Shown here: piece by piece, positions 1 through 41,474 of the stretch
Numbering within the stretch: the first letter of the stretch is position 1
Layout: the number at the start of each line of letters is the position of its first letter
DNA from: a virus
Taxonomy: Duplodnaviria; Heunggongvirae; Uroviricota; Caudoviricetes
Virus record (IMG/VR): IMGVR_UViG_2563366877_000003
Span: 1-41,474 of that record
DNA length: 41,474 bases
Strand: one strand, 5' to 3'
Made by a program: the position numbers and the translations under genes
Notes under the pieces: model-generated
Databases searched by the model: none
What the model was told of the DNA's origin: nothing
Seen by the model: only the letters and a program-made list of their open reading frames with translations

Positions 1-1173
1 TCAGGCCTTATGGTGGAAATAATCACTCAGGCGAGAAAACATGCCGCCTTCCCCGACAGATTCCAGGGTAACCAGCGGCCAGTGCGCCACCTGTTTATCA
101 CGGTCGTAAAGTTCAATTTCCCCTACCCGCTGATAGGCGCTAATTGGCGCGGTGAGTTCTTTACCATCAAGGGTATATTTGGCTTTGATATGTGGAATTT
201 CGGCTTTCGGTAGCACCATCCAGAACTCTTGTTCCGTTCCCAGGTCGATATTTTCTTTATCGCCATACCAGATGCGTTCCGTTCCGACCTTTTTCCCACG
301 GTGCAAAATTTGCACCGTAGTAAAGTTTTGTTGCCCCCAACGCAGTAATTTTCTTGCCTCTTCCTCACGACCTTTTGCACTGTCAGCCCCCATTACCACT
401 GCAATGAGACGACGCTGCCCATCTACAGCCGAAGCAATGAGATTAAACCCGGCACCAGAAGTATGACCCGTTTTCAGGCCGTCAACATTCATGGTTTTAT
501 CCCACAACAACCCGTTACGGTTTTGCTGGGTGATACCGTTCCAGGTGAGACTTTTCTCACTGTACATATGATAAAACTCGGGCTCGCCGTGGATGATAGC
601 GCGAGAAAGCACAGCTAAATCATAAGCCGAGCTATGCTGGCCAGGTGCATCCAGACCATGCACTGTTTCAAAATGCGTATCCTTGAGATGCAACTTCTCG
701 GCATAGTTGTTCATCATTTCAACAAACTGCCGTTGCCCACCGGCAATATAGTCAGCCAGTGCAACACAAGCGTCATTTCCGGAATCAACAATTAAACCAC
801 GGCTTAAATCACGTACCGATACGCGATCGCCCTCTTTCAAAAACATCAGTGAAGAACCGACAAACACCGGATTATCTTTCGCCCACGCATCGCGCCCCAC
901 GGTGACAATATCGTCTGGCGTAATGCGATGACTATCGATAGCGCGATCCACGACATAACCCGTCATCAGCTTTGTCAGGCTGGCGGGATTGCGCTGTTGA
1001 TGCTCATTACCCGCGGTGAGGATCTGTCCGGTGGTGTAATCCATCAGTACCCAGGACCCGGCATGAATCTCTGGAGGCTGAGGTGAAAAATGAATGTTTT
1101 CCGCCGCAAAACCAGACGATAAGTTAAAAACGAACAAAGAAGCAGCAATAATAAGACGGCGTTTCAACAGCAA
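1..1173 (-). CDS. dacD: D-alanyl-D-alanine carboxypeptidase, penicillin-binding protein 6b
   Basis: Full 390-aa ORF with signal-peptide-like N-terminus and the low-MW PBP motifs SxxK (SLTK), SxN (SGND) and KTG (KTGHT). Sequence recalled as E. coli DacD. Confidence 0.9.
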   Translation of the reverse strand: MLLKRRLIIAASLFVFNLSSGFAAENIHFSPQPPEIHAGSWVLMDYTTGQILTAGNEHQQRNPASLTKLMTGYVVDRAIDSHRITPDDIVTVGRDAWAKDNPVFVGSSLMFLKEGDRVSVRDLSRGLIVDSGNDACVALADYIAGGQRQFVEMMNNYAEKLHLKDTHFETVHGLDAPGQHSSAYDLAVLSRAIIHGEPEFYHMYSEKSLTWNGITQQNRNGLLWDKTMNVDGLKTGHTSGAGFNLIASAVDGQRRLIAVVMGADSAKGREEEARKLLRWGQQNFTTVQILHRGKKVGTERIWYGDKENIDLGTEQEFWMVLPKAEIPHIKAKYTLDGKELTAPISAYQRVGEIELYDRDKQVAHWPLVTLESVGEGGMFSRLSDYFHHKA

Positions 1174-1962
1174 ACCCTCAGGAGTTTCAAATAGCTGTTC
1201 TTTTTACGGAAATACTTATGAACTGGCTGGAATAAAGTGCAAGAAAATGTGACTACCCTCTCATTTTTATCTGACATGATCTGTTGCCACTCGCTGTCAA
1301 ATTGTCGCGCTAAAGCTGATTAGCACGGTGATATTTGATACTCTGGCAGACAGCAGAAATAACGGATTTAACCTAATGATGAATGACGGTAAGCAACAAT
1401 CTACCTTTTTGTTTCACGATTACGCGCAACACCCCTGAGAACCGCCATGAACAAGGGTTTCATGATTTGTAATTTTAGTTTGGTACGCAATTTGGTACAC
1501 AACACAATTTTCACTTCATCGGGTAGTCATCAAACTCACCATAACGAGCATCGTTGATGATGTATGTGATCACCACAAATATCACATCTGGACTAGTTCC
1601 GTCTTCATGCGCAGGTATCTGTTCACGCCTCCCTTTCTGCAAATCCTAAAGATGAGATTTTGGGGTTTTGGGATATCTTTTAATCCTCAGTTCTCTATCC
1701 ATTCTACAAAGCAGTAATGAACCATCACCGTGTGATAGTGAGGCATCCGCTACGTTAAGCGCAGAGAAATGATGCAGTGGTGGGCGGATTGGCTTGATGA
1801 AAAGGTGGAGGGATCCACCTTAACTATCGAATGACACAAAGACTTGCAAACCAGTGCAAAGCTTTGTTTGTCTCAGTTTTGTCTCAGCAATTACAGCAAG
1901 TATCGATCGATTGAGACTTGGATGATAGACTTCATGCCTTTGATTATTAGCTGATAGAAGAA

Positions 1963-2325
1963 ATGTTAAAGCTATTTGCAAAGTACACCTCTATTGGTGT
2001 GCTGAACACACTTATACACTGGGTGGTTTTTGGTGTATGTATCTATGCCGCGCATACCAATCAGGCTCTGGCAAATTTCGCAGGTTTCGTTGTGGCTGTG
2101 AGTTTTAGCTTCTTCGCGAATGCAAAATTCACATTCAAGGCATCGACTACAACGATGCGTTACTTGTTATACGTGGGATTCATGGGAACATTGAGTGTTG
2201 TCGTCGGGTGGGCTGCTGATAGATGCGCACTTCCCCCGATGGTCACCCTTATCACTTTCTCCGCCATCAGCCTGGTGTGCGGTTTCGTCTATTCAAAGTT
2301 CATTGTCTTTAGGGATGCGAAATGA
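1963..2325 (+). CDS. gtrA: GtrA, bactoprenol-linked glucose translocase (flippase)
   Basis: 120-aa hydrophobic four-helix protein directly upstream of and overlapping gtrB; typical serotype-conversion operon order. Confidence 0.85.
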
Positions 2326-3254
2326 AGATATCTCTTGTCGTTCCTGTCTTCAATGAAGAGGAAGCGATACCAATTTTTTATAAAACGGTACGTGAATTCG
2401 AAGAGTTGAAGTCATATGAAGTGGAAATTGTTTTCATAAATGACGGAAGCAAAGACGCTACGGAGTCAATCATTAACGCTCTGGCTGTTTCTGATCCGCT
2501 AGTTGTTCCGCTGTCATTTACACGCAACTTTGGTAAAGAACCAGCATTATTTGCAGGGTTAGACCATGCAAACGGGGATGCGATAATCCCAATTGATGTT
2601 GACCTGCAAGACCCGATTGAGGTTATTCCTCATCTTATTGAAAAGTGGAAGGCAGGTGCTGATATGGTACTGGCTAAGCGCTATGACCGTTCTACAGATG
2701 GAAGACTGAAGCGCAAGACTGCAGAATGGTTCTATAAGCTCCACAATAAAATAAGCAACCCAAAGATTGAAGAGAATGTTGGTGATTTCCGGTTAATGAG
2801 CCGTGAGGTTGTCGAAAATATCAAGCTTATGCCAGAGCGCAACCTTTTTATGAAAGGGGTACTGAGTTGGGTAGGAGGCTCGACAGACATCGTCGAATAT
2901 TCCCGCGCAGAACGTGTTGCTGGTAATTCAAAATTCAATGGATGGAAATTGTGGAATCTTGCGCTCGAAGGGATTACAAGCTTCTCAACATTTCCCCTGC
3001 GCATATGGACTTATATCGGGTTAGTGGTAGCTGGCCTAGCATTTCTGTATGGCGCATGGATGATATTTGACACTCTCGCATTTGGAAATGCTGTACGAGG
3101 ATACCCTTCACTGCTGGTGTCCATTCTGTTTCTTGGAGGGATCCAACTAATCGGCATCGGTGTACTTGGAGAGTACATCGGGAGGATTTACATAGAAACC
3201 AAGGCAAGACCTAAATACATCTTAAAGGAGAAAATAAATGACAAGAAGATTTAA
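2322..3254 (+). CDS. gtrB: GtrB, bactoprenol glucosyltransferase (GT2 family)
   Basis: 310 aa, GT2-like N-terminal domain plus two C-terminal TM helices; start overlaps gtrA stop. Confidence 0.9.
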
Positions 3255-5028
3255 ATTACTACTTTTTATCTCGTTTATTATTCTAGTGGCTATGAATTGC
3301 TACATTGGATATGGTTACACCCCGAGTTCTGATCAGGCTTCTGGTGTAATCATTTCACACGACATAGCAAATGGAAACATTCTACTTTCAGGATGGTTTC
3401 TTTCAACCGTAACTTTCTATTTTACAGACCTTATTTGGTATGCATTGCTGGATATAATAGGTATCAGTAATAAAGTTCAATCATATTTAGTTCCGTCAAT
3501 CCTTATTTCTGCTCTGACAATATGCTGCATAATACTTTCATATCACAAAAAGAAGTTGCCATGGGCAATATTCTTCTCATTTGGAATTCTAGGAGCTTAT
3601 TCATCAAATATATTTAACCTTGCCGTATCACATATTGGGGCTTATTTATATACAGCAATTATTTATATTATAATAGAAAGAACAACTGTATACAAAGCTA
3701 ACATACATCATTATCTCATTGTTTTTCTCTTAAGCCTAGCCATATTTTTTAGCGACGACATAAGCAAATACGCATTTTTGATACCTTTAATTTCATCATT
3801 GGCAATTGAATTATTTTACAAACGAAATAAAGTTCACCTGCACTATGCGGCATCTATATTTCTTGCCTTTATTTTATCGAAAACACTCTTATACTACGTG
3901 CAAGAAATTGGCGGATTTCAATTGCCAGGAATAGGTTATCCTAAGTTTGCCACACAAGAAGAATTTATTAATAACTTATATTTCTTATGTGTTGGTTTAT
4001 TACGTCTTTTCGAAGCATATTTTTTTGGAATGGATATTGGGCTACAGTCTTTTTCATCAATAATTAGACTGTGCTTTCTATTGTTCTTTGTTTACATCAT
4101 TGCTTCTAATGCAAGAAAAATAACAAGATTCTCAACCATTGATAGAGCTTTGCTTCTTACGGCGATTATAATGCCGTGCGCATTCTTATTTAGTAATATT
4201 CCATCAGCGGTTGAATCAATAAGATATATTGCTCCATCTGTAATTTTCGGGGCTGTATTCATCTGTAGAAATGTAAATATAAGCCAAAAAACATCTTTAT
4301 TCCTGCTTTCCTTGTCTTTTGTTAGCGGTGCCATAATTTATGGTAACGCCATTTCATTAGATAAAAAAAACCATGAAATTAATGATATTTCAAAATATAT
4401 AAAGGAGCATAATCTTAAAGCAGGTTTTGCTTCATTCTGGTTTGCGTCGTCAGTTTCATTAAATAGTGGTTCAGAGATATCGCCAGTAGTATTTAATAGC
4501 CATGAAGGAAGTGTAAAACCATTTTTATGGTTAGCTAAAATAAATAATTATGAGCAAAACAATTCATTTATTATAGCTGATAGTAAAGAAGACATGGACG
4601 CTGCAATAATGCAATATGGAAGACCTGATGTAATTGATAAAGTCATGTCAAAGTTTATCTTAGTATGGAATGACGGGATAAATATACCATTTACCGGTTT
4701 TCACACGTTAACCAATTCAAAATACTTTGGTTCTCTAGGTTATAGTGATGAATTTCAAGTATGCAAAAAAGACGGTGCTACATTCTTGGTAACAGGACCA
4801 TACAAACCTCTCAAGAAAGGTATGTATAAAATGCATATTGAAAAAAGTGGTAGAGGTGATGTATTAGGTGATATTGTAGCGTTTGGTGGTAAAAAATTAA
4901 TTGCTAAAATCAATAATGTAGTTGACATGGATTTCTACATTGATAAAACCTATCCTGATGTCGAGGTGAGAATATATAACTCAGACACAAGTTCATGTAT
5001 TAGCTCAATTTCAATAGAGATGAAATAA
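3238..5028 (+). CDS. GtrC-type serotype-specific O-antigen glucosyltransferase, polytopic membrane protein
   Basis: 596-aa ORF overlapping gtrB end, many hydrophobic segments, strongly AT-rich compared with flanks; third position of a gtr operon. Confidence 0.6.
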
Positions 5029-5037
5029 TTATATTTA

Positions 5038-5067
5038 CTGGCAGCAGCATGCTGCCAGTTCTTTATC
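5038..5067. terminator. Hairpin terminator between convergent gtr operon and tailspike gene
   Basis: Perfect 8-bp stem ctggcagc/gctgccag with 5-nt loop, followed by T-rich run on the plus strand and A/T-rich on the other. Confidence 0.5.
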
Positions 5068-5170
5068 AAAAGACTGTAACTGTTATTTAGTCAATAAAGC
5101 TTCATTTAAAACTTGATTGAACATATAAATCATGAAATCACATAAATCTATATACAGCATCCAAGTGTGA

Positions 5171-6961
5171 TCAGTTATCATTAAGGCCTACATTTGCCAT
5201 GGCTGTATAAACTGTCCTTCCAGACCCTGTCTGCCCTACCACTCCGGGTACACCTACGAAAGTGTTGCCAGTTATTACCCATGCAAGGTTATCGTTGGTG
5301 TTAAAGTTTATCCCTCCAGTGCATGTATTCCATCCGCCAGTGACTTTCTGGTTACCGAAGAAATTACCATTCACAGTAACATTACGACAATATTCTGCTT
5401 TTATTGCATAACCGTTGCAACTACTGAATTGGTTATTACCCATTAATAGATTCTGCACGTCATAGAGGTACATGCATTCCTGACCGGCGAAATGGATAAC
5501 ATTGGCGTTAAAGCTAAGTCCCAAAACCTCTGTTGCACGTATTGCTGGAGTCCCTGACACTCTGCCTCCAGAAAACAGGCTGTTTGTGATAGTTCCTACC
5601 GCCACTCTGTTAAGGTCCAAGCAATAACCGTCAATATTGTCAATTACGCTATTAGTTATAAATACCGGTAATCCCCGAGAATCCGCCCCTGAATCTAAAG
5701 GTCGGTGTGTCGTTGACTTTATGCCGTAAGGTCCGTAAAACATCGAAGTGCCTACTAGTCTCAAATCGGCAACATCAGTTATATCTATAGGGGATCTGAC
5801 CATATAGCAGTCGATAAATGCTGGACCCTCGTTAATAGGAAATGCTGGTGATACACTGGCCTCGTTAATTGTGGTCATACTGTCGATTAATACGCAGCCA
5901 TTCCAAGTAACCCAGTGTAAATCTGATGCGTAAATCGGTGCCTTGTAAAAACCGCACTTATCAAATTTAAATAGACTCGCATGTTGCAGTGATATAGCCG
6001 CATTGCTGGGGGTAGAGCTGGAGTCATTACTAAAATGAATGCGCTCGAACACTGTATTTTCAGCCCAAGAAGATGCACTCCCGGTGTTGGCGAAGAACAC
6101 CGTGGCGTCCGCATTTATATTTTTGTTTCGCCAGAATGTTTTAGCGCCACCGCTGCCGATGAAATGCATAGACGGCTTGATGACGCATGGAGGTGTAAAG
6201 TAGTAGCTTCCGTACTGAAACTCTATCGATCGACCTTCATATAACTGTGCGTTAGCCAGGATAGGAGAATGATCTAAACTCTGATCTTCAGATTTGCCAC
6301 CGAACCATTCAATTATAACATGACTACCTGCGCCACTTCGTACCCAATATACAGATGGGGAAGCAGACGAAATAAATACTCCATCATCATCTGTGTAATT
6401 CCCTGATACAGCTACGAAAACACCACCACCTAACAAACCACGTCCTGTGGTGTGCTCCTTCACCATGGCCTTATCACCTACAGATGGTGCTACATCCCGT
6501 AAATTTGATATTTCGGCATATTCACCTATGAGATTCAGCCCATCTTCACTACCCAGGTTATCATAACTAACGGCACCATTAACTAAGTTTACGCCGCCCT
6601 GTGAAGACAAATCCTGTCGTAACTGATCAGGGTCATACTTCAGCACATTAGGAAAATAGAACTGCTGCGCACCGTACGTATCATAAACAGCCATCGAATG
6701 ACCTTGCACAGTTACGAACTTGGCAATCTGTCCGTTATATACAGGGTAACCAGCAGAGTTAATAATGATTGGTTGCGAAACAGGAATGTGAGAGCCGTCT
6801 TCGTTCTCTACATAAACCTGAATCTGGTTTTCAGGATTTACAGGGTCAGTGTCAATTTTACCGATATAAATCTTTCCATTAGCTACGGCTTTAAAAGAAC
6901 GAGCCATAGTGAAGAGTTGCGAAGGCATGCTGACCACAACATTTGCGGTGATATCTGACAT
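5171..6961 (-). CDS. Tailspike protein, P22 gp9-type N-terminal head-binding domain with divergent receptor-binding domain
   Basis: N-terminus [10 protein letters not shown]...[12 protein letters not shown]...DTDPVNP...VTVQGHSMA...NVLKYDPDQ matches P22 tailspike head-binding domain; remainder differs. Start set at internal ATG 6961 rather than the ORF-track start 7009. Confidence 0.85.
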
Positions 6962-7082
6962 TTCATTGCTCCAGACGAATGATATGATGCAACCATGATG
7001 TGATTGCATACCGAAATGGTACTATTGAGTATTTATCCAGTAGGTTACGATGCCATTCCACCCAACTGGTGAGGCATCAAGG

Positions 7083-7343
7083 ATGTACAGCAAATACGAC
7101 GAGGCGCAGTTTCACTTGAGACTTCCGCATGAACTCCACGCGAAAATTAAGCAGCGTGCGAAGATGAATAACAGGTCGCTGAACTCAGAGATAATTGCAG
7201 CGATTGAGGAATCATTGGATAAACAAAGCTCTGCATCAGTTTACATTGACGATGCAGAGCGTATGGCAGAACAACAATCTGATATGGTTAAGAAAATTGT
7301 CTTTGATACGCTCAAGAAGCTATATAAAAAAGACAGCAGATAA
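7083..7343 (+). CDS. mnt: Mnt-like ribbon-helix-helix repressor
   Basis: C-terminal half (RSLNSEI...DAERMAEQQSDMVKKIVFDTLKKLYKK) matches P22 Mnt; start set at internal ATG 7083 with AAGG upstream. Confidence 0.7.
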   Translation: MYSKYDEAQFHLRLPHELHAKIKQRAKMNNRSLNSEIIAAIEESLDKQSSASVYIDDAERMAEQQSDMVKKIVFDTLKKLYKKDSR

Positions 7344-7432
7344 CCATCCGTTACGGAGGATTTATGCACAGAGATATGCTGAATATTGCGTTCTACATAT
7401 TTGGTTTTTGCACGTTCCTGGTGTTTGCAAAG

Positions 7433-9430
7433 CTATTCTGACAACGCATCAGACTTAGCCCCCTGCGTCAGGGCGTTAATTGCCTTTTTTGCCTGCTGCA
7501 AGGCTTTCTCAAACGCTGTTGATCCGCGTTGGGTGTTTGCCATTCGGAGCATTGCATTTCTGAATGGCTCGCTCTCATAGGCGCGAGTAAGAAGTCCGTA
7601 GCTTACCGCTGCGCCAGTTGTCGCCGGGTTCATTGCCGTCCCATACCCGATAATGAACGGGATAGTTTGCTGCCCTGTAGGTGTTGTTACTGCCGCTTTT
7701 GCAGCCTGCTGCGTGGATTGCAGGTAGTTTTTTAATCCTTTCAGGTAAGCAGCGTCCTGCCCCTTAAATGTGATGCCAGTCTGGTTTTGCAGGATGTTAA
7801 GCTGCCGAAGGAACTGGTCAGGGGATCCGCCAGATTTCTCCATCGCCTTTCCAATGATGCCATTGCGCATTTGCGCCCTGCCAACACGACCAACTGAGTT
7901 ATACAGCGTCTTAATTTCAGATTTGTTCTTGCTGAATAGCATGTTGTTGACAACTTCCGGCGTCAGGTCGCCTTTCATGAGAACATTCTTCAGCCTGGTA
8001 TTCTTTAGTTTCGCCGCTTCGTCAGCGTAGACGGCATTGGCCTGCTGATATTTACGGAGAGTATCATTGCCAAGATTCTGACCAATGGCACCATTTATAT
8101 CGTCGGTCATCGCCTTGTAAACGCGCTGTATGGCGGCATCAGAACGGTTTGGTAACACTGGTCGCTCACCCTTCACGTCCATTCTGAACTGGCTGCGCAG
8201 ATCGCTTAATTGCTTCAAATCCAGATTTACCGGGCCATCAGGACCAGCATTGCGAACAAGCTCATCACGATATGACTGAAGTTTTGAAATCGTCTCGTTA
8301 TCAGCAACCTTACCAAGCTTCTGCAGGTTAGATATCTCAGTATCAATCTGCTGAATTGCGCGTGCAGGCTGAATGTTTACTCCTGCCATAGCATTCTGAA
8401 CCTGCTCCAGTCGATTACCGGCGGCACGACGAATTCCTGATGTTTTCGCTTTGAGGCTGTCAATAACAACCGCTGGATCATACTCACCGAATTTATCGGC
8501 AAATCTCTGCACCAACTGGCTTCTCGCTTCCTGTTGCGTTGCTCTCATTCCGCTTGTGCCAGCCAGAGGGATATTTTCCGCTGTCGTCTGCGCCATTTTC
8601 CCGACGCGGGAAGTCGGTTGTAACAGGTCTGTGGTGTGCAGAGGCACGCCTTCACGCTCTGCAAACCTGATAGCCTGTTGCGCTTCGGGTGCGATAGCAC
8701 CACGAACGCCACGATAAGCAGCACCTAATCCACGTCCGGCAGCGTTAATAGCACCGCCAGTAAGTACACCAACGCCTAAATCGGTGGCGAGTGCTTCCGC
8801 ATCATCTTTCGCACTATTTGCAGCAAGTGACCCGACTGCGTTTTCAGCGAGAAGGCGAGTTGCACCCTGAGCGATTCTACCAGCGAGTGTTGGTGCCTGT
8901 GTTGCCGCTCTCTCAATGCCAGCAGGAGTGAGGTAAGGCAATGCCTCAGCAAATACCCTGCCCTCTGTAGTTTGTGGAGTCAGCGCGCCTTGCTGAAGGC
9001 CAAAGTCCCGCTCTAATCCCTGCGTTGTTACTCGTGGCGCTGGTTGATATGTCCCATCGCCAATGCCGAGTTTACCGCCAGCCCAAGCCGCCGCGCTTGT
9101 TACAGCATCGGCAACTGATGCAGGTATGTTTGCCACGTTCACGCCAGCCTGCACCAGTCCGCGACCAGTCTCTTTTACTGCTTCACCAAGATCAGACATA
9201 AATCCGCTTTGCTGTGGTTGTTGCTGTGCTACTGGTTGCTGTGTCTCCACTGGCTGCACAGATGGCAATGGATAGGCTGCATAGAAAGCTTGCTTAGCCT
9301 GCTCTGCATTTTCTCCGGCTTGCGGGGCCACGACTTCATTGAAGTATTGCTCCTGAGCCTGCGCTTTTTGTTCTGGTGCTAACGCCTGATACTGTGGAGA
9401 GGCGATAACATCTTTCCATGCTTTAGCCAT
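7433..9430 (-). CDS. Ejection (injection) protein, P22 gp16-like
   Basis: 665 aa, last gene of the 7-20-16 ejection-protein order downstream of gp20. Confidence 0.75.
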   Translation of the reverse strand: MAKAWKDVIASPQYQALAPEQKAQAQEQYFNEVVAPQAGENAEQAKQAFYAAYPLPSVQPVETQQPVAQQQPQQSGFMSDLGEAVKETGRGLVQAGVNVANIPASVADAVTSAAAWAGGKLGIGDGTYQPAPRVTTQGLERDFGLQQGALTPQTTEGRVFAEALPYLTPAGIERAATQAPTLAGRIAQGATRLLAENAVGSLAANSAKDDAEALATDLGVGVLTGGAINAAGRGLGAAYRGVRGAIAPEAQQAIRFAEREGVPLHTTDLLQPTSRVGKMAQTTAENIPLAGTSGMRATQQEARSQLVQRFADKFGEYDPAVVIDSLKAKTSGIRRAAGNRLEQVQNAMAGVNIQPARAIQQIDTEISNLQKLGKVADNETISKLQSYRDELVRNAGPDGPVNLDLKQLSDLRSQFRMDVKGERPVLPNRSDAAIQRVYKAMTDDINGAIGQNLGNDTLRKYQQANAVYADEAAKLKNTRLKNVLMKGDLTPEVVNNMLFSKNKSEIKTLYNSVGRVGRAQMRNGIIGKAMEKSGGSPDQFLRQLNILQNQTGITFKGQDAAYLKGLKNYLQSTQQAAKAAVTTPTGQQTIPFIIGYGTAMNPATTGAAVSYGLLTRAYESEPFRNAMLRMANTQRGSTAFEKALQQAKKAINALTQGAKSDALSE

Positions 9431-10818
9431 TAATCACCCCATAGTGAAGAAAAGTTACTGCTGGCTGCTGGCTGTGATACCTGTGCAGGTTGAGATTGCT
9501 GCCGCTGAGATTTACCAACATTAACGTTATATTGTTGGTTGTAATTGTTGGTGTATTCCTGAATCTCACGAATCGACTGCTGCATAGCCTCCGGGCTTGA
9601 ATAGTCAACCTGCGGCATCCCCTGAAAATACATCTTCGCTTCTGCAACGGTGTTAATACCACTGGCACCCATGTCCCTTGCTGCCGCCACACCCTGATTC
9701 TGCATTCTGCCCTGAATACGTTGTGCTGAGTTATATAACTGGCGCTGCTCTTTTCCTGTTAATCGGCTGCGAACATCAGCACCAATTGCTGGATTACCCG
9801 CACCGCCTGTCATTCCTGTCATGAAATCGAGAGCAGAAGCGTCTGCATTTGCGATCGCGTCGATATCCTTCTTCATGGCATAGTTTTGTGCTGATGCAGA
9901 CGATGTTGCAGGCGCTGCGATTGAACTGGCAGGAACGCGAACCATATTCCCCTCGTTGTCGATGCCTTCGTAGAACGCATTAGCCCCAGCGCCGTGAAGC
10001 TTCCCGCCTACCGTTACAGTTCTGCCATCTGATAACTGAACTGTACGCTCATCATTCCCAGCGGTTCCTCTTGTTGACGCTCGCTGCATTGCCAAATCCT
10101 GCCCGCGTCGCGCAGTAGAAGCAGATAAGTCCTGCCCGCGCATCGTGATGTTCTGGCCTCGTGCTGTTAGCGCCTCGCCAGCCTGATTGCTGCGGATTGT
10201 CTCTGCAAGTTTTCCGCGATCAATCTCACGACCAGCCATCTTGTCCTGAACATTGAAGTAATCAATCGGACCAAGAGCAGCCATTCCAAGGTGATCAACA
10301 AACTCACCAAATCCTGAAGGGTTCTGCTGATACATCTGAGCAACGTTATTAGGGTCAACACCGACGCGAGTCAGTTCCTTGGCGTTGTTTTGCAGCCATG
10401 ATTGCATTGCTTCTGGAGACGATGACGCAAGGCGTGCGCCAGCCGCTAAGGTGCCGATAGAATTACGCTGATCTTCATCAATGAATCCCATGCCTTTACG
10501 AACGGATTCAATCTGGTCTGGATATTGAATAGCCAACTGACGCAAAGCTCCGCGATCACCAGACGCATAAGCATTAGCGTACGCCTGCTGAAATTCTTTC
10601 TGCCGCTGAGCCTGCTTTTTCTGCTGAAACACCCCTGCAATACCTGAAAGACCTTGCAAAGCAGTCAGCCCAACATTGTTAGCGCCTGAACGCTCAATAT
10701 CATTGTTCTGCCTGATAAGCTGAAGCGTATTGCCGATGTCATTTACGCTCGGAGCGTTTGAGTTGACGCCGCCGATACCAGCTAACAATCCGCCATTTGA
10801 TCCTTGCCAAGTAGCCAT
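9430..10818 (-). CDS. Ejection protein, P22 gp20-like
   Basis: 462 aa, N-terminus [17 protein letters not shown], between gp7 and gp16 homologs. Confidence 0.8.
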
Positions 10819-10827
10819 GATTACCCC

Positions 10828-11520
10828 TTAAAACAACGAGCCAAGCAATCCGATACCAGCACCAATGCCAGCGCCCCAAGGTGTTGATGTTCCCAAAAGG
10901 CTGGCAAGACCTGCACCGGCAATCGCACCAGACGTTCCGCCACTAATTGCTGTCTGAAGACTTGATGGTTTGTTGGCATTAGCAGCGGCAAGAGCTGCAC
11001 TTTGCTGTGCAATGCTGCTCATGTTGTTGGCGTATGTCTGCCCAGCATTTGCCTGACCTTGCAGCGCACCAAGCCCAACGTTTGCCAGATTGTTGTAATT
11101 GCTCATCTGGTTTGATAACCACGACTGACCGAGAGTCGGAGCAATCGTAGCCAGTTGATTGCTTGTGGCTGTCGAACCAAGTCCGCCAGTCGCCTCCGCA
11201 GTAGCAAGACTCTGGTAACGAGCCTGACCTGCAAGGTCTTTATACTGCTGAGAGTTGTAATACTGATTAAGTGCCTGCCCCTGACCTTCTAAACTGGAAA
11301 GGTTCTGAAGCTGGTTAACATACTGCTCCGCAAGAGGCGTGAACGGAGCAAGGTTTTTCATGATCGTCTGCCACTGCTGATTTTGCAGGTCTGCGGCATA
11401 CTTCTGAGCTTCTGCTGCATACTTTGCGCTTTTATCAGAGCTGCCACCTTTCCCGCCTTTTTCAGGGCAATAAGGTTCCTCGCCACGCAGTTTTCTGCCT
11501 AGCTTAAATGCATATAACAT
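10828..11520 (-). CDS. Ejection protein, P22 gp7-like
   Basis: 230 aa, MLYAF.LGRKLRGEEPY...GIGAGIGLLGSLF matches recalled P22 gp7. Confidence 0.8.
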   Translation of the reverse strand: MLYAFKLGRKLRGEEPYCPEKGGKGGSSDKSAKYAAEAQKYAADLQNQQWQTIMKNLAPFTPLAEQYVNQLQNLSSLEGQGQALNQYYNSQQYKDLAGQARYQSLATAEATGGLGSTATSNQLATIAPTLGQSWLSNQMSNYNNLANVGLGALQGQANAGQTYANNMSSIAQQSAALAAANANKPSSLQTAISGGTSGAIAGAGLASLLGTSTPWGAGIGAGIGLLGSLF

Positions 11521-11698
11521 GGCTATCTCCTGTGATTCAGGAAGTCGATTAGTTCTTCGCGTGTGGCGCTGTAAAACGTCACGTCATCCACGCCTTTGAA
11601 GTATTTCTTGATGGTTCCTACACGCTTAAGGCCAATCATTGCGCAGTACATCTGCCTGAACCGCCCCGGGTTTCCTGGAGAGTGTTTTATCTGTGAAC

Positions 11699-12589
11699 TC
11701 AGGCTGCCAGATCATCGTTTCCGATGGAAGCATAATAAGCTTTTTCTGCTTCTGCCGGAGGAGTATGGCCCAGCCTTTCCAGCAATCGTCGATTGTTATA
11801 CCAGTCCACCCACGTGAGTGTGGCCAGTTCCACTTCTGCACGGTTTTTCCAGCTCTTACGGTGTATTACCTCCGCTTTGTAAAGACCATTGATGCTCTCC
11901 GCCATCGCGTTGTCATACGAGTCGCCTGTACTTCCTGTTGATGCCAGTAATCCGGCTTCCTTAAGCCGCTGTGTGTAGGCCAGCGATACATACTGAGAAC
12001 CTTTATCACTGTGATGGACCGTGCCGGACGGTCGACGGGCCCATAACGCCTGCTCCAGTGCATCCAGCACGAATGTCGTTTCCATGGACGATGAGACCCG
12101 CCACCCCACGATGTATCCGGCAAACACATCAATGATGAACGCCACATAGACGAAGCCCCGCCATGTGCTGACGTAAGTAAAATCAGCCACCCACAGCTGG
12201 TCAGGTCGTTCTGCCACGAACTGACGGTTTACGCGGTCGCCTGCGGCAACGGCTTTCCGGCTGATGGTCGTACGGACCTTTTTACCCCGGAGAACACCGG
12301 CAAGTCCCATAACCGCCATGAGACGTGCCACAGTGCATCTGGCCACTCTGATACCTTCCCGTAACAACTGACGCCAGACTTTACGCACACCGTATACCTT
12401 GTGATTTTCATCGTATACGCGCTGTATCTCTTTCTTCAGCCAGTCATCGCGCTGCGCACGGGCACTGCGTTTATCCGGATGATGTCGCTGTTGCTGACAG
12501 TGGTAATACGTTGACGGGGCAATATGCAGTTCGCTGCATAGCGGTCCGACCCCGTACTGCTCACGCAGCTTATCCAGCAGTGGCATCAT
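11699..12589 (-). CDS. IS3-family transposase OrfB (DDE catalytic domain)
   Basis: 296-aa ORF overlapping orfA in the -1 frame; DDE-type integrase core. Confidence 0.9.
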
Positions 12590-12912
12590 TTTTTCCAGAG
12601 GCGGTCGAACTCCGCCTTCGCAAAATAAGCGGAAGCCTGGCGAAGGATATCGTTACTGCGGCGCAGTTCACGATTTTCACGTTCCAGCTCTTTCAGACGC
12701 TGACGTTCAGCGGTGGTGAGCCCTCCATCACCGCCCCCGGTATCCCGCTCATGCTGGCGAACCCAGACACGCAGAGTCTCCGGCGTACAGCCAATCTTTG
12801 GAGCAATGGAACAAATTGTCGCCCATTGTGAGTCATATTCGCTCTGACTTTCCAGAACCATACGGACTGCCCGTTGACGGACTTCGGGGGAAAAACGAGT
12901 ATTTTTAGTCAT
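12586..12912 (-). CDS. IS3-family transposase OrfA (HTH DNA-binding)
   Basis: 108-aa [22 protein letters not shown]..., ends in A-rich slippery run GGAAAAAATGA overlapping the orfB start. Confidence 0.9.
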
Positions 12913-13290
12913 CCTGTTTACCTCTTTCTCAGGAAGTTTAGTCTCCAGGATTCCCGGGGCGGTTCAGCCCGTGGCGGAATTTGCGTGCAGCGAACGATGT
13001 GACGCACTGAACGGTGGTGTTAGTCAGAATGTATCGCCAGAACGCCAGCCCGATTTCCTTGCTGAATCCGCGAATCTCTGGCAGGTACATGGCGTGGCAA
13101 TCGAATGTAAGCGGCTGAATCTCCTGATAGTAAACAATGCCGCCGAACTGCCCGTGCACGTTCACCTCAAAGTAACGGCAATCAGGTTTGTAGTCGTATC
13201 CATCACCGTTGTTGCTCCCGGCAATAATGTCAGGGTGATTTCCGACTGCTTCGATCAGGTCGATGTTTCGCGTTGGTTTGAACTGAATCA

Positions 13291-14139
13291 TTACTGCTCC
13301 GCGATTATCTTGATGGTTGTGGCAGTAAACGCCGCACCATTTGACTGGATGGTTAACGTACTGCCATTTGCGGCAAGAAAGCCGTCTTTATCCACGCTGA
13401 AAAACGTAGCTAACAGGATGTTATCGGTCGTTGTCGCCGAGTTGCGACTGCTTACCAGTGTGTCAGGAACAGAGCCGGAAAAGGTTAGCTGCATTGACCT
13501 GTTGGCGGTTCCGCTGGGCCACGTCCCGACGATCGACAGCTTGAAGAACAAGGTTTTGTTCTCGTTGAACACAACCATCTTGTTGTTAACAGTGTCGAAG
13601 AATGGTGCCAACGTCCCGGATGACGGCGTGAGCGTTTTCAGCAGGCTAACAAGGTTGGTCGGCGCTGTCGGGATGGTTACTGATACGCCAGAGTAAACAA
13701 CCTCTGACTTCTTGCGAGTAGTGGCATACTCCAGAGCATTGATGCGCGTTTCATGGTCTGAAACCTGCGATTCCAGCGACTGAACTCTGGTATCAAGCGA
13801 CGCAATATCGCTTTCATTCTGAGCTATTCGTGTTTCATGTTCCTGAAGAGTTGATTCTGCCTGGCTGATTCGATCCTCATGATTAACAAGCGTTGCTTCC
13901 GCAGCAGAAATTCGCTGCTCATGGTCAGCGAGAATCACATCCTGCTCATCGTTCCTGACCTGTGCATCATAAGCGCCCTGTCCGGCCTCGTTGGCCTTGT
14001 TAGCCACGTTACCAACATCAGTGCCCTGTGCGATAACGTAAAGCAGATACGACTGCGAGAAGATATTGCGTGGAAGGACTGATGTGTCGAGCCGTGTAGC
14101 CTGAATGATTACCGGCACATTGAGATTAGAATCCGCCAT
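13291..14139 (-). CDS. Tail needle protein, P22 gp26-like with divergent C-terminal domain
   Basis: N-terminus [43 protein letters not shown]...GQGAYDAQV matches P22 gp26; C-terminal region differs, suggesting a knob-type needle. Confidence 0.8.
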
Positions 14140-15557
14140 TACTCAATCCTTATCTGAGCACCAGACAGAGTGACAGGTGACTTCGTGATAACGCGCAATT
14201 TGAAGCCAATGTTTTTCCTGATGCGCCCAACTCGCTTCCACAAAACGCGTTTGTCGTAAACGAACGGTTCATTCTGCTCAATCATCTGCTCACGACCATA
14301 ATTTATGCCGTCAGTGGTTGCAGAGAGGAACAGGCGGTCGGCGTACTGCGCAACTCCAGTTGACGATTCAACTTCAAGGTCGAAAACTCTGGCGTTATCC
14401 GCTTTGAACAACGGAGTAAACAGCAGGTGTTCCTGTTGCTTGTCGTACTGGCTGCTGATGTCGAATTGCAGTTTCCCGGTAACAGATTCCAGCTTATCGC
14501 CGCACGTTATCTGATTGCCTTCGTAAATGAAGTCGATAGCGCGGTACACATCGTCATACAGGCCTGTTTTCAGTACACACCATTGCGGACCATTGGCGCT
14601 TGAAGATGCGTCGTACACGAGGACGTGACGCGTAAGATGGATAATCAGCAGTTCATGCGCATCAAATCGCAGCGATTCCATCACACCATCAGCCAGTTCA
14701 TCAGCAGTGTAGGAGCGTAGTATTTTCTCAATGCTCGCGCTGGCGATTGGTGATACCTGACCGGAGCCGATGATATACACAGACGGCGCACCTGTTGCCG
14801 GATTGCTGATGAACGCATACGAATCAGCAAACGGCGTTTTGCAGTAAGTTCCGGCAATACCTTTCTGCACCATCAGCGATGGCTGTGCGACATACAAAGC
14901 GGCACCAATGGTGGTTGCACCAGTCAGGGAGAAATATTCAATCGTCGATGAACCAAAGCAGACGATGAAGTCTCGCCATGTTCCGATACCGATGATGCCG
15001 TCCGGCTGAGACTCGGCACGATATTGTGCGCTGTAGCGGTCAGGATGCGATTCGTCTTCAAGGTCAGTGATAAACCATGAATCGGTGCCGTCTTTTGACC
15101 ACGCATAACGCCCACGTAATCGCGTAATGTCGCGGACTGAGCCTAACTCATACTGCGTGAATCCGCTGTCTGTAGGCCAGTTTGAGACGGTTTTAACCGT
15201 GCCATCATAGCGATATTCGACCAGTTGACCATTAACGCCTACTGCCTGTGATGTCCTACCGTGTGCCATTGATACGCGACCACTTCCGGCAACATCACCG
15301 ACCTCGCTTTCGCCCTTATACAGCTTGCCGCCACACACGCGATATACAGCATTCTGCGCCATGTTGTACTCGACTCCGCGCGATACACCGTTCACATCAG
15401 AACGTTTGGCAATGCCCGGGAATGAGCGAAGATATCCGCTGCTGTTAAGGATTTCTTTGGGTGTAGCCAACATATTCACTGGCAGATAGTCGATATAGTC
15501 GGCGTTTCGAAAGTCTTTGCCGACACCTTTCATAAGCGGAAGTTGCTGAATCGGCAT
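14139..15557 (-). CDS. Tail hub protein, P22 gp10-like
   Basis: 472 aa, same length as P22 gp10, between gp4 and gp26 homologs. Confidence 0.8.
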
Positions 15558-16058
15558 TTATTCGCTCCCGTTATCGCAAGGTTCCTTTCGGTGGAAGTAA
15601 TTCCAACCGTTCCACTTCGCCAACTGGTTACCGCTACCAACAGGCATACGGTTTGGATAACCGGACTTACATTTAGCGGCTTTTGCTCTGTCCATTGCAG
15701 ACAGTTTGACGAGTCGCTCTTTCCCGTATCTGGCAGTGGTTATAAGTTTTGCAGACGCTTCCAGCGCATAATCTGGAGCAATGCGGCAGGCAAGGTTGAA
15801 AATGACGGCATTGATAGCGTTATTTGACAAACCGTGCTCATCGCCAGGATCCGGAGCGACATCTGCATCAGCGAAAATGTAGCCAACGTTGATACCAGGT
15901 GACGCATCACCTCCAAGCCATTCAGCCATCATCATTTCAAGGTCGTTGACGCCGTCTTCCATAGACTGCGGTTCGACATCGGTTAACGTGGCATTTGATG
16001 CCACACCGAGCTTACGTAATGCCGCAAGGACTAAATCACCCTTCGTTGTCAGGTTCAT
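15558..16058 (-). CDS. Tail accessory / head-closure protein, P22 gp4-like
   Basis: Start set at internal ATG 16058 ([21 protein letters not shown]...TDVEPQSM), matching recalled gp4. Confidence 0.8.
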
Positions 16059-16272
16059 CTGCTGCCGCCTTAGGTTTTCGACCAGGCTTTTTACGCTGTT
16101 TTTCTTCTGGCTCTGGCTCTGGCTCTGCAACATCCTTCAAAAGGTCATCAGGATGTGAAAACCAACCAGCATCCAGATATTCCTGAAGCTCTTCGGCTTT
16201 CACGATTTCAAAGTCGTAGCCAACGCCTTTCCACTTCTTCATGTCGCCATGACGAAAGATCATGTGTGTCAT
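16036..16272 (-). CDS. Small acidic hypothetical protein between coat and gp4
   Basis: 78-aa ORF starting ATG 16272 with GGAGA Shine-Dalgarno just after the coat terminator; acidic EPEPEPEE tail encoded by a (TGGCTC)3 repeat. Confidence 0.35.
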
Positions 16273-16282
16273 GCTTGTCTCC

Positions 16283-16308
16283 AGATAAAAAAGGGAGCCG
16301 AAGCTCCC
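16283..16308 (-). terminator. Intrinsic terminator downstream of coat gene
   Basis: On minus strand GGGAGC-TTCG-GCTCCC followed by TTTTTT, just after the coat stop. Confidence 0.6.
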
Positions 16309-16316
16309 TCTGGTTA

Positions 16317-17612
16317 TCACGCGGTCTGGTTAGGCAGACCAACACCAATTGCCTCTGGTCGTACAGCACATGCTGAATACCACACAGCAATACGGCACTT
16401 ACCAGACAGAGTGTTGATATCACCCTGCGTTGCGAAGATGCCGTTAACACCAATACCAGGAATGCTGAAGGAAGACGTTTTCATGCCAGCAAACAGTTCA
16501 TGGGTTACCGGGATCGGCTGAGACAGCAGACGGATTGAGTCATCAGCCCAGAACACATTAGCGGTGGTTGTTGCCACGTTCAGAACGTTTACCGGAGTGG
16601 TATCAGCAAGAGAGGTGTTTACGTTAGCGTAAGCCTTCTCTTCTTTTGTCAGTGACGCGTCATCAAGCGCAATCGGCTTCGGCGTGATTTCGATGTGAGT
16701 ACCATCGATCACACGGGTGATTGAGAAAGTAGCATCATCAGTCAGCACGTTCTTCGCCATCTGAGACAGGAATTTCACACCAGTGAAGCTGATTTTGTCG
16801 CCGCGCTTAAATCCGGTGGTGGAGGATACGGTCACCGTTGCAACACGGTTGTCGACGTTCTCTTTGTTACCATCGGTATCAAGAGTGTATGCCTGCGGCT
16901 TAAACTTCTGCGCACCAGAAACAGTTACACCAGTAGCGGTTGACTTGGTAACTGCCGGAAGTTTCGGTGAGCGAAGAATTTCATCAAAGCCAGCAATCTG
17001 ACGCTGAATAGTACCGTTGCGATACGCTTCTTCAGGAACTCGCCCGAAGATGTCGCCATCTACCAGGTTGCGGCCTGCTTTGCGGTAATCGTCAGGGTTC
17101 AGGAAGTAACTGATGCCCATATCGCGGTTTAGCTCACGGGAGAACATCAGGCGCTCTGCATCAGACACAAAATCCCAGCCAGACAGGCCAGTAGATGGAC
17201 CAATTGCGCGGGTATCGTGAACAACAAGCGAGCCCATTTCAGTTGCCTGTTTGGCAATCGCTGACTCAATGTTATTCGCCAGTTTTTTGGCGGATGCCTG
17301 GATGCGGCGACGGTAAGAACGCTCATCACGCAGGTCATCTGCACGAAGCTCGAAGAAATCGTTATCCGGATCGCCCATGTTGCATTTCACGGAGAGTTCC
17401 AGAATCCCGGTTGCGTTGCCCGTTAAATCCCAGCCAGTCTGAGTTGGCGCTTCCTGCTCAACAGGCATCCACACGGTGTTGCTTGAACGTTGCATGGATT
17501 CTGCCGGAGGGGTGTATTTTGTCACTTTGGACGCCATTGGCGTCAGGTTCTGGACGGTTTCGATGATTTCATCCAGAGCATACGTGACCAGTTGACCTTC
17601 ATTTAATGCCAT
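16317..17612 (-). CDS. Major coat protein, P22 gp5-like
   Basis: 431 aa, MALNEGQ...RIAVWY...[14 protein letters not shown] closely matches recalled P22 coat protein. Confidence 0.9.
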
Positions 17613-18523
17613 TATCGAATTCCTTTATTGAGTTGAGCCTTGAGCTTGCGGTACGTCTCTACATCCCCTTTGTTTGCTGCCGCTTCCATCTGCTTTTCAA
17701 TCGCAGAGATATTTGCAGCAACAGCGTGCCCCTGAATGGGCTCATCAGGTAACGGGGCTTCTGAAACAGGCTTGGCTCGAGGCTTGAGAGTTAAACGTTC
17801 TGACAGTCGAGTGAGTTCAATCAGCGCGGATTGCCCGTCCATCGCCAGCAACTGGCGTGTTTTCTCAGGATTAGCACCAAGGTGATACATGAGAGCAGCG
17901 GATTTCTCCGGGAAGAGGCGCATGATGTCGGCACCGACTGCTGGCGGCACCAGTTGCATGAATGCGTCCTCTTTCTCCTGATAGTCAGGGATATTGAGCT
18001 TTTCCGCTGCGTCGTAGTGCTTACGGGCTGCCTCGACGTATTGCGCTGATTGCTGGGTGAACTCCTGAGTTTTGCGGCCCTGCTCGGCGACAGCCTGGCT
18101 TCGTGCGTCCATAGCCTTGATCTGCCATTCACTGTTTGCCTGCTGGAAGGCAGCCAGTGCGCGGCTCTGGTCATAGTCGTACTTAGCCAGTGCGTCTTCG
18201 GAAAGATAATCGTTAGGGTCTGGTTGTTTTGGTAACTCAGGGTTCACCCGCAGGTGCTCCGGCAACTCTCCACGCTTAACCGCTTCCATCTGCTGCTCAA
18301 GCTCACGCTGGCGTTTACGTTCGATGCGGCGACGGGCAAATTCAGCATTAGTTGCCGGGTCTTGTTTTGGTTTCTCATCGTCTTTCAGGACAATCTCGAA
18401 GCCTTCTTCCTGACCTGCGTTGTCGTTGGCATTATCGACAACTAAGCCATCAGCAGATGCCGCTGCATGATTGCCGGGCAGGGTTAATTCTTCAGAAGCC
18501 TGAATGTCGGTGGTTTGGTCCAT
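17612..18523 (-). CDS. Scaffolding protein, P22 gp8-like
   Basis: 303 aa, acidic and coiled-coil-rich, between portal and coat genes. Confidence 0.85.
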
Positions 18524-18536
18524 GATTAACTCTCTC

Positions 18537-20705
18537 TTATTGAGGTGTCTCGGCTACTCCGCCGGAGGGGATTTGAACTTGACGCATAAGATTCGCGAAA
18601 TCCATGCGTTGTGAATGAGTCTGGTCTGCATCTTTAAGAAGCAGCTCAGCGTTAGCACGAGCATCTTTGCTGCGCTGTTGCTGGAATTGACCTACGAGCT
18701 TGAGGTACTCACGCAGTTCTGCCTGCTTGTCGAGGTCCATATTGTTGAAGATCTCTGCGATCTTCGCGGCGTTGAGTTGGTTTTGGGCTTCAACCTTGGC
18801 GGCTTCAACCTGAATCTGCGCCTGTTGGTTCTCTGCCTTGAGCAATTCAGCCTGACCTTGTAGAAGGATACCCTGCGCCTGAATTTGCTCTGCTGATGGC
18901 TGCTGCGGCTGTTGTTGTGCCTGCTGCACCATCTCCATCTCTTCAGGTGTTTCTGGTTTCTTCAGCCCCATCATCACCAGTTGCTTGTTCGCGTACTCTC
19001 GCATCATCTCGACGCCTTTACCGTCAAGCAACGTGAAGTATTGCAGCATCAGCATCTGGAACTCTGGAGTACCTTGCGGAACCTTGGTTAGCAACTCCTG
19101 AATCTCTGCGCGATTCTGTTCCTTCATGCTCTGGAAGGATGGCCCAACGTCCGTATAGCACTCATAGCGACCGCGAATGTCGTTGAGTGTGACCACATTG
19201 CCGGACTGATAATCGACAACTTGCGCATAGAGTTGAACGTCTTTCTCGCTTCCATCTTCAAGTGTCAGCGTTACATGACGAGGAACGTCATAAATATCGT
19301 TGACCATTGAGGCATAAATCTCGCCATCACGTCGCATTGCGGTAGCCAGGTTATCCTGAAACACGTATGTCTCAAGATCTGCCCGCATGTTCAGTTGATT
19401 GACGGTATCGAAAGCGACCTGAGAGTTTGCCGCCTGCGCATCCACGCCAAGACTAGCCACCTCTTTCACTGCGTTGGTGGCAGCCTCAAGCATGTAAGCG
19501 TTGGCTTGCGGCACTTCAGGGTTTTCCATGTAGGAGATTGGACCAATCGGCAGGTCGTTACCGTTTTCATCGGTCCTGTTCTGCAGATAGTACGGATAGT
19601 CATCATTTCCACCGTACATGTATTCGTAGCCTTCGATTTGCTCAGGGAAGAAGGTCGGTTTCTTCTTCGGTGAACGGGCAACGATATCGGCGTTGAACGA
19701 CATGATCATGTTACGAAGGCGTTGACCGTCTTTCGTCAGCCTTACCACTCCTTCGTAGCACTCCTTGTCACCAGCGAATGACCATTCGCCATACACTGGA
19801 ACGATTGGAATATGCTCTCCAGCTATCTTCTCGCGGTCTTTCAGTATCTGCGTGCAGGTGATGATCGACTTATACACACGCCGACGCTTCACCTTGCGCT
19901 CTGCTACCTTAATGAATCCACGATTAGCCAGGTCGTCGATGACGTCTTTGATATCCTGCTGGTAATAGCTGACTGGCTCACCTGTCAGCGGGTCGCGGTA
20001 GATGAAGACTTTCTCTTTCTTCTCTTCGACCTCGTAATACTCAGCGACGTAGACGACATCATTCGATACCCACGGGAACAGCCATGTATCGTTCGGATTC
20101 TGGAAAGATGGCAAGGTGTCCGGATCAATACCGTAATCCTCTGCGAACTCTTTCCAGCCATTGCGCGACAAGGCGTTAATCACCGTGCAGTGCTTAGCGT
20201 CGCTCTTATCCATCTGCTTGCTGTTGGCGTCCCATATGACGTGTGAGCAGGCTTCATGAATTGGCAGGCGTCGAATTACCTGATTGTTGCTTGTTGGGTC
20301 GTTGTCTTCGTACTGGGTGACCAGACGCCATGCACCAACGCCGGACTCTATCTGCTCACGAACGCCAACGTTAACGGCAATCTTTGCCGTGTTATGGCGC
20401 ATATCAGTACGATACATTCCCATCAACACATCGGCAGCATCAGGATTAGCGCCGTCTTTGGGTCGGAAGAGAACGTCGATAGGGTTCCGGCGCATCTCTG
20501 CGACAAGCTTCCTGACCACCGGGCGGACAACATCGAATTGTCCGCGATATTGCAGGGTGGTGTAGTTTGATAGCCAGTCATCCCATTGCGACACTCGGCT
20601 AAAATACAGGTCATTTGTCGCCTCGGTTCTGGCCTCATCGCTTGCTGCCCAATCCCTGTCAAACCGAAGGAGAATGGTTCGCAATTTGTCGTCTTGGTCG
20701 GCCAT
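18537..20705 (-). CDS. Portal protein, P22 gp1-like
   Basis: 722 aa with Q-rich C-terminal barrel region, directly downstream of large terminase. Confidence 0.9.
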
Positions 20706-22165
20706 TATCTACCTCTGGAAATTGGACGAATTGGAGCCGGTAATGGCTTAGTTGGTTTGTTTTTGACTACCGGGAATGCAAACGTCAGGGCTAGCGCATC
20801 AGCGCGGTTTGGTGAAGGAACCCCACGGCGCTTCATGTCCTCTTTGGCCTCAAGGACGATGCGCCCATCGAGCTTAACCCTGTACTCAGGAGCAACGATT
20901 TCGTCAGCTGTTTGCTGATCATCGATACTCCCCCCTTCTTTGAGCCATGACTTCATTGAGTTCCACATCTCACCGCGCTTGTTCAGCATGCCGGGGTCTT
21001 TGGATTCACCCCCAAAGTTAACCAGCTGCCACTTCCTTCCCCACGACCTACCTATTGAGTGAATTCCGGTGCCATACCCGAAGTCTATGAACACTGCATC
21101 TGCCTTATGCTCATCCTCAAATCCTGCGACGATTTGCGCGAACTTAACGTCGTCATCTGTTTTCGGGTAGGTGCCAAGCAGGCGCGCATGAAGACCCTGG
21201 CGAAGGTAAATTGATGCCTCATCACTACCTGTGTAAGCAGGGTCAACGCCGATTATTTTGGATGCGAATGTGTAAGACCCGGGCTCAAGCGTGCGAGACA
21301 TGGCCTCATCCACATATGCCTGAGGTATGAACTGGACTTCTGATGTCGATGGGAATAGACCGCGAACACGTACTTTAAAGAAGTCGCTGTCTTCACCGTA
21401 ATCCTTGCGCCACTCTTCGATGAGCTCTTTGTTGGTCATCTTTGCCAGGCGGCTATCAATTTGACGTCGACGCCATCGGTGTTTGAACTTGCGGAAGCAC
21501 TCTCGGAATCGACCGGTGTTACGGGTCGGGTTCCCAAATGCAAACCAGAAAGGCTCGCCGTCAGTAAGGCCGCCCTCTGCTACTTCCCAAATTTTGTCAG
21601 GAACCGCTGAGGCTTCATCGAAGATGTAGAACGGGCTTGAGTTAGCTGCATGCAGGCCAGCAAATGACTCGCTGTTCTCTTCCCGACACGTCTGGCCGTC
21701 ACAGCGCCATGATTCCATGTGATCCACATGGTAGATGTTCATGTTGCCTTTGCCGTTGTTGTACTCAAACCAGTGACCAGTGATGCACCGCTTCTTCCAC
21801 TTGCCAAGCTCGCCCCATGTTTTGGTGCGAAGCTGTTCAGAGGTATTGGCTGTCACGACGCCCTTGCAGAAAGGACGAGTGCTGAGGATGTACAGAATGA
21901 CCCAGGCAGTTAGAGCACTTTTACCGATACCGTGACCAGAGCTGGTAGCGCAACGATAGGCTTCAACAGGTTTAACACCGTCGAAGTTATTAGTCCTGAT
22001 TGCGTCTCCCCAATCTGTCAGAAACTCTTTCTGCCATTCATCGGGTCCGTCAAAGCCCTCAAGCTCACCAGTTCCCCAATCAAACGCATACATAACGAAG
22101 CCAAGCGGATCGTAAAAGAATCGCCCCATATCATCGGCAAGCATTGCCTCGAATTCTGACGACAT
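20705..22165 (-). CDS. Terminase large subunit
   Basis: 486 aa, Walker A-like GHGIGKSAL near N-terminus, downstream nuclease domain; follows the small subunit. Confidence 0.9.
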
Positions 22166-22602
22166 TACTCACCTCTCGCGCGTTTTCTGGCCTCCTGAAT
22201 GCGCTGAATCAGGTTAACCTCTCCGGTGTGTTCAACTTCTTGCTTATCGCGCCATTTATCCTTCTGTCGGTTCTTAAGCCAGAAGATGGCAGCGGTTGTA
22301 TCAGGCGGGTAATACTTCTCAAGCGGAGTTTCGACAATTCTGTTTTCAATAACACGAATATCGATGTCTGGAGCCACGAAGCCCATAGCGCGTTGATAAA
22401 GACGGTCACTAACTTCTGCATCAGCTACGGCCTTACCCTTTTTTATGGACTCCGAAAACTCAGGATAATCAAGCTTCCACTTGTTAATAGTTGACTCACT
22501 GACTTCGAAGAAATCAGCAAGCTCTGCATCGGTGTAGCCCAGCAAGCACAGTTTGCGTGCCTGTTCGGCATACGCCTCTTGATACTTTGTTGGGCGCGCC
22601 AT
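22165..22602 (-). CDS. Terminase small subunit (HTH DNA-binding type)
   Basis: 145 aa, HTH-like segment ELADFFEVSESTINKWK, start overlaps large terminase. Confidence 0.7.
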   Translation of the reverse strand: MARPTKYQEAYAEQARKLCLLGYTDAELADFFEVSESTINKWKLDYPEFSESIKKGKAVADAEVSDRLYQRAMGFVAPDIDIRVIENRIVETPLEKYYPPDTTAAIFWLKNRQKDKWRDKQEVEHTGEVNLIQRIQEARKRARGE

Positions 22603-22604
22603 GT

Positions 22605-22847
22605 TTATGCTCCGGTAGTGAACAGGTCTAACGCTTCCTTCGATTTACGCACCGCTTCGATAGTGCGGGTCGTGATATCCGAATTAGCGCCGCCTGACTG
22701 GAAGTGAATTTTGAATAGCTCAAGCTTCAGTTCGTCAGTGCCAATGAACTGAAATGCTTCCTCTGCTGCTGCGTTCTGGTTCATGACCAGTTTGTAAATC
22801 TCTAACTGGAATTTCTGTTCTTCAGTCATGGGAATAATCTCTGCCAT
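22605..22847 (-). CDS. Hypothetical protein upstream of terminase
   Basis: ORF in track starts 22859; internal ATG 22847 has a GGAG at good spacing. No recognisable domain. Confidence 0.4.
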   Translation of the reverse strand: MAEIIPMTEEQKFQLEIYKLVMNQNAAAEEAFQFIGTDELKLELFKIHFQSGGANSDITTRTIEAVRKSKEALDLFTTGA

Positions 22848-22867
22848 TGTTGGCTCCATTTATCCGT

Positions 22868-22894
22868 TAAAAGGGATATCAGTTAAGTTATCCC
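22868..22894 (-). terminator. Hairpin plus short T-run
   Basis: Minus strand GGGATAACTTAACTGATATCCC followed by TTTT. Confidence 0.4.
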
Positions 22895-22950
22895 GTGTAG
22901 GGTATAAGCCATTATCAAAGCCACTCTGTAGGGAATGGCTTTTGTAATAA

Positions 22951-23331
22951 CTACTGTTCGCTTAGCTTCTGCTTCAGCAAGTAACCTTCGAGCATCCAGA
23001 TTTTGTTTACAGCATTCTGCCGGGCAATCTTCCGACCAATTTCTGCATCAAAATTTTCCGGACTTGCACAGGCACTCTCTCCGGTGACGGTGAAGCCATT
23101 CTTCAGTACCAATACGCAGAAAGTGAGCAACTTCAATGGTGATAAATCACGATCGCCTTCTTCTGGTTTTTCTCTGCCACAATATTCGTTGCTGGAAATG
23201 GCACCATTACGTCCATCATAAGCAGTAAAGTAATGCTCGCTTTTAATCACGTCTTCGATGTGCTGCGGAGTGATTCTCGGGGCGGTTTTGCCTTTCTCAA
23301 CGATTTCTTTTTCGATTTGCTGGTCGTTCAT
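22951..23331 (-). CDS. Phage protein of unknown function, possibly Gp49/Sf6 gp66 family
   Basis: 126-aa ORF between lysis genes and terminase; family assignment from memory only. Confidence 0.45.
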   Translation of the reverse strand: MNDQQIEKEIVEKGKTAPRITPQHIEDVIKSEHYFTAYDGRNGAISSNEYCGREKPEEGDRDLSPLKLLTFCVLVLKNGFTVTGESACASPENFDAEIGRKIARQNAVNKIWMLEGYLLKQKLSEQ

Positions 23332-23615
23332 AATTATGACCCTGTGGAGTGGTTGCTTGATTAGGATGTCTTTCCATCATTCCGCCACCACAAAGAATCT
23401 TTTTTGCCATAAGGCAGGAGGTTCATCTTTCAGTGGCTGCCAGTGTTATTTCCCCACTTTCTGGCTTGGGTTGTTTCGCTGTACTGCCGTTAATTGGTGG
23501 TGCACAGATTTAGTTAAATCTGTTCTCGCCTGAACTATCTTTTACATACCCGGATTGTGGGGATGTAAATCACGGTTTCATTATCAAGCCCACCCGTAGA
23601 TGGGCTTTGTAATGG

Positions 23616-23903
23616 CTACTTCTTCAGAAATGATTCGATGAATTCACGTCGAGGATGACGATAGTTCAGAATATCTTCTGGCATCCTCATAAAGCGGTTG
23701 TTGCCGTCTTTGGCAGTAACAAAACAGCTGTGAACTCCGCAGACATCCGTTTTGATTGTGTCGCTATACTCAAAAAGCAACTGAGCCATCTTCTCTTGCC
23801 ATTCTGGCGGCATAGCCTCCATGAATACTCGCGGCATCACGCAGAACGACGCATGCGTCAGGCCAAACCACAATTGCAGGTCTTTACGATATTCTTCATC
23901 CAT
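23616..23903 (-). CDS. Hypothetical protein
   Basis: 95-aa ORF downstream of Rz in the late operon; no recognisable motif. Confidence 0.45.
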   Translation of the reverse strand: MDEEYRKDLQLWFGLTHASFCVMPRVFMEAMPPEWQEKMAQLLFEYSDTIKTDVCGVHSCFVTAKDGNNRFMRMPEDILNYRHPRREFIESFLKK

Positions 23904-24121
23904 CGTCTTTACCTTTGTTGCAATAAAAAACCCCGCGAATGCGAGGCTAAATCCTGGTGTTTGTGATGACTGGCTCTTATCTCAACGCAGCCCCTTACCG
24001 CGCGCCAGATGCTCAATATCAAGCATCAGCAATGAGATGTTTAATCTGGATTTACTCCAGAAGTGATCACCACCCTGTCTACAGAGCCAGATGTGAAGGA
24101 TGATGAGTAGAATTATCGCTA

Positions 24122-24589
24122 TCATCGAAGGCATTGTGTCCTGATATATTCCTGAAGCGTTCTCAGTGCTGTTTGGTCGCGGATAATTCCGTCCCGGATA
24201 TCGAGAACGTTTCGTCCAGCAACTGGAGAGAGTTCGACGGAGGCATCATTGCCCATGCCGGAGGCGCTGGAGGTTTCGGCTGAGGATGGCATAGGGCATT
24301 TTCCTTTGACGAACACCCGACCACCATTATCAAGCTTGCGCCGAAGAGCATCATTTTCAGCTTTCGCATCAGCTAACTCCTTCGTGTATTTAGCATCGAG
24401 TGCATCAGCAGCACGCTGGCGTTGCTGCATGTCAGTAATGGTGGCAGTCGCCTGCTTCAGCTCACTGACTTTTTTATCGCGCTGCTCTTTGTAGGTCATG
24501 GCGTTATCACGGTAATGATTAACAGCCAATGACAGGCAGACGATGATGCAGATAACCAGAGCGGAGATAATCGCGGTGACTCTGCTCAT
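24122..24589 (-). CDS. Rz: Spanin inner-membrane subunit Rz
   Basis: 155 aa, [20 protein letters not shown]...AVNHYRDNA...[20 protein letters not shown] matches lambda Rz. Confidence 0.9.
24163..24369 (-). CDS. Rz1: Spanin outer-membrane lipoprotein Rz1 (embedded in Rz, +1 frame)
   Basis: ORF wholly inside Rz; lipobox VVGC and proline-rich PPAPPAW as in lambda Rz1. Confidence 0.8.
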
Positions 24590-25062
24590 ACCTCAATCTC
24601 TCTGACCGTTCCGCCAGCCTCTTTGAATTTTGCAATCAGGTTGTCAGCCTTATGCTCGAACTGACCATAACCAGCGCCCGGCAGTGAAGCCCAGATATTG
24701 CTGCAACGGTCGATAGCCTGACAAATATCACCGCGATCAATCATCGGTAAAGCGCCACGCTCTTTAATCTGTTGCAGTGCCACAGCGTCCTGGCTTTTCG
24801 GAGAGAAGTCTTTCAGGCCAAGCTGCTTGCGGTAGGCATCCCACCAACGGGAAAGAAGCTGGTAACGTCCGGCTGCTGTTGATTTGAGTTTTGGGTTTAG
24901 CGTGACAAGTTTGCGAGGGTGATCGGAGTAATCAGTGAATAGCTCTCCGCCTACAATGACGTCATAACCATGATTTCTGGTTTTCTGCCGTCCGTTATCA
25001 GTTCCCTCCGACCACGCCAGCATATCGAGGAACGCCTTACGTTGATTATTGATTTCCACCAT
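24586..25062 (-). CDS. R: Endolysin R (lytic transglycosylase)
   Basis: 158 aa, near-identical to recalled lambda R ([35 protein letters not shown]...). Confidence 0.95.
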
Positions 25063-25369
25063 CTTCTACTCCGGCTTTTTTAGCAGCGAAGCGTTTGATA
25101 AGCGAACCAATCGAGTCAGTGCCGATATAGCCGATGAACACGCTCGTTATATAAGCGAGATTGCTACTTAGTCCGGCGAAGTCGAGAAGGTCACGAATGA
25201 ACCAGGCGATAATGGCGCACATCGTTGCGTCGATTACTGTTTTTGTAAACGCACCGCCATTATATCTGCCGCGAAGGTACGCCATTGCAAACGCAAGGAT
25301 TGCCCCGATGCCTTGTTCCTTTGCCGCGAGAATGGCGGCTAACAGGTCATGTTTTTCTGGCATCTTCAT
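25046..25369 (-). CDS. S: Holin S (class I, dual start)
   Basis: 107 aa [22 protein letters not shown]..., lambda S with dual-start MKM; upstream CCCCTTCTGGGGG hairpin as in lambda. Confidence 0.95.
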
Positions 25370-26170
25370 GTCTTACCCCCAGAAGGGGATCTGTTCAAAT
25401 TAGGAATTATGGATATGGTCGCTTGAACAAATCCGGGTTACGGTTGATTTGTAACGGGCTTGTTCGTGACCGCATTCATGAGCAAATCAGGCGTGGATTG
25501 CGCCAACAATACATGCCGCTCATATCACGAAGCCCAGCCATTGATGCTGGGTTTTCTTTTTTAAAGCGCACTAGACAACCGTATCCACAGAGTGTCAGCA
25601 ATGAGTTGGTTAGGTCTGGTTCTTGGTGGAAGTACGCTTTAAAAAATGGGCTGAGGGTTGTAGCCCAAAATACTGAGGGAATGGTAAGGATGAACAACGG
25701 TTTTGCTCTGGGTGGATTTGGCTGTGGTGGCCGGCGCTGATCTCCGGCTTGTATACAGGCACCTTGTTCTTCCGAAGCTCTCCTGCGCGCATCAGCCTGC
25801 GCATTCACCACACCGGAAAGAGCACTCAGTTGTATCGGCCAGTTGTGCCACTAAGAAATGCTTTCGCAGACCGTTAAGCTCTTTGCCAGTTCTTTAATGC
25901 TCTTACCTGTTGTGTGCCCATTATTAATCACACCGGGCCAGTGCGCCGAATTTGTTTACAAGGAGTCGGAAGACCTTGCTGACTTACAGGCTATTACGCC
26001 GCCATCAGAACAACATCATCGTTTGCATTTATCTTTGTGGTCAGTTTCTAAAAAACCGCAAAGTCGCCAACTCTGACGAAAACTATCGTTGTGCTGCCAC
26101 AACGATAAGAGCACTCGGTGCATTTAAGCCAAGCCCCATAAGGGAGAATGCTCTTACCTGTTACACAGAT

Positions 26171-26229
26171 ATAAAAAATCCCGAAACCGTTATGCAGGCT
26201 CTAACTATTACCTGCGAACTGTTTCGGGA
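26171..26229 (-). terminator. Late terminator tR' (end of the short pR' transcript)
   Basis: Minus strand CCCGAAAC...GTTTCGGG hairpin followed by TTTTTTAT; matches recalled lambda tR'. Confidence 0.8.
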
Positions 26230-26362
26230 TTGCATTTTACAGACCTCTCAGCCTGCGATGGTTGGAGTTCCAGACGATGCGTCGAAGTGACCAACTAGGC
26301 GGAATCGGTAGTAAGCGCCGCCTCTTTTTATCTCACTACCACAACGAGCGAATTAACCCATC

Positions 26363-26400
26363 GTTGGGTCAAATTTACCCAACTTTATTCAAAAAGTCAA
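26363..26400 (-). promoter_or_regulatory. Late promoter pR' with overlapping Q-utilisation (qut) site
   Basis: Minus strand TTGACT (26400..26395), 17-bp spacer, TAAATT (26377..26372); sequence matches lambda pR'. Confidence 0.8.
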
Positions 26401-26442
26401 TATTATGCCGTTAACATGTTGCCATCCGTGGCAATTATGCTG

Positions 26443-27066
26443 CTAACGTGTGACCGCATTCAAAATGTTGTCTGCGATTGACTCTTCCTTGTGGCATTGC
26501 ACCACCAGAGCGTCATACAGCGGCTTAACAGTGCGTGACCAGGTGGGTTGGGTAAGGTTTGGGATTAGCATCGTTACAGCGCGATATGCGGCGCTTGCTG
26601 GCATCCTTGAATAGCCGACACCTTTGCATCTTCCGCATTCTTTCTCAACAACTCTCCCCCACTGCTCTGTTTTTGCTATATCAACCGCACGGCCTGTACC
26701 GTGACAATCTCTGCATCTTGCGCCAGGCGTCGCGGCACTACGGCAATAATCCGCATAAGCGAATGTTGCGAGCACTTGCAGTACCTTTGCCTTAGTATTT
26801 CCTTCTAGCTTTGCCACACCACGGTATTTCCCCGATACCTTGTGTGCAAATTGCATCAGATAGTTGATAGCCTTTTGTTTGTCGTTCTGGCTGAGTTCGT
26901 GCTTACCACAGAATGCAGCCATTCCGAATCCGGCTTGTGATTGCGCCATCCCCATAGCAGCCATCACATCAGTACCGGAAAGAGAGTCAGAAGCCGTGGC
27001 CCGTGGTGAGTCACTCATCATCGGGCTTTTTGGCGAATGAAATTTAGCCACGCTTTCGAGTCTCAT
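26443..27066 (-). CDS. Q: Late antiterminator Q
   Basis: 207 aa, matches recalled lambda Q including the CRDCHGTGR...CGRCKGVG zinc-binding region. Confidence 0.95.
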
Positions 27067-27728
27067 GCGCCTTCTCCCTGTACCTGAATCAATGTGAGAT
27101 TTCCGCAGAACACTGCCCCAGTATCGATATACATCTGGTTGGCAAATTTGAGTGGTTTCACTGCTGGCGTATGACCAAAGATGAACGTGTCCGCGCCTTT
27201 GATTTCTTTCACGATCCCGTCTTGTGAGTTGCTGATTCGTTCGCGGTTCCAGATTACCTGCTGATGATCAACTGGCTTTCCAAACTCGTATTCGTCACAA
27301 GGATAATCGGCGTGGCAGATGACATATTTTTTATCTTTGCTCACCAGTTCGATGATTAACGGAAGTTCATCTGCTTTATGGGCAAGAGCTTTAGCCAGAA
27401 TTTCTTTGTCGTAATCGAGATTAAAGAACCAGCCACCGCCATTAAGCATCCAGTGATTGACGTTTCCTCGCTCTGATAAGCCATCAATCATCATTTGCTC
27501 ATGGTTTCCACGTACAGCTCTGAACCAGGGGAATGTGATTAATTCCAGGCATTCGACGTTCTCTGTACCGCGATCGACCAAATCGCCAACCGAGATAAGC
27601 AGGTCTTTTTTGGTGTCGAATCCTATCGTCTCCAGTTTTTTCATCAGGTTCGTGTAGCATCCGTGCAGATCGCCAACTACCCAAATATTTCGGTATTTGC
27701 TGCCATCAATTCTTTCGTAATAGCGCAT
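27063..27728 (-). CDS. Ser/Thr protein phosphatase (lambda ORF221 / NinI type)
   Basis: Metallophosphatase motifs GDLHG, GDLVDRG, GNHE; matches lambda phosphatase from the internal start MRYYE at 27728. Confidence 0.9.
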
Positions 27729-27912
27729 CTCTTTCACTCCATCCGCGATGAACCATAAGAACGTCGTTGACGATGGCGTGCATTTTCCCGTCTTTATCAT
27801 CAACGTATTTTCTGACCGTACAGCGACTACATTTCAGTCTGCGTGCTACTTCTGTCTGGTTTCCGTATGCTTCAACGAGCATGTCTGGAATGGTTTTTAC
27901 TGAGAACGTCAT
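27706..27912 (-). CDS. ninH: NinH
   Basis: 68 aa [36 protein letters not shown]..., matches lambda NinH. Confidence 0.8.
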
Positions 27913-28520
27913 GCGGCCTCACTTCTGCTATTTCGCAGGTCTTTGAGTTTCTGTTGGTACTCTGCCTTGATCGCCTTGCACTCTTCGACAGTCCAGCGAT
28001 GGCGGTTATGGTTTGATTCGATTTCGTCTACTGCTTCCTGCCCGATACGGCTAATCAGTTCGACGCGATACGGAACGAGATTTCCGCTTTTGTGCTGGTT
28101 GCACACCACGCATTGCTTGTGAATATTGCGTTCATCAAATCGGAGTTGAGGTGCCGCAGCAGTTGTCCGGTAATGTCCGGCATCCCACTGAGCAGACGTG
28201 ATCGTTCCGCATGAGATACATGGTAAGTCGCGGTCTCTTTCTCTGATGAAGGCGTTTACGGCTTGTTGGGCTTGTTTAATCCAGTAACTGCGGGGCTTTA
28301 AGGCGAGTTTTCGAATCTTAAGTTTATCTTTCTGTTTCTGCTCCTCTCGTCGTCGTTTCTTCTCTGCTGCTTTTTCCGCTTTTTCGCGTTCTTTGCTTCG
28401 TCGTTCGAGTGCTATCTTTGTTCCACACTCTGGAGAGCACCACCACTGATTAGCGAATGCAGGGTGAAACCATTCCCGACATTCATCGTTTTTACATCGT
28501 CTTCGCGCTGGTTTAGCCAT
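27909..28520 (-). CDS. ninG: NinG (Rap-like recombination endonuclease)
   Basis: 203 aa, Cys-rich N-terminus; matches lambda NinG. Confidence 0.9.
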
Positions 28521-28689
28521 CGTCTTCTTCCTCGTACATTGAGCTATTCGGATCGCTCATCAGTTCTGCGCAGCAGTGCTCACACACGTGAACTTCCAGC
28601 ACATGCAGCTTCTGACCGCAGTTAGCGCACGTTAAAGCCCGCTCGACGCTTTCTTTCTGGTATTGAAGAGATTGGGATGGACTAAGCAT
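28513..28689 (-). CDS. ninF: NinF
   Basis: Internal start [40 protein letters not shown] matches lambda NinF (58 aa). Confidence 0.7.
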
Positions 28690-29089
28690 GGCTTTCACCA
28701 TTAAAAAGTCGCTTGTAAGCATCAATGTCTCGTTTTGCTTCACCAAGCTTTCGTCTTAATTCCATGTTTTCTGATTCAAGCTTTTCCATGTCTTGCTGGT
28801 ATCGATCGCGGTGTTCTTTCCATGCTTTTCGATACGCCTTCATGTATGTCGTATTGGCCTTTCTCTTTGCCTGACGAACTGCATGGTGGTTATTCACAAA
28901 CCAGTCAGGGTCGTTAAATGCTGCTCTGGCGCATGTATACCAATAATTTGTTGCCTCCCTGTTTAGCCAATAAATACTGATAAATGGCAACTGTATCGAC
29001 ACCATTTTTCGTTGAGACTCTTTCTCGCCAAACATGTGCCCTTTTTTGATGCTAAGGCCAAATCCAGGTTGAATTAAAAGCATTGTCAT
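28682..29089 (-). CDS. Hypothetical protein between ninE and ninF (NinX position)
   Basis: ORF with ATGA overlap to the ninE stop at 29086..29089; charged coiled-coil C-terminus; not present in lambda. Confidence 0.45.
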
Positions 29090-29262
29090 TTCCTCGCACG
29101 ATTTCTTAGCCACCGGATATCCCACAGGTGAGCCGTGTAATTGAAGGTTTTTACGTCAGATTCTTTTGGAATTGGCTTGCGTTTATTTCTGGAGCGTTTC
29201 GTTGGAAGGTATTTGCAGTTTTCGCAGATTATGTCGGTGATACTTCGTCGCTGTCGCCTCAT
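29086..29262 (-). CDS. ninE: NinE
   Basis: Internal start [53 protein letters not shown] matches lambda NinE. Confidence 0.7.
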
Positions 29263-29786
29263 GCCGCTCTCCTGACGCCCTGCCCGATCGCCATCAATGC
29301 CGCTTTGGATACGGTAGTAAACATCCGTCGAGGACTGATGAACGGTCGCCAAATCAGCAGCATGGAGCCTTTGCTGTTTCCCTTCTTCTCCAACCCTGTC
29401 GATGGTTCGATAAAATTAATCCGTCCATCAGTGATAATGCGAACTTCGTCGACACTCTCCAGAGCCTTGCTGAACCATCCGACTGACATATCCTCTGGCA
29501 CAAGCATAACTACCGTCTGTCGCTGTTGTATGCACTGCTCAGCGGCTTTTTCCACCCACGGCCTGATATTGCTGTACGGTGGGTTATTCCAGATTGCACC
29601 GTGGCTTACCCACTCAGAATTGAGCGCGTCGTCGGCCTCAGTTAGCCAGTGAGCACACAGAGCATTTTTGTCGCTCGCTGCCGAATCCAGCCAGAATCCA
29701 AACTCAATATCCAGTGCATCAAAAAGCCAAAGCGGCGTTTGCCAGCAGTCCTTGTCGTGTGCTGGCGTATTTGATTTGATAGTCAT
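29259..29786 (-). CDS. DNA N6-adenine methyltransferase (phage Dam family)
   Basis: Catalytic NPPY motif (IWNNPPYSN); start at [25 protein letters not shown] with ATGA overlap to the upstream ORF. Confidence 0.8.
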
Positions 29787-30385
29787 GCAGCCCGATCTCC
29801 CCATCTCGCTTTCATTTTTTCATTTGCAAATCGCCAGAATCTTCCTTTGTGATATGAGCTTTCGCCATTACAGCAACGACTAATTGACGAACTATCAAAT
29901 CCTTCTCTGACAGCATCCATAGCTGCTTCATAATAAACCTCCTCCCCAGTTTTCATGTCAGTAGAAATAACAGCTTTACTGGCAGGATGGTCACCACTAA
30001 ATTTACCTAGCGATATAGGTATTCTTCCATTTTGTTTATATCCGTGTTTTGAGTTTTCAGAATGTGATACCCATTCAAGGTTATCAGCCCTATTGTCATC
30101 TCTTCGCCCATTTTTGTGATTAACTACCAAGCCATCACAGAACCCTGTACAGAATGCTTTCGCAACTATCCTGTGGGCGCTGTATTTCTTACCGTATACC
30201 TTTATTTGAAGATATCCTGTCGACTTGCACTTGAATGGTTTTACACTAGTGCCATTAATTATTTTCTTATATGGCCTCTGTCTGGTTGATGTTACTGTAA
30301 CTTCCCTCGTAATAGACCTAAAATTTCCTTTATTGCTAACCTGATAAAATGGAATCCCTTCGATATCTACCCAAACCTCAATCAT
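29783..30385 (-). CDS. HNH homing endonuclease (NUMOD4 N-terminus, HNH core)
   Basis: N-terminus EVWVDIEGIPFYQVSNKGNFRS (NUMOD4-like); HNH core VVNHKNGRRDDNRADNLEWVSHSEN; C-terminal HKGRFWRF motif. Last residues KARWGDRAA equal the recalled lambda NinB C-terminus. Confidence 0.8.
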   Translation of the reverse strand: MIEVWVDIEGIPFYQVSNKGNFRSITREVTVTSTRQRPYKKIINGTSVKPFKCKSTGYLQIKVYGKKYSAHRIVAKAFCTGFCDGLVVNHKNGRRDDNRADNLEWVSHSENSKHGYKQNGRIPISLGKFSGDHPASKAVISTDMKTGEEVYYEAAMDAVREGFDSSSISRCCNGESSYHKGRFWRFANEKMKARWGDRAA

Positions 30386-30794
30386 AATTCCTCCATTCGC
30401 TAAGATGAATTGAGTTCATGGCACAATATGCTTCTATGTAGTCCATTATTTCGGATATTTTTTTTACAGATAGAGTCGCCGTACTCTCTCTGATGTTTAT
30501 TAGCTCACCTTCTAACCCTGATATAATCTCAGGGTGCTGATTGGTTGCAATCTGCCAACCAGAAACGAATAACCCCTTCCAAAACTCAATATTTCTTGCT
30601 TTTCCATGATATGTAGCCTTCTTACTTATTTCAGATAGCATCGCGTGAAGGCGTGCATTTTGCCGAATGCTGCGGTTGCGTTCCTGAATGGTTACTACGA
30701 TTGGTTTGGTTGGGTCTGGAAGAATTTGCTGTACCGCGTGAATAGCGTTTTGCTGATGTGCTGGAGATCGAATTTCAAAGGTTAGTTTTTTCAT
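30378..30794 (-). CDS. ninB: NinB (Orf-family recombination mediator), mosaic allele
   Basis: From internal start MKKLTFEIRSPAHQQNAIHAVQQILPDPTKPIVVTIQERNRS (lambda NinB N-terminus); C-terminal two-thirds diverge. Confidence 0.85.
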   Translation of the reverse strand: MKKLTFEIRSPAHQQNAIHAVQQILPDPTKPIVVTIQERNRSIRQNARLHAMLSEISKKATYHGKARNIEFWKGLFVSGWQIATNQHPEIISGLEGELINIRESTATLSVKKISEIMDYIEAYCAMNSIHLSEWRNYD

Positions 30795-30867
30795 GACTTC
30801 CCTCTCCCCCAAATAAAAAGGCCTGCGATTACCAGCAGGCCTGTTATTAGCTCAGTGATGTAGATGG

Positions 30868-32244
30868 TCATACGTCAGCCCCTTGTGCATATCGTCTGCC
30901 ACGTGCAGCGGGTGCATTTGATGTTGTGCAAATCTGTCTGGCTTCATCCTGGTCACATGCAACAAAGTGTCCGTTGCAGAACCGCTGGTAAACCGTACCA
31001 AGCGAGCCAAAACGGTTTTTCGTCACAATGATTTCAGCAAATGGCGCGGCGCTACTGTTCTCGTCATATACCGCTTCCCGATAGAGCATGATGATTGAGT
31101 CTGCATCCTGTTCAATGCTTCCTGAATCACGCAAATCTGCGTTTGTCGGGCGTTTGTTTGGTCGCTTCTCAACATCGCGCGAAAGCTGACTCAGGGAGAT
31201 AACAGGCGTTTTCAGGTCTTTCGCCATCGCCTTCAGGCTTCCGGAGATGTGAGCAATTGCAAGGTCGTTGCGGTCTGCTTTCGGCTTCTCAATCAGGCCA
31301 AGATAATCCGCCATGATGAGTGACAGGTTTGGATTTTCCTGTTTGTGCCGTTCTGCGATTGAGCGTATTTCTTCGACCGATAACCGCGAGGCATCGACTA
31401 CCCATACATCCAAATCTGCAAGCTGACTCATGCCGTTAGCAACACGTGCCCAGCCCTCGTCATCCATCGATGCAGGATTTCGCAGTACGCTAACCGACAT
31501 CCTCCCGGCGTTGGCAATGCTTCGCTCTGCAATCTGCAATGCGCTCATTTCCATTGAGAAAATCAATACCCCGCGCCGGACGTCAGAACCAGGAATAACG
31601 CGGCTTGCAACGCCTTCGGCAATCTTCAGCGCCAGTTCGGTTTTCCCCATACCAGGACGAGCAGCGATTATCACAAGGTCTTCCGCGTTCATCCCTCCGG
31701 TGATGGCGTCAAGTTCTTCGATTCCGGTCTTCAGGGTATCTGACTCTTCTCCGTTCCTCAGACGCCTGTCAAGCGTGTCAGTGTAGTCAGTGATGATTTC
31801 CCCTAACCGTACCGGTTTAACCTCGTCACGGGGCTTTCTGATGGCTGAGAGACGCTTTACAAGTTCATCCATCGCCTGACTCGATGCGTCGATGGTTCCG
31901 CTCTGAATTGGTTCACGCATTTCATCCATGATTTCCAGCACCAGACGGCGGTGATAGTTATCCGCGACCATTCCGGCATATCCCTTCAGGTTTGCGGCAC
32001 TCGGGCAGTTTTTGCTGGTCATCAGGATTGACGTGAAATGCTCCTCTCCGCACGCCTCGGCAACCATCAGCGCATCGATTAGGTTTCTGTTTCTCGCCTG
32101 CTTGCGGATAACCTCGAAGGCTTTCCGGTAGAGCGGAATTGAAAACGCTTCCGGCTCCAGCGTTGCCAGAACGTCGCTGGCGGTTGGCGTTAATCCACCA
32201 ATCAGCAGGCCACCGATAACGCTCGCTTCGATATCCTGTCTCAT
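30868..32244 (-). CDS. Replicative DNA helicase (DnaB family, P22 gp12-like)
   Basis: 458 aa, Walker [10 protein letters not shown], DnaB C-terminal domain; overlaps the initiator gene. Confidence 0.9.
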
Positions 32245-33062
32245 GCAATCCCCCTGTCTGCAAACTTCCCTTCCCGAACTCCCGTTAACGAGTCTTCCCT
32301 CAGCAGGTAATCAAAATCAGCCGTCCAGCCCGTGTCGTTGTCTCCGAAGTAAAACGGCTTGGCCTGATGCACAAACGCCCTGACATACGCTCTGAAACCG
32401 TCCACATTTGGCGTTTTCAGTTGCGGGATGATTTTCTTCAGGCGGCGTTTGCGTTTCTCGTTGACCGAAACAGCGTGTGGCAGTCTGTCACCGACTTCGG
32501 TGTTGTAGGCGTTCAGGAAGGATTCGTAGTCGATTCGTTCTGCCTTGCGACGTTCAGGTTTAACCTGCCCATCGCCACCCCCGTTAGGGGGTAAGGGGGT
32601 ATTTGTATTTATTGTCTTTTGTATATTGTCTTTTGTGTTTAGCTGACTTGGCTTATACCCATTAGCCGACTTGGCTAATGTTTTATTAGCTGTTTTAGCT
32701 AATGTTAAGCTGTCCTGGCTAATCCACTGAGAAACCACCTTGTTCACTCCGATTTTCACGCCATCAGCAATGAGGAATTTACGCTCAATAAGCTGGCGCT
32801 TGGCAGCGCAAACATGAGTGTGATGAATACCTGTCATGGCTGCTATCTGCGTGTTTGTGAGTCGATCCATCGGCTTATTGAATCCGTATGTCTTGCGCAT
32901 GATAGCGAGCATCACCTTCATCTGCCGGACGGTTAAATCAGCCATCAGCAGACTGTCGGTAATCTCGTTAGCAACGCGCATGAAACCATCTTCGGTATCT
33001 GCCACGCGATGCTCCACGACCTCCAGTTGAGGCCTGTAATCAGCTAACTTAACGACGCCCAT
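32241..33062 (-). CDS. Replication initiator, lambda O / P22 gp18-like
   Basis: 273 aa; N-terminal region resembles lambda O; gene contains iterons. Confidence 0.85.
32601..32720. repeat. Replication origin: AT-rich tract plus four 13-bp iterons inside the initiator gene
   Basis: Iterons AGCTGACTTGGCT (32641), AGCCGACTTGGCT (32664), AGCTGTTTTAGCT (32688), AGCTGTCCTGGCT (32708) at 20-24 bp spacing, next to ATTGTCTTTTGT x2. Confidence 0.7.
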
Positions 33063-33210
33063 GTTTCACTCCTGCTTTGGCTAGTCTGTAAACACCAACA
33101 AGGCGCTCTGCGAACGCCCTGTTATTTGCTGCGGCTACCACTAATCCCTCAGGTGAATCAGGGTGTCGAATCTCTTCTTTTTCCTGGTATTTCTTACGAC
33201 GTTTTGTCAT
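33049..33210 (-). CDS. Small basic hypothetical ORF between cII-like and initiator genes
   Basis: 53 codons (MTKRRKKYQEKEEIRH...), AGGAG 5 nt upstream of ATG 33210, end overlaps initiator start. Below the ORF-track size cutoff. Confidence 0.3.
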   Translation of the reverse strand: MTKRRKKYQEKEEIRHPDSPEGLVVAAANNRAFAERLVGVYRLAKAGVKHGRR

Positions 33211-33244
33211 AATGACTCCTGTGGATTGATCCAGTCTTTCTACA

Positions 33245-33526
33245 TCAGGCCTCGAAGAATTCGCCGTTCTTCGGGGCTTTTTCTTTTGTCAGGTAATTGG
33301 CAAGCCGCTTAGTCAGCTCAGCCATTTCATCGTCTTCGATTCCGTATTCCAGAACAGCCAGCATCATGCTTACCTGCGAGAAGAAACCATTCTTCCATCG
33401 GCTTACCTGATATTCAGGAATCCCCATTGCTCGAGCGAATGTCTTCTGCCCCATCAGTGCCAGTTTGTTCAGCAAGGCTGACTCGATGCGAGCCGCTTTC
33501 TTGCTTTTAGTTGCAATAGTACCCAT
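33245..33526 (-). CDS. cII: CII-like transcriptional activator
   Basis: 93 aa; ARIESALLNKLALMG...YQVSRWKNGF...MMLAVLEYGIEDDEMAEL aligns with lambda CII. Confidence 0.75.
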   Translation of the reverse strand: MGTIATKSKKAARIESALLNKLALMGQKTFARAMGIPEYQVSRWKNGFFSQVSMMLAVLEYGIEDDEMAELTKRLANYLTKEKAPKNGEFFEA

Positions 33527-33642
33527 AGATAATTTCCTTAATGATTAGATAGAGTTGGCTTCGCAAAGAAACGCAAAACCATAGAGATTTGTTTCTGGTA
33601 ATGCCCTTTTTCAGGGCGGGGATGTGTAAGAGCGTTAATAAC

Positions 33643-33873
33643 TTAAGCGGCCATTAATTCAGGCCAGATGCTTTCCCAATCAACCGGATGAAGGTCTTTG
33701 CGAGTCACTTCACCATTGCTGAACTTCTCAATCAGAACACAAAGTGCTGCGCCCAATTCATGATTACGGCTAAGTGCTTTCCTCAAATAGCCGATAGAAG
33801 TTCCGCACTTGGTGGCAAATTCTCTCTGCTCTTCCAGTGAAAGGGAGTTCAGATACAAGCGGAGTTCTTCCAT
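33643..33873 (-). CDS. cro: Cro-like HTH regulator
   Basis: 76-aa ORF divergent from cI across the operator region, HTH-like segment FATKCGTSIGYLRKALS; assignment mainly positional. Confidence 0.55.
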   Translation of the reverse strand: MEELRLYLNSLSLEEQREFATKCGTSIGYLRKALSRNHELGAALCVLIEKFSNGEVTRKDLHPVDWESIWPELMAA

Positions 33874-33907
33874 TTGCTATCTCCTTCCCGTTGTTGAATA
33901 AGATGAG

Positions 33908-33963
33908 TTTACCTGTAGGTAAAAAGCAAATCAATACCCATAGGTTATTTACCGGCAGGTAAT
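33908..33963. promoter_or_regulatory. Right operator region (OR) between divergent cro and cI
   Basis: Palindromes TTTACCTGTAGGTAAA (33908..33923) and TTTACCGGCAGGTAAT (33948..33963), with a weaker site between. Confidence 0.6.
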
Positions 33964-33981
33964 CAAAGATAGAATTAAATC

Positions 33982-34668
33982 ATGGATAAATACGAACAAA
34001 GACGACTAAGGCTGATAGAGATAAGAGACCGATTCTGTAATGGAAAGGCCTCAGAGTTGGCTCGTCGAATAGAAAGGGAACCATCATACGTTTCCAGAAT
34101 GCTGTATCCGGAAGGAAAAAGCGGAAAAAAACGCATTGCTGACGATATGATGGAACTAATTGAAAAATCTTTTAATCTCCCACGCGGATGGATGGACATG
34201 CTTGCAGATGGTAAAGCTGGAGCTACAGACCATCTTGAGTTTGCGGGTAACGTTCGTGCGGGTTTTGTTCCGGTAATTGGTGAAGCCGTTTTGGGAGTTG
34301 ATGGCTCAGTGGATATGATTGAATTCAGATCCGGTTGGTTAAGCATCTACAGCGGCGATAAAGATGCTTACGGTCTGAAGGTTAAGGGTGACAGCATGTG
34401 GCCAAGGATTCAGTCAGGAGAATATGTTGTTATTGAACCAAATACGCCAGTACATCCAGGTGATGAAGTCTTTGTAAGGACCAAAGACGGTCACAACATG
34501 ATAAAGATCATGAACAAAACAAGAGACGGTGATTATCAGTTTAGTAGCATAAACAGTGATCACCGCCCAATCACTCTTCCTGTTGAAGAAGTTGATAAAA
34601 TGCATTTTGTTTCAGCTATTGTGAAACACACCAGGTACGTAGACCAGGACGATCTGCCAAAAGTTTGA
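33982..34668 (+). CDS. cI: CI-type prophage repressor (HTH plus S24 LexA-like autopeptidase domain)
   Basis: 228 aa; C-terminal S24 domain with GDSMWP serine and downstream lysine; N-terminal HTH; divergent from cro. Confidence 0.9.
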   Translation: MDKYEQRRLRLIEIRDRFCNGKASELARRIEREPSYVSRMLYPEGKSGKKRIADDMMELIEKSFNLPRGWMDMLADGKAGATDHLEFAGNVRAGFVPVIGEAVLGVDGSVDMIEFRSGWLSIYSGDKDAYGLKVKGDSMWPRIQSGEYVVIEPNTPVHPGDEVFVRTKDGHNMIKIMNKTRDGDYQFSSINSDHRPITLPVEEVDKMHFVSAIVKHTRYVDQDDLPKV

Positions 34669-34979
34669 GGATAAAGCAGCAAGTGTTTATACCCGGCATA
34701 GTAGTCGCTGTTGTAATCATCTGCTTCATATGGGCAAAGTTATCTCCTGTAAGCTCTAAGCATACAGCTGAACTCATGAAGAAGAAGCATCTTATACATG
34801 AGGCAGAATCGATAATTAAAAAGTTCAAAGGCATGTCATACGACGACATGTCATCAGAGCAGATTGCTATGTATAAATGCGCCATTGAGCGTCTTGACTA
34901 CTTAAACGGACTCAAACCCAAACACACCCCAGTAGAATCAAAATTGCCGCAATGGCCAAGCAATCCAAATAGCTTCTGA
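34665..34979 (+). CDS. Small single-pass membrane protein apparently co-transcribed with cI (rex/sie position)
   Basis: 104-codon ORF beginning with TTG overlapping the cI stop (TTGA), or GTG at 34683; hydrophobic segment FIPGIVVAVVIICFIWA then charged domain; followed by a terminator. Confidence 0.4.
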   Translation: MRIKQQVFIPGIVVAVVIICFIWAKLSPVSSKHTAELMKKKHLIHEAESIIKKFKGMSYDDMSSEQIAMYKCAIERLDYLNGLKPKHTPVESKLPQWPSNPNSF

Positions 34980-34990
34980 CATCTCCTTTC

Positions 34991-35013
34991 AGCCCGCAAA
35001 GCGGGCTTTTTTA
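34991..35013 (+). terminator. Intrinsic terminator ending the cI transcript
   Basis: AGCCCGC-AAA-GCGGGCT followed by TTTTTTAT. Confidence 0.65.
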
Positions 35014-35032
35014 TATCAATCCAAAAAATTAA

Positions 35033-35115
35033 TTACCTGAAAATTCAAGCAGGTAAACTCTTACATCAATTTTATTTACCTACAGGTATAGACAGCTGTT
35101 TTACCTGTAGGTATA
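35033..35115. promoter_or_regulatory. Left operator region (OL)
   Basis: TTTACCTACAGGTATA (35075..35090) and TTTACCTGTAGGTATA (35100..35115), plus TTACCTG-N10-CAGGTAA (35033..35056); same half-site as OR. Confidence 0.6.
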
Positions 35116-35125
35116 TTTTAGGCCA
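35089..35125 (+). promoter_or_regulatory. Early leftward promoter pL
   Basis: TAGACA (35089..35094), 17-bp spacer, TATATT (35112..35117); sequence from about 35125 (ATCAGCAGGACGCACTGACC) matches the lambda pL transcript start. Confidence 0.6.
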
Positions 35126-35157
35126 TCAGCAGGACGCACTGACCACCATGAAGGTGA

Positions 35158-35188
35158 TGCTCTTAAAAATTAAGCCCTGAAGAAGGGC
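35158..35188 (+). promoter_or_regulatory. nutL site (boxA and boxB)
   Basis: boxA TGCTCTTAA (35158..35166) and boxB hairpin GCCCTGAAGAAGGGC (35174..35188), as in lambda nutL. Confidence 0.8.
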
Positions 35189-35345
35189 AGCATTCAAAGC
35201 AGAAGGCTTTGGTGTGTGTGATACGAAACGAAGCATTGGCCGGAAGTGCGAATCCGGATTAGCTGTCAATGTGCCATTGCTGGGTGTTTTCGTTCAGGAC
35301 TACGACTCCCACACACAACCAAAGCTAACTGACAGGAGAATCCAG

Positions 35346-35672
35346 ATGGATGCACAAACACGCCGCCGCGAACGTCGCGCAGAGAAACAGGCTCAATGGA
35401 AAGCAGCAAATCCCCTGTTGGTTGGGGTAAGCGCAAAACCAGTTAACCGCCCTATTCTCTCGCTGAATCGCAAACCGAAATCACGAGTAGAAAGCGCACT
35501 GAATCCGATAGACCTTACAGTGCTGGCTGAATACCACGAACAGATTGAAAGCAACCTGCAACGTATTGAGCGCAAGAATCAGCGCACATGGTACAGCAAG
35601 CCACGCAGTGAAATGGGTGTGACTTGTGTTGGTCGCCAGAAAATGAAATTAGGCAGCAAGCCACTTATTTGA
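35346..35672 (+). CDS. N: Antiterminator N
   Basis: From internal ATG 35346: MDAQTRRRERRAEKQAQWKAANPLLVGVSAKPVNRPILSLNRKPKSRVESALNPIDLTVLAEYH..., matches lambda N; the ORF-track start is a GTG extension. Confidence 0.9.
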   Translation: MDAQTRRRERRAEKQAQWKAANPLLVGVSAKPVNRPILSLNRKPKSRVESALNPIDLTVLAEYHEQIESNLQRIERKNQRTWYSKPRSEMGVTCVGRQKMKLGSKPLI

Positions 35673-35683
35673 GAGGAATTAAT

Positions 35684-36307
35684 ATGTCATCAATCCGCTT
35701 AACTACGAGAATGAAAGAGGAAATCGCTCGTAACGCTTTAATTAAGTCTGGGGTTTTCACTGAACTTGAAGAAGTAACAAAGTTAAAGAACCAGCTTGCA
35801 CTTGACGCCAGAGTTATTGCGTTTGGCGGTAAAAAGAAAACTGAGGAAGTGGATCAGTTATCATCTAAGTTTGTAGCTATAAGTGAAGAACTTGAAAAGA
35901 TGGGATGTTCATTTTACTCATACGATTTTCGTTCTACTTCAATTTATCTGACTGTATCTGGCAGAAGGGTTGGATGGCATTCATATGGGAAAGACGGCAA
36001 CGGCGAAGATATATTTCTCCCTACTCCAACCAAAGATAAATGCATGTTTGACGCAGAACACGAAATAACAAAAAGGTTTGATGAAATCTGCGCATTGCAA
36101 CAAAAACTTGAAGCCAAGAAAAAGGATATCGAATCAAATGTATGGGCTGCTTTAAACTCAGTCACAACAGTTAAGCGACTCATTGAAGTTTGGCCTGAAA
36201 GCAAAGAATTGCTACCAAAAGAAGCAGATAAAGCAAGTACAGCACTTCCTGCTTTACGGGTAGAGGATTTGAATAAGATGATTGGACTTCCTTCCGAGGC
36301 CGCATAG
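35684..36307 (+). CDS. Hypothetical early-left protein immediately downstream of N
   Basis: 207 aa from ATG 35684 with GAGAGGA upstream; soluble, Lys/Glu-rich; no recognised motif. Confidence 0.5.
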   Translation: MSSIRLTTRMKEEIARNALIKSGVFTELEEVTKLKNQLALDARVIAFGGKKKTEEVDQLSSKFVAISEELEKMGCSFYSYDFRSTSIYLTVSGRRVGWHSYGKDGNGEDIFLPTPTKDKCMFDAEHEITKRFDEICALQQKLEAKKKDIESNVWAALNSVTTVKRLIEVWPESKELLPKEADKASTALPALRVEDLNKMIGLPSEAA

Positions 36308-36323
36308 TCGGCCTTTATTTTTG
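36297..36323 (+). terminator. Intrinsic terminator (tL1-like)
   Basis: AGGCCG-CATAGT-CGGCCT followed by TTATTTTTGG. Confidence 0.6.
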
Positions 36324-36441
36324 GCATAAACAACAGAATAAACACAGCACTGTGTATTCATTCCAACGAGTGAATACACGGAGCAATGTCGCTCGTAACT
36401 AAACAGGAGCCGACTTGTTCTGATTATTGGAAATCTTCTTT

Positions 36442-36468
36442 GCCCTCCGATGTGAGGGCAATTTTTTT
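36442..36468 (+). terminator. Intrinsic terminator
   Basis: GCCCTC-CGATGT-GAGGGC followed by AATTTTTTT, just before the next gene's GGAGG and ATG. Confidence 0.6.
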
Positions 36469-36480
36469 GACGGAGGATAT

Positions 36481-36792
36481 ATGAAATTACGTGTCTGGCA
36501 TATCCCGCAAGTACCTATGAAGCCGTTCATTGTAGAAGTGGCAAGTGTTGAAGAGGGTGTTCGCCTGATGGACGCACTGGCTGATTATGATGCCTTTCAG
36601 TATGACAACAACATCAAGCCTGACTACTGCAATGCTAACGGCCTTGAGATGTGGGATGAGAGCCTTACTGATGAAGATTTATCAGAGATGGGGCTTACGG
36701 ATCGCTGGGTAGATTGGTACAGCGAATGCCAATGTTACGACGACCCACGTAAATATCTCGAAAGCCTGAAAGAAGAAACATCAGCCGCCTAA
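36481..36792 (+). CDS. Small acidic hypothetical protein
   Basis: 103 aa from ATG 36481 (MKLRVWHIPQVPMKPF...), GGAGG upstream; rich in Asp/Glu. Confidence 0.5.
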   Translation: MKLRVWHIPQVPMKPFIVEVASVEEGVRLMDALADYDAFQYDNNIKPDYCNANGLEMWDESLTDEDLSEMGLTDRWVDWYSECQCYDDPRKYLESLKEETSAA

Positions 36793-36867
36793 GCGCGGCT
36801 TTACCGCATACCAATAACGCTTCACTCGAGGCGTTTTCGTTATGCAATCAAATATAAGGAGTTACCC

Positions 36868-37002
36868 ATGATGCACTTTCAGCTCGCGGGTAGCGGCGTC
36901 ATGTCCGCTTTCTACCCGCACGAATCTGAATTATCACGCCGAGTTAAACAATTAATCAGAGCAGCAAAGAAACAACTGGAGGCGTTATGCGCAATGAAAT
37001 AG
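36868..37002 (+). CDS. cIII: CIII-like small protein (FtsH inhibitor family)
   Basis: 44 codons MMHFQLAGSGVMSAFYPHESELSRRVKQLIRAAKKQL..., AAGGAG 6 nt upstream; resembles lambda CIII (MQYAIAGWPVAGCPSESLLERITRKLRDGW). Below ORF-track cutoff. Confidence 0.5.
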   Translation: MMHFQLAGSGVMSAFYPHESELSRRVKQLIRAAKKQLEALCAMK

Positions 37003-37139
37003 CCATCAATCACCAGATGCTTCGTGCAGCACAAAACAAAGCAGTAATAGCCAGATTTATTGGTGATTCAAAAATGTGGCTTGAAGCAAATAAAGCGATG
37101 AAATCAGCTATCAACCTTCCGTGGTATCGCAGGAAATGA
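36987..37139 (+). CDS. Kil-like small protein
   Basis: 50 codons, GGAGG upstream; IARFIGDSKMW resembles what I recall of lambda Kil; position after cIII fits. Confidence 0.4.
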   Translation: MRNEIAINHQMLRAAQNKAVIARFIGDSKMWLEANKAMKSAINLPWYRRK

Positions 37140-37294
37140 GTTTTACAGATAACTGGTCAGACGAAGAATTCATTCGTCAGATGAAAGAATTAATCGGTAA
37201 CGAAGGAGATATTCATGTCACTTGCAACCACAGTGAAGGAGAGCAAGTTACAGAGACGCATGTACACGCAGAAAGCTCTCTGGTATCGCCATAA
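37136..37294 (+). CDS. Small acidic hypothetical ORF
   Basis: 52 codons with ATGA overlap to the previous ORF. Confidence 0.25.
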   Translation: MSFTDNWSDEEFIRQMKELIGNEGDIHVTCNHSEGEQVTETHVHAESSLVSP

Positions 37295-37395
37295 TGGTGA
37301 CCGCGAAGGAATGCGGGTATGCCTTAATTTGTCCCGAGTCGAAGTATTAAATCAGCGTTATTTCCTTGGGCCGTGTCCATTCTGAGAACAATCAT

Positions 37396-38001
37396 ATGAG
37401 CAAAGAATTTTACGCAAGACTGGCAGCTATTCAGGAGAATCTGAACGCGCCAAAGAATCAGTACAACTCATTCGGCAAATATAAATACAGAAGCTGCGAA
37501 GATATTCTTGAAGGCGTTAAGCCGTTACTGAATGGTCTGTTTTTATCAATCAGCGATGAAGTTGTGTTGATTGGTGATCGGTATTACGTGAAAGCCACGG
37601 CAACTATTACCGATGGCGAAAACAGTCATACGGCAACCGCCCTTGCACGAGAGGAAGAAAGCAAGAAAGGAATGGATTCTGCACAAGTTACTGGAGCTAC
37701 AAGCTCTTATGCACGCAAGTATTGCCTCAATGGTTTGTTCGGCATAGATGATGCGAAAGATGCAGATACAGACGAGCATAAACATCAGCAGAACGCAGCA
37801 GCAAAGCAATCAAAACCATCACCTACACCTGAACAGGTTCTAAAAGCATTCACTGACGCAGCATTGCAGAAAAACACCGTGGAAGAGCTTAAACAGGCGT
37901 TCGCCAAAGCGTGGAAGATGCTCGAAGGCACACCGGAGCAGCACAAAGCGCAGGACGTTTACAACATCAGACGAGACGAATTAGAAGGAGCGGCTGCTTA
38001 A
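37396..38001 (+). CDS. erf: Erf single-strand annealing recombinase
   Basis: From ATG 37396: MSKEFYARLAAIQENLNAPKNQYNSFGKYKYRSCEDILEGVKPLL..., closely matches recalled P22 Erf. Confidence 0.85.
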   Translation: MSKEFYARLAAIQENLNAPKNQYNSFGKYKYRSCEDILEGVKPLLNGLFLSISDEVVLIGDRYYVKATATITDGENSHTATALAREEESKKGMDSAQVTGATSSYARKYCLNGLFGIDDAKDADTDEHKHQQNAAAKQSKPSPTPEQVLKAFTDAALQKNTVEELKQAFAKAWKMLEGTPEQHKAQDVYNIRRDELEGAAA

Positions 38002-38384
38002 TGGCACATTCGATTACTGTAAGACTAAACAAGCCCGCAAGAGAGTTTCAGGCCGGGGAAAATATCGGATTCAACATCCGTGCTGGCGTTCAGTATTACG
38101 ATCGCCAGACAAAAAAGAAAGAATGGACAAACTACAGAGCCGTTGTATTTGCCAAGCCGGGAGCGCAAGCGGATTACTACCGTAGCGTTCTTGTTGAAGG
38201 TGGCATTGTTGAAATTACCGGAGAAAACATCAGGGTTGATGTTTATCAGGGGCAAAATGGTCAATCAATCACTCTTGAATTACTGAATTCAAAGATTGGA
38301 TTTGCAACTTCAGGAAACAGCCAACAGCAACAAAGCAGTAACCAGCAGAACACTCCTGTATACGACGATTCCATCCCATTCTGA
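38001..38384 (+). CDS. SSB-like single-stranded DNA-binding protein
   Basis: 127 aa, start overlaps erf stop (TAATG); Gln-rich linker and C-terminal DDSIPF, the acidic tail typical of bacterial SSB. Confidence 0.6.
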   Translation: MAHSITVRLNKPAREFQAGENIGFNIRAGVQYYDRQTKKKEWTNYRAVVFAKPGAQADYYRSVLVEGGIVEITGENIRVDVYQGQNGQSITLELLNSKIGFATSGNSQQQQSSNQQNTPVYDDSIPF

Positions 38385-38407
38385 TTTAGAAAAATAAGGA
38401 TTCCATT

Positions 38408-38701
38408 ATGCCAGCGCCTCTGTATGGTGCGGATGACGCGCGCCGCTGTTCCGGCAATTCCGTATCGGAGGTGCTGGATAAATTCAGAAAAAACTACGAC
38501 CTGATAATGTCGCTACCGCAGGAAACGAAAGAGGAAAAGGAATTTCGCCATTGTATATGGCTTGCAGAGAAAGAAGAACGCGAGCGAATTTACCAGACAT
38601 CAATCCGACCATTCCACAAAGCCACATATACCCACTTCCCTGAAATTGACCCGCGCCTGCGTAATTACCGCTCACGCTATGGCGCTATCAGTAATGACTG
38701 A
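38408..38701 (+). CDS. Hypothetical protein
   Basis: 97-aa ORF with AAGGA upstream. Confidence 0.4.
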
Positions 38702-38711
38702 GGAATTTACC

Positions 38712-38894
38712 ATGAGAGGACTTGCATACAATCCCGGCATTCTTCCGGCAGAAATGATTATTCGCCAACGCGTAAAGCCAATGCCATCGAGAGAGGAATT
38801 GCTAAAGAGAAATTCTTTTCCGTCAGTGAATCAAAACAAATATCTGAATGCGATGTGGCGGAGTGGGAAAAATGAAACAAATGACACTAATTGA
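38712..38894 (+). CDS. Small hypothetical ORF
   Basis: 60 codons from ATG 38712 with GAGGAA upstream; in frame with ORF-track entry 38562..38894. Confidence 0.25.
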
Positions 38895-39372
38895 GATGGA
38901 TGGATTTCTGAAAGGTAAATGCATCCCATGTGATTTAAAGGTTAACGAAACAAACGCTGAATATCTTGTGCGTAAATTTGCTGAAGCGGAGGCCAAGATT
39001 TCAGCTCTGTCCGAAGACCAACAGAAAGCGATTGAATCAATTAAGCAGGCTGATTCGGCTGTTAAGTTGGCACACGAGAAGTTTTCGGCGCTGGCAGCGG
39101 AGAATGCAAAGCTGAAGAAGTTCTGCAAAGACGCTGCATTCGATGCCGATTACGAAGCAGAGCTAGGTATGGAGAGAGGTGGATTCAGTGATGCACTTAA
39201 CGAAATCAAAACCCCGGCCACCGACGCATTCCTTGCTGAAATTGAACGCAAAGCAATCCGCAAGTTCATTAACAGCATTGAACACATCCTGCGTGACAAG
39301 TTGTCACCGTATGACACCGAAGAGATGCTTGAGGCTATGCGTATTTTTCTGGAAGAACAGGAAGGTGAGTAA
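38872..39372 (+). CDS. Hypothetical coiled-coil protein
   Basis: From ATG 38872 ([12 protein letters not shown]...), GGAG upstream. Confidence 0.45.
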
Positions 39373-39374
39373 AA

Positions 39375-39692
39375 ATGACGATCACAAAACAACGTGTAGA
39401 AGAAATCATATCCCGTATTGAAATGTATGGGCATGGTGCCGGGTATACCGCTGATGAGGTTTATGACCTTGCTGTACTGGCGCTGAATTTATCAAATATC
39501 GCAAAACTCAAGCGATACGAGCTTGATATGGATGGTTGTGACTCGTTCGGTCAGGATTGTGGCGCTGACATGACTGAAGATTCTGATGGCGATTATGTCC
39601 TGTTTGATGACGTGGTTAAGTTGTTTGAGTTTGATACAACCACTCAGAAGTTAGAAAGCCCAGCAAAGGAGGCAGCCAGTGAGCGAAATTAA
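39375..39692 (+). CDS. Hypothetical acidic protein
   Basis: 105-aa ORF tightly packed after the previous gene. Confidence 0.45.
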   Translation: MTITKQRVEEIISRIEMYGHGAGYTADEVYDLAVLALNLSNIAKLKRYELDMDGCDSFGQDCGADMTEDSDGDYVLFDDVVKLFEFDTTTQKLESPAKEAASERN

Positions 39693-40482
39693 CTATCAGG
39701 CACTGCGCGAGGCGGCAGAGAAAGCAACGTGTGGCGAGTGGTCGCTCGAATATGGAGATGGCCGATTTGATGGTGATGATGCACTAATTCATCGTGAAGT
39801 TGCTGGATATATTCCCATTTGCAGAATTGAAGGAGCGCATCCTGAAAGCGGTTTCGATGAAGATTTCCAAACTGAACAGCAGGCCAATGCTGAATTCATC
39901 GCCGCAGCCAATCCGGCTACTGTGCTGGCGCTTCTGGATGAACGGGAAAGAAACCAGCAATACATCAAACGCCGCGACCAGGAGAACGAGGAAATTGCGC
40001 TAACGGTAGGGAAGCTGCGTGTTGAGCTGGAAGCAGCAAATAAGCGCATAGCAGAACTGGAAGCCGAACCTGTAAGCCAAGCTTACAACTTGGCAGAATT
40101 AATCGAAGGCATGGAAGTTTCCATTGATGTAAGCACTTGTGATGCTGATTTAGGTAATCGCTATTTCGGCACCGTCACCGAGGCGTTAGAACTTGATACG
40201 GCCAAGAATGGTTACATCCTCCTGGTTCAGGACGCAGAGCCAAACTTCGATGTAAATGGCAACTCTCCGGTAACTCCGGATGGTTGGATAAGTTGTAGTG
40301 ATCTAATGCCGGAAGACACCAAAATGTTACTGGCATTTAGTCAAGGTGAAATCGTGGCAGCATATTGGAACTGGGTTGTAAATCCAATTGATTACAAAAA
40401 ATATAGAGCTTTCACGTATTTATCAGGAAATATCTTGGATGACGTAACTCACTGGATGCCGCTACCAGAGCCTCCACTTTGA
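39679..40482 (+). CDS. Ead/Ea22-like protein
   Basis: N-terminus MSEINYQALREAAEKATCGEW and C-terminal ...THWMPLPEPP resemble the Ead/Ea22 family of lambdoid prophages (from memory). Confidence 0.55.
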   Translation: MSEINYQALREAAEKATCGEWSLEYGDGRFDGDDALIHREVAGYIPICRIEGAHPESGFDEDFQTEQQANAEFIAAANPATVLALLDERERNQQYIKRRDQENEEIALTVGKLRVELEAANKRIAELEAEPVSQAYNLAELIEGMEVSIDVSTCDADLGNRYFGTVTEALELDTAKNGYILLVQDAEPNFDVNGNSPVTPDGWISCSDLMPEDTKMLLAFSQGEIVAAYWNWVVNPIDYKKYRAFTYLSGNILDDVTHWMPLPEPPL

Positions 40483-40578
40483 AAGCGAAGCTTATACATA
40501 TCTTTTACATCAGCAATCTATTGTTAATCTCCAATCAATGTTACGTTGTCATCTCACTCATGCTTTGGAGGTAGTGAT

Positions 40579-40758
40579 ATGTCTTGTCCAAAATGCGGTT
40601 CTGGAAATATTGCAAAAGAAAAAACAATGCGTGGATGGTCTGGTGATTATGTGTGCTGCGATTGCGGATACAACGACTCTAAAGACGCATTTGGAGAGCG
40701 TGGTAAAAACGAATTTGTCAAAATTAATAAAGAACGCGAAGGCAACGAAAAAAGCTAA
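40579..40758 (+). CDS. Small zinc-ribbon protein
   Basis: From internal start MSCPKCGSGN...; CPxCG and CCDCG cysteine pairs. Confidence 0.4.
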   Translation: MSCPKCGSGNIAKEKTMRGWSGDYVCCDCGYNDSKDAFGERGKNEFVKINKEREGNEKS

Positions 40759-40823
40759 TTTATTTATTCATATATGAAAACAATGTAACCAATATTCGAA
40801 TTGAAGAACTGAAAGAACACCAA

Positions 40824-40847
40824 GCCGCCTGATGGCGGTTTTTTATT
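40824..40847 (+). terminator. Hairpin plus T-run
   Basis: GCCGCC-TGAT-GGCGG followed by TTTTTTATT. Confidence 0.5.
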
Positions 40848-40858
40848 GGAGACAAGAA

Positions 40859-41203
40859 ATGTCAGATTTGGCTATGAAGATTTTGAAATGGCAATCGACT
40901 GGCGATGTCGGCATCAGTAGCGCAACTCTTGCCTCAATCGCATGTGGCCTGAAAAAGAATATCTATGGTCATCACTTCGGCGCTCCCCATGACGCAGCAG
41001 ACTTTCGGCGATGCGTTGCACTTGTTGAGCAGATTCCAGAAATCAGAGATTCATTCGACAAGGTTGCAAAGCGCGTTCCGGCATTCAAAGGCATCCTCAA
41101 CGAATGGGATTCCCTAGTTGCTCTGTTGAAGTCTGAAATGAAGATACACGGAAACAAAGCACCAGAGACTTACAGAAGAATCAGCGAGCTACGCAATGAC
41201 TAA
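40859..41203 (+). CDS. Hypothetical protein
   Basis: From ATG 40859 (MSDLAMKILKWQ...). Confidence 0.45.
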   Translation: MSDLAMKILKWQSTGDVGISSATLASIACGLKKNIYGHHFGAPHDAADFRRCVALVEQIPEIRDSFDKVAKRVPAFKGILNEWDSLVALLKSEMKIHGNKAPETYRRISELRND

Positions 41204-41242
41204 CCCGCCTCACACTCGATGAGGCCTGTTCATATCTGATAG

Positions 41243-41267
41243 AGCCGCTATATGGCGGTTTATTTTT
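41243..41267 (+). terminator. Hairpin plus T-run
   Basis: GCCGC-TATAT-GGCGG followed by TTTATTTTT. Confidence 0.45.
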
Positions 41268-41282
41268 GCCTGGAGAATTAAG

Positions 41283-41474
41283 ATGACCGATACCAACCTG
41301 ATTCCTGAGAAAGAAGTGATGAACAAGCTCGGTGTTTCATCACGTCAGACAATCTGGAACTATACCAAACGGCATGGATTTCCGAAGCCAGTCAGAACCC
41401 ACCCCAAATCATACCTTCGTGAAGCTGTTGAAGGGTGGATTCTTAACGGTGGCGTTAATCAGAAATGCTCCTGA
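41283..41474 (+). CDS. AlpA-family excisionase / transcriptional regulator (Xis-like)
   Basis: 63 aa ending at the window edge; HTH-like LGVSSRQTIWNYTKRHGFPKP; position suggests int lies just beyond the window. Confidence 0.55.
   Translation: MTDTNLIPEKEVMNKLGVSSRQTIWNYTKRHGFPKPVRTHPKSYLREAVEGWILNGGVNQKCS

Follow-up and report, generated by a model that had tools for sequence, protein, structure and literature searches.

A GtrI-family third enzyme with a predicted CBM-like C-terminal domain in the gtr operon of a P22-like prophage

We examined three adjacent genes, gtrA, gtrB and a third gene (ORF3), at the attachment-site end of a P22-like prophage in a 41,474-nucleotide viral sequence (IMG/VR record IMGVR_UViG_2563366877_000003; the whole stretch is referred to here as the window). 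We consider it likely that they form a functional gtrABC lysogenic-conversion operon whose third enzyme is a GtrI-family GT-C glycosyltransferase with a CBM-like domain for holding the acceptor, and that the operon alters the receptor of the prophage's own tailspike. Judged from sequence and structural models, the system appears to be a variant of the known gtrABC conversion operon, with the added CBM-like domain on the third enzyme being what differs.

The ORF coordinates are as first described, with gtrA (1963-2325, 120 aa), gtrB (2322-3254, 310 aa) and ORF3 (3238-5028, 596 aa plus stop) all on the + strand in one overlapping operon, where gtrA and gtrB share 4 nt and gtrB and ORF3 share 17 nt. 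Coordinates and strands confirmed that the third gene encodes 596 aa and is convergent with the tailspike ORF, found at 5171-7009 on the − strand. A terminator-like hairpin (5037-5069, + strand) starts 9 nt 3′ of the ORF3 stop and has a 10-bp stem, including 6 GC pairs, and then a T-rich tail. Between ORF3 and the tailspike stop sits an IS1414-like remnant of the IS256 family (5054-5168, given without a strand) with ~77% identity to one IS1414 end; the Salmonella version of this cassette does not contain the remnant and has an intergenic gap of 35 bp. Upstream of gtrA, alignment with P22, SfI and the related loci L002 and L007 identified a SfI-like prophage-end and gtr upstream region (1835-1962, + strand), and homology to SfI and to L002, where this cassette is found at a different place in the chromosome, starts at ~1835-1838. 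P22-type Dam/OxyR phase variation was rejected for this operon since the sequence upstream resembles that of SfI, with a single GATC and without the ~87-bp four-GATC insert of P22. We also looked for a tRNA integration site across the window and found no tRNA. The third-gene position itself, a variable, polytopic, low-GC gene at the prophage end with tail or tailspike genes adjoining, follows the layout of P22, epsilon34, SfI, SfII, SfIV and SfV.

The description of gtrA and gtrB as conventional in the first-pass annotation was supported by database matches. GtrA matches PF04138 (E 8.8e-14) and phrog_2224, annotated as "GtrA-like O-antigen conversion" (E 8e-70), and its product is proposed to be a small membrane protein acting as the flippase for undecaprenyl-phosphate-glucose. 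GtrB matches PF00535 (E 8e-32) and shares 88-92% identity with GtrB of SfI, SfII, SfIV and P22, which points to a GT2 bactoprenol (Und-P) glucosyltransferase.

At 596 aa, ORF3 is longer than the six typed Gtr(type)/GtrC proteins we compared (417, 437, 486, 486, 506 and 551 aa), in agreement with the earlier remark that GtrC-type proteins are mostly shorter. By sequence comparison, ORF3 is a distant member of the family that contains GtrI, the 506-aa type I-specific glucosyltransferase of Shigella flexneri phage SfI. BLASTP aligned the two proteins with 24% identity over 368 aa (E 1.6e-8), a 17-sequence family profile matched GtrI with 81 bits over profile positions 25-490, and a 161-sequence profile matched it with 123 bits over GtrI residues 11-504, nearly its full length. 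The family profile scored no more than 11 bits against GtrII, GtrIV, GtrV, P22 GtrC and epsilon34 GtrC. With only 24% identity between ORF3 and GtrI, specificity is not transferable from GtrI. Extending to Pseudomonas and Serratia, the family numbers 5624 representatives at E ≤ 0.001 and is without a model in Pfam or NCBIfam, where neither the whole of ORF3 nor its separate domains found a match. ORF3 did not match PF14264 (Glucos_trans_II) at E ≤ 0.1, a model that P22 GtrC and GtrII match at 1e-33 and 2e-30, nor PF19528 (DUF6056), which epsilon34 GtrC matches at 4e-67. In PHROGs, ORF3 matches "unknown function" families only, such as phrog_22113 over residues 312-596. Nothing was found when 50,697 phage records were searched with ORF3 by tblastn, and among 5,426 complete E. 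coli genomes neither megablast nor blastn gave an ORF3 match, the sole match being to the downstream IS1414-like remnant. In a tblastn screen of 9 loci, gtrB proved to be adjacent or close to a family member in 7, and a GT2 gene is called beside close ORF3 homologs in E. coli, Salmonella and Xenorhabdus; one Citrobacter homolog has no adjacent gtrAB. Going by this genetic linkage to gtrAB, ORF3 would use a lipid-phosphate-linked sugar donor.

The first-pass annotation had suggested a membrane glycosyltransferase with an added C-terminal domain, and this is what the structural models indicate. Residues 1-375 (3238-4362, + strand) are predicted to form a GT-C membrane domain, with a multi-helix fold that is superimposable on solved GT-C enzymes. 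From the model and the charge bias we infer 11 transmembrane helices that leave the N-terminus on the inside and the last 223 aa on the outside, with K and R residues clustering on alternate loops. The first periplasmic loop (residues 26-77) holds no K or R and carries D32, G46, N47 and W53, so that D32 supplies the acidic residue expected of GT-C enzymes in the first extracytoplasmic loop after TM1. Among 162 family sequences, D32 is conserved in 99%, H132 in 98%, D173 in 88%, R329 in 97% and Y330 in 93%, and ORF3 keeps all of the near-invariant residues (D32, G46, N47, W53, H132, D173, P183, R329, Y330, G396, W401, G461 and P463). GtrI shares D32, G46, W53, H132, D173, P183, R329, G396, W401, G461 and P463, and has F in place of Y330. 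Residues 376-486 (4363-4695, + strand) form a predicted periplasmic alpha/beta domain that is common to the whole family including GtrI, whose profile match extends through it, and is marked by the motifs G396-[FY]-x-x-F-W401 and G461-x-P463.

The extra length of ORF3 is predicted to be a discrete added domain at residues 487-596 (4696-5028 with the stop, + strand), modelled as a CBM-like beta-jelly-roll of ~110 aa. This domain is found in 45 of 162 sampled family members (28%) and is absent from the other 117 and from GtrI; a scan of genome contigs that depended on a peptide pattern returned 8 loci, all of them short forms. Its signature is GPY...G.Y...E.R (G520-P-Y, G528, Y530, E576 and R578), and a Cys509/Cys587 pair is kept in 8 of 9 aligned long forms, the exception being the most divergent one. 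The CBM-like fold appears in two independent models and is superimposable on solved CBMs (CBM6/35/36-like) at 7-12% sequence identity, though the jelly-roll fold is common and hence is not proof of sugar binding. Within residues 487-596 there was no match to any Pfam CBM model, at a cut-off as loose as E ≤ 10. When PDB sequences were searched with the family profile, only chance-level matches (E > 1) came back, and Foldseek against viral predicted structures gave weak matches only, the best relevant one being a protein of Oenococcus phage phiS13 (TM-score 0.36-0.45).

The pronounced AT-richness of the third gene noted earlier is real and sharp, with a GC of 0.32 (GC3 0.26) for ORF3 compared to 0.46 for gtrA, 0.43 for gtrB, 0.44 for the tailspike and 0.47 for the whole window. 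Other alleles share this feature, with third-gene GC equally low (0.318-0.334) in P22, SfII, epsilon34, SfI, SfIV and SfV. Since low GC is generic to gtr(type) genes, it is uninformative about this allele in particular.

The earlier proposal that the operon acts on the receptor of the prophage's own tailspike gained indirect support from the way these genes are inherited. The tailspike probably starts at the ATG at 6961, giving a 596-aa protein in agreement with the tailspikes called in related loci. Its N-terminal P22-type head-binding domain (6623-6961, − strand) matches PF09008 (E 2e-66) and the Sf6 and P22 tailspike N-termini in the PDB, and its receptor-binding part (5171-6622, − strand) has beta-helix matches to PF13229 and NosD. 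The receptor-binding part is 74% identical to that of its partner in the Salmonella locus L005, 70% to that in the Xenorhabdus locus L008, and 65% to the tailspike of Salmonella Cerro phages FSL SP-031, -038 and -049. ORF3 and the receptor-binding region are replaced as one block, a cassette spanning 3257-6622 with its tailspike-side breakpoint at 6621-6623, between the conserved gtrB and the head-binding domain, which is conserved among P22-like phages and serves as the right-hand homology arm. The same pair of ORF3 type and tailspike type is co-inherited in E. coli, Salmonella and Xenorhabdus, and host genomes with the cassette include GCA_000601175.1 and GCA_021089185.1. Structures for the O-antigen of Salmonella O18, and for related ones of E. 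coli, were not found in the literature consulted.

Among characterized enzymes, GtrI is the one that belongs to the same family as ORF3. Like ORF3, it is encoded downstream of gtrA-gtrB in a prophage at ~33% GC, and a long periplasmic C-terminal end has been reported for it (PMC3259042). It differs in ending after the alpha/beta periplasmic domain, without the ~110-aa CBM-like domain, and its phage, SfI, is of the myovirus type and has tail fibres, whereas the prophage here is a P22-like podovirus with a tailspike. The acceptor and linkage of GtrI are therefore not to be assumed for ORF3. P22 GtrC, SfII GtrII (both of the PF14264 type) and epsilon34 GtrC (DUF6056) occupy the same slot, have similarly low GC and presumably carry out the same type of reaction, and in P22 and epsilon34 the tailspike is convergent as it is here; these proteins have no significant similarity to ORF3, however, and are 486-551 aa long with no beta-domain at that position.

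The predicted architecture of ORF3 is also that of ORF12 of Citrobacter youngae O1, the founding member of CAZy GT136 (Kelly et al. 2024, PMC11127046), with which we compared it by architecture and catalytic-residue pattern. In ORF12, 11 transmembrane helices are combined with a small helical domain that follows TM1 in the periplasm and, beyond TM11, with a beta-rich CBM at the C-terminus; the enzyme adds side-branches to the O-polysaccharide in the periplasm, after polymerisation, from an Und-P-monosaccharide (PMC11127046). Its CBM binds the unmodified O-polysaccharide but is dispensable for activity under the conditions tested, and D31, H106 and R349 are essential (PMC11127046). The ORF12 residues D31, H106 and R349-Y350 parallel D32, H132 and R329-Y330 of ORF3, whereas the ORF12 E34/Y35 motif is replaced by S35-G36. 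The partner genes expected for GT136, a PRPP-dependent polyprenyl-phosphoribose synthase and a MATE or SMR transporter, are not those found here. ORF12, encoded in the chromosomal O-antigen locus, uses Und-P-ribofuranose that is made by a PRPP-dependent synthase and flipped by a MATE-type protein, while ORF3 is paired with GtrB (GT2, UDP-Glc) and GtrA in a prophage. A further architectural parallel is found in the mycobacterial GT-C arabinosyltransferases EmbC and AftD, which carry lectin-like CBMs, but these are much larger, use decaprenyl-P-arabinose, act on cell-wall arabinan and are not phage-borne.

Taken with these systems, the operon could work as follows. GtrA would flip the lipid-linked sugar to the periplasmic face, where the ORF3 protein would move glucose onto a specific position of the host O-antigen. 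Catalysis is provisionally assigned, from residue conservation, to a site at the periplasmic face made up of D32 in the first periplasmic loop, H132, D173 and R329-Y330. By analogy with ORF12, EmbC and AftD, the ~110-aa jelly-roll may act as a CBM that keeps the still unmodified O-antigen chain close to the active site. The modified O-antigen would then be an altered receptor for the prophage's own tailspike, which would limit superinfection as well as tailspike damage to the LPS of the lysogen. There is precedent for this in BTP1, where GtrC protects against the phage's own tailspike (PMC4413052).

Several other explanations were weighed. It is conceivable, though unlikely, that ORF3 is an active GT-C transferase whose C-terminal beta-domain does not bind the acceptor and serves instead as a structural cap, as an oligomerisation or partner module (for Wzz, WaaL or Wzy, for example) or as a tailspike decoy. 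We think it improbable that the acceptor is another surface glycan (enterobacterial common antigen, capsule or LPS core) receiving glucose or another Und-P-linked sugar. A family of this size that extends to Pseudomonas and Serratia must have varying acceptors, and the Citrobacter homolog without gtrAB points the same way, but ORF3 lies in the canonical gtr(type) slot beside a tailspike of O-antigen-specific type and is swapped together with its receptor-binding domain. In addition, GtrI, the one characterized family member, modifies O-antigen, and the receptor-binding domain is related to that of Salmonella Cerro phages while Cerro itself carries an ORF3 homolog.

That ORF3 is a decaying or inactive passenger in an operon that no longer converts serotype appears very improbable. 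The IS1414-like remnant directly downstream does indicate past insertion activity, in one related E. coli prophage the adjacent tailspike has lost 150 bp, and the Salmonella Cerro homologs appear in the database only as partial proteins. Nevertheless, when we looked for the truncated or inactive homologs that the first-pass annotation had named as grounds for abandoning its reading, the frame proved intact here and in full-length homologs from E. coli, Salmonella, Enterobacter and Xenorhabdus, the conserved family residues are all kept, and dN/dS is ~0.17, and lies at 0.13-0.17 in each of the three ORF3 domains. We read the locus of one Cerro fragment, which begins at contig base 1; the remaining listed members carry the label "partial" from their source, and two copies of the cassette in one Salmonella genome suggest assembly breaks rather than truncation. 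We give very little credence indeed to ORF3 being another polytopic O-antigen enzyme, such as a Wzy-like polymerase or an acyltransferase, and not a glycosyltransferase. Some E. coli prophages (H16, H17) have a gene called "O-antigen polymerase" between the integration-site end and the tailspike, and ORF3 is without a Pfam or NCBIfam match.

We also tentatively speculate, at rather low probability, that the CBM-like domain and the tailspike receptor-binding domain read the same O-antigen epitope. The 3257-6622 block would then be a matched "read and rewrite" cassette that moves by recombination in gtrB and the head-binding domain across E. coli, Salmonella (including Cerro) and Xenorhabdus, with the CBM, and not the membrane domain, setting acceptor specificity. 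If this is true, the CBM could be swapped to retarget O-antigen glucosylation.

Gtr(type) enzymes are the source of much of the O-serotype diversity in Shigella, Salmonella and E. coli and determine which phages and antibodies continue to recognize a strain, yet most alleles are still unannotated. This work ties a large "hypothetical protein" family to the characterized GtrI, finds a CBM-like module in about a quarter of the sampled members, and shows that the pairing of gtrC and tailspike alleles is conserved in different genera. Because the receptor-binding domain here resembles that of the Cerro phages and Cerro carries an ORF3 homolog, this homolog is suggested, as a lead only, as a candidate gene for the phage-determined O factor in Salmonella Cerro. 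If the module does bind the acceptor, it would help to predict side-branch specificity or to engineer it, and would extend the GT-C-plus-CBM design of Emb/AftD and the Citrobacter GT136 enzyme to phage serotype conversion.

The gtr operon is placed at the end of a P22-like prophage that adjoins dacD and whose virion genes are ~95% identical to those of phage IME10. The coordinates of the first-pass annotation were reproduced for its three forward-strand genes, gtrA (1963–2325, 120 aa), gtrB (2322–3254, 310 aa) and the third gene, here called ORF3 (3238–5028, 596 aa), with overlaps of 4 nt between gtrA and gtrB and 17 nt between gtrB and ORF3. Directly after the ORF3 stop there is a terminator-like hairpin with a 10-bp stem (5037–5059), and on the opposite strand a P22-type tailspike ORF (5171–7009) with a PF09008 head-binding domain (E 2e-66) and a beta-helix. 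As a mechanical ORF from 7009 the tailspike has 612 aa, and from an internal ATG at 6961, where the conserved P22-type N-terminus begins, it has 596 aa; since related loci have 596-aa tailspikes called, 6961 is probably the real start. The ~115 bp between terminator and tailspike stop (5054–5168) match one end of IS1414, an IS256-family element, at ~77% identity, and the Salmonella cassette has a gap of only 35 bp at this place.

Homology to phage SfI, and to this cassette where it sits at a different chromosomal position, begins at ~1835. We looked for P22-type Dam/OxyR phase variation and found no sign of it, as the upstream region (1700–1962) is SfI-like when compared with P22 and SfI. Only one GATC lies just upstream of gtrA, and because the ~87-bp insert bearing four GATC sites in P22 is absent, phase variation of this type seems unlikely for the operon. 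Between dacD and the prophage end, 63 bp (1511–1573) are 86% identical to part of a Peptidase_S24 (repressor-like) gene that flanks a Salmonella cassette, and may have been left by an earlier element at the dacD site. Elsewhere, in the early region, a 227-aa ORF (35624–36307, +) matches Pfam PF18757, Nmad5 (nucleotide modification associated domain 5; E 4e-72), so that the prophage may encode a DNA-modification or anti-restriction function.

The first-pass annotation had read the AT-richness of the third gene as a sign of separate acquisition. The composition itself was confirmed, with a GC of 0.32 (GC3 0.26) for ORF3 against 0.46 for gtrA and 0.43 for gtrB (tailspike 0.44, window 0.47), but it is the rule at this gene position. 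Since the third genes of P22, SfII, epsilon34, SfI, SfIV and SfV have a GC of 0.318–0.334, low GC points to a foreign origin of the variable third genes generally and to nothing special about the ORF3 allele.

ORF3 had no Pfam or NCBIfam match, no tblastn match among 50,697 phage records and no DNA match among 5,426 complete E. coli genomes. A word-indexed protein search gave only 18 relatives, in other E. coli isolates (99.8% identical), Salmonella enterica (73%), Enterobacter roggenkampii (60%) and Xenorhabdus bovienii (56%), along with more distant ones of ~490 aa and ~600 aa. With an exhaustive profile search the family grew to 5,624 representatives at E ≤ 0.001 (920 at E ≤ 1e-30), including members from Enterobacter, Escherichia, Salmonella, Serratia and Pseudomonas, nearly all annotated as hypothetical protein. 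The family profile matched GtrI of SfI (506 aa) over near-full length at 123 bits, whereas GtrII, GtrIV, GtrV, P22 GtrC and epsilon34 GtrC, which belong to other Pfam families (PF14264, DUF6056) or have weak matches only, scored ≤11 bits. Because GtrI was the only typed Gtr protein matched strongly, we place ORF3 by sequence in the GtrI lineage, as a distant member; direct BLASTP between the two gave 24% identity over 368 aa (E 1.6e-8). The PHROGs family phrog_22113, a 285-position profile of unannotated function, covers only residues 312–596 of ORF3 (E 1.5e-177) and is probably a product of truncated gene calls for this protein.

An AlphaFold2 model of ORF3 made from 17 sequences reached a mean pLDDT of 82.6 and a pTM of 0.81, and its membrane fold superimposes on those of the solved GT-C enzymes Pmt4 (19.3), ALG12 (18.8), ArnT (18.7), AglB (18.1), AftA (16.2) and PglB (15.6). 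With helices taken from the model, lysine/arginine clusters (RRFK, HKKK, KRNK, RKITRF) fall on alternate loop ends, and loops 26–77, 128–132, 173–175 and 319–324 have zero lysine or arginine. This alternation of charge fits a predicted topology of 11 transmembrane helices in which the N-terminus is inside and the final 223 residues are periplasmic. Across 162 family sequences D32 (99%), G46, N47, W53, H132, D173, P183, R329, Y330, G396, W401, G461 and P463 are near-invariant; ORF3 retains every one of them, and GtrI has most. D32 would lie in the first periplasmic loop, just past TM1, which is usually where the catalytic acid of enzymes with the GT-C membrane glycosyltransferase fold is found. 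After TM11, residues 376–486 form an alpha/beta domain common to the whole family.

The suggestion that the extra length of ORF3 is an added C-terminal domain was borne out, as GtrI and 117 of the 162 sampled members lack residues ~487–596, which the other 45 have. Both the full-length model and an independent one covering residues 376–596 (pLDDT 85.3) show this segment as an all-beta jelly-roll that superimposes on solved carbohydrate-binding modules (CBMs), a porphyran-binding one among them. As sequence identity to CBMs is only 7–12% and no Pfam CBM model matches residues 487–596, the predicted CBM assignment holds at the fold level only. Long forms carry the signature G520-P-Y, G528, Y530, E576 and R578, and in the first alignment a Cys509/Cys587 pair, compatible with a periplasmic disulfide, was present in eight of nine, the exception being the most divergent one. 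For the E. coli–Salmonella comparison, dN/dS values of 0.14 (membrane domain), 0.13 (middle domain) and 0.17 (C-terminal domain) put the added domain under the same constraint as the remainder of ORF3. No CBM in a GtrC-type enzyme turned up in a literature search.

The operon corresponds to the standard GtrABC system, and GtrI is the closest characterised relative of ORF3 by sequence. Of the enzymes described, ORF12 of Citrobacter youngae, founder of CAZy family GT136, comes closest in architecture. It combines 11 transmembrane helices with a helical periplasmic domain behind TM1 and a CBM at the C-terminus; this CBM binds O-polysaccharide in its unmodified form and was dispensable under the conditions tested (PMC11127046). 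Its residues D31, H106 and R349 are essential and Y350 gives partial loss (PMC11127046), a residue pattern paralleled by D32, H132 and R329-Y330 of ORF3. The partners differ, being a phosphoribose synthase and a MATE-type flippase for ORF12 and GtrAB for ORF3. Mycobacterial EmbC and AftD are further precedents of a GT-C enzyme with a CBM.

GtrB is 88–92% identical to GtrB of SfI, SfII, SfIV and P22. Directly upstream of close ORF3 homologs in E. coli, Salmonella and Xenorhabdus a GT2 gene is called, and in most of these loci a GtrA gene is called as well. Nine further family loci were screened with tblastn; gtrA and gtrB were directly upstream in four (Serratia, Enterobacter, Pantoea and a contig labelled Bacillota), gtrB was ~4 kb away in three, all Pseudomonas, and no gtrAB was found in the available DNA of the remaining two (a Citrobacter homolog and a metagenome bin). 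Based on the GtrB identity and gtrAB adjacency, the donor is most likely undecaprenyl-phosphate-glucose. This Citrobacter homolog, from C. freundii, is a 607-aa long-form member (2367–4190 of its locus, 32% identical) that directly adjoins thrS and converges on another tailspike type (Tail_spike_N); with no gtrA or gtrB nearby, it presumably depends on gtrAB genes at another location.

Two other E. coli genomes whose P22-like prophage is likewise integrated at dacD are ~92% identical to the window from dacD through gtrB, up to 3203–3256, and again from 6621–6623, the junction between the receptor-binding part of the tailspike and its head-binding domain. Between these breakpoints they have another gtrC (PF14264-type or DUF6056-type) and another tailspike body. 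Since identity breaks at the end of gtrB and at the head-binding junction, with gtrC and the tailspike body exchanged between, ORF3 and the receptor-binding part (3257–6622) behave as a single exchangeable unit. E. coli prophages integrated at bioA-ybhB, not at dacD, have the same gtrABC-tailspike cassette (98.9% identical over 1835–7400), which has therefore moved between prophages with different integration sites. Two loci of E. coli 1-110-08 isolates have a near-identical ORF3 and a tailspike without ~150 bp near its C-terminal end (equivalent to 5283–5431), called as a 539-aa product.

In Salmonella and Xenorhabdus, ORF3 homologs (73% and 55% identical over the full length) are paired with homologs of this tailspike, whose receptor-binding part is 74% and 70% identical, respectively. 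With the tailspike of the virulent phages FSL SP-031, -038 and -049, which were isolated on Salmonella Cerro (PMC3728262), the receptor-binding part encoded here shares 65% identity. The biggest cluster of ORF3 homologs (532 sequences) is mostly from serovar Cerro, where the gene also adjoins a 596-aa tailspike. In Cerro draft genomes (cluster P0005) the listed homologs are partial proteins of 83–549 aa, and as the Cerro locus we read starts at a contig end, this suggests assembly breaks in a repeat and not gene decay. Salmonella GCA_970595615.1 has two gtrB-ORF3-tailspike copies ~42 kb apart (108–122 kb and 150–164 kb), each beside a different integrase.

Taken together, the first-pass reading of ORF3 holds, and the operon itself is ordinary. 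What is new is the placement by sequence of a formerly unannotated allele in the GtrI lineage, the recognition of a recurrent CBM-like C-terminal module in that lineage, and a gtrC-tailspike cassette conserved across genera. From these data we infer a glucose donor, an O-antigen acceptor, carbohydrate binding and an effect on phage. In phage BTP1, GtrC blocks superinfection and shields the O-antigen of the lysogen against the tailspike that the prophage itself encodes (PMC4413052). The pattern of paired ORF3 and tailspike types seen here is what one would expect of an enzyme and a tailspike acting on the same O-antigen.

Follow-up and report, generated by a model that had tools for sequence, protein, structure and literature searches.

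The DNA analyzed here (the window, 41,474 nt) raises the question of which host glycan is recognized by a tailspike that begins like that of phage P22 and then departs from it. The gene is intact and comes from a P22-like (Sf6/HK620 subgroup) prophage in Escherichia coli KTE232: alignment of the window with the KTE232 contig KB732530.1 extends over 16,961 nt at 100% identity, and the tailspike is an exact match to a RefSeq protein of that strain (WP_001543868.1, 596 aa), which belongs to a 71-member 90% cluster annotated “phage tailspike protein.” It also matches the “tail spike protein” profile PHROG 7173 over its full length (residues 1 to 596 versus profile positions 1 to 626; E = 2.1e-270); the protein is already known to databases and is not new there. 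The gene and its start are as follows.

5171..6961 (-): tailspike gene, 596 codons plus stop (5171-5173), from the ORF and its translation
6969..6972 (-): Shine-Dalgarno-like GGAG, 7 nt 5′ of the ATG at 6961, read from the sequence

The listed ORF for the gene extends over 5171..7009 (-) and would encode 612 aa. We discarded the start at 7009 in favor of the ATG at 6961-6959, as had the initial annotation, correctly, on the basis of the ribosome-binding site and the N-termini of homologues: translation from this ATG yields MSDITANVV..., the N-terminus common to the P22 and Sf6 tailspikes and WP_001543868.1. Small ORFs within the gene, on either strand, were taken as spurious.

The protein divides into a virion-binding part and a receptor-binding module, laid out in the gene as four segments.

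6623..6961 (-): P22-type head-binding (tail-adaptor) domain, codons 1-113, from Pfam PF09008 and the Sf6/P22 structure matches
6623-6637 (-): conserved hinge Y109-D-P-D-Q113 at the end of the head-binding domain
6323..6622 (-): linker ([20 protein letters not shown]) and small beta domain ahead of the helix, codons 114-213, the start of the transferable receptor-binding module
5207..6322 (-): right-handed parallel beta-helix, predicted glycosidase domain, codons 214-585, from BLASTP, phmmer, Pfam, AF2, and Foldseek

The N-terminal part matches all of the Pfam Head_binding model (PF09008; positions 1-113 of 113; E = 1.8e-66; 221.9 bits against a cut-off of 24), as well as the solved structures of Sf6 gp14 (residues 1-135, E = 2e-64) and P22 gp9 (residues 1-116, E = 8e-50), with residues 1-113 being identical at 101/113 positions to Sf6 (89%) and at 83/113 to P22 (73%). 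Resemblance to P22 then ceases: alignments to full-length P22 tailspike chains (2xc1, 8tvr) are confined to residues 1-116, and Pfam and PDB sequence searches of the C-terminal part recovered neither the P22 tail domain nor homology to the P22 endorhamnosidase. The same break is seen in the DNA, where megablast matches in 26 phages and about 1,130 E. coli genomes end at nt 339-391 of the gene (aa 113-130), and identity to HK620, Sf6, CUS-3, Sf101, and IME10 stops at the YDPDQ hinge. The combination of a head-binding match with an abrupt loss of P22 similarity is confirmed and far beyond chance. The initial annotation had assigned the first ~110 residues to the P22 head-binding domain and viewed the protein as a mosaic of this domain and a receptor-binding module lacking sequence similarity to P22 gp9, and both points are borne out; its further statement that the remainder is unrelated to the P22 endorhamnosidase holds for sequence but not for fold class, since both are right-handed parallel beta-helices.

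The surroundings of the gene are those of other P22-like tailspikes.

1963..2325 (+): gtrA, flippase-like (Pfam GtrA_DPMS_TM, E = 9e-14)
2322..3254 (+): gtrB, bactoprenol glucosyltransferase, GT2 (Pfam Glycos_transf_2, E = 8e-32)
3238..5028 (+): GtrC-like serotype-specific membrane protein, 596 aa, about 32% GC, from its position after gtrA/gtrB and its low GC
5037..5059 (.): 10-bp GC-rich hairpin, terminator-like, between the convergent tailspike and gtrC-like genes (consensus scan; a pattern match only)
7050..7343 (+): Mnt/Arc-type repressor (immI region), 5′ of and divergent from the tailspike (Pfam Repressor_Mnt, Arc)
7433..11520 (-): P22-type genes for the ejection proteins gp16, gp20, and gp7, immediately 5′ of the tailspike in the late operon (Pfam Inj_translocase and P22_gp7; Phage_P22_gp16 on the identical locus L002)

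Pfam matches to the neighbors and to the identical locus indicate that the tailspike closes the late operon of a P22-like genome, following gp4, gp10, gp26, gp14, gp7, gp20, and gp16. The spike thus resembles P22 gp9, Sf6 gp14, HK620 gp9, and the CUS-3 endosialidase spike in its head-binding domain and YDPDQ hinge and in its late-operon-end position after gp7/gp20/gp16 and an immI remnant, adjoining an O-antigen conversion cassette, but their receptor-binding modules share no sequence similarity with that of the KTE232 spike, which is of a TSP3-like lineage with a predicted inter-subunit active site (E378 and D441). The GtrC-like protein, encoded convergently with the tailspike, matches PHROG 22113 over residues 312-596 and shares 54% identity, from end to end, with the neighbor of a homologous Ewingella tailspike in a different phage type. 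Its gene has no megablast match among 5,426 complete E. coli genomes and therefore provides no link to known glucosylated serotypes; Pfam returned no match for this protein or for the gp16 of the window, and NCBIfam assigned none of its families to the spike, the GtrC-like protein, GtrA, or the phage-borne Wzy found beside related modules. A search of the window for tRNA genes found none, and a promoter scan of it returned fewer sites than the shuffled expectation.

What follows the hinge is a unit in its own right. The same module, starting right after YDPDQ, is joined to other phage N-termini, and in an alignment of 23 sequences, proteins whose N-termini are not of the P22 type can be aligned from L114/R115 onward. 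Residues 134-213 match the N-terminal part of CBA120 TSP2dN (5w6p), residues 7-235 match WceF (6tgf), and the AF2 model places strands at 144-208 (pLDDT about 75-90). Structure prediction from residue 120 onward, proposed in the initial annotation, yields a right-handed beta-helix: the AF2 monomer has a pLDDT of about 90 for residues 143-585 and resembles trimeric spikes in Foldseek, where its best matches are the TSP3 entries 6nw9/5w6f (E = 3e-17). The Pfam Beta_helix model covers residues 433-580.

Sequence comparison leads to the same protein, TSP3 (ORF212; PDB 5w6f, 6nw9) of the Ackermannviridae phage CBA120, which is aligned by BLASTP to residues 215-546 (about 335 residues, 27% identity, E = 2e-26) and whose structures are matched by phmmer at E = 1.5e-25, with the TSP3 match spanning residues 209-565. 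Among 1.84 billion representatives, the nearest neighbors outside the module family are TSP3-like clusters, and the module belongs to a recognizable TSP3-like lineage. In TSP3, Glu362 and Asp426 are essential by mutagenesis, Asp383 lies near the active site but is dispensable, and His334 hydrogen-bonds Glu362 (PMC6517402). The counterparts of all four, located in the BLASTP alignment and an alignment of 23 homologues, are present in the KTE232 spike.

5828..5830 (-): codon E378, counterpart of the catalytic Glu362 (BLASTP alignment read by hand)
5639..5641 (-): codon D441, counterpart of the catalytic Asp426
5765..5767 (-): codon D399, counterpart of Asp383
5915..5917 (-): codon H349, counterpart of His334

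Each of these residues is invariant in the 23 homologues, which are 45-97% identical. The two spikes differ at both ends. TSP3 carries the D1/D2 domains of Ackermannviridae TSP-complex assembly at its N-terminus, where the KTE232 spike has the P22 head-binding domain. The alignment ends at residue 546 of 596 versus 531 of 627 in TSP3, and the region after the helix amounts to about 50 residues in the KTE232 spike, with no obvious D4 prism, versus about 95 (the D4 domain) in TSP3; here the AF2 model has a few further short strands and then a low-confidence tail. Comparison with tailspikes of known specificity, also proposed in the initial annotation, identified none to which the C-terminal domain is identical, the closest assigned one being TSP3 (O77) at only 27%. 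The O77 assignment of TSP3 itself rests on phage host range and chimeras, as the structure paper observed halos on O157 strains lacking O-antigen and left the substrate open (PMC6517402).

The genomes in which the module occurs give an indication of the receptor. The KTE232 contig also carries, about 55 kb from the prophage, the O176 glycosyltransferase genes and manC, which are 99.5% identical to those of the O176:H45 strain MIN9. The O176 cluster is present in 8 of 5,426 complete E. coli genomes, and all three genomes that contain any module DNA (GF66.2, PSS-11, and a remnant in MB53) fall within those eight. GF66.2 and PSS-11 may be clonal, which would cut the number of independent observations. 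In KTE232 the spike lies in a prophage next to dacD and in GF66.2 in one at argW, with different accessory cassettes, and it was therefore acquired at least twice. Specificity for the O77 group (O17/O44/O73/O77/O106), considered on account of the TSP3 homology and the adjacent gtrABC, was dropped, as the host loci are O176. The association of the prophage with O176 is correlative, and the spike might in fact recognize a modified version of this antigen.

The association extends to other genera. Relatives of the module occur in prophages of Salmonella Cerro and O18 Salmonella houtenae, in the Cerro phages FSL SP-031, FSL SP-038, and FSL SP-049, in Xenorhabdus bovienii, and in Ewingella sp. CoE-038-23, and the closest relatives of the O176 Wzy outside E. 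coli are those of Salmonella Cerro (69%), Citrobacter, X. bovienii, and Ewingella sp. CoE-038-23. Relatives of both proteins hence co-occur in Salmonella O18, Xenorhabdus, and Ewingella (in the last case in the same strain). The spike of the FSL phages (AGF88260.1, annotated “tail fiber protein”) and those of the Salmonella O18 prophages are 75-84% identical to the KTE232 spike from residue about 114-136 to the C-terminus, all catalytic positions included; for FSL SP-031, whose host serovar is Cerro, the value is 76%. The FSL phages are Cornellvirus siphophages and differ from the KTE232 prophage in phage type and N-terminal adaptor. The hosts of these phages and prophages are O18 (Cerro 6,14,18; houtenae 18:z36,z38). 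One other homologue from Salmonella carries the serovar name Chailey, which we take not to be O18. In every case, the module adjoins O-antigen-modifying genes, either gtrABC or a phage wzy.

The antigens concerned are chemically close. The O176 unit is ->4)-a-Man-(1->2)-a-Man-(1->2)-b-Man-(1->3)-a-GlcNAc-(1-> (PMC9912281), and O77, the antigen assigned to TSP3, is built from the same Man-Man-Man-GlcNAc unit, with a 1->6 linkage between units in place of the 1->4 linkage. For S. enterica O:18, a Yersinia review (PMC5399914) indicates, indirectly, b-Man-(1->3)-GalNAc and a-Man-(1->2)-Man linkages; the Salmonella O18 unit starts with GalNAc, whereas that of E. coli O176 starts with GlcNAc. A literature search for the Cerro/O18 O-antigen structure returned nothing directly useful, and no tailspike for O176 or Salmonella O18 was found in the searchable literature.

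The two-module architecture, the homology to TSP3, the conservation of its catalytic residues, the beta-helix fold of the monomer, and the genetic association with O176/O18-type loci are shown by these data; that the spike is a TSP3-like hydrolase with the O176 O-antigen as its most likely substrate we consider probable. Residues 1-113 attach the spike to the virion at the tail hub, and residues 114-596 form the transferable receptor-binding module, in which a short linker and a small beta domain precede the TSP3-homologous beta-helix. We infer a homotrimer that would bind the host O-antigen and, as in TSP3, hydrolyze it by an acid/base pair composed of E378 of one subunit and D441 of its neighbor, so that the virion could cut a path to the outer membrane. 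The receptor, and with it the bond that would be cut, most likely belongs to the E. coli O176 O-antigen or, for the Salmonella alleles, to the similar Man3-GalNAc O18 antigen. In the lysogen, the adjacent gtrABC may glucosylate the O-antigen and thereby block re-adsorption.

Three rival readings of the locus were weighed. It is unlikely, though to be taken seriously, that the gene is a relic in a defective prophage, its sequence intact but no longer contributing to infectious virions. A 1,310-bp IS3-family element (11657-12966) splits the homologue of gene 14 (DUF2824) but is missing from this prophage in two further assemblies, and such prophages do decay: in MB53, all that is left of the spike gene is a 262-nt tail beside a phage wzy and an integrase. 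Together with a premature stop in manB of the KTE232 O-antigen cluster, the insertion means that neither O176 expression nor phage viability is assured in this strain. Yet the spike ORF runs without interruption and with 100% identity through five assemblies (IS-free prophages among them), and all catalytic and structural positions are conserved; moreover, this reading bears on the state of the prophage and not on the identity of the protein. That the module merely binds its glycan, or acts on it as a lyase or esterase and not as a glycoside hydrolase, is very improbable: beta-helix spikes do include lyases, deacetylases, and noncatalytic binders, Foldseek also lists alginate epimerases and capsule lyases (E about 1e-8), and no glycoside hydrolase family model in Pfam or NCBIfam matches the spike, but the two carboxylates that mutagenesis showed to be essential in TSP3, the nearest relative with a solved structure, are invariant, as is the supporting His, and a neutral mannan/HexNAc substrate offers no uronic acid to a lyase.

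A functional spike directed at something other than plain O176, be it a glucosylated or differently polymerized derivative, the LPS core, ECA, colanic acid, or a capsule, is a rather improbable alternative that draws on the halos of O157 mutants lacking O-antigen (PMC6517402). The constant proximity of the module to gtrABC or a phage wzy also implies that lysogens may display a modified antigen, and the Chailey homologue points in the same direction. However, core, ECA, and colanic acid are common to most E. coli, whereas the module is confined to three of the eight O176-cluster genomes among 5,426, and glycans so widely shared leave the cross-genus co-occurrence with one Wzy family unexplained. 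Modification cassettes beside tailspikes, such as the gtr of P22 and the oac of Sf6, normally act on the receptor of the spike itself.

Beyond the assignment of the KTE232 spike to O176, we tentatively suggest, at somewhat below even likelihood, that the module family is a cross-genus depolymerase for the Man3-HexNAc O-antigens of one Wzy family (E. coli O176, Salmonella O18, and some Citrobacter, Xenorhabdus, and Ewingella). The polymerization linkage alone would allow it to distinguish O176 from O77, and it would move as a unit between phage types with a cognate modifying gene for either the 596-aa GtrC or a phage Wzy; the phage wzy may, in lysogens such as GF66.2, have replaced a frameshifted chromosomal wzy. 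The notion that the GF66.2 phage wzy turns O176 into an O77-like polymer was unsupported, its DNA matching only three O176 genomes and no O77-type wzy.

In other respects, the spike is a mosaic of a familiar and well-understood type, and databases already list it as a tailspike. Which O-serotypes a P22-like phage can infect depends mainly on its modular tailspike, and a sequence rule leading from module family to O-antigen type would aid phage host prediction, the design of serotype-specific detection reagents, and depolymerase discovery. The outcome here is a concrete assignment, with O176 predicted in E. coli and O18 in Salmonella, and the enzymes for O176 and O77 would constitute a natural pair of relatives whose substrates differ only in the linkage made by Wzy.

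The tailspike gene (5171-6961, minus strand) encodes a 596-aa protein that is identical to RefSeq WP_001543868.1, under which it was annotated as a tailspike before the present analysis, and that matches PHROG 7173 ("tail spike protein") over its full length. A longer open reading frame (5171..7009, minus strand, 612 aa) was considered, but its start was dropped in favor of the ATG at 6961, which has a GGAG 7 nt upstream and from which the product (its opening 17 residues included) is collinear with the N termini of the P22 and Sf6 tailspikes; 5171-6961, the extent adopted in the initial annotation, is therefore the biologically sensible choice.

The spike is a textbook type of mosaic. Residues 1-113 cover the entire Pfam Head_binding model (PF09008, E 1.8e-66) and match the solved N-terminal domains of Sf6 gp14 (E 2e-64; 101/113 residues identical) and P22 gp9 (E 8e-50; 83/113), and full-length P22 tailspike chains align to residues 1-116 alone. 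At the nucleotide level, similarity is confined to the opening 339-391 nt in 26 phage records (including HK620, Sf6, Sf101, CUS-3, and IME10) and in about 1,130 of the 5,426 complete E. coli genomes. Thus, both halves of the initial observation, a P22-type head-binding N terminus and a remainder unlike the P22 endorhamnosidase, are confirmed, and its interpretation of the spike as a mosaic was essentially right.

The C-terminal 480 residues are not an orphan: the evidence points to a TSP3-like beta-helix, TSP3 being tailspike protein 3 (orf212) of phage CBA120. Residues 209-565 match the TSP3 crystal structures (5w6f/6nw9, E 1.5e-25), BLASTP aligns residues 215-546 to orf212 (27% identity, E 2e-26), and Pfam places a right-handed beta-helix at residues 433-580. 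An AlphaFold2 model built from 23 homologues resolves residues 143-585 (pLDDT ~90) as a small beta domain followed by a beta-helix; the N-terminal domain is poorly modeled because the alignment mixes different N termini. In Foldseek searches of the PDB, TSP3 supplies the top three matches (E 3e-17 to 4e-15), followed by the Sf6, P22, TSP2, and TSP4 spikes and several capsule depolymerases. In TSP3, mutagenesis established that activity requires both Glu362 and Asp426, which come from adjacent subunits; Asp383 is dispensable, and His334 hydrogen bonds Glu362 (PMC6517402). Read from the pairwise alignment, Glu362, Asp426, Asp383, and His334 correspond to E378, D441, D399, and H349 of the spike, all invariant across 23 sequences of 45-97% identity; on the strength of these conserved counterparts, we predict that the module is a hydrolase whose active site lies between subunits, as in TSP3. 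Unlike TSP3, the spike lacks the Ackermannviridae N-terminal assembly domains and has only ~50 residues after the alignable helix, versus ~95 (the D4 prism) in TSP3.

Proteins with quite different N termini (Pfam PF18668 Tail_spike_N and the T7-tail-fibre type, among others) are alignable to the spike from L114/R115 onwards, and the module therefore starts directly after Y109-D-P-D-Q113. Proteins bearing other adaptors have it at 92-97% identity, and P22-type spikes of Salmonella, Enterobacter, and Xenorhabdus prophages have it at 70-84%; the virulent Salmonella siphophages FSL SP-031/038/049 carry a version in their spike that is 76% identical. The tight family fills only four 50%-identity clusters in a set of 1.84 billion representative proteins, and the nearest sequences outside it, at 24-28% identity, are TSP3-like; the module family is compact but well sampled and is shuffled between phage types.

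The gene lies at one end of a prophage. The window matches E. coli KTE232 (GCA_000351165.1) contig KB732530.1 at 100% identity across 16,961 nt and has the following features:

1-1173, minus strand, host gene dacD, at the window start
1963-2325, gtrA
2322-3254, gtrB
3238-5028, plus strand, 596-aa membrane protein in the GtrC position, ~32% GC
5171-6961, minus strand, tailspike, 596 aa
7050-7343, Mnt/Arc repressor
11657-12966, IS3-family element of 1,310 bp (ORFs 11699-12589 and 12586-12912, minus strand)

Past the repressor follow gp16, gp20, gp7, gp26, gp10, gp4, and coat (P22-type ejection, tail, and head genes). This is the canonical layout of a P22-like prophage end, in which the tailspike closes the late operon and a conversion cassette occupies the attachment-site end. 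The ~790 bp between dacD and gtrA (1174-1962) are intergenic, with no ORF of ≥100 aa, and presumably hold the attachment junction. The window has no tRNA gene, and integration was therefore at a different site from argW, which the relative in E. coli GF66.2 uses. A perfect 10-bp GC-rich hairpin (5037-5059) separates the convergent GtrC-like and tailspike genes and could be a terminator for both.

The IS3-family element splits a gene-14 (DUF2824) homologue, leaving a 117-aa stub (12938-13291); the gene is intact (151 aa) in the otherwise identical prophage of two other assemblies. The spike ORF is intact and is identical in these IS-free copies. In the KTE232 O-antigen cluster (L010, ~6800), manB has a premature TGA relative to strain MIN9, and gene calling splits it into pieces of 53 and 383 aa; its colanic-acid paralogue cpsG may be needed for O-antigen expression. 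Taken with the IS insertion, this stop implies that the KTE232 lysogen may be partly rough, with a defective prophage.

The GtrC-like gene has no megablast match in the 5,426 complete E. coli genomes, and its product has no Pfam or NCBIfam match. Over its entire length, the product shares 54% identity with a 596-aa protein of Ewingella sp. CoE-038-23 (L024:4880-6670), which is grouped with gtrB and gtrA and is convergent to a homologous spike (module identity, 72%) in a prophage of a different, non-P22 type; the GtrC and the spike module appear to move jointly. Elsewhere, the gtrABC position holds a phage-borne wzy (O-antigen polymerase gene), for example in GF66.2 (L001:9817-11169), in PSS-11, in an MB53 remnant (L029:6365-7717), and in a 40.9-kb Logan contig (L022:7828-9150). 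The GF66.2 product is 53% identical to that of the Logan contig and 40% identical to the O176 Wzy, and among complete E. coli genomes, this wzy occurs in three O176-cluster strains only. The chromosomal O176 wzy of GF66.2 (L008:9954-11284) is annotated as frameshifted, with the argW prophage supplying a second wzy; the phage polymerase may replace the host Wzy and alter the polymer linkage. This pairing of a spike with modifying cassettes matches the established pattern among temperate phages that seroconvert their hosts (e.g., P22 gtr and Sf6 oac) and supports the O antigen modified by those cassettes as the probable receptor.

The full module occurs, at 98.3% nucleotide identity, in only two complete E. 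coli genomes, GF66.2 and PSS-11, which are possibly clonal. A more sensitive search added only a 262-nt remnant in MB53. There, the last 262 nt of the tailspike gene (L029:6001-6262) persist with the phage wzy and intS in an IS1-bounded remnant at argW: the conversion gene is retained, and the phage is lost. The GF66.2 O-antigen locus carries annotated O176-family wzy/wzx, two glycosyltransferases, manC, and manB; only eight of the 5,426 complete E. coli genomes have this locus type (one labeled O176:H45), and these eight include GF66.2, PSS-11, and MB53. The KTE232 contig likewise has identical O176 glycosyltransferases ~55 kb from the spike, in a stretch 99.5% identical to MIN9. KE702177.1, a 3.58-Mb contig of another assembly, has an O176 glycosyltransferase, and a truncated spike copy is recorded on a contig likewise of 3.58 Mb. 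The KTE232 prophage is inserted at dacD and carries gtrABC, whereas that of GF66.2 is inserted at argW and carries a phage-borne wzy; the module therefore reached O176 backgrounds on at least two occasions. In mid-gene, the GF66.2 spike and that of the window are 99-100% identical, with 21 aa differences overall; the GF66.2 spike gene diverges from the window's at its ends: divergence spans approximately the first 27 and last 35 codons (window 6913-6961 and 5171-5199), suggesting further small recombination patches at both gene ends. GF66.2 has an HNH endonuclease gene at the position held by mnt in the window.

The closest non-E. coli relatives of the O176 Wzy are in Salmonella Cerro (69%, 339 sequences), Citrobacter (69%), Xenorhabdus bovienii (63%), Ewingella sp. 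CoE-038-23 (57%), and Enterobacter (52%). Cerro prophages and phages contain relatives of the module, as do S. houtenae 18:z36,z38, X. bovienii, the same Ewingella strain, and Enterobacter; all three FSL phages were isolated on Cerro (PMC3728262). The O176 unit is →4)-α-D-Man-(1→2)-α-D-Man-(1→2)-β-D-Man-(1→3)-α-D-GlcNAc-(1→ (PMC9912281). Cerro belongs to serogroup K (O:6,14,18), and, according to a Yersinia review, its O antigen equals the Yersinia pseudotuberculosis O:2c/O:4a main chain, with β-Man-(1→3)-GalNAc and α-Man-(1→2)-Man linkages (PMC5399914). In O77, the O176 tetrasaccharide unit is joined →6) (PMC7685785). Because of TSP3, the O77 group was first suspected as the receptor, but host genetics point elsewhere. 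Given the genetic association, the simplest reading is that the module family recognizes Man3-HexNAc O antigens and the window allele recognizes O176. A caveat is that the TSP3 structure paper saw activity on O157 mutants without O antigen (PMC6517402). The analysis adds a precise module boundary, assignment of the module to the TSP3 lineage, whose catalytic residues it conserves, and a specific prediction: O176 specificity for the window spike and O18 specificity for the Salmonella alleles.

Follow-up and report, generated by a model that had tools for sequence, protein, structure and literature searches.

In phage P22, the immI region lies between gene 16 and the tailspike gene (gene 9) and holds mnt, arc, ant and sar together with the Arc operator (Oarc) and the ant terminator; according to the P22 immI literature, P22 Mnt acts in trans on superinfecting genomes. 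Reduced, mnt-only versions of this "ant moron" are known for the Salmonella phages ST64T, ST104 and L (Villafane et al. 2008, PMC2629481; Zaworski et al. 2020, PMC8022706). The ant moron of P22 has been reported to influence the tailspike level (PMC2629481), and the mnt gene of phage L has been raised as a possible non-functional remnant (PMC8022706).

We analyzed a locus of the mnt-only kind in a P22-like (Lederbergvirus) prophage of E. coli. The window, i.e., the whole stretch of DNA that was analyzed, is IMG/VR record IMGVR_UViG_2563366877_000003 (41,474 nucleotides), and the region under study (6962..7432) consists of an intergenic region of 121 bp (6962..7082), mnt (7083..7343) and a small ORF (7364..7441) that we call orf25 (Table 1). 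In the reading that we favor, with slightly more belief than doubt, the locus is an autoregulated mini-operon (operator, Pmnt, mnt and orf25) that is expressed in the prophage and was left after the loss of arc and ant.

The mnt gene and its neighbors

By all the sequence tests that we applied, the mnt product is a Mnt-family repressor. Repressor_Mnt (Pfam PF11423) matches its C-terminal helix (E=8.7e-15, profile positions 3-28 of 28), the Arc ribbon-helix-helix (RHH) family (Pfam PF03869) matches residues 18-60 of the 97-aa ORF (E=1e-14), and in the PDB both 1MNT (E=7.6e-19, residues 6-78) and 1QEY, the Mnt tetramerization domain (E=4.4e-8), are found. The identity to P22 Mnt is 49%. The in-frame ATG at 7050, upstream of 7083, is an unlikely start of mnt because it is placed within the promoter region. 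Current labels for this protein include "Arc family DNA-binding protein" (protein collection) and "partition protein ATPase" (Sf101), and in IME10 the gene is unannotated.

We note that this Mnt is a mosaic: its N-terminal DNA-binding half is shared with the proteins of VSe13 and JEP4, whose C-terminal halves are unrelated to it, and its C-terminal helix is shared with P22 Mnt (in a comparison that included VSe13, JEP4, ST64T and P0119). The two domains appear to reassort independently.

The mnt gene is divergent from the tailspike gene across the 121 bp and convergent with the gene 16 homolog, as the first-pass annotation had read the gene order. The tailspike matches the Pfam families Head_binding (E=1.8e-66) and Beta_helix (E=1.8e-8), and the 3' end of the gene 16 homolog is 91-93% identical in DNA to that of gene 13 of Sf6 (annotated as "similar to P22 gene 16"). 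The layout is that of the ST64T type, in which mnt is likewise found between gene 16 and the tailspike gene without arc, ant or sar, and is divergent from the tailspike over about 120-135 bp; the window differs from it in a different and shorter tailspike leader, and in ST64T alone, mnt and gene 16 are separated by an additional lipoprotein gene on the late strand. On the far side of the tailspike gene, a 596-aa multi-pass membrane protein with no Pfam match (3238..5028, + strand) follows gtrA/gtrB-like ORFs (1963..3254) and is presumably a serotype-specific GtrC-type O-antigen modifier.

Table 1. Features of the mnt locus (positions are those of the window; an empty strand cell marks a feature without orientation)
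Feature	Position	Strand	Details
Tailspike gene (P22 gene 9 homolog)	5171..6961	-	P22-type head-binding N-terminus; different beta-helix receptor domain
Tailspike Shine-Dalgarno	6969..6972	-	GGAG; read from sequence
23-bp palindrome	6987..7009		ATGCAACCA-N5-TGATTGCAT; inverted-repeat search; in the tailspike leader
Putative Mnt operator	7007..7023		CATACCGAAATGGTACT; 17-mer in register with P22 Omnt
Pmnt-homologous promoter	7025..7051	+	-35 TTGAGT (7025..7030), -10 TACGAT (7046..7051)
Weak leftward promoter candidate	7028..7056	-	ATGGCA (7056..7051), 17 nt, AATACT (7033..7028)
mnt	7083..7343	+	86 aa; Shine-Dalgarno GAGG (7071..7074)
mnt protein architecture			N-terminal ribbon-helix-helix with beta-strand AQFHLRL, C-terminal Mnt tetramerization helix; Pfam, PDB
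orf25	7364..7441	+	25-aa hydrophobic ORF MHRDMLNIAFYIFGFCTFLVFAKLF; Shine-Dalgarno GGAGG (7355..7359)
Terminator-like hairpin followed by U-run	7455..7492	+	In the gene 16 3' end; scan match 7470..7486
Gene 16 homolog (DNA ejection protein)	7433..9430	-	Convergent with mnt

Absence of arc, ant and sar

The claim that Mnt stands here alone, without arc or ant, holds in every search. With tblastn, P22 Arc and Ant had no match in the 41.5-kb window, and neither had P22 orf59a and SieA, the Rha, KilA and Arc-like proteins of JEP4 or the antirepressor of VSe13; among all queries, Mnt alone matched. PHROGs and Pfam scans were run on ORFs taken from the lysis, nin, replication, immunity and early-left regions; these represent the usual lambdoid set (Q, NinG, NinB, DnaB-like, O-like, CII, Cro, CI-like, N, Erf, SSB and Abc2), and none carries an antirepressor, Bro-N, KilA-N, Rha, ANT or P22_AR domain. 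No sar RNA or any other Rfam match was found in 6400..8000 at a permissive E-value, and the sole small ORF in the intergenic region (6963..7061, - strand, 32 aa) is without RHH similarity. The re-analysis thus turned up no overlooked small arc or ant ORF in the window, and a hidden arc or ant was rejected on the negative tblastn, PHROGs, Pfam and Rfam results. Compared with P22 immI, the window keeps the Mnt fold, the tetramerization domain and the genomic slot, and is without arc, ant, sar, Oarc and the ant terminator.

Distribution of the mnt-only layout

The mnt-only layout is common and already published, and the window is a further instance of it. The 800 bp around mnt are 97% identical to IME10 and Sf101, the identity extending over the tailspike start, the intergenic region and mnt, with Mnt proteins that are 96.5-100% identical; Sf101 differs in having a longer, different gene 16 homolog and no orf25. 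In Gally, VSe13 and JEP4, a Mnt homolog is directly divergent from the tailspike gene with no arc or ant between them, and ST64T has exactly the same layout. Sf6 is collinear with the window on both sides yet is without about 6996..7328, so that mnt and its control region form a cassette that is present in some phages and absent from others.

Matches to at least part of the region were found in 448 of 5,426 complete E. coli genomes, at least 157 of which cover 80% or more of it in a single place. Six of these genomes were inspected, and all six show the order tailspike, mnt, and then either gene 16 or a different gene, with arc and ant absent. The order tailspike, mnt, small ORF and gene 16 was found in 71 of the 80 close IMG/VR loci; the same arrangement was recorded in 78 of the 78 close loci (of 80) with the left flank present, and matches to Arc, Ant, Rha or KilA in 0 of the 80. 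The exact Mnt protein occurs on 655 contigs of a large protein collection. A profile search of genome contigs with the family alignment gave, after roughly the first dozen loci, mostly RHH proteins of a generic kind, and only full-length Mnt-like proteins were used from it.

The comparison with related prophages that the first-pass annotation had called for therefore shows the mnt-only layout in the relatives too (ST64T, Sf101, IME10, Gally and VSe13). Its description of the gene as an orphan, in the sense of something unusual, does not stand, as the arrangement is widespread and published (PMC2629481, PMC8022706), and the two alternatives that it offered, regulation of the tailspike or a deletion remnant, are essentially the published wording.

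Selection on mnt and a probable origin by deletion

The 86-aa type is represented by 83 alleles with 55 different DNA sequences, and all 83 are uninterrupted. Pairwise, pS averages 0.090 and pN 0.013, with a pN/pS of 0.146 for the whole gene; by domain, the ratio is 0.038 for the RHH part, 0.22 for the C-terminal helix and 0.71 for the linker. Of the 62 segregating sites, 37 are at third codon positions. As measured from these alleles, mnt is under strong purifying selection and is not decaying. A degraded P22-like prophage of E. coli EC26 (28193..37936) contains many pseudogenes and an intact mnt; its mnt region, at another chromosomal site, has 100% DNA identity to that of the window.

That the locus might be a non-functional leftover of a degraded immI, caught between two essential virion genes, is in our view very improbable. 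What speaks for it is that arc, ant and sar are gone, that the junctions point to deletion, that the HK620 annotation lists mnt and ant remnants at this place, and that the same possibility was raised for phage L (PMC8022706); the 83 intact alleles of 83, the low pN/pS (lowest in the DNA-binding domain) and the intact copy in the heavily degraded EC26 prophage argue against an inert remnant, as does the operator core, which is kept across genera (see below). The sole decayed copy that we saw is in a Citrobacter sp. (L111, about 3930..4250), where a frameshift interrupts mnt past codon 4 and the operator core, too, carries a mutation (GGTAC to AGTAC, in ATAGTAC).

Junctions in relatives suggest that arc, ant and sar were lost through deletion or recombination. 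In E62, LR-50, JEP4 and the Gally type, the operator is joined to the leader of 45-50 nt that precedes gene 9 in P22. In one IMG/VR contig (L276, about 414..801), a P22-type ant reduced to its 3' half (residues 191-300, 93% identity) is fused to an operator of the same type as in the window, and the junction bears the motif GTAGCCACGCTGCGGCGAT, which is present twice upstream of P22 gene 9. Read from its sequence, this contig is a deletion scar that ties the mnt-only layout to an ant-bearing ancestor. The deletion remnant of the first-pass annotation is thus supported as regards origin, by the junctions of E62, LR-50, the Gally type and L276, and not as regards decay, given 83 intact alleles of 83 and a pN/pS of 0.146. 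JEP4 (3355..3395) keeps the first bases and the leader of a P22-type tailspike gene beside mnt (ATCTGTCAT TTAATTTGCTCCAGATACAAGG), and its functional tailspike, with another N-terminus, is found 200 bp further on.

A putative Mnt operator

The interval between tailspike and mnt (6962..7082), where a search for an Mnt operator palindrome had been suggested, does hold a candidate, namely an operator-like element at 7007..7023 that adjoins the mnt promoter and has 4 of 8 symmetric pairs (TACC...GGTA), as compared with 8 of 8 in P22, ST64T and Gally. Its core consists of TACC (7009..7012) and GGTAC (7018..7022), 5 bp apart, so that the element can be written as (A/G)TACC-N5-GGTAC (7008..7022). The P22 RefSeq record, which annotates the mnt operator, Pant, Pmnt and the Arc operator, served as the alignment reference. 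In the alignment, CATACCGAAATGGTACT lies exactly beneath the P22 operator AGGTCCACCGTGGACCT and the Gally palindrome AGACCACTGTGGTCT, and each of the three is then followed by ATTGAG, the -35 region of Pmnt. The register of the operator relative to this hexamer is therefore the same as in P22 immI, and its sequence is different; in the ST64T type, too, the operator abuts Pmnt, and there it is the perfect palindrome AAGACCACGGTGGTCTT.

The core is kept in 38 distinct upstream sequences from 104 loci, in a table that was anchored by a regular expression on the core, such that its invariance is partly by construction. The loci come from E. coli, Escherichia sp., Citrobacter, Serratia, Buttiauxella, Rahnella and metagenomes, and all encode the AQFHLRL N-terminal domain. 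The central 5 bp vary (GAAAT, GAAAC, TAAAT, TAAAC, AAAAT, GTTAA or GAGAC), and the left flank is unrelated between loci. In an independent check by eye, the distance between the element and mnt was the same in every QFHLRL-type locus examined. We regard the operator-like element as a clear phylogenetic footprint, as judged from these aligned upstream sequences, and Mnt would be the protein that binds it.

The operator type tracks the type of the beta-strand: HFNFRM (P22) is found with GGTCCAC, QFNLRL (Gally, ST64T, Providencia and Symbiopectobacterium) with AGACCAC or near variants, and QFHLRL (the window type) with TACC. The base-contacting residues of P22 Mnt are reportedly Arg2, His6, Asn8 and Arg10, a finding attributed to Knight and Sauer in 1989. 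According to the 1MNT alignment, they correspond to Tyr5, Gln9, His11 and Arg13 of the window Mnt, and with contact positions altered in this way a changed specificity is expected.

The 23-bp palindrome in the tailspike leader was considered as an Mnt operator and rejected. It is specific to this tailspike-leader variant; it is perfect in IME10-type alleles and imperfect in most alleles; it is absent from diverged QFHLRL loci, and its left arm is also present in Sf6, which has no mnt. Because it is missing in the diverged loci and half present in Sf6, it was not taken as the operator, and it is probably not the Mnt operator. An extended -10-like sequence, TGATATGAT (6979..6987), points rightward and precedes this palindrome.

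A second copy of the operator that could be a target in trans was also looked for. The window contains one exact copy, and the single one-mismatch match, in a coding region at 16589, is at chance level; no second copy was found in JEP4, A3 or VSe13. These results bear on another explanation of the conservation, in which Mnt provides immunity in trans by repressing the antirepressor promoter of incoming phages with the same operator, protecting the prophage from induction. We consider this improbable. It would be in keeping with the trans action of P22 Mnt and with strong purifying selection on a repressor whose own promoter is the sole local target, and the ant remnant fused to this operator type in L276 indicates that ant-linked versions once existed. 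However, no intact arc-ant is found beside TACC-N5-GGTAC in the 119 operator-bearing IMG/VR loci, the 80 close loci, about 20 diverged loci or the phage collection. JEP4, A3 (E. coli) and L106 do have a separate antirepressor module beside an additional QFHLRL-type mnt, which adjoins the tailspike gene in all three, but these modules are governed by their own, other repressors, and in JEP4 and A3 there is no second operator for Mnt.

Promoters and expression of the tailspike

The Pmnt-homologous promoter was placed on the basis of positional homology with the annotated Pmnt of P22 (TTGAGA-17-TATCAT). Its spacer is 15 nt in the window as compared with 17 nt in the E62, JEP4 and Rahnella-type alleles, and a standard consensus scan called no rightward promoter at this place. 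Regarding the opposite direction, the standard scan found no leftward promoter in 6800..7600. A custom hexamer scan, for which P22 Pant (TTGACA-17-TATATT, 11 of 12 consensus positions) and Pmnt (10 of 12) were the positive controls, gave ATGGCA-17-AATACT as the best leftward candidate; it sits at the place of P22 Pant, agrees with the consensus at 8 of 12 positions and is below the standard threshold. The homologous -10 hexamer in the mnt-only types is TAAATA, CAAATC, TGCATC or TATATC, as compared with TATATT in P22, and the final T is missing throughout. As far as can be read from these hexamers, the strong Pant of P22 is not conserved here, and its hexamers are decayed in the ST64T type as well. 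No terminator on the - strand was predicted between gene 16 and the tailspike start. With Pant decayed, no leftward promoter called and no - strand terminator, the tailspike would most simply be expressed through read-through of the late operon.

These observations bear on the proposal, already made in the first-pass annotation, that Mnt regulates the tailspike. In its present form, the operator would overlap a residual Pant-like promoter that drives the tailspike gene, which Mnt would silence in the lysogen and tune during lytic growth. We hold this to be rather doubtful, and it is the likeliest of the three rival explanations, being ahead of immunity in trans, with the inert remnant last. 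The operator is 46 bp upstream of the tailspike start, the 8-of-12 candidate is where Pant sits in P22, and the effect of the P22 ant moron on the tailspike level (PMC2629481) would fit. A tailspike gene also adjoins a Mnt of this type in 98 of the 119 operator-bearing IMG/VR loci, even where the tailspike has another N-terminus (L106 and JEP4); this adjacency is, however, explained by a fixed insertion site of the moron. The Pant hexamers are decayed in every mnt-only type and the standard scan is without a leftward promoter, and the mnt-operator module is also found away from the tailspike, with siphovirus-like tail genes on both sides in L104, and separated from it by an inserted HNH gene in L096-L098. 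What is left of the proposal is the weak leftward candidate at the place of Pant, set against an unconserved Pant and a negative standard scan, so that control of a tailspike promoter by Mnt is weakly supported.

The inserted gene is HNH/AP2 homing-endonuclease-like and is found between the tailspike gene and the mnt operator in L096, L097 and L098 (3341..3850), Rahnella and metagenome relatives.

orf25 and the genes that follow mnt

Downstream of mnt, we identified orf25, which the first-pass annotation did not describe. It starts 20 nt past the mnt stop, has GGAGG 4 nt upstream and runs 9 nt into the end of gene 16. An intact copy is present in 54 loci, and orf25 is also found in Sf6, IME10, Gally and VSe13, with diverged versions in ST64T (where a small MxRDxLN hydrophobic ORF is likewise at the gene 16 end) and in Escherichia sp. 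E1V33; in relatives it always sits across from the 3' end of gene 16, on the other strand. It has no match in a collection of 15 billion proteins and is called by no annotation pipeline. Between the window and Sf6, orf25 differs by few substitutions, too few to prove protein coding. We consider orf25 a candidate second gene of the mnt transcript, with which it would be co-transcribed.

The terminator-like hairpin in the 3' end of gene 16 is followed by UUGCCUUUUUU; its folding energy is unexceptional (z = -0.28), and it is a weak candidate for the end of the mnt-orf25 transcript.

In diverged relatives, a gene on the same strand often follows mnt directly. Called genes of at least 100 aa, which start -4 to +42 nt from the mnt stop, are found in eight loci (L096, L097, L098, L101, L102, L104, L105 and L109), and same-strand ORFs in three more (L113, L114 and L116). 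Among these, genes for Rap1a-family proteins (type VI secretion immunity-like) overlap or abut the mnt stop in several P22-like prophages (L097, L098 and L102) and in a distant locus from Tatumella (L116). L101 has a ClpP-like protein, L096, L109 and L114 have ORFs of the signal-peptide or lipoprotein kind, and the products in L104, L105 and L113 are of no known function. In L104, the whole operator-mnt-cargo unit is embedded in a cluster of tail genes that is not of the P22 kind. In about half of the diverged architectures, the gene after mnt is convergent instead (Gally, epsilon34, ST64T, JEP4 and L099).

Discussion

For the autoregulated mini-operon that we favor, the following order of events may be proposed. 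Mnt, probably as a tetramer, would bind the single 17-bp element at 7007..7023 through the half-sites TACC and GGTAC. This element is placed with respect to the mnt promoter as Omnt is in P22, as far as the alignment tells, and Mnt bound to it would control its own expression from a short rightward transcript that the lysogen would make. The transcript would carry mnt and probably orf25 and would end inside the 3' end of gene 16. The tailspike would be expressed mainly by late-operon read-through from gene 16, and Mnt would at most shut off a weak residual leftward promoter.

Compared with P22 immI, this arrangement does not conserve the strong leftward promoter (the best candidate of the window agrees at 8 of 12 positions as compared with 11 of 12 for P22 Pant), and compared with the ST64T type, it has QFHLRL instead of QFNLRL in the beta-strand and TACC-N5-GGTAC instead of a perfect palindrome as operator. 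With phage morons it shares the orientation opposite to the late operon, an apparent promoter of its own, a terminator-like end, presence or absence between otherwise collinear phages, and cargo after mnt that varies among relatives; it differs from them in that the cassette is led by its own RHH repressor with an operator, and in that the cargo in the window is only a candidate ORF of 25 aa.

A wider proposal, which we put forward as possible and hold more loosely than the mini-operon itself, is that the QFHLRL class of Mnt, instead of being an orphaned regulator of an antirepressor, is the autoregulating lead gene of a mobile, lysogen-expressed cassette made of the operator, Pmnt, mnt and a variable, envelope-directed cargo, the cargo in the window being a conserved and so far unannotated 25-aa membrane peptide at the boundary with gene 16. 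If this is true, the orf25 peptide could be a small superinfection-exclusion or toxin-like factor.

The value of these results is mostly in curation, with some modest biology. A common E. coli/Shigella prophage gene can now be named as a Mnt repressor of a distinct DNA-specificity class with the predicted operator (A/G)TACC-N5-GGTAC, and the three natural pairs of beta-strand and operator (P22; ST64T/Gally; the window) are a small data set on DNA recognition by RHH proteins. Selection keeps Mnt in the absence of ant, and a small cargo operon often has mnt as its first gene; this suggests that Mnt may have a role in prophage gene expression beyond the control of an antirepressor.

Follow-up and report, generated by a model that had tools for sequence, protein, structure and literature searches.

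The stretch of DNA analyzed here (the window, 41,474 nucleotides [nt] in its entirety) is 100% identical to the assembly GCA_000351165.1 (draft scaffold KB732530.1) and carries a P22/Sf6-like prophage located between dacD and sbcB of the Escherichia coli chromosome. The prophage and the insertion sequence (IS) within it together span at most about 41.6 kb, as measured from the end of dacD to the start of sbcB. An open reading frame (ORF) at 1..1173 that was considered as a phage integrase proved to be host dacD (Peptidase_S11), and the integrase itself lies just outside the right end. A comparison of the dacD-gtrA spacer with the int-sbcB spacer for attachment-site core repeats recovered only a 13-mer, inside sbcB, that is probably a chance match. 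On the minus strand, the virion genes follow the order gp10, needle, gene 14, gp7, gp20, and gp16, and gene 14 is split by an IS element whose transposase genes are oriented like the phage late operon (both on the minus strand). The features of this region are as follows.

10828..11520, minus strand: ejection protein gp7, 230 amino acids (aa), intact; downstream neighbor (Pfam P22_gp7, 445 bits)
11523..11656, minus strand: 3' part of gene 14, severed from its start codon; codons 109 to 151 plus the TAG stop at 11525..11523 (tblastn, residues 106 to 151, 91 to 93%)
11654..11656, no strand: target-site duplication, copy 1, GCC (single GCC in the empty sites of three related prophages)
11657..12966, minus strand: IS629 (IS3 family), complete, 1310 bp (length, ends, and nucleotide identity)
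11657..11681, minus strand: IS629 right inverted repeat, downstream of orfB (inverted-repeat pair, end-to-end comparison)
11699..12589, minus strand: IS629 orfB, 296 aa, DDE (rve) catalytic part of the transposase (Pfam rve, 97 bits; HTH_21, 66 bits; rve_3, 45 bits)
12515..12631, minus strand: predicted ALIL frameshift-stimulating pseudoknot over the A6 run at the orfA/orfB overlap (Rfam RF01497)
12586..12912, minus strand: IS629 orfA, 108 aa, transposase part that binds DNA through a helix-turn-helix (Pfam HTH_Tnp_1, 49 bits; cutoff, 24.1)
12938..13291, minus strand: 5' part of gene 14, residues 1 to 108 (tblastn to Sf6 gene 10 and CUS-3 gp14, 98 to 99%)
12942..12966, minus strand: IS629 left inverted repeat, upstream of orfA, with TG as the outermost bases on the minus strand (inverted-repeat pair, end-to-end comparison)
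12967..12969, no strand: target-site duplication, copy 2, GCC (single GCC in the same three empty sites)
13291..14139, minus strand: tail needle with an Sf6-type knob (P22 gp26 role), 282 aa, intact; upstream neighbor (Pfam Phage_tail_NK, 386 bits)

By the ISfinder rule, isoforms of an element share at least 95% nucleotide identity over the full length with the reference. The window IS lies well above this threshold, with 99.5% identity over 1310/1310 bp to copies annotated "insertion sequence:IS3 family IS629" (H142 and H152; LC567824.1 and LC567828.1); these annotated copies are the basis of the name. The window IS also matches the copy in AF017626.1 and many other E. coli copies at 100%, and it shares 96.1% identity with a copy labeled IS1203. 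An initial reading of the sequence as an IS3-family, IS629-like element of 1310 bp between GCC repeats was therefore borne out in length and coordinates and can be sharpened to IS629 proper. Both ends read TGAACCGCCCCGGG, giving termini of the TG...CA type (TGAACC...GGTTCA); the first 14 of 14 bases of the terminal inverted repeats match, as do 23 of the first 25, and a repeat search recovered the pair as 26 nt with 92% complementarity. The inverted repeat can formally be extended by one base (C...G), which yields an alternative 1312-bp element with a 1-bp duplication; the canonical reading (1310 bp, TG...CA ends, 3-bp duplication) is the one that fits the IS3 family.

The coding content is that of a complete element. 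orfB lies in the -1 frame relative to orfA and overlaps its end, and this overlap carries a predicted -1 frameshift signal, consisting of an A6 slippery run and the ALIL pseudoknot, which was recovered over the full model (positions 1 to 117) with 120.2 bits against a gathering score of 50 (E = 3.3 × 10−32). A fused 404-aa frameshift product is annotated by NCBI at the IS629 locus. Members of the IS3 family measure about 1.2 to 1.55 kb and have imperfect terminal inverted repeats. In length, TG...CA ends, orfA/orfB layout, frameshift signal, and 3-bp duplication, the window element agrees throughout with this family.

The insertion lies across codons 108/109 of gene 14. To rebuild the gene, we deleted 11657..12969 (the IS and one GCC) and joined 13291..12970 to 11656..11523. 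The rebuilt junction is found at 60/60 nt, with one GCC, in two uninterrupted prophages (L005 and L007), and a third (L001) matches at the junction itself and at 58/60 nt over the same stretch, again with one GCC; all of these alignments are ungapped across the junction. A 3-bp flanking repeat taken alone has a chance of 1/64, but the base-for-base match to the empty sites renders a chance origin of the repeat irrelevant. The IS629 element has been reported to duplicate 3 to 4 bp on insertion (PMC3271280). The original prediction of a simple insertion flanked by an intact 3-bp duplication hence agrees with the single GCC and identical junction of the uninterrupted homologs, and there is no rearrangement at the locus beyond the IS629 insertion and the GCC duplication. 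We regard a clean IS629 insertion that knocks out gene 14 as virtually certain.

The rebuilt gene is a 456-nt minus-strand ORF encoding 151 aa plus a stop. Its product shares 98 to 99% identity over 151/151 residues with Sf6 gene 10 and with the gene 14 homologs of HK620, IME10, and CUS-3; P22 gp14 likewise has 151 aa (PMC4837284). It further recovers the Pfam family PF11039 (DUF2824; 180.3 bits against a cutoff of 25, residues 5 to 147 of 151) and PHROG 651 (261.8 bits; PHROG label, "head morphogenesis"). That the IS splits a virion gene homologous to P22 gene 14, and that removal of the IS and one GCC restores its frame, both hold: DUF2824, the position between needle and gp7, and the full-length identity agree, and the flanks, once aligned to uninterrupted homologs as had been suggested, match exactly. 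The frame had been expected to end one codon before the gp7 start; the actual gap is 2 nt rather than a whole codon, with the TAG (11525..11523) followed by CC and then by the gp7 ATG at 11520 (junction, CACAGGAGATAGCCATG), the same spacing as that in P22 (PMC4837284). In its interrupted form, the gene specifies a product of 117 aa, comprising residues 1 to 108 and nine IS-encoded residues (LNRPGNPGD), with the stop inside the IS end.

The rest of the morphogenetic module is intact, as had been noted from the sequence at the outset. The needle, whose stop codon overlaps the gene 14 ATG, is 97.5% identical to Sf6 gene 9 over 282/282 residues, and gp7 is 99.6% identical to IME10 gp7 over its full length. 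Portal, scaffold, coat, gp4, gp10, needle, gp7, and gp16 are all full length, with 97 to 99% identity to proteins of functional phages; for gp20 and the tailspike, the matches to phage families cover the entire protein, and TerL aligns over 486/486 aa at 90.9%. A Q-type antiterminator gene with a Pfam Antiterm domain is also present. IME10 annotates a Q protein of 269 aa, which raised the question of a truncated gene; this was ruled out, as a 207-aa form with the Antiterm domain occurs both here and in three related prophages.

The role of gp14 can be approached through its conservation. Matches to gp14 were recovered in 126 phage records, against 128 records with a gp10 of at least 80% identity, and 123 of these 126 matches are at least 90% identical, whereas the neighboring genes vary far more. 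Such uniformity beside variable neighbors suggests strong purifying selection on gp14 and argues for a real fitness role. No match to gp14 was detected in phages whose gp10 has less than 65% identity (distant P22-like phages), suggesting that the basic P22-type particle may do without it; gp14 may thus have an accessory role, with the prophage perhaps still able to form plaques. The database annotations, which are the sole source of function labels for gp14, read "putative virion stabilization protein" in the Sf6 GenBank record and "head assembly" or "virion stability factor" in others. gp14 is not known to be present in virions. We found no description of a gene 14 mutant phenotype in the accessible literature, in which nearly all text on "gp14" concerns T7, T4, or SP6.

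Sequence searches recovered no solved structure of the gp14 family; the only hits among solved structures were spurious weak matches to designed "Cake" repeat proteins and antibody chains. We modeled a natural homolog 93% identical to rebuilt gp14 with AlphaFold by using a 27-sequence alignment. The model has a pLDDT of 91.5, and on this basis gp14 is confidently predicted to adopt the alpha/beta fold of the GNAT acyltransferases. The segment after strand 4 (P71-E-I-R74-G75-F-S-K-E-I-G81, with R74 and G81 at least 90% conserved) resembles, but does not match, the canonical acyl-CoA loop R/Q-x-x-G-x-G/A. Of the 16 invariant columns, 8 (G116, G121, I123, K125, F127, G129, D132, and V133) fall within the lost residues 109 to 151. 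As the 117-aa product lacks this conserved C-terminal third of the predicted GNAT fold, the truncation almost certainly leaves gp14 nonfunctional. A more tentative proposal, which we hold to be possible though on balance not probable, is that gene 14 encodes a GNAT-type acyltransferase modifying a virion or ejection protein, or another target late in infection, and that the IS629 allele is a natural, possibly revertible knockout of this enzyme. If true, the GNAT reading would explain how a "head assembly / virion stabilization" protein affects particle quality. The allele could revert because clean excision of IS3-family elements has been described where an IS-excision enhancer is present (PMC9397093).

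Elements of the IS3 family transpose by a copy-out/paste-in route, and lambdoid late transcription is made terminator resistant by Q-type antiterminators (lambda Q and P22 gp23). Against this background, we propose that an active IS629 copy transposed into gene 14 (DUF2824) of a P22/Sf6-like E. coli prophage and that its insertion at codons 108/109 duplicated GCC and left the truncated 117-aa product, with loss of gp14 function. Since IS629 is codirectional with the late operon, late transcription antiterminated by the Q-type protein should continue across the element and into genes 7, 20, and 16, a step we assume from the biology of lambda Q and P22 gp23. The prophage would then still build DNA-filled particles, devoid of gp14 activity, which would probably be poorly infectious or unstable, by analogy with the label "virion stabilization / head assembly". 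Taken as a whole (insertion, loss of gp14, read-through, and particle phenotype), we consider this account somewhat better than evenly supported. The further suggestion of the original prediction, that loss of gp14 leaves no viable virions if the protein is needed as in P22, is a reasonable conditional and is only conditionally supported, the phenotype being one that we infer.

The strongest competing explanation is that the insertion is real yet nearly neutral, gp14 being dispensable and the IS-bearing prophage still producing infectious virions. The plaque-forming phage Sf6 itself has an IS of the IS3 family (IS911) within its gene 54 (a ninG homolog), and the Sf6 record describes the gp14 homolog as a putative stabilization protein, not as an essential structural one. 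The lack of gp14 matches in phages with gp10 homologs below 65% identity points in the same direction. Moreover, the prophage with its IS still falls short of a P22-type headful of about 43 kb. Yet the near-coincidence of gp14 with the closer gp10 homologs and its narrow range of identity speak against dispensability, as does the distribution of the alleles. In 415 complete E. coli genomes, the rebuilt 1,056-nt stretch aligns as a single block (identity, up to 98.6%), whereas either IS junction was found in 0 of the 5,426 complete E. coli genomes searched, the two top matches being different insertions. Weighing these points, we judge neutrality rather unlikely, though still worth serious consideration.

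An alternative with less in its favor is that the main damage is polar, with the IS lowering the expression of the downstream genes 7, 20, and 16 and the tailspike, such that particles would lack ejection proteins whatever gp14 does. The IS does lie directly upstream of gp7, gp20, and gp16 in one operon; a weak minus-strand terminator-like hairpin occurs within it at 12199..12184; and no promoter-like site was found within 10800..14200, and hence none between the IS and gp7 or directed outward from the IS. However, the five terminator-like sites in the region are not clearly above the shuffled expectation of 3.0 (standard deviation, 1.5), and with the Q-type antiterminator gene in place late transcripts would be expected to pass such sites. 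gp7 also keeps its own ribosome-binding site (AGGAG, within the gene 14 tail, 7 nt upstream of the gp7 ATG), which makes it independent of gene 14 translation. We therefore consider predominant polarity improbable.

An assembly artifact, in which a repeated IS copy was misplaced into the prophage, might be suspected from the draft status of scaffold KB732530.1, the multicopy nature of IS629 (a median of four places per E. coli genome having it), and a junction common to no complete genome, but it is scarcely credible given that a perfect 3-bp duplication of a sequence single in the empty sites is a signature of transposition and not of misjoining, and that the right junction occurs independently in a second assembly, GCA_000326825.1. 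The IS allele is thus present in GCA_000351165.1 and at least this one other draft, in which the contig leaves the prophage, covers 205 nt of the IS, and ends there; the exact 117-aa fusion product is called in both.

We return, then, to insertional loss of gene 14 as the preferred reading. The event itself settles no pending problem of phage or transposon biology; it appears as an ordinary step of prophage decay with a plausible, if unproven, effect on phage viability. For annotation, the virion module of the prophage is best listed with a single defined lesion and gene 14 as a split pseudogene. It is also one more case of prophage erosion by IS629, with a P22-like podovirus affected in place of an Stx phage, and the strain could be put to use as an existing gene 14 null in studies of what gp14 does, including the GNAT acyltransferase hypothesis.

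These observations can be set beside several known systems. (i) The first is IS629 of Shigella and E. coli (IS3 group; isoforms IS1203 and IS3411), with which the window copy agrees in size, ends, ORFs, ALIL, and 3-bp duplication, with no notable difference; the insertion site is new among the 5,426 complete E. coli genomes. IS629 is carried by 176 phage or prophage records, and Rump et al. (2011; PMC3271280) described it in prophage genes of E. coli O157:H7 and other STEC, with duplications of 3 to 4 bp and no strict target. In contrast to the IS629 insertions of lambdoid and Stx prophages, the present one strikes a virion-module gene of a P22/Sf6-like podovirus. (ii) The second is IS911 in gene 54 of Sf6, annotated by the depositors, which is likewise an IS3-family element splitting a gene of a P22-like phage. 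There, however, a nin-region gene is affected and the phage still forms plaques, whereas the window IS sits in a conserved late-operon gene upstream of essential ejection-protein genes. (iii) The third comprises insertions of IS629/IS1203 in genes 7 and 20 of P22-like prophages (EC21Z-014, strain 504239, and APEC E12053), which affect the same gene block, 14-7-20-16. In strain 504239 and APEC E12053, the surrounding prophage is a remnant in visible decay, its genes partial and neighboring host genes cut, and in EC21Z-014 the gene block looks intact apart from the split in gp7; the window prophage is otherwise complete. (iv) Finally, P22 gene 14 and Sf6 gene 10 (DUF2824, PHROG 651) share with the rebuilt gene the same length and the same place between the needle gene and gene 7, but the window copy of the gene is interrupted.

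Gene 14 of this P22/Sf6-like prophage is interrupted by an element with the following features.

11657..12966, ORFs on the minus strand: IS629 element, 1,310 bp
12912..12586, minus strand: orfA, 108 aa, Pfam HTH_Tnp_1
12589..11699, minus strand: orfB, 296 aa, overlaps orfA in the -1 frame, Pfam rve, HTH_21, and rve_3
11654..11656 and 12967..12969: GCC repeats flanking the element on both sides

Read in inverted orientation, both ends are TGAACCGCCCCGGG, with 14/14 positions matched and 23 matches over the first 25. An A6 run spans the orfA/orfB overlap, where an ALIL frameshift pseudoknot was recovered from Rfam with 120 bits (gathering score, 50). Along its whole length, the element shares 99.5% identity with copies annotated by their depositors as "insertion sequence: IS3 family IS629," and other copies in Escherichia coli are 100% identical to it; these identities indicate that it is a complete copy of IS629 itself, which by all sequence criteria should be able to move. 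A copy labeled IS1203 by RefSeq is 96.1% identical to it, and IS1203 is an isoform of IS629 (PMC3271280).

Excision of 11657..12969 (the element plus one GCC copy) brings the minus-strand segments 13291..12970 and 11656..11523 together as a 456-nt ORF (151 codons and a stop) whose product is equal in length to P22 gp14 (151 aa; PMC4837284). Over all 151 residues, the rebuilt protein is 98 to 99% identical to the product of Sf6 gene 10 and to the gene 14 homologs of HK620, IME10, and CUS-3; it matches Pfam DUF2824 (180 bits) and PHROG 651 ("head morphogenesis"), and its gene occupies the place expected of gene 14, with the tail needle gene on one side and gene 7 on the other. Both the IS3-family identity of the element and the identity of the split gene, as originally predicted, are thus borne out. 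The predicted frame is likewise restored and ends just before gp7, except that the TAG stop (11525..11523) is separated from the gp7 ATG (11520) by two bases rather than one codon, the same spacing as in P22 (PMC4837284). Three prophages with an uninterrupted gene 14 (L001, L005, and L007) align with the flanks without gaps over the rebuilt junction, as had been proposed as a check, and each has only one GCC, in keeping with the suggested target duplication. Over 60 nt at this junction, L005 and L007 are identical to the rebuilt sequence and L001 matches at 58/60 positions, with the junction itself identical. The rebuilt ORF and these gap-free empty sites together establish that the insertion was correctly recognized. 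Among complete E. coli genomes, 415 also contain a 1,056-nt rebuilt stretch as a single alignment (98.6% identity at best), and their annotations list an intact DUF2824 protein for gene 14.

Scaffold KB732530.1 (assembly GCA_000351165.1) matches the window with 100% identity. The truncated gene 14 product is a 117-aa fusion whose last nine residues are encoded by the IS629 end, so that no event other than this insertion can give rise to it. Exactly the same fusion is called in GCA_000326825.1, on a contig in which the prophage sequence continues into 205 nt of the IS, and neither IS/gene 14 junction is present among the 5,426 complete E. coli genomes searched; therefore, the insertion is real and restricted to a narrow lineage. 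It is also recent, since the duplication is perfect and the element is identical to other copies of IS629.

The break falls after G108 of gp14. In the predicted structure, residues 109 to 151 make up the last two strands, the C-terminal helix, and the greater part of helix 4, and of the 16 columns invariant in the family, they include 8 (G116, G121, I123, K125, F127, G129, D132, and V133); with these lost, it is very unlikely that the 117-aa product folds or works. Structure modeling confidently predicts a GNAT fold for gp14, and after strand 4, the family shows P71-E-I-R74-G75-F-S-K-E-I-G81, which resembles the GNAT coenzyme A-binding loop, albeit as an inexact match. With the predicted fold, a vague annotation becomes an enzymatic hypothesis open to testing. 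It is the sole lead here of some wider value, and the IS629-bearing strain would offer a natural null allele for it.

The prophage lies between host dacD (1..1173, its left flank) and sbcB. From left to right, the window contains gtrABC, the tailspike gene, mnt/arc, genes 16, 20, and 7, and IS629 in gene 14, followed by the needle gene, genes 10 and 4, the coat, scaffold, portal, terminase, and lysis genes, and finally the Q-type antiterminator gene, the nin region, the replication genes, the cII/cro/cI region, N, and the early-left genes. The original prediction that the remaining morphogenetic module looks intact is upheld by the full length of the following virion proteins relative to those of functional phages.

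Portal, 722 aa: 98.3% identical to IME10
Scaffold, 303 aa: 99.3% to IME10
Coat, 431 aa: 98.8% to IME10
gp10, 472 aa: 98.7% to IME10 and Sf6
Needle, 282 aa: 97.5% to Sf6
gp7, 230 aa: 99.6% to IME10
gp16, 665 aa: 98.2% to Sf6
TerL, 486 aa: 90.9% (486/486 aa) to Salmonella phages

The PHROG families of gp20 and the tailspike are matched over their whole length. gp20 (9430..10818) is 88.5% identical to the Sf6 gene 12 product in its first ~250 residues only, the remainder being without alignment, and its residues 372 to 447 match a PHROG labeled "tail fiber protein"; the tailspike (5171..7009) has only the N-terminal head-binding domain in common with that of Sf6. These breaks read as typical mosaic joints. 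Directly upstream of gtrA, within the dacD-gtrA spacer, 51 nt (1757..1807, plus strand) code for the 17 C-terminal residues of an Sf6-type integrase with 100% identity, while the current integrase (392 aa, P4 type) is encoded at the opposite end, adjoining sbcB just past the window's right edge; the fragment looks like a fossil of module exchange. Between the terminase and lysis genes, a 95-aa ORF (23616..23903, minus strand) covers only positions 139 to 230 of the 233-position PHROG 3527 and may represent the surviving C-terminal part of an accessory gene that was truncated. The ~1.07 kb from the Q-type antiterminator gene to the holin gene (25369..26443) has no called gene or tRNA, whereas the equivalent place in Sf6 has a late promoter, a qut site, a terminator, and two tRNA genes.

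As for the consequence for the phage, we found no description of a gene 14 mutant phenotype in the accessible literature. The Sf6 GenBank record labels the homolog "putative virion stabilization protein," and others use "head assembly" or "virion stability factor." gp14 is matched in 126 phage records, compared with 128 records with gp10 of at least 80% identity, and almost all matches come from phages of Salmonella, Escherichia, and Shigella. Because 123 of the 126 matches are at least 90% identical while variation is wide in the neighboring genes for the needle, gp20, and gp16, this near uniformity points to strong selection on gp14. No gp14 match was recovered in 69 phage records with gp10 less than 65% identical, suggesting that the basic P22-type particle may dispense with it. 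From these patterns and labels, we consider gp14 probably important in this group of phages for particles to be stable or fully infectious, and the predicted absence of viable virions holds only conditionally, if gp14 is indeed needed. IS629 may exert polarity on the essential genes 7, 20, and 16. Any such effect is probably limited, since Q-type proteins antiterminate the late transcript, as established for lambda Q and P22 gp23, a gene for such a protein is present in the prophage, and gp7 retains its own AGGAG site. At ~41.6 kb at most, the prophage with IS629 should fit one headful, given the ~43-kb capacity of the P22 head.

IS629 is among the most abundant IS elements of E. coli and is frequent in prophages; we found it in 176 phage or prophage records. 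It duplicates 3 to 4 bp of target without strict sequence (PMC3271280). Since the plaque-forming phage Sf6 carries IS911, also of the IS3 family, inside its ninG homolog (L014, 32876..34124), P22-like phages can package and propagate an IS if the gene hit is dispensable. Other P22-like prophages have IS629/IS1203 in gene 7 (E. coli EC21Z-014; L001, 2941..4250) or gene 20 (strain 504239; L016, 5001..6310), and in APEC E12053 (L002), copies border P22-like prophage remnants. The 14-7-20-16 block has thus received independent IS629/IS1203 hits in several E. coli P22-like prophages. With an IS-excision enhancer present, clean excision of IS3-family insertions is possible (PMC9397093). Genes similar to those for DUF2824 and DNA-transfer proteins are reported in EcCIMP1, a phage-inducible chromosomal island whose helper is the P22-like phage Kapi1 (PMC11773190), and satellites may copy this part of the helper late operon. 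The insertion of IS629 in gene 14 is a fresh instance of a well-known process.

Follow-up and report, generated by a model that had tools for sequence, protein, structure and literature searches.

A strand-specific hairpin family with a conserved base at accessory-gene slot boundaries in the late operon of lambda-like phages

Introduction

In T4-type phages, conserved intergenic stem-loop motifs flank non-essential open reading frames (ORFs) in hyperplastic regions as PeSL cassettes, and recombination between PeSLs shuffles the modules, as described by Arbiol et al. 2010 (PMC2839356). PeSLs combine a strong sigma-70 promoter with an effective terminator stem-loop and are present in many copies in early regions. 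Here we report a hairpin element which resembles PeSLs in being a short conserved stem-loop motif that borders insertions, deletions and replacements between related phages. However, the element has no promoter or conserved U-tract, is present in two or three copies per genome in the late operon, and has a helix with a sequence-conserved base and a variable top.

Lambdoid phages themselves have boundary sequences, or linkers (Susskind-Botstein modular theory; bsq features of Sf6), which are likewise short conserved sequences at mosaic junctions, but they are defined by DNA similarity alone, without the structural or strand-specific constraint of the element. Intrinsic terminators that flank morons also place a GC-rich hairpin 3' of an inserted accessory gene, whereas the element has no U-tract, conserves pairing and co-exists with true terminators. 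Integron attC sites resemble the element in lying at the 3' end of a cassette and in folding in one strand only, with a variable stem above a conserved base and an unpaired spacer in the center. On the other hand, the element comes without an integron integrase, an R/L core consensus or cassette arrays, is 40-44 nt long compared with 57-141 nt for attC, and closes slots that may hold several genes.

T7-type RNase III signals are irregular intercistronic hairpins of long polycistronic phage mRNAs in which an internal loop separates a lower stem from an upper stem of about 10 bp, and cleavage leaves a protective 3' hairpin. At the level of the predicted fold alone, their geometry matches that of one of the two hairpins described below (hairpin A), but there is no sequence similarity, the other hairpin (hairpin B) has a lower stem of 5 bp, and the internal loop is a symmetric 2x2 loop. 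REP and BIME elements are imperfect palindromes past stop codons within operons, which act as RNA stabilizers and, near stops, as translation modulators. The element is also an imperfect palindrome just past stops inside an operon; unlike REPs, which occur in hundreds of dispersed chromosomal copies, it is found in one to three copies and is unrelated in sequence.

Results

The window, which is the whole stretch of 41,474 nucleotides that was analyzed, is an Sf6/P22-like prophage with its late operon on the minus strand. Both hairpins lie within the variable stretch bounded by the spanin gene Rz and the packaging genes, which is laid out as follows.

24122-24589, minus strand: Rz spanin gene, left border of the variable region (Pfam PF03245, ORF list)
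23982-24134: 50-aa ORF, homologue of Sf6 gene 65, overlapping Rz (Sf6 annotation, ORF list)
23960-23967, minus strand: solitary half-site AUCACAAA, which has the family's 5' flank but no hairpin, upstream of the post-Rz terminator
23920-23948, minus strand: canonical intrinsic terminator, GCCUCGCAUUCGCGGGG and then UUUUUU, between the post-Rz 50-aa ORF and the 95-aa gene (terminator scan, fold)
23616-23903, minus strand: slot 1 accessory gene, 95 aa, PHROG 3527, function unknown, with its stop codon adjoining hairpin B (ORF list, PHROG match)
23577-23616, minus strand: hairpin B (sequence, fold, covariance model)
23332-23576, minus strand: conserved non-coding spacer, always 3' of hairpin B (GAAACCG..ACGGCAGUACAGCGAAACAACCCAAGCCAG..)
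22951-23331, minus strand: slot 2 accessory gene, 126 aa, N4 Gp49 / Sf6 gene 66 family, homologue of Sf6 gene 66, with its stop codon embedded in hairpin A (PF13876, E = 3.4e-35)
22908-22951, minus strand: hairpin A (sequence, fold, covariance model)
22860-22907, minus strand: conserved leader from hairpin A to the DUF2560 gene (invariant right flank in 27 distinct hairpin-A contexts)
22605-22859, minus strand: DUF2560 gene (Sf6 gene 67 / HK620 hkbM / P22 orf80), the first conserved gene past the variable region (PF10834, E = 1.3e-43)

The spacer was defined by comparing the right flanks across 37 distinct hairpin-B contexts together with the HK022 and P22 sequences; in the window it is lengthened by an extra insert, about 75 nt in size, in which the palindrome at 23504-23523 lies. 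The leader holds a second small hairpin (22894-22873) followed by UUUU (22872-22869) in the predicted fold, and the same leader is found 3' of a B-type hairpin in Stx2 phage 1717, which has no DUF2560 gene annotated in the stretch examined.

The initial annotation had described one module repeated after two adjacent genes. Both copies were recovered at the coordinates given there, each directly after the TAG stop of its gene: copy B, minus strand 23616-23577, reads GCCAUUACAAAGCCCAUCUACGGGUGGGCUUGAUAAUGAA, and copy A, minus strand 22951-22908, reads GUUAUUACAAAAGCCAUUCCCUACAGAGUGGCUUUGAUAAUGGC. The annotation had also allowed for a chance similarity, but a pattern of the flanks plus the stem ends matched twice in the window with 0.00 matches expected (100 shuffles), and a flanks-only pattern also matched twice with 0.00 expected. 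Since the flanks ATTACAAA and TTGATAAT are largely complementary to each other, the module is a single long irregular hairpin with a lower stem, a 2x2 internal loop and an upper stem. The sense RNA of each copy folded at -20.6 kcal/mol, which none of 200 shuffles equaled (z-scores of -5.6 for hairpin A and -4.2 for hairpin B), while the plus-strand folds of the two copies were weaker (-16.0 and -17.5).

In hairpin B, the lower stem pairs CAUUA (23614-23610) with UAAUG (23583-23579), CA (23609-23608) stands opposite GA (23585-23584) in the internal loop, and the upper stem pairs AAGCCCAUC (23607-23599) with GGUGGGCUU (23594-23586) around the loop UACG (23598-23595). The G at 23616 is the final base of the TAG of the 95-aa gene. 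In hairpin A, (A)GUUAUUA (to 22945) pairs with UAAUGGCU (22914-22907), CA (22944-22943) stands opposite GA (22916-22915), and AAAGCCAUUC (22942-22933) pairs with GAGUGGCUUU (22926-22917) around the loop CCUACA (22932-22927). The lower stem of hairpin A includes the AG of the TAG stop of the gp66-family gene, which pairs with the CU of GGCU. Hairpin A is thus a helix of 8 + 10 bp with a 2x2 loop, compared with only 5 + 9 bp in hairpin B.

Using the DUF2560 gene as the anchor for fetching related loci, we found that the element belongs to a family with members across about 160 related loci. A covariance model made from the family had exactly two matches in the 41 kb window (62.5 bits for hairpin B and 59.8 bits for hairpin A), the next-best score being 15.9 bits, and had no matches elsewhere in the window or the whole Sf6 genome. 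Across the approximately 160 loci, the significant matches (139 + 82) were all on the sense strand of the late operon and all between Rz and the packaging genes. E. coli K-12 DLP12, to which published 3'-end maps might have applied, was scanned with the model and has no copy. The element is carried by P22-like, HK022-like, Stx2 and Enterobacter phages, in which it is confined to the Rz-packaging region. There were two copies per phage genome scanned with the model. Among 5426 E. coli genomes, 604 carry it, each in one to three places (median 1), and we infer that these copies sit in prophages. A dispersed REP- or MITE-like repeat was considered and rejected on these counts. A scan of a genome collection with the DUF2560 protein gave seven loci, one of them a divergent Citrobacter locus; a collection scan with the two AT-rich flanks alone gave 120 matches, nearly all due to chance, three of which were true by a stricter regular expression. 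Hairpin B is absent from P22 and from the variant with a 180-aa Rha, and one locus (L135) has no hairpin before the DUF2560 gene. The element is dispensable in some phages, which counts against a processing or stability mechanism.

The family does not appear to have been described. Rfam 15, at gathering and at permissive thresholds, had nothing better than E = 3 in 22500-24200. The only Rfam family found in the window was ALIL, an IS3 frameshift element outside the hairpin region. Our literature search on the sequence itself, on boundary sequences and on lambdoid late-mRNA processing found no description of the element, and it turned up no mapped transcript ends, cleavage sites or half-lives for any phage that carries it. 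The hairpins behave as boundary sequences in being conserved between phages with unrelated flanks, and neither is among the seven bsq features (bsq1-7) of the Sf6 record. The term "boundary sequence" was reportedly coined for HK620.

Alignment of 72 distinct hairpins showed a fixed base and a variable top. The hairpins share the ends CAUUACA ... GAUAAUG; in the internal loop, the 5' side reads CA in all 72 hairpins and the 3' side reads GA in 67. The lower stem, CAUUA/UAAUG, is nearly invariant, yet it shows compensation from A-U to G-C and from C-G to U-A. The upper stem of 9-10 bp is variable, with at least six stem types (A to E and others) that differ by compensatory changes, such as A-U to G-C at the stem base in type C and in P22, and the loop sequences vary freely. 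In a Citrobacter prophage with a DUF2560 protein 47% identical, the stem changes from C-G to G-C and from A-U to C-G. Cells assigned as paired could pair in 94% of cases, compared with 30-51% when the partners were slid, and both sides had changed in 7 of 17 pairs. The upper stems of the 72 hairpins contain 501 Watson-Crick, 98 G.U and 11 A.C cells, and the inner stem of the first hairpin set had 61 G.U and 1 A.C. The excess of G.U over A.C (98 versus 11) therefore points to selection on the mRNA-sense strand, although selection on one strand could in principle act on single-stranded DNA, where G.T is tolerated too. An antisense gene terminated by the hairpin was also considered. The plus-strand ORF at 23258-23533 ranges from 62 to 91 aa among the loci, has no Pfam match, and is rich in Cys, Trp and Phe like a typical spurious antisense frame; the G.U pairs of the stem would become A.C mismatches on the plus strand, and this candidate was rejected.

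The initial annotation had placed a hairpin after each gene; comparison of the loci instead revealed two, sometimes three, fixed slots, each closed by a hairpin. Slot 1 is bounded by Rz and hairpin B, and slot 2 by the spacer and hairpin A (or variant C of that hairpin); a third slot is found in some phages just before the small-terminase gene. The Rz-to-DUF2560 region differs in length between loci (299 to 1908 bp) and its contents are combinatorial; in the window and 74 such regions from IMG/VR loci it contains one or two hairpins each and no array. The slots hold zero to three genes from the Rha, KilA-N, Tad2-like and other families, the cargo in the loci examined including Rha and KilA-N regulators, Tad2-like (anti-Thoeris) proteins and T5orf172 nuclease-like proteins.

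The suggestion that the hairpins are linkers for cassette exchange gained support from this comparison, in which the hairpin stays conserved while at least 35 different sequences precede it and 18 follow it, and in which hybrid joints occur. When the window was compared with Enterobacter phage CobraSix or with the Citrobacter prophage, the hairpin stood out as an isolated island of similarity; a 737-nt block common to the window and CobraSix ends about 10 nt past the hairpin. One locus (L163) and Stx2 phage 1717 combine a B-type hairpin with the right flank of hairpin A; these hybrid B/A joints break exactly past GAUAAUG. The solitary half-site AUCACAAA and the AUUACAAA of hairpin B bracket the segment comprising the terminator and the 95-aa gene, and solitary half-sites recur at the same place and at other cassette joints (64 instances). 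Homologues of the 95-aa gene, about 60% identical, are found in unrelated virulent phages with no hairpin after the gene. The idea that the hairpin is part of an imported gene was rejected: in Sasha-like phages the next gene follows 4 nt after the 95-aa homologue, with no model match. The hairpin is part of the phage backbone rather than of the imported gene. Because an element of 40-50 nt is kept in otherwise unrelated contexts, it likely serves as a homology patch where recombination swaps the contents of the slots.

In 22 of 35 independent upstream contexts, the first paired base comes 1-3 nt after the stop codon, the distance being exactly +1 in 14 of the contexts. Fifteen of these 22 adjacent stops are TAG, compared with 11% of the ORFs in the window (P about 3e-10), an excess that is unexplained by a pure stability role. 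The other 13 contexts have no adjacent stop codon; these include hairpins that follow terminators and type C, which follows a non-coding spacer. The 95-aa protein retains its natural C-terminus, give or take one residue, so that the gene end and the hairpin are butted precisely. Two candidate roles in translation were rejected. The AUG at the 3' base is an unlikely start of a coupled small ORF, since the following ORFs have 3, 9 or 31 codons and AUG is changed to AUA with compensation on the other arm. A signal for UAG read-through was dismissed on inspection, since the downstream frames are not conserved between hairpin types.

No T-run follows either copy on the sense strand, where the tails read UUGAUAAUG and UUUGAUAAUG, in agreement with the initial annotation. 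Its further statement that these are not classic intrinsic terminators holds and is strengthened by the covariation at the U-tract and by the hairpins that directly follow canonical terminators. The upper stems (9-10 bp, -20.6 kcal/mol for each hairpin) provide the GC-rich stem-loop of an intrinsic terminator. The terminator scan listed the genuine terminator at 23948-23929 and neither hairpin, and a promoter scan found no sigma-70 promoter-like site at or beside either hairpin. At the position of a U-tract, the bases are UU in type B, CUC in type C and UUC in type D, and types C, D and E contain C. The change from U to C is coupled with a change from A to G on the opposite arm, indicating that pairing is kept, not U-richness. 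In several loci the hairpin is immediately 3' of a canonical terminator. With the U-tract unconserved and a genuine terminator sometimes preceding the hairpin, we concluded that the element is not an intrinsic terminator.

Discussion

The results indicate that the element is, very probably, a selected structured element of the sense strand at slot boundaries. Its function may well be that of an intercistronic RNA processing or stability signal in the late mRNA, a reading which we favor tentatively because the strand-specific G.U pattern and the conserved helix base fit it. Selection on the transcript would require pairing alone in the upper helix and a fixed sequence in the lower helix and the CA/GA loop, as expected if a protein or nuclease reads the site. 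Most likely, the element would punctuate the long late transcript post-transcriptionally. With about 17-20 bp, the irregular helix may act as an endonucleolytic processing signal of the RNase III type, as a barrier to 3' exonucleases, or as both, and the stability of the upstream lysis/accessory segment would then be set independently of the downstream packaging genes. Bacterial RNase III substrates are about the size of an 8 + 10 bp helix with a 2x2 loop. Against that size (roughly two turns, largely double-stranded, with internal loops tolerated), hairpin A has 8 + 10 bp, and the 5 + 9 bp of hairpin B would make a short RNase III substrate. The conserved internal loop would be superfluous in a simple exonuclease barrier, which counts against that form of the proposal.

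The same stem could be read by a phage or host RNA-binding protein that regulates the translation or stability of neighboring genes. A sequence-specific base with a free upper stem is typical of protein-recognized hairpins, and the small DUF2560 protein, whose gene comes next downstream, would be a candidate, as almost all loci have a family member directly before the DUF2560 leader, also where the protein is 47% identical. We consider this quite improbable: the hairpin is also found in phages without an intact DUF2560 gene (the HK022 copy is truncated, and none is annotated in the stretch examined of Stx2 phage 1717 and CobraSix), DUF2560 has no known RNA-binding domain, and the hairpin loops vary freely in sequence. 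A somewhat better chance, though still a small one, belongs to an effect on translation, in which a stable hairpin 1-3 nt past the stop would disturb the terminating ribosome or block coupling into downstream genes; this would hold accessory proteins low, or insulate downstream starts, in a highly expressed late transcript. Liang, Rudd and Deutscher are said to have found in 2015 that E. coli REP stem-loops within about 15 nt of a stop lead to ribosome stalling, mRNA cleavage and tmRNA tagging. The closeness of the stop to the stem (22 of 35 contexts), the TAG excess (15 of 22), the stop codon within the lower stem of hairpin A and the precise butting of the 95-aa gene end would all agree with such an effect. 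It does not account for the 13 of 35 contexts without an adjacent stop; moreover, the AUG of the 3' base is not maintained as a start codon, AUA also occurring there with a compensating change on the other arm, and simple ribosome blocking needs neither a conserved internal loop nor a conserved lower-stem sequence. It is also unlikely that the hairpin is a non-canonical or conditional terminator or insulator that halts polymerase unmodified by the late antiterminator before the packaging genes, for example polymerase coming from accessory-gene promoters in the lysogen. This proposal draws on the post-gene position and the GC-rich stem, on UUUGAUAAU directly 3' of hairpin A, on the public annotation of phage Ayreon, which labels the homologous site "terminator," and on the intra-operon terminators of unknown role noted for P22-like phages (PMC8022706). 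However, the would-be U-tract is unconserved and co-varies with the opposite arm, the terminator scan missed the hairpins, a terminator would be redundant where the hairpin directly follows a canonical one, and intrinsic termination makes no use of the conserved lower stem and internal loop.

At the DNA level, the element could be a recombination site that folds in single-stranded DNA of one strand and is a substrate of site- or structure-specific recombination or insertion. Such a site would be attC-like, with ATYACAAA as the crossover core. The anatomy (a conserved base, a 2x2 unpaired spacer and a variable stem), the position directly after cassette stop codons, and the breaks of the hybrid B/A joints exactly past GAUAAUG agree with this possibility, as do the solitary ATYACAAA at joints and the direct repeats around the terminator and 95-aa gene of the window and around gp66 in another locus (L144); the TAG excess would be expected if the element supplied the stop codon. 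We nevertheless regard it as improbable. No dedicated recombinase is associated with the region and no recombinase gene was found there, the attC core consensus RYYYAAC / GTTRRRY is absent, and the element sits at two or three fixed positions per genome, without arrays, closing slots that hold one to several genes. The junctions can be accounted for by recombination, ordinary or microhomology-mediated, at the sole conserved sequences, and the selected strand is always mRNA-sense, which the RNA reading explains without an extra assumption. In its strongest form, by analogy, the hairpin with its built-in TAG and the ATYACAAA core would be the recombination site of a lambdoid cassette-capture system, attC-like in function, which we judge very unlikely. 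If it were true, foreign ORFs, including anti-defense genes, would be slotted frame-safe into a late operon and traded between unrelated lineages (podoviruses, siphoviruses and Stx phages). Finally, the two copies could be neutral relics of a duplicated moron terminator, similar purely through recent common descent. Many of the loci are closely related E. coli and Salmonella prophages with much identity by shared ancestry, but this reading is extremely unlikely and is already contradicted by the covariation: there are at least six stem types with compensatory changes and a 98:11 asymmetry of G.U and A.C, the element is retained in phages of Citrobacter and Enterobacter whose flanks are diverged or unrelated, and the persisting wobble pairs argue against palindrome-templated correction.

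The best reading of the element is an RNA signal which is, consequently, also a linker. Since it is small, its base is invariant and its top accepts any paired sequence, structure-function tests and recombination crosses are straightforward. The lysis-packaging stretch of lambda-like phages is a hot spot of accessory genes, and a strand-specific RNA structure that closes each slot provides a precise landmark for cargo genes in prophages. For the "linkers" long postulated in the modular theory of phage evolution it offers a concrete candidate that can be mutated, and for post-transcriptional punctuation it offers a testable case within a late operon usually treated as a uniform transcript.

Results

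The prophage in the window is P22-like (Sf6/HK620-type, Lederbergvirus), with the late operon encoded on the minus strand. The hairpin sites are the two intergenic sequences 3' of the 95-aa gene (hairpin B, 23616-23577) and of the 126-aa gene (hairpin A, 22951-22908).

Late-operon features of the window
25369-25046, minus strand: holin
25062-24586, minus strand: endolysin
24589-24122, minus strand: Rz spanin
24134-23982, minus strand: 50-aa ORF, Sf6 gene 65 homologue
23948-23920, minus strand: canonical terminator
23903-23616, minus strand: 95-aa gene
23331-22951, minus strand: 126-aa gene, N4 Gp49 / Sf6 gene 66 family
22859-22605, minus strand: DUF2560 gene
downstream of DUF2560, minus strand: terminase genes

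Both modules exist in the window as the initial annotation described them, and their similarity is beyond chance: a pattern of flanks plus stem ends gave 2 matches against 0.00 expected, as did the flanks only. The flanks, ATTACAAA and TTGATAAT, are mutually complementary except at two positions, which makes each module one irregular hairpin. Above a CAUUA/UAAUG lower stem come a 2x2 internal loop (CA/GA), a G+C-rich upper stem of 9-10 bp and a terminal loop of 4-6 nt; the helix of hairpin A measures 8 + 10 bp, its internal loop lying roughly one turn of the helix from the apex. The sense RNA folds at -20.6 kcal/mol for each of hairpins A and B (z = -5.6 and -4.2), and the antisense folds are weaker (-16.0 and -17.5) because the stems hold G.U pairs.

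We then compared related loci, of which the first set comprised 80 IMG/VR loci fetched via the DUF2560 anchor. Both anchors (Rz and DUF2560) were placed in 74 regions (73 fetched loci and the window), where the interval between them spans 299-1908 bp with combinatorial gene content. At least 10 unrelated genes precede hairpin B; what precedes hairpin A is the gp66-family gene, another small gene or a canonical terminator. In loci that first seemed to lack hairpin A, another stem version, type C (UUAUUG-CA-GAGGCCAUUC-AAU-GAGUGGUCUC-GA-CAAUGG), occupies the identical position ahead of the DUF2560 leader; its carriers include P22, HK022 and HK620. Type D was found in a more distant prophage (L151), type E in a Citrobacter genome with just 47% identity in the DUF2560 protein, and several additional stem types in 69 further loci. 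Some phages have a third hairpin site, 3' of an extra 172-aa gene and immediately 5' of the small-terminase gene. A covariance model built from 24 aligned sequences matched only the two copies in the window, and gave 139 and 94 matches in the two locus sets. All strong matches were on the sense strand in the pre-terminase region, the weak antisense matches being the same palindromic sites read in reverse. The phenomenon is far more general than was visible to the initial annotation.

In the alignment of these 24 sequences, 94% of cells paired, compared with 30-51% with slid partners, and 7 of 17 pairs had changed on both sides. The upper stem of 72 distinct hairpins contained 501 Watson-Crick, 98 G.U, 11 A.C and 38 other cells, the last mostly from a few sequences anchored wrongly by the script; in the inner stem of the first locus set, G.U outnumbered A.C by 61 to 1. 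The internal loop reads CA on its 5' side in 72/72 and GA on its 3' side in 67/72. The lower stem is near-invariant, yet compensated (A-U to G-C in type C; C-G to U-A in the related locus L269). The persistence of wobble pairs speaks against DNA-level correction templated by the palindrome. Sequence comparison shows that the structure is under selection on the mRNA strand and that the conserved element is sense-strand specific, with a base fixed in sequence. The simplest reading is that the late mRNA carries a structured element whose base is sequence-specific and whose top has only to pair.

Hairpin B occurs in 147 phage records (among them P22-like podoviruses, HK022, HK140, HK106, mEp siphoviruses, several Stx2 phages, and also Klebsiella and Enterobacter phages), downstream of the lysis genes in every locus inspected; hairpin A occurs in 57 records. 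Hairpin B is present in 604 of 5426 complete E. coli genomes at 1-3 copies each, so it is no dispersed host repeat; these copies are taken to be prophage-borne in view of the phage-only distribution. Short MAG contigs labelled Cellvibrionaceae, Bacillota and Collinsella (genome_contigs, L211-L214) carry this enterobacterial phage region with identical sequence, which most likely reflects mis-binning or contamination of the assemblies. An Rfam search returned no matching family, the hairpin sequence was absent from the searchable literature, and none of the seven "boundary sequences" annotated in the Sf6 GenBank record lies at a hairpin site.

Over all matches, there were 35 distinct 30-nt contexts upstream and 18 downstream. 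Upstream similarity ends within a few bases of the stem; 3' of hairpin B it extends through GAAACCG, beyond which three or four variants diverge. In the related locus L163 and in Stx2 phage 1717, a B-type hairpin adjoins the right flank of hairpin A; in phage 1717 the DUF2560 leader follows and the gene is absent. In comparisons of the window with Enterobacter phage CobraSix or a Citrobacter prophage, similarity at the hairpin forms an isolated island. CobraSix shares a 737-nt block (93% identity) with an E. coli P22-like prophage, and this block stops about 10 nt past the hairpin. Homologues of the 95-aa gene (60% identical) occur in unrelated virulent phages with the next gene 4 nt on and no hairpin between, so the hairpin belongs to the lambdoid backbone. 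A solitary 5' flank, ATYACAAA, precedes the post-Rz terminator without a hairpin (window copy 23960-23967, minus strand) in both C0-containing and C0-less versions of the region. Such half-sites (64 in loci L124-L203) also occur at cassette joints, where they flank "terminator + 95-aa gene" in the window, and gp66 in L144, as direct repeats. Within the variable region the 8-mer is enriched about 15-fold over the flanking 500 kb, the copies being homologous, not independent. Hairpins end accessory slots, but there is not one per gene: the slots are fixed, two or three in number, and a hairpin closes each of them. The element sits between cistrons, at the 3' edge of accessory slots, and its position matches the boundaries of exchange.

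Slot proteins include Rha and KilA-N with the ORF11CD3 domain, Tad2-like (anti-Thoeris) domain, T5orf172/MUG113 nuclease-like, DUF551 and Gp49/66-family proteins, and several unknowns, which makes the region a hot spot of accessory genes. Slot 1 frequently holds a Tad2-like (Thoeris anti-defence 2) protein with a Gp49/66-like N-terminus (L143, L160, L164, L215 2669-2946, L002 997-1497), with T5orf172/MUG113 nuclease-like or Rha/KilA-N-ORF11CD3 proteins as alternatives.

Several other features were observed. The conserved leader between hairpin A and DUF2560 holds a second small hairpin (GGGAUA..UAUCCC, then UUUU; 22869-22894, minus strand), and it accompanies the hairpin even without DUF2560 (Stx2 phage 1717, L205 2545-2590). 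P22 (L207) lacks hairpin B, and rha reads straight into the conserved spacer (1372); a 650-nt insertion (1545-2190), with an opposite-strand gene and a bidirectional terminator, lies between its hairpin C (+10 nt) and the orf80 (DUF2560) ribosome-binding site. The spacer 3' of hairpin B has a ~75-nt insert, shared by some related loci only (right-flank type "GAAACCGTGATTTACATCCCC..."), that contains a near-perfect 20-bp palindrome, ACAGATTTA-GT-TAAATCTGT (23504-23523). This palindrome may serve as an operator or form another RNA hairpin; just upstream, a weak -35/-10-like pair did not pass the promoter scan. A plus-strand ORF in the spacer, antisense to the late operon (23258-23533, 91 aa), is probably spurious: its length differs between loci (62-91 aa), it matches no family and it is non-coding-like in composition. 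At 12515-12631 (minus strand), a full-length match (120 bits) to RF01497, the ALIL pseudoknot that acts as frameshift signal in IS3-family insertion sequences, indicates an IS element in the prophage; in Sf6, IS911 is inserted in a ninG-like gene.

Discussion

We tentatively infer that a processing and/or stability signal on the late transcript is the most likely role of the hairpin. In its 8 + 10 bp and internal-loop placement, hairpin A resembles phage RNase III signals. Because it is conserved, the element would also offer a homology patch for cassette exchange. Both hedged readings of the initial annotation, RNA processing or stability and a cassette linker, point in the right direction.

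A translation-linked role, in which the hairpin acts by abutting the stop codon, is unlikely. In its favour, the stop ends 1-3 nt 5' of the first paired base in 22 of the 35 upstream contexts (L001-L287), and it is TAG in 15 of these 22 vs 5 of 46 long window ORFs (11%; P about 3e-10). With GGCUUA as right flank, pairing between the AG of TAG and CU extends the lower stem to 8 bp, which accounts for part of the excess; since TAG is also frequent before hairpin B, where this pairing is unavailable, the excess is only partly explained. A non-canonical terminator is quite unlikely. One phage record annotates a hairpin A homologue as "terminator". Against this reading, the hairpin starts two bases past a canonical terminator's tail in several contexts, and the terminator scan of the window listed the real post-Rz terminator (23948-23929) and neither hairpin. 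That these are not classic intrinsic terminators, as first proposed, is correct: the U-tract is not conserved in the family, and the post-stem bases change in step with those of the facing arm (UUU/AAA in A, CUC/GAG in C).

We give a similarly small chance to a dedicated single-strand DNA recombination site, and a slightly smaller one to a protein-binding operator. T4 PeSLs and lambdoid boundary sequences are comparable to the element, which differs from both in anatomy and RNA-level constraint. The Rz-to-DUF2560 region looks like a hot spot for anti-defence and regulatory cargo, and the element is a conserved intergenic stem-loop or linker of this hyperplastic phage region.

Follow-up and report, generated by a model that had tools for sequence, protein, structure and literature searches.

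A conserved tmRNA-like core RNA and its flanking tRNA-like modules in the Q-S interval of a lambda-like phage

The Q-S interval and its late control region

The window, that is, the whole 41,474-nt stretch of DNA analyzed here (IMG/VR record IMGVR_UViG_2563366877_000003, Caudoviricetes), carries the genes Q and S separated by 1073 bp, compared with about 680 bp in lambda. The genes and the late control signals of this interval are as follows.

26443..27066, minus strand: Q
26372..26400, minus strand: pR' late promoter, lambda-like, TTGACT-17-TAAATT (−35 hexamer TTGACT at 26400..26395, −10 hexamer TAAATT at 26377..26372), based on a consensus scan, identity to lambda, and the HK620 annotation of the homologous pR'/qut
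26171..26231, minus strand: tR' terminator, the end of a lambda-type 6S RNA, based on a stem (26231..26177) followed by a U run, inverted repeat I3, and colinearity with lambda
25641..25666, minus strand: intrinsic-terminator-like hairpin GGGCU..AGCCC followed by a U run, the homologue of the annotated late terminator 'tQ' of HK620
25046..25369, minus strand: S

An earlier note on this DNA, made from the letters alone, held that the segment from pR' through tR' matches lambda almost base for base, and the alignment bears this out. Positions 26500..26147 are 96.0% identical to lambda 44452..44805 over 354 nt with zero gaps, and this block spans the end of Q, pR', qut, the 6S region, and tR'. 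The colinearity, the two hexamers, and the inverted repeat of tR' are those of the lambda pR'-qut-6S-tR' late control region. Positions 26088..25300, on the other hand, are 94% identical to HK620, and the region is a mosaic that is lambda-like up to 26147 and HK620-like from 26088.

In Stx phages, the Q-S slot is occupied by stx and tRNAs. In agreement with the earlier claim that toxin cargo is absent, no stx or other credible protein gene was found in the Q-S interval of the window, which contains short overlapping ORFs only. However, the interval is not the empty stretch that this might suggest, as it holds a conserved structured RNA core. On neither strand is there a reading frame that is open across this core in all of 36 homologues, and the antisense 'hypothetical proteins' annotated in wV8 and Bas78 are probably mis-calls. 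ARAGORN, run with default settings over the whole window, called no tRNA or tmRNA, and it called none at the locus in related phages. Other lambdoid phages also use the slot for RNA cargo: mEp506 and Kapi1 hold tRNA-Asn and tRNA-Thr directly after tR', and StxS (PMC7547250) and the Pas sRNAs (bioRxiv 10.64898/2026.05.13.724894), which are sRNAs of the Q-holin interval, map to the same neighborhood. The cargo described here differs in being a tmRNA-like core with non-canonical tRNA-like modules rather than a canonical tRNA or a terminator-bearing Hfq sRNA. We suggest that the Q-S interval serves as a slot for cargo in the form of structured-RNA cassettes, which lie on the late (minus) strand in the order pR'-6S-tR' block, H hairpin B, collapsed T hairpin, core of about 172 nt, H hairpin A, T module with a 3' G-CCA, and terminator.

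Hairpin and tRNA-like modules flanking the insertion

The 16-mer AATGCTCTTACCTGTT occurs twice on the plus strand, at 25896..25911 and 26147..26162, with the spacing of 251 bp reported earlier and no third copy in the window. Allowing three mismatches still gave just two matches in the 41 kb; at this level two or more matches were obtained in 7 of 100 shuffles, two exact copies being far rarer. Homology to lambda extends to the last base of the first 16-mer (26147) and stops there. Positions 25914..25896, which comprise the second 16-mer and 3 further nt, are 100% identical to the lambda bases already matched by the first. Judged from this alignment, the two 16-mers are the junctions of the core cassette relative to lambda. 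The region is not colinear with lambda throughout but contains a 251-bp insertion bracketed by the 16-mers. The earlier note had read the repeats as a decayed tandem duplication or an insertion scar. They do end an insertion, but the duplication has to be given up, since long hairpins with compensatory changes across phages have the 16-mers as their 5' arms. The 'related but diverged motif' said to follow each copy is presumably a 23-nt repeat pair at 25808 and 26097 (83% identical, 289 bp apart), which exists but is located on the other side of each unit. Four modules surround the core.

26106..26162, minus strand: H module B, a long hairpin, with the first 16-mer (26162..26147) as 5' arm and GAGUGCUCUUA (26116..26106) as 3' arm
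26084..26107, minus strand: collapsed T module, hairpin GUUGUG-GCAG-CACAAC (−14.2 kcal/mol, z −5.9)
25815..25911, minus strand: H module A, with the second 16-mer (25911..25896) as 5' arm and GAGUGCUCUUUCC (25827..25815) as 3' arm
25719..25814, minus strand: T module, a tRNA-like cloverleaf with a 3' G-CCA and the acceptor-like stem UGUGGUG/CACCACA (−39.1 kcal/mol, z −2.6)

The arms of the H modules occur in 46 arm-pair variants among 122 modules, with compensatory changes. H module B (−25.1 kcal/mol, z −3.55; inverted repeat I9) holds the motif GGGGCUUGGCUUAAAUGCA in its interior, which recurs in Mooglevirus KMM2 and other loci together with compensatory changes of the arms. H module A has a predicted stem and an interior without significant structure (z −0.07). 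The stem of the collapsed T hairpin matches the closing stem of T modules, GUUGUGGYG/CRCCACAAC. This is the hairpin, TATCGTTGTG-GCAG-CACAACGATA, that had been placed inside one repeat copy with a 9-bp stem; it is real and has 10-11 bp, but it lies outside the repeat unit and represents the closing stem of a T module whose interior is missing. The complete T module has D-like and T-like hairpins with complementary loops of 6 and 9 nt that pair with each other, a 22-nt 'anticodon' loop, and covariation of stems and of the loop-loop contact across loci. Neither ARAGORN nor Rfam (RF00005) calls it, and with these loops it does not have the make-up of a canonical tRNA. It comes closest to a tmRNA-type tRNA-like domain in this locus, but it has U3:A70 in place of G3:U70 and a non-canonical T-like loop. 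T modules and cores are separable, as lambda carries H and T modules without a core and the Felix O1-like and Aeromonas phages carry the core without a T module.

Structure, conservation, and distribution of the core

The core consists of a 5' domain, an A-rich single strand, a tag frame, helix 5, and two H-type pseudoknots.

25916..26087, minus strand: tmRNA-like core RNA of about 172 nt, predicted to start near GAUAGUUUUCG (26087), based on conservation, covariation, and sub-threshold Rfam tmRNA matches
25994..26026, minus strand: start-less tag frame GCA AAC GAU GAU GUU GUU CUG AUG GCG GCG UAA, ANDDVVLMAA*
25946..25978, minus strand: pseudoknot a, with S1 CAAGG/CCUUG (25978..25974 with 25963..25959) and S2 CCGA/UCGG (25969..25966 with 25949..25946)
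25916..25945, minus strand: pseudoknot b, with S1 CGCAC/GUGUG (25945..25941 with 25933..25929) and S2 GCCC/GGGC (25938..25935 with 25919..25916)

The motif ATAAATGCAAACGA occurs only once in the window, in the core. The resume codon GCA (26026..26024) is preceded by UAAAU, and this UAAAU/GCA context (26031..26024) is invariant in 11 homologues found by BLAST. The frame has no in-frame start codon, and an in-frame UAG lies 24 nt upstream. The core displays two features of a tmRNA message: a GCN resume codon without a start and with U-A at −5/−4, and an Ala-ending frame whose stop codon lies in the loop of a covarying helix-5-like hairpin. An overlapping AUG frame (MQT...) was rejected as coding sequence, its length not being conserved.

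In the core alignment, 91.9% of the cells at 26 pairs are paired, compared with 30-43% when the pairing is slid, and none of 500 shuffles reached the observed value. Double changes were found at 18 core pairs, with compensatory changes in six helices. Both helices of pseudoknot a are paired in 100% of the cells, with double changes in 6 of 9 pairs; S1 of pseudoknot b is paired in 99.4% and shows C-G/G-C/U-A covariation at one pair, and its S2 stem is wholly swapped in other phages. Support for the two H-type pseudoknots downstream of the frame is strong; PK1 and a third or fourth pseudoknot were not found in the core. The loops UGAUUAAUAA (pseudoknot b) and GGUCUUCC are invariant. Two candidate helices of the 5' domain, AGUUUU/GAAACU (P2-like) and CUUUG/CAAAG, fit some variants without clean covariation and were set aside.

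Of 50,697 deposited phage genomes, 763 carry the core, as do 137 of 5,426 complete E. coli genomes. From viral contigs and phage genomes, we gathered 130 copies with a search pattern in which ATAAATGCAAACGA and TGATTAATAA are fixed. These two strings are invariant by construction, but the pattern leaves the frame length and the stop codon free. All copies have exactly 10 codons and a stop, for which UAA, UGA, and UAG are all used, and all 19 tag variants among them are intact. Codon 10 is Ala in every one of the 130, encoded by four synonymous codons; at codon 7, 126 copies have CUG or UUG, and codon 6 is hydrophobic or aromatic throughout, giving the consensus (A)AN[DE]xx[hydrophobic]Lx[A/V]A. 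Because codons 7-10 overlap helices, nucleotide and amino-acid constraints are confounded at these positions.

Carriers of the core include HK620 and T1-like, Felix O1-like, Vi1-like, and N4-like phages, and the core has been retained independently in Lederbergvirus, T1-like phages, Ackermannviridae, Schitoviridae, Ounavirinae, and Aeromonas phages. Between unrelated phages the core is 72-95% identical, which indicates recent horizontal spread and makes the conservation look inflated. In lytic phages it sits in tRNA clusters, on the tRNA strand and far from the lysis genes, and 42 of the 130 copies have a near-consensus promoter.

These data bear on the possibility that the element is a functionless decayed duplication, an insertion scar, or a hitch-hiking ssrA fragment, spread recently by recombination at the hairpin arms. 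Such an origin would account for the 16-mers that border the insertion relative to lambda, the mosaic lambda/HK620 region, and the high identity among unrelated phages. However, it does not explain the compensatory changes in six core helices and in the H and T stems, the integrity of 19 of 19 tag variants, or the fact that lytic phages retain the core in their tRNA clusters, in many cases behind a near-consensus promoter. Only 48 nt can be aligned to enterobacterial ssrA, so the core was not recently captured from the host. We therefore consider a functionless element very improbable.

The location in the Q-S interval could also point to a cis-acting element of late expression, involved in the processing, stability, or attenuation of the S-R-Rz transcript, or to an Hfq-type base-pairing sRNA, for which StxS and the Pas sRNAs set a precedent in the Q-holin interval. 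Long hairpins of about 20 bp on the flanks of the core and a terminator-like hairpin followed by UUUUCG are consistent with either role. This explanation has little chance of being correct, as the core also resides in lytic-phage tRNA clusters remote from lysis genes, has no 3' terminator of its own, and would retain a conserved tag frame for which neither role gives a reason.

Relation to tmRNA and proposed function

The core was compared with tmRNA (SsrA; RF00023, clan CL00001). The two share the A-rich strand, U(−5)A(−4), the GCA resume codon, a start-less 10-codon frame of the AND...AA type (ANDENYALAA in E. coli), a stop codon in the loop of helix 5, and H-type pseudoknots downstream of the frame. 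A profile of 36 phage cores aligns in register with ssrA of MG1655 from upstream of the resume codon through the stop. Within tmRNA, A86 of the U85/A86 pair is the main frame-setting nucleotide (PMC2481249), and the UA at −5/−4 of the core matches U85/A86. The Rfam tmRNA models match the tag region in the window, wV8, ZCEC08, and SP076 with E values of 1e-2 to 1e-4, far below the gathering scores (GA): the best matches reached 26.3 bits versus 47 (RF04321), 17.2 versus 84 (RF01850), and 15.4 versus 47 (RF00023).

The differences are equally clear. tmRNA has an acceptor stem with G3:U70, a canonical T-arm, and a joined ACCA, which the core does not have; tmRNA has PK1 and three pseudoknots after the frame, whereas the core has two and no PK1 was identified. 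The core is about 172 nt long compared with about 363 nt for tmRNA, and its tags end mostly in AVA or MAA rather than LAA. Unlike tmRNA, it is carried by phages and falls under every detection threshold; RefSeq annotation misses it. A canonical alanyl tRNA-like domain was not detected by ARAGORN, Rfam, or manual inspection, the core has no associated acceptor stem with G3:U70, and ARAGORN with default settings called 0 of 130 flanked copies. Several apparent leads were discarded. At thresholds of 80-90%, ARAGORN proposes the right tags with inconsistent 5'/3' tRNA domains, often taken from neighboring tRNAs. The Rfam permuted-tmRNA alignments of SP076 and wV8 skip 99 nt of the model and cover the unstructured tag region only, and they say nothing for or against a hidden tRNA-like domain. 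Matches to rydB, isrJ, RprA, and RyhB are terminator or hairpin look-alikes, and the duplexes predicted by RNAduplex between the core and E. coli tmRNA were full-length and meaningless, with inconsistent z-scores.

A complete but highly divergent one-piece tmRNA of about 382 nt, a tmRNA-like size, might nevertheless be assembled from the array. In this model, the 5' acceptor strand is GUUGUGGC (26100..26093), just upstream of the core, and the 3' half is the T-like hairpin plus CACCACA-G-CCA (25750..25719), with the core and H module A in between. ARAGORN, with its thresholds lowered to 90%, calls this very topology with the tag ANDDVVLMAA in two relatives, L083 and L087, the only coherent calls; the other relaxed calls are inconsistent. 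The T module of L083 has the canonical T-arm GCCGGUUCGAUUCCGGC followed by CGCCACA, A, and CC, and that of the window ends in G-CCA. In L037 and L083, the 3' strand has a better pairing partner in the upstream strand than in the T module's own 5' strand, and a similar duplicated 5' strand occurs in Kuttervirus. In the window, however, the upstream strand pairs at 5 of 7 positions compared with 7 of 7 for the T module's own 5' strand, the covariation of this long-range closure is mixed across loci, and the T-like loop is non-canonical. Since G3:U70 is absent, charging with alanine is not expected. In T1-like and Felix O1-like phages, moreover, the near-consensus promoter places the predicted start beyond the putative 5' strand, and many cores have no T module downstream. 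We therefore regard a one-piece tmRNA as unlikely.

The coding piece of two-piece tmRNAs, known from Alpha- and Betaproteobacteria and cyanobacteria, is likewise a message RNA physically apart from its acceptor piece, and the resume context UAAAUGCAAACGAU resembles the permuted and beta consensus of Rfam more than the E. coli context. Two-piece (circularly permuted) tmRNAs are also found in marine phages, such as Melnitz (PMC9004378). These coding pieces have a 5' acceptor strand and a partner from the same precursor, whereas the core has no consistent strand or partner; some lineages show a possible upstream 5' strand and downstream 3' strand, of which the pairing is poor in the window (5 of 7) and the covariation is mixed. 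No universal partner was identified because T modules and cores occur independently. The tmRNAs of the mycobacteriophage Bxz1 group and of Bacillus phage G are also phage-carried but complete, and about 2.3% of phage genomes carry tmRNAs that ARAGORN can call (PMC9004378), whereas the core is invisible to ARAGORN at default thresholds. A matching element was not found in the searchable literature, in which none of the six commonest tag peptides appeared, and the tmRNA surveys consulted list no enterobacterial phage element of this kind.

The opposite half of the molecule is known from the mycobacteriophage DS6A, which has little beyond a tRNA-like domain; a molecule of that type is inhibitory to tmRNA (PMC4131195). 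By analogy with this mirror-image case, the core of the enterobacterial phages might be a non-translated mimic of the message region that acts as a decoy for the SmpB tail, S1, RNase R, or a host defence nuclease targeting tmRNA and thereby modulates host trans-translation. The absence of a tRNA-like domain fits this idea, and the invariant loops UGAUUAAUAA and GGUCUUCC suggest ligand binding. A decoy, however, needs neither an exact 10-codon frame, nor an Ala kept through four synonymous codons, nor a stop kept through three different codons, and we give this explanation only a small chance.

On balance, we lean toward the interpretation that the core is a phage-borne tmRNA derivative that lacks the tRNA-like domain and provides a tag template, its mode of action being inferred. 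The resume context, the start-less frame, the stop in helix 5, and the two pseudoknots are established by sequence, conservation, and covariation, and on this basis the core is either a descendant or a close mimic of the mRNA-like half of tmRNA. After induction, Q-modified polymerase would pass tR' and transcribe the array, and the flanking long hairpins and tRNA-like modules may be cut by host RNase III, P, or E to free the core. The core could then serve as a template for trans-translation, by which stalled ribosomes would append a phage-specified tag of the consensus given above. To enter the ribosome, the core would need a tRNA-like partner in trans, either a neighboring tRNA-like module or host tmRNA-SmpB.

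tmRNA is usually viewed as one RNA or as a base-paired two-piece RNA in which the tRNA half is indispensable, and no known route brings an mRNA-like domain to a stalled ribosome unless a tRNA-like domain is joined to it covalently or by base pairing. A broader proposal, which we make tentatively and consider doubtful at present, is that enterobacterial phages from at least five unrelated groups, including the model phage HK620 and the prophage of the window, encode a free-standing tmRNA message domain that hijacks host trans-translation, via a partner tRNA-like RNA or host tmRNA-SmpB, so that proteins from stalled ribosomes receive a C-terminal tag of the phage's choice (AN[DE]xx[hydrophobic]Lx[A/V]A). 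This would be a new split ribosome-rescue architecture, and, if true, the split system would be embedded in arrays of previously unrecognized tRNA-like and hairpin RNA cassettes.

A message half that travels alone would imply either an unknown delivery of tag templates to stalled ribosomes or phage tmRNA mimics that manipulate rescue and proteolysis. The carriers include groups of therapeutic-candidate phages (Felix O1-like, Vi1-like, and T1-like) and STEC prophages, for which the output of standard pipelines is 'no tmRNA' and the locus stays without annotation. The lambdoid Q-S spacer, that of lambda included, appears to be built of covarying hairpin and tRNA-like RNA modules, which offers a testable hypothesis for a stretch of lambda without an assigned function.

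Organization of the Q-S interval

The late genes of the window lie on the minus strand, which makes 25370..26442 the spacer between Q and S in the late transcript. This spacer measures 1073 bp, compared with about 680 bp in lambda, and its late-strand order is tR', H(B), collapsed T, core, H(A), T, terminator and S. The order in lambda is tR', H and T, and the equivalent slot of mEp506 holds tRNA-Asn and tRNA-Thr.

Features of the Q-S interval and its surroundings
26443..27066 (-), Q, phage late gene
26106..26162 (-), H(B), a long hairpin (H module)
26084..26107 (-), collapsed T, a hairpin lacking the T module interior
26087..25916 (-), core, a tmRNA-like RNA of about 172 nt
25815..25911 (-), H(A), a second H module
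25719..25814 (-), T module, a tRNA-like cloverleaf
25046..25369 (-), S, phage late gene
24586..25062 (-), R, phage late gene
24122..24589 (-), Rz, phage late gene

An earlier note, made from the sequence alone, had described lambda-like late signals, a duplicated 16-mer and the lack of toxin cargo in this interval, and these observations were confirmed. Window 26500..26147 aligns with lambda 44452..44805 at 96.0% identity with 0 gaps, a segment that spans the end of Q, pR' (TTGACT-17-TAAATT), qut, the 6S region and tR'. Neither stx nor any other credible protein gene lies in the interval, and ARAGORN called 0 tRNA and 0 tmRNA in the window. The 16-mer AATGCTCTTACCTGTT has two exact copies, at 25896 and 26147, and no other in the 41-kb window at up to 3 mismatches; the related diverged motif proposed to follow each copy is presumably a second repeat pair (23 nt, 83% identical, at 25808 and 26097) that accompanies the 16-mers. 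The hairpin assigned to one copy was also recovered (10-11 bp, −14.2 kcal/mol, z −5.9), and its sequence, GUUGUG-GCAG-CACAAC, is that of the closing stem of the T module without the interior.

In the alignment with lambda, the end of the first 16-mer (26147) is the exact limit of lambda homology, the second 16-mer with three further bases (25914..25896) aligns at 100% to the lambda stretch already matched by the first copy, and 25826..25803 matches lambda sequence 40 nt further on. The interval therefore carries a 251-bp insertion relative to lambda, with a copy of one lambda sequence at either end. The window is also a mosaic, lambda-like as far as 26147 and HK620-like (94%) over 26088 to 25300.

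The duplicated lambda sequence is the 5' arm of the H module, which has the layout ..ACAGGUAAGAGCAUU [variable interior] (G/C)AGUGCUCUUUCC... and folds stably in both the window (unit B, z −3.55) and lambda (z −3.5). In the neighbourhoods of related elements, 122 distinct H modules carried 46 arm-pair variants, many of them fully compensatory (GAGCAUU/AGUGCUC, GCUGCUU/AGGCAGC, GGCAAUU/AGUUGCC and UGACACU/AGUGUCA, for example). The 16-mer repeats are hairpin arms at the cassette junctions. The interior of H(B) (26120..26140 (-)) contains a conserved motif, GGGGCUUGGCUUAAAUGCA(C/A), also present in KMM2, L027, L047 and phiA050, and its UUAAAUGCA resembles the resume context of the core, AUAAAUGCA. 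In several phage groups an interior of this type accompanies the core, on its upstream side in some groups and on its downstream side in others.

On the opposite strand, a good intrinsic terminator at 25529..25555 (+) (GAAGCCCAGCCATTGATGCTGGGTTTT then CTTTTTT), about 160 bp upstream of S and with a weak isrJ-like Rfam match, is antisense to the late transcript and implies a convergent transcript ending inside the spacer.

Tag frame and structure of the core

Between the repeats lies a conserved structured RNA that shows the recognisable features of the message half of tmRNA and none of those of the tRNA half. A permissive Rfam scan gave weak tmRNA matches at 25994..26048 (-), over AUAAAUGCAAACGAUGAUGUUGUUCUGAUGGCGGCGUAA, which when read from GCA encodes ANDDVVLMAA-stop; the tag of E. 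coli tmRNA is ANDENYALAA (PMC2481249). A pattern scan of IMG/VR, in which only ATAAATGCAAACGA and TGATTAATAA at a spacing of 75-105 nt were fixed, returned more than 119 stretches. The IMG/VR stretches among the matches listed, together with phage loci, made up a sample of 130 copies and 77 distinct cores. All 130 have exactly ten sense codons from GCA and then a stop, with 19 different tags, such as ANDDVVLMAA, ANEEMYLAVA, ANDNVFLAVA, ANDEQFLAVA, ANDDLMLMAA, ANDNTFLAVA and ANDSEMRVAA.

Codon usage of the tag frame (n = 130)
Codon 3: only Asp or Glu
Codon 6: V, Y, F, M or I throughout
Codon 7: CTG 109, TTG 17; Arg or Lys 4
Codon 10: Ala throughout (GCG 40, GCT 38, GCC 51, GCA 1)
Stop codon: TAA 115, TGA 13, TAG 2

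None of AUG, GUG or UUG opens the frame, which in the window is preceded by an in-frame UAG 24 nt further 5'. An AUG frame (MQT...) overlaps it and ranges from 7 to 12 codons, and across 36 diverse homologues neither strand has a frame that stays open through the core in all of them. For this reason, the short "hypothetical protein" CDSs annotated or callable antisense to the core (L006, from wV8, 1486-1626, gene 49; L008 755-1281, Bas78_0056/57; window 25858..26076 (+)) are probably annotation artefacts over an RNA gene. The five nucleotides 5' of the resume GCA are UAAAU, whose U(−5) and A(−4) are the counterparts of U85 and A86 of E. coli tmRNA, A86 being the main determinant of frame choice (PMC2481249). 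A profile of the 36 cores aligned in register with MG1655 ssrA (6.8 bits, E 0.0018 in 2 kb), and the match was confined to the stretch that begins shortly before the resume codon and finishes shortly after the stop.

The structure was tested on an alignment (A2) of 36 diverse cores with six helices specified: helix E, enclosing the end of the tag frame; a helix-5-like hairpin whose loop holds the stop codon; and H-type pseudoknots a and b, of two stems each. Standard pairs were formed in 91.9% of the pair cells, compared with 30-43% when partners were slid by 1-3 columns, a margin that remains large although the helix model was derived from the tested sequences and is somewhat favoured. Both sides changed in 18 of 26 pairs, and 0 of 500 shuffles attained the observed values. 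Pseudoknot a was 100% paired, with one stem varying as CAAGG/CCUUG, UGAGG/CCUCA, CGGGG/CCCCG, CAGGG/CCCUG and CAUGG/CCAUG and the other as CCGA/UCGG, CCAG/CUGG and CCAA/UUGG. Stem 1 of pseudoknot b was 99.4% paired, one position being C-G, G-C or U-A, and in some phages the stem of its hairpin is swapped wholesale around the invariant loop UGAUUAAUAA. By eye, the 5' domain (GAUAGUUUUCG...GCGACUUUGCGG...UAGAAACUGACC) resembles the 5' P2 region of tmRNA. One rival explanation, that the core is a recent hitch-hiker without function, has to be weighed against these paired changes and against the distribution of the core.

Distribution and expression

In a distant BLAST search with 25560..26175, 763 of 50,697 phage records had matches to the core segment, and the annotated carriers among the records examined belong to unrelated groups.

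Phage carriers of the core
Lederbergvirus: HK620
T1-like siphoviruses: ZCEC08, Bas78
Ackermannviridae: Kuttervirus SenASZ3 and selz; Taipeivirus cp21
N4-like Schitovirus: SP076
Ounavirinae: Felixounavirus wV8, Mooglevirus KMM2
Aeromonas phage: one

In lytic phages, the core lies within or adjoining tRNA gene clusters, on the tRNA strand, and its locus is unannotated or overlaid with short "hypothetical proteins". Among complete E. coli genomes, 137 of 5,426 carry it, chromosomally every time, and only four GTDB species representatives do so, all Enterobacterales (two species of Rosenbergiella, Pseudocitrobacter and Pantoea).

No promoter-like site was found on the late strand between tR' and the core in the window, from which we infer that in this prophage the cassette is transcribed only when Q lets polymerase pass tR'. 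A terminator-like hairpin 3' of the T module is homologous to the annotated "tQ" of HK620. In lytic phages, a near-consensus TTGACA-N17-TAnnnT stands immediately upstream of the core (42 of the 130 copies collected). Nearly all copies without their own promoter have a strong hairpin followed at once by the core GUUUUCG (window 26083..26108 (-)). The hairpin is an H 3' arm, a collapsed T or a Kuttervirus hairpin, was terminator-like in a terminator scan, and together with GUUUUCG may set the 5' end of the core by acting as a signal for pausing, termination or processing. A cis-acting processing element or sRNA is another rival explanation for the core, one that these hairpins favour but that does not account for the conserved ten-codon frame; StxS and Pas, sRNAs known from the Q-S interval, have been described without a link to tmRNA.

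The T module and the missing tRNA-like domain

The T module of the window (25814..25719 (-)) has a cloverleaf fold (z −2.6). Its acceptor-like stem has 9 bp, a long arm occupies the anticodon position, and the D-like and T-like hairpins are GCGCA-GGCUGA-UGCGC and GCCGG-AGAUCAGCG-CCGGC; the latter stacks on the 3' strand, after which comes G-CCA. Neither ARAGORN nor Rfam detected the module. Across loci the stems of the D-like and T-like hairpins covary, and the loops of the two can form Watson-Crick pairs (GCUGA/UCAGC; L061 has the one variant in which both sides change in compensation, GUCGA/UCGAC), an arrangement that resembles a kissing-loop replacement of the tRNA elbow. In lambda, 44787-44946 (L003, NC_001416, 636-795), directly after tR', contains an H hairpin (z −3.5) together with a T-type module that is closed by a 9-bp stem (z −3.85). 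The module overlaps the end of the annotated orf-64 and ends AGCACAA-C-CCA exactly where the tRNA-Thr of mEp506 has its CCA end, which points to a tRNA-like RNA in the lambda Q-S spacer.

No tmRNA-type tRNA-like domain joined to the core was found with ARAGORN, Rfam or RefSeq annotation: ARAGORN at default thresholds called tmRNA in 0 of 130 flanked copies, every Rfam match at the core was far below the gathering score, and the RefSeq annotation was blank at the locus in all 137 carrier E. coli genomes. The core and T module might instead form a cryptic one-piece tmRNA closed by the latter. At 90% thresholds, ARAGORN called two relatives (L083 and L087) as tmRNA with the right tag, combining a strand upstream of the core with the canonical T-arm and CGCCACA-A-CC ending of a downstream T module; at 85%, the calls were many and inconsistent. 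Covariation between the upstream strand and the T module 3' strand was mixed (for the pairing in L037 and L083, against it in the window and L025), and G3:U70 occurred in 0 candidate acceptor stems linked to the core. T modules and cores are each found without the other, which rules out an obligatory role for the T module as partner of the core.

Other tRNA-like units adjoin the core in lytic phages. In wV8 (L006 1665-1743), a D-armless tRNA-like gene lies directly downstream, with the same sequence in L027, L030 and L035; it has the acceptor CGGGGCG/CGCCUCG (G3:U70), A73-CCA, a UCU anticodon loop and a long variable arm, scores 31.7 bits with Rfam tRNA, is not called by ARAGORN, and its ends are similar to those of the tmRNA tRNA-like domain. 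The related phages KMM2 and L031 have an ordinary tRNA-Arg(UCU) where Felix O1-like phages have this gene. Around the core of Kuttervirus SenASZ3 (L005 1300-1915) are at least three degenerate tRNA-like units with canonical T-arms (GUUCGAUUC, GGUUCGAGUCC and GGGUUCGACUCC), two ending in CCA and none called by ARAGORN. A 12-bp hairpin (CUGUUUGAGUCC/GGACUCAAACAG) adjoins the core 5' end there, and an alternative partner for its 5' arm would be the far 3' strand AAACGGC-U-CCA.

The phage tmRNAs listed in a 2014 tmRNA survey are confined to mycobacteriophages and Bacillus phage G, and DS6A has the tRNA-like domain only (PMC4131195). A 2025 database update discussed forms without a coding frame and none without the tRNA-like domain, truncated matches being rejected (PMC11915505). 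ARAGORN found tmRNA in 2.3% of phage genomes (PMC9004378), and "no tmRNA" is a routine statement in phage genome papers. None of the six commonest tag peptides appears in the literature searched, which was limited to papers readable without subscription, and no matching description was found within that scope.

To our knowledge, there is no delivery route for a template that lacks a tRNA, which calls for caution about translation. Another rival explanation is that the core is a non-translated decoy. That frame length, terminal alanine and stop codon are all conserved speaks for translation of the tag frame. We suggest that the core would be cut out of the late transcript at the flanking hairpins and tRNA-like modules and that ribosomes would read it as a template for trans-translation, with the tRNA-like function supplied in trans.

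Follow-up and report, generated by a model that had tools for sequence, protein, structure and literature searches.

The nin-region locus examined here poses a question of origin, namely why the reading frame of an HNH endonuclease should end in codons of a different gene, ninB, and how the endonuclease, ninB and the adjoining methyltransferase gene came to lie together. The window, i.e., the whole stretch of DNA analyzed, comprises the 41,474 nucleotides of the caudoviral record IMGVR_UViG_2563366877_000003, and all the features given below with coordinates lie on its minus strand. From 5′ to 3′ on that strand, a ninB gene (30378..30794, 138 aa), whose product matches the Pfam NinB domain (PF05772, E=1.2e-40) over residues 3-130 of 138, is followed by the HNH ORF (29783..30385, 200 aa), with matches to NUMOD4 (E=1.4e-13) and HNH_3 (E=2.4e-11), and by dam (29259..29786, 175 aa), which codes for a Dam-family N6-adenine methyltransferase (PF05869, E=6.4e-65) with an NNPPYS motif. 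At 30378-30385, 8 nt are common to the end of ninB and the beginning of the HNH ORF, and the HNH stop shares an ATGA with the dam start (29783-29786), both overlaps being as described in the original prediction. The GGAGG Shine-Dalgarno of the HNH ORF, read directly from the sequence (30390..30394), lies 4 nt 5′ of the ATG at 30385 and is embedded in the final ninB codons. A DnaB-type helicase gene is present upstream of ninB, and the downstream genes, going by names recognized from their translations, are presumably ninE, ninF, ninG, ninH and a phosphatase gene. Just upstream of ninB, a terminator-like hairpin with a T-run (30819..30842), which we take to be lambda tR2, is identical to the lambda sequence at the same position and is part of the recipient flank. 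An IMG/VR prophage contig, L100, is 100% identical to the window across the ninB-HNH-dam region.

The 3′ end of the HNH ORF provides the most direct indication of what happened at this locus. The translation of lambda NinB (J02459 40644..41084) ends in KARWGDRAA, as the original prediction had supposed, and so does that of the HNH ORF. At the nucleotide level, the last 31 nt of the ORF (29783..29813), which encode K-A-R-W-G-D-R-A-A-stop in frame with the endonuclease, match the ninB 3′ end of the HNH-free phages HK544, Sf101 and mEp043 at 31 of 31 positions. The same 31-nt ninB end is present in several HNH-free, lambda-like isolates with the ninB-dam order, and the identity of this remnant with the HNH-free phages extends uninterrupted into dam. 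Because of this continuous identity the tail is to be regarded as homologous, and a chance resemblance of the C-terminal peptide is ruled out. The HNH homologues of the Salmonella phage SEN22 and of an Enterobacter phage end in ...RFADERMAA; hence, the last ten codons in the window stand in for the usual last two or three. The join itself, ...GAAAAAATG|AAAGCGAGATGG..., has microhomology of at most one or two bases and is illegitimate and in frame, 31 nt before the ninB stop. In consequence, the HNH ORF closes on the stop codon of the former ninB. Translational coupling to the next nin gene is preserved as well, with its GGGGAG ribosome-binding site and the ATGA at which translation restarts both still present in the remnant.

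The remnant likely constitutes the right homology arm. The junction ATG|AAAGCG is unchanged across dam, ninC, ninD and ninE contexts, while the remnant depends in its sequence on the downstream context from the 7th base on, implying that the right-hand exchange is not a simple long-homology crossover. The right junctions vary by lineage: that of E. coli includes 31 nt from lambda-type ninB, that of SEN22 no more than 9 nt (GCCGCATGA), equal to the P22-type ninB end, and in a metagenomic homologue (P0015/L167) the HNH protein ends in a 17-residue NinB-like tail, SDASRLEIEWATRWGKS. Further, the HNH proteins usually end in ERMAA, EGRAA or KRRAA, which is similar to the ERWAA and ERFAA ends of HNH-free NinBs from the same subfamily. 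A resemblance of four or five residues is only suggestive, but it would fit an HNH clade that always terminates on the resident ninB stop codon.

On the other side of the endonuclease, codons 1-42 of ninB (30669..30794) are of lambda type and form the left homology arm, differing from lambda at 2 of 126 nt and not at all at the protein level. As in the original prediction, this lambda-identical N-terminus is joined to a differing C-terminus, the divergence setting in abruptly after CGCAACCGCAGC (codon 42). The remaining part, codons 43-138 and the stop (30378..30668), is a foreign, cassette-borne segment of 96 codons, here termed the ‘GLEGEF-type’ NinB allele, with ~39% identity to lambda-type NinB. 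The chimeric protein aligns with lambda Orf over 134 residues at 49% identity, lacks roughly its last 13 residues, and is spanned over its full length by the Pfam NinB profile match. On the strength of these alignments, the foreign segment and the lambda-type start are predicted to complete a chimeric NinB with the full fold. The foreign allele has a pN/pS of ~0.1, i.e., it is under purifying selection. A simple insertion truncating ninB is ruled out, as codons 43-138 represent a distinct, intact allele which always accompanies the HNH gene. Accordingly, the differing C-terminus does not reflect insertion damage but is two thirds of such an allele. Of the proposed footprint of a mobile endonuclease in ninB, the part concerning the lambda-type ninB 3′ end carried by the HNH ORF stands, whereas the event is a replacement and not a simple insertion. 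The comparison with HNH-free nin regions that had been recommended places the junctions of this cassette replacement inside ninB at codon 42 on the left and 31 nt before the stop on the right.

The left junction adjoins a block of ~55 nt (ninB nt 72-126) that is identical in the lambda-type, P22-type and cassette-bearing ninB genes compared. Since these 55 nt are the same in all ninB types, they are uninformative with regard to a co-conversion gradient in the flanks, and the sharp left boundary marks only the end of homology, not a cleavage site. One locus, L111, carries what looks like the unchimerized N-terminus of the foreign allele; there, only ~13 nt at the junction (ACGCAACCGCAGC) are common with lambda-type ninB.

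The two parts of the cassette, i.e., the foreign ninB segment and the HNH gene, are tightly linked. The foreign segment occurs in 63+2 phage records (63 at ≥99% identity; SEN22 at 85%), all with the HNH gene, and these are the very records that hold most of that gene. When 5426 complete E. coli genomes were searched with the ninB segment plus the HNH core, the cassette was recovered at 80 places in 77 genomes, all 80 with both halves, and no genome carried one half only. The lambda-type ninB interior was found at 1491 places in 1307 E. coli genomes; thus, the cassette occupies ~5% of such loci, and the 80 cassette-bearing against 1491 lambda-type places amount to a presence/absence polymorphism at one defined site. 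The HNH-free counterparts of the different arrangements are found in HK544 (ninB-dam), lambda (ninB-ninC), As1 (ninB-ninD) and HK629 (ninB-ninE). At ≥64% identity, no foreign ninB segment without HNH was found among the phages, the E. coli genomes and four database relatives; these four, at 71-75% identity, all have an HNH_3 gene overlapping the ninB stop. HNH-free relatives of the segment are seen only at ≤62% identity, namely three that were checked at 56-62%, plus phiEt88 and yong1. That the foreign allele always travels with the HNH gene identifies the event as the replacement of part of ninB by a cassette. Decayed copies also exist, one with an IS5 within the HNH gene (L113) and others with frameshifts (variants P0004, P0005 and P0007), as expected for a selfish gene.

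The core of the endonuclease gene (29814..30385) is free-standing and encodes a NUMOD4 region, an HNH motif (ββα-metal nuclease fold) and a C-terminal, helix-turn-helix-like DNA-binding domain. In sequence searches of the PDB, I-HmuI (1U3E) was the only significant match (phmmer E=4e-14; query residues 55-186; ~29% identity), and it was likewise the only significant fold match of an AlphaFold (AF2) model built with 26 homologues (mean pLDDT 83; E=3e-12 over 190 aligned columns). The borrowed tail, residues 191-200, is of low confidence in this model. The HNH catalytic region, with Pfam HNH_3 above the cut-off, aligns with that of I-HmuI, and residues 137-186 align with the I-HmuI C-terminal domain, although the corresponding NUMOD-like Pfam match is below the cut-off (19.2 vs 27 bits). 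The HNH-motif residues N89, H90, N98, N102, N111 and H114 are invariant in the 26 homologues. This invariance and a pN/pS of ~0.16 against the Salmonella homologue suggest that selection keeps the encoded protein active. Immediately ahead of the catalytic histidine stands an asparagine, which is invariant in the HNH clade and for that reason probably functional; in I-HmuI this residue is an aspartate. Public records already list the gene as an HNH or NUMOD4 endonuclease.

To place this gene among its relatives, IMG/VR loci and those of a single genome for each species were surveyed, with a clade threshold for the HNH protein of ≥177 bits against the family profile (~39% identity or more), which yielded 60 loci. 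In 55 of the 60, a NinB gene ends between -28 and +18 nt from the HNH start; four have DUF1367 in the NinB slot and one is a copy disrupted by IS5. In contrast, NinB lay upstream of none of the 92 testable lower-scoring HNH_3 homologues. The genome contigs gave mostly such distant HNH_3 homologues without NinB, which served as a negative control. The NinB profile was built from these upstream ORFs together with lambda NinB, and Pfam served as an independent check, which recognized NinB in 15 and DUF1367 in two of 18 distinct upstream proteins. The HNH-linked NinBs fall in several subfamilies, and NinB genes without HNH are far commoner than those with it. No published account of the cassette, the remnant or the NinB-linked clade was found in literature on ninB and HNH, lambdoid nin-region homing endonucleases and intronless homing.

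A further line of evidence comes from the unequal divergence of the cassette and its flanks. In a comparison of 28 cassette-bearing loci with the window as reference, the foreign ninB segment differs at 0-4 of 283 nt and the HNH core at 0-13 of 572 nt (one further copy being broken by IS5). The corresponding values for the ninB 5′ part are up to 16-17 of 126 nt, with 46 in one locus, and those for dam 3-29 of 524 nt where the gene is not absent; the gene 3′ of the cassette varies between dam, ninC, ninD and ninE. Between the window and SEN22, where the left boundary falls at the same nucleotide, the synonymous difference (pS) is 0.81 for HNH and 0.71 for ninB codons 43-138, as against 0.14 for codons 1-42. 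These values point to a cassette much older than its flanks when the E. coli and Salmonella copies are compared, and such an old cassette in a young setting would be expected if it had been transferred repeatedly into naive ninB genes of lambda or P22 type.

The variable gene order also bears on the methyltransferase. Among the 28 loci compared, dam is missing 3′ of the cassette in eight. The cassette is followed by ninC in APC_JM3.2 and L104, by ninD in L171 and L103, and by ninE in L106 and L111; the Salmonella homologue of the cassette is followed by ninD. The Dam protein of the window is 100% identical to that of HK544, which is HNH-free and has the same ATGA overlap, so the latter is the ancestral ninB-dam junction. 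The original prediction had paired the two enzymes, such that Dam would shield the phage genome against the HNH nuclease or against restriction by the host, with co-expression through the ATGA. The two genes do adjoin and share the ATGA, both in the window and among most Stx2a phages. However, both the overlap and the ribosome-binding site belong to the ancestral junction, HK544 has the identical Dam with no HNH gene, dam is lacking where the cassette precedes ninC, ninD or ninE, and unrelated genes lie downstream of HNH homologues in other genera. The nuclease and the methylase do not consistently co-occur in the manner of a restriction-modification pair, the coupling is rejected on the basis of these arrangements, and a protective role of this kind is scarcely credible. 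Dam belongs to the normal nin-region complement of the recipient phage and is a bystander outside the cassette.

Taken with the junctions described above, the locus is probably the product of a homing-type process, in which a mobile two-part cassette, consisting of the foreign ninB codons 43-138 and the I-HmuI-like HNH gene, replaced part of a lambda-type ninB. The protein family and the population pattern suggest that the nuclease cuts HNH-free ninB and thereby drives the transfers. Where two phages infect one cell, or a phage enters a cell with a prophage, the nuclease would nick or cut HNH-free, lambda-type ninB, the cassette-bearing ninB being immune as it would be devoid of the target sequence. 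Recombinational repair would then copy the cassette into the cut genome, with the left crossover in the ~55-nt block of the ninB 5′ part and the right one in the 31-nt remnant or beyond. The linked ninB allele would hitch-hike, as in intronless homing or marker exclusion. In the papers found, no cleavage site, nuclease activity or biased inheritance is reported for the cassette.

The main competing explanation is that the ninB-HNH block is an exchangeable module of the nin region, moved by general or phage-encoded homologous or short-homology recombination at gene boundaries, so that the HNH protein would not drive its own spread and may be a decaying passenger or have another role, e.g., in competition or defense. 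Relaxed recombination in lambdoid phages is a published topic; the nin region is highly mosaic, with downstream genes that switch exactly at GC(N)GCATGA boundaries, and the ~55-nt block present in every ninB compared could be an ordinary crossover site. Two observations count against homing in the same sense: ordinary Red/RecE-type recombination at short conserved gene-boundary sequences could yield the mosaic, and a share of ~5% of the E. coli lambda-family ninB loci is modest for an efficient homing element. However, passive exchange leaves unexplained the strong purifying selection on a full homing-endonuclease architecture, the absence of the foreign ninB segment without HNH, and the synonymous saturation of the cassette as against its young left flank at the same boundary in E. 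coli and Salmonella. We therefore regard it as unlikely, though it retains an appreciable chance. A weaker alternative is that the HNH protein acts with the upstream NinB/Orf recombination mediator, their adjacency being due to function and not to homing, as a two-gene analogue of the NinB-like/HNH fusions of Gram-positive phages. The survey, in which NinB adjoins the HNH gene in 55 of the 60 clade loci and DUF1367 in four as against none of the 92 testable distant homologues, is in line with such a partnership. There are also precedents in the Staphylococcus phage PhiNM1 protein Gp16, a RecA-dependent nuclease with a NinB-like N-domain fused to HNH (PMC12817073), and in the DUF968 proteins, which are Orf-HNH fusions (PMC4118853).

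Yet most NinB genes, including close relatives of the same subfamily, are without HNH (1491 vs 80 places in E. coli), and the HNH here is of the I-HmuI/NUMOD type with its own DNA-binding domain, unlike the small zinc-finger HNH of Gp16 and DUF968. Further, the ninB and HNH ORFs lie in different frames and are unfused, i.e., no single-polypeptide fusion of the Gp16 or DUF968 type is present, and a lasting tie to one host gene is equally typical of homing endonucleases. These points render a functional partnership distinctly improbable. The homing reading could be carried further if the nuclease and NinB formed a self-sufficient homing unit, in which NinB would load RecA or Red-beta on ssDNA at the nuclease's own nick, although we consider this very doubtful. 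Such a unit, if real, would carry out the break as well as the repair step by which it is copied, and would in this way drive nin-region mosaicism, Stx2a phages included. It would also account for the I-HmuI-like clade having stayed joined to NinB/Orf-family genes across proteobacterial phages.

The proposed cassette can be compared with several known systems. I-HmuI is an intron-encoded HNH homing nickase of the Bacillus phage SPO1. The protein described here resembles it in domain order, the HNH catalytic domain preceding a C-terminal DNA-binding domain of the helix-turn-helix-like type; however, its gene is free-standing and not intronic, it has an N-terminal NUMOD4 region, and it may either nick its target or make a double-strand cut. 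SegF, SegG and MobE of the T-even phages are free-standing homing endonucleases which spread by intronless homing or marker exclusion. Common to these and the ninB cassette are an endonuclease beside a conserved gene, a presence/absence polymorphism and the co-inheritance of a neighboring allele. The cassette differs in residing in temperate lambdoid prophages instead of virulent T4-like phages, in carrying along an entire divergent allele (39% identity) and so producing a chimeric gene, and in the in-frame fusion of the endonuclease ORF to the last codons of the target gene. The Aeromonas phage Aeh1 has an HNH gene inside nrdA. Similarly, an in-frame eaE-HNH fusion is present in the Salmonella phage epsilon34 (PMC2629481). 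In both of these, as in the present case, a mobile HNH lies within the bounds of a phage gene, with host codons fused to the endonuclease ORF. However, the host gene here does not end up as two functional halves; the upstream ORF still encodes the complete NinB fold, and merely a 9-residue tail is passed to the nuclease. Gp16 and the DUF968 proteins have in common with the cassette the association of a NinB/Orf-family module with an HNH nuclease; they differ in being single polypeptides with a small zinc-finger HNH, whereas the locus here comprises two ORFs, overlapping by 8 nt, and its I-HmuI-type HNH has DNA-binding domains of its own.

Among the selfish elements of phages the cassette is of an ordinary kind, and in principle it is not surprising. 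It accounts for a recurrent chimeric ninB allele and for a mis-annotated “NinB fragment”, and it cautions against taking nuclease-methylase adjacency in the nin region for a functional pair. It also illustrates how an endonuclease gene can be inserted at low cost, because the HNH ORF ends on the stop codon of the host gene and downstream translational coupling thereby survives. Knowledge of free-standing homing endonucleases comes mostly from virulent T4-like phages. The ninB cassette, which should be of interest to specialists in phage evolution and is easily testable in lambda, is a genetically tractable candidate for a system in which a homing endonuclease drives gene conversion in temperate lambdoid phages, including the clinically relevant Stx2a prophages of O157:H7, O103 and O121.

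A comparison of ninB genes of the lambda, P22 and Stx types shows that they have in common a block of 55 nt (ninB nt 72-126; window 30669-30723), within which isolated single-base changes are the sole differences among the genes compared. This block is far more conserved than the remainder of ninB, and it ends precisely at the point where the ninB alleles diverge. The cassette-linked ninB of one locus (L111) has an N-terminus (MKCVKYHLTNESIRYNAIQYL...) unlike the others, and this may be the one native to the foreign ninB allele. The same locus also carries a stray 5' fragment of ninB approximately 600 nt upstream, with its ninB features lying at 1512-1610 and 2017-2508 in the coordinates of that locus.

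The regions flanking the cassette, i.e., the foreign ninB segment together with the free-standing HNH gene, also vary among the loci. One cassette-bearing prophage (L112) contains an insertion of approximately 540 nt barely within the 5' end of dam, between the positions equivalent to window 29761 and 29750. On the other side, TL-2011a (L001) and most Stx2a phages contain approximately 740 nt, encoding three small hypothetical ORFs, between the terminator-like hairpin and the start of ninB; this stretch is absent from the window, where it would fall between 30802 and 30797.

Several copies of the cassette or its HNH gene carry an interruption or a frameshift. In an IMG/VR locus (L113), the HNH ORF is interrupted by an IS5-family transposase gene of approximately 1.2 kb, at a site equivalent to window ~30246-30249, the cassette being otherwise identical. 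In two further copies (L099 and L104), a frameshift in the A8 run of the ninB coding strand (window 30448-30455) cuts NinB short, such that it ends ...SVKKYPK*; this could be either real decay or a sequencing error. Additionally, three E. coli HNH variants (P0004, P0005 and P0007) display 97-98% identity as far as approximately residue 145, after which a frameshift removes their NinB tail as well as the DNA-binding domain at the C-terminus.

Further HNH genes are found in the wider set of compared loci. Salmonella phage SEN22 (L004) has a small second HNH endonuclease gene in the same nin region, between ninF and rusA (2530-2811 of that locus). Two loci (L172 and L173) have shorter HNH genes, of 182-183 aa, located after NinB relatives of 74-75% identity; in the precomputed tables these genes match Pfam HNH_3 and show no NUMOD4 match. 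In five others (L005, L114, L116, L117 and L120), it is a DUF1367 gene rather than ninB that precedes a close HNH homologue (63-66% identity), in the same genomic slot. Finally, the HNH proteins of an Enterobacter phage and SEN22 are nearly identical in their C-terminal halves but different in their N-terminal halves, which suggests that recombination has occurred within the HNH gene itself.
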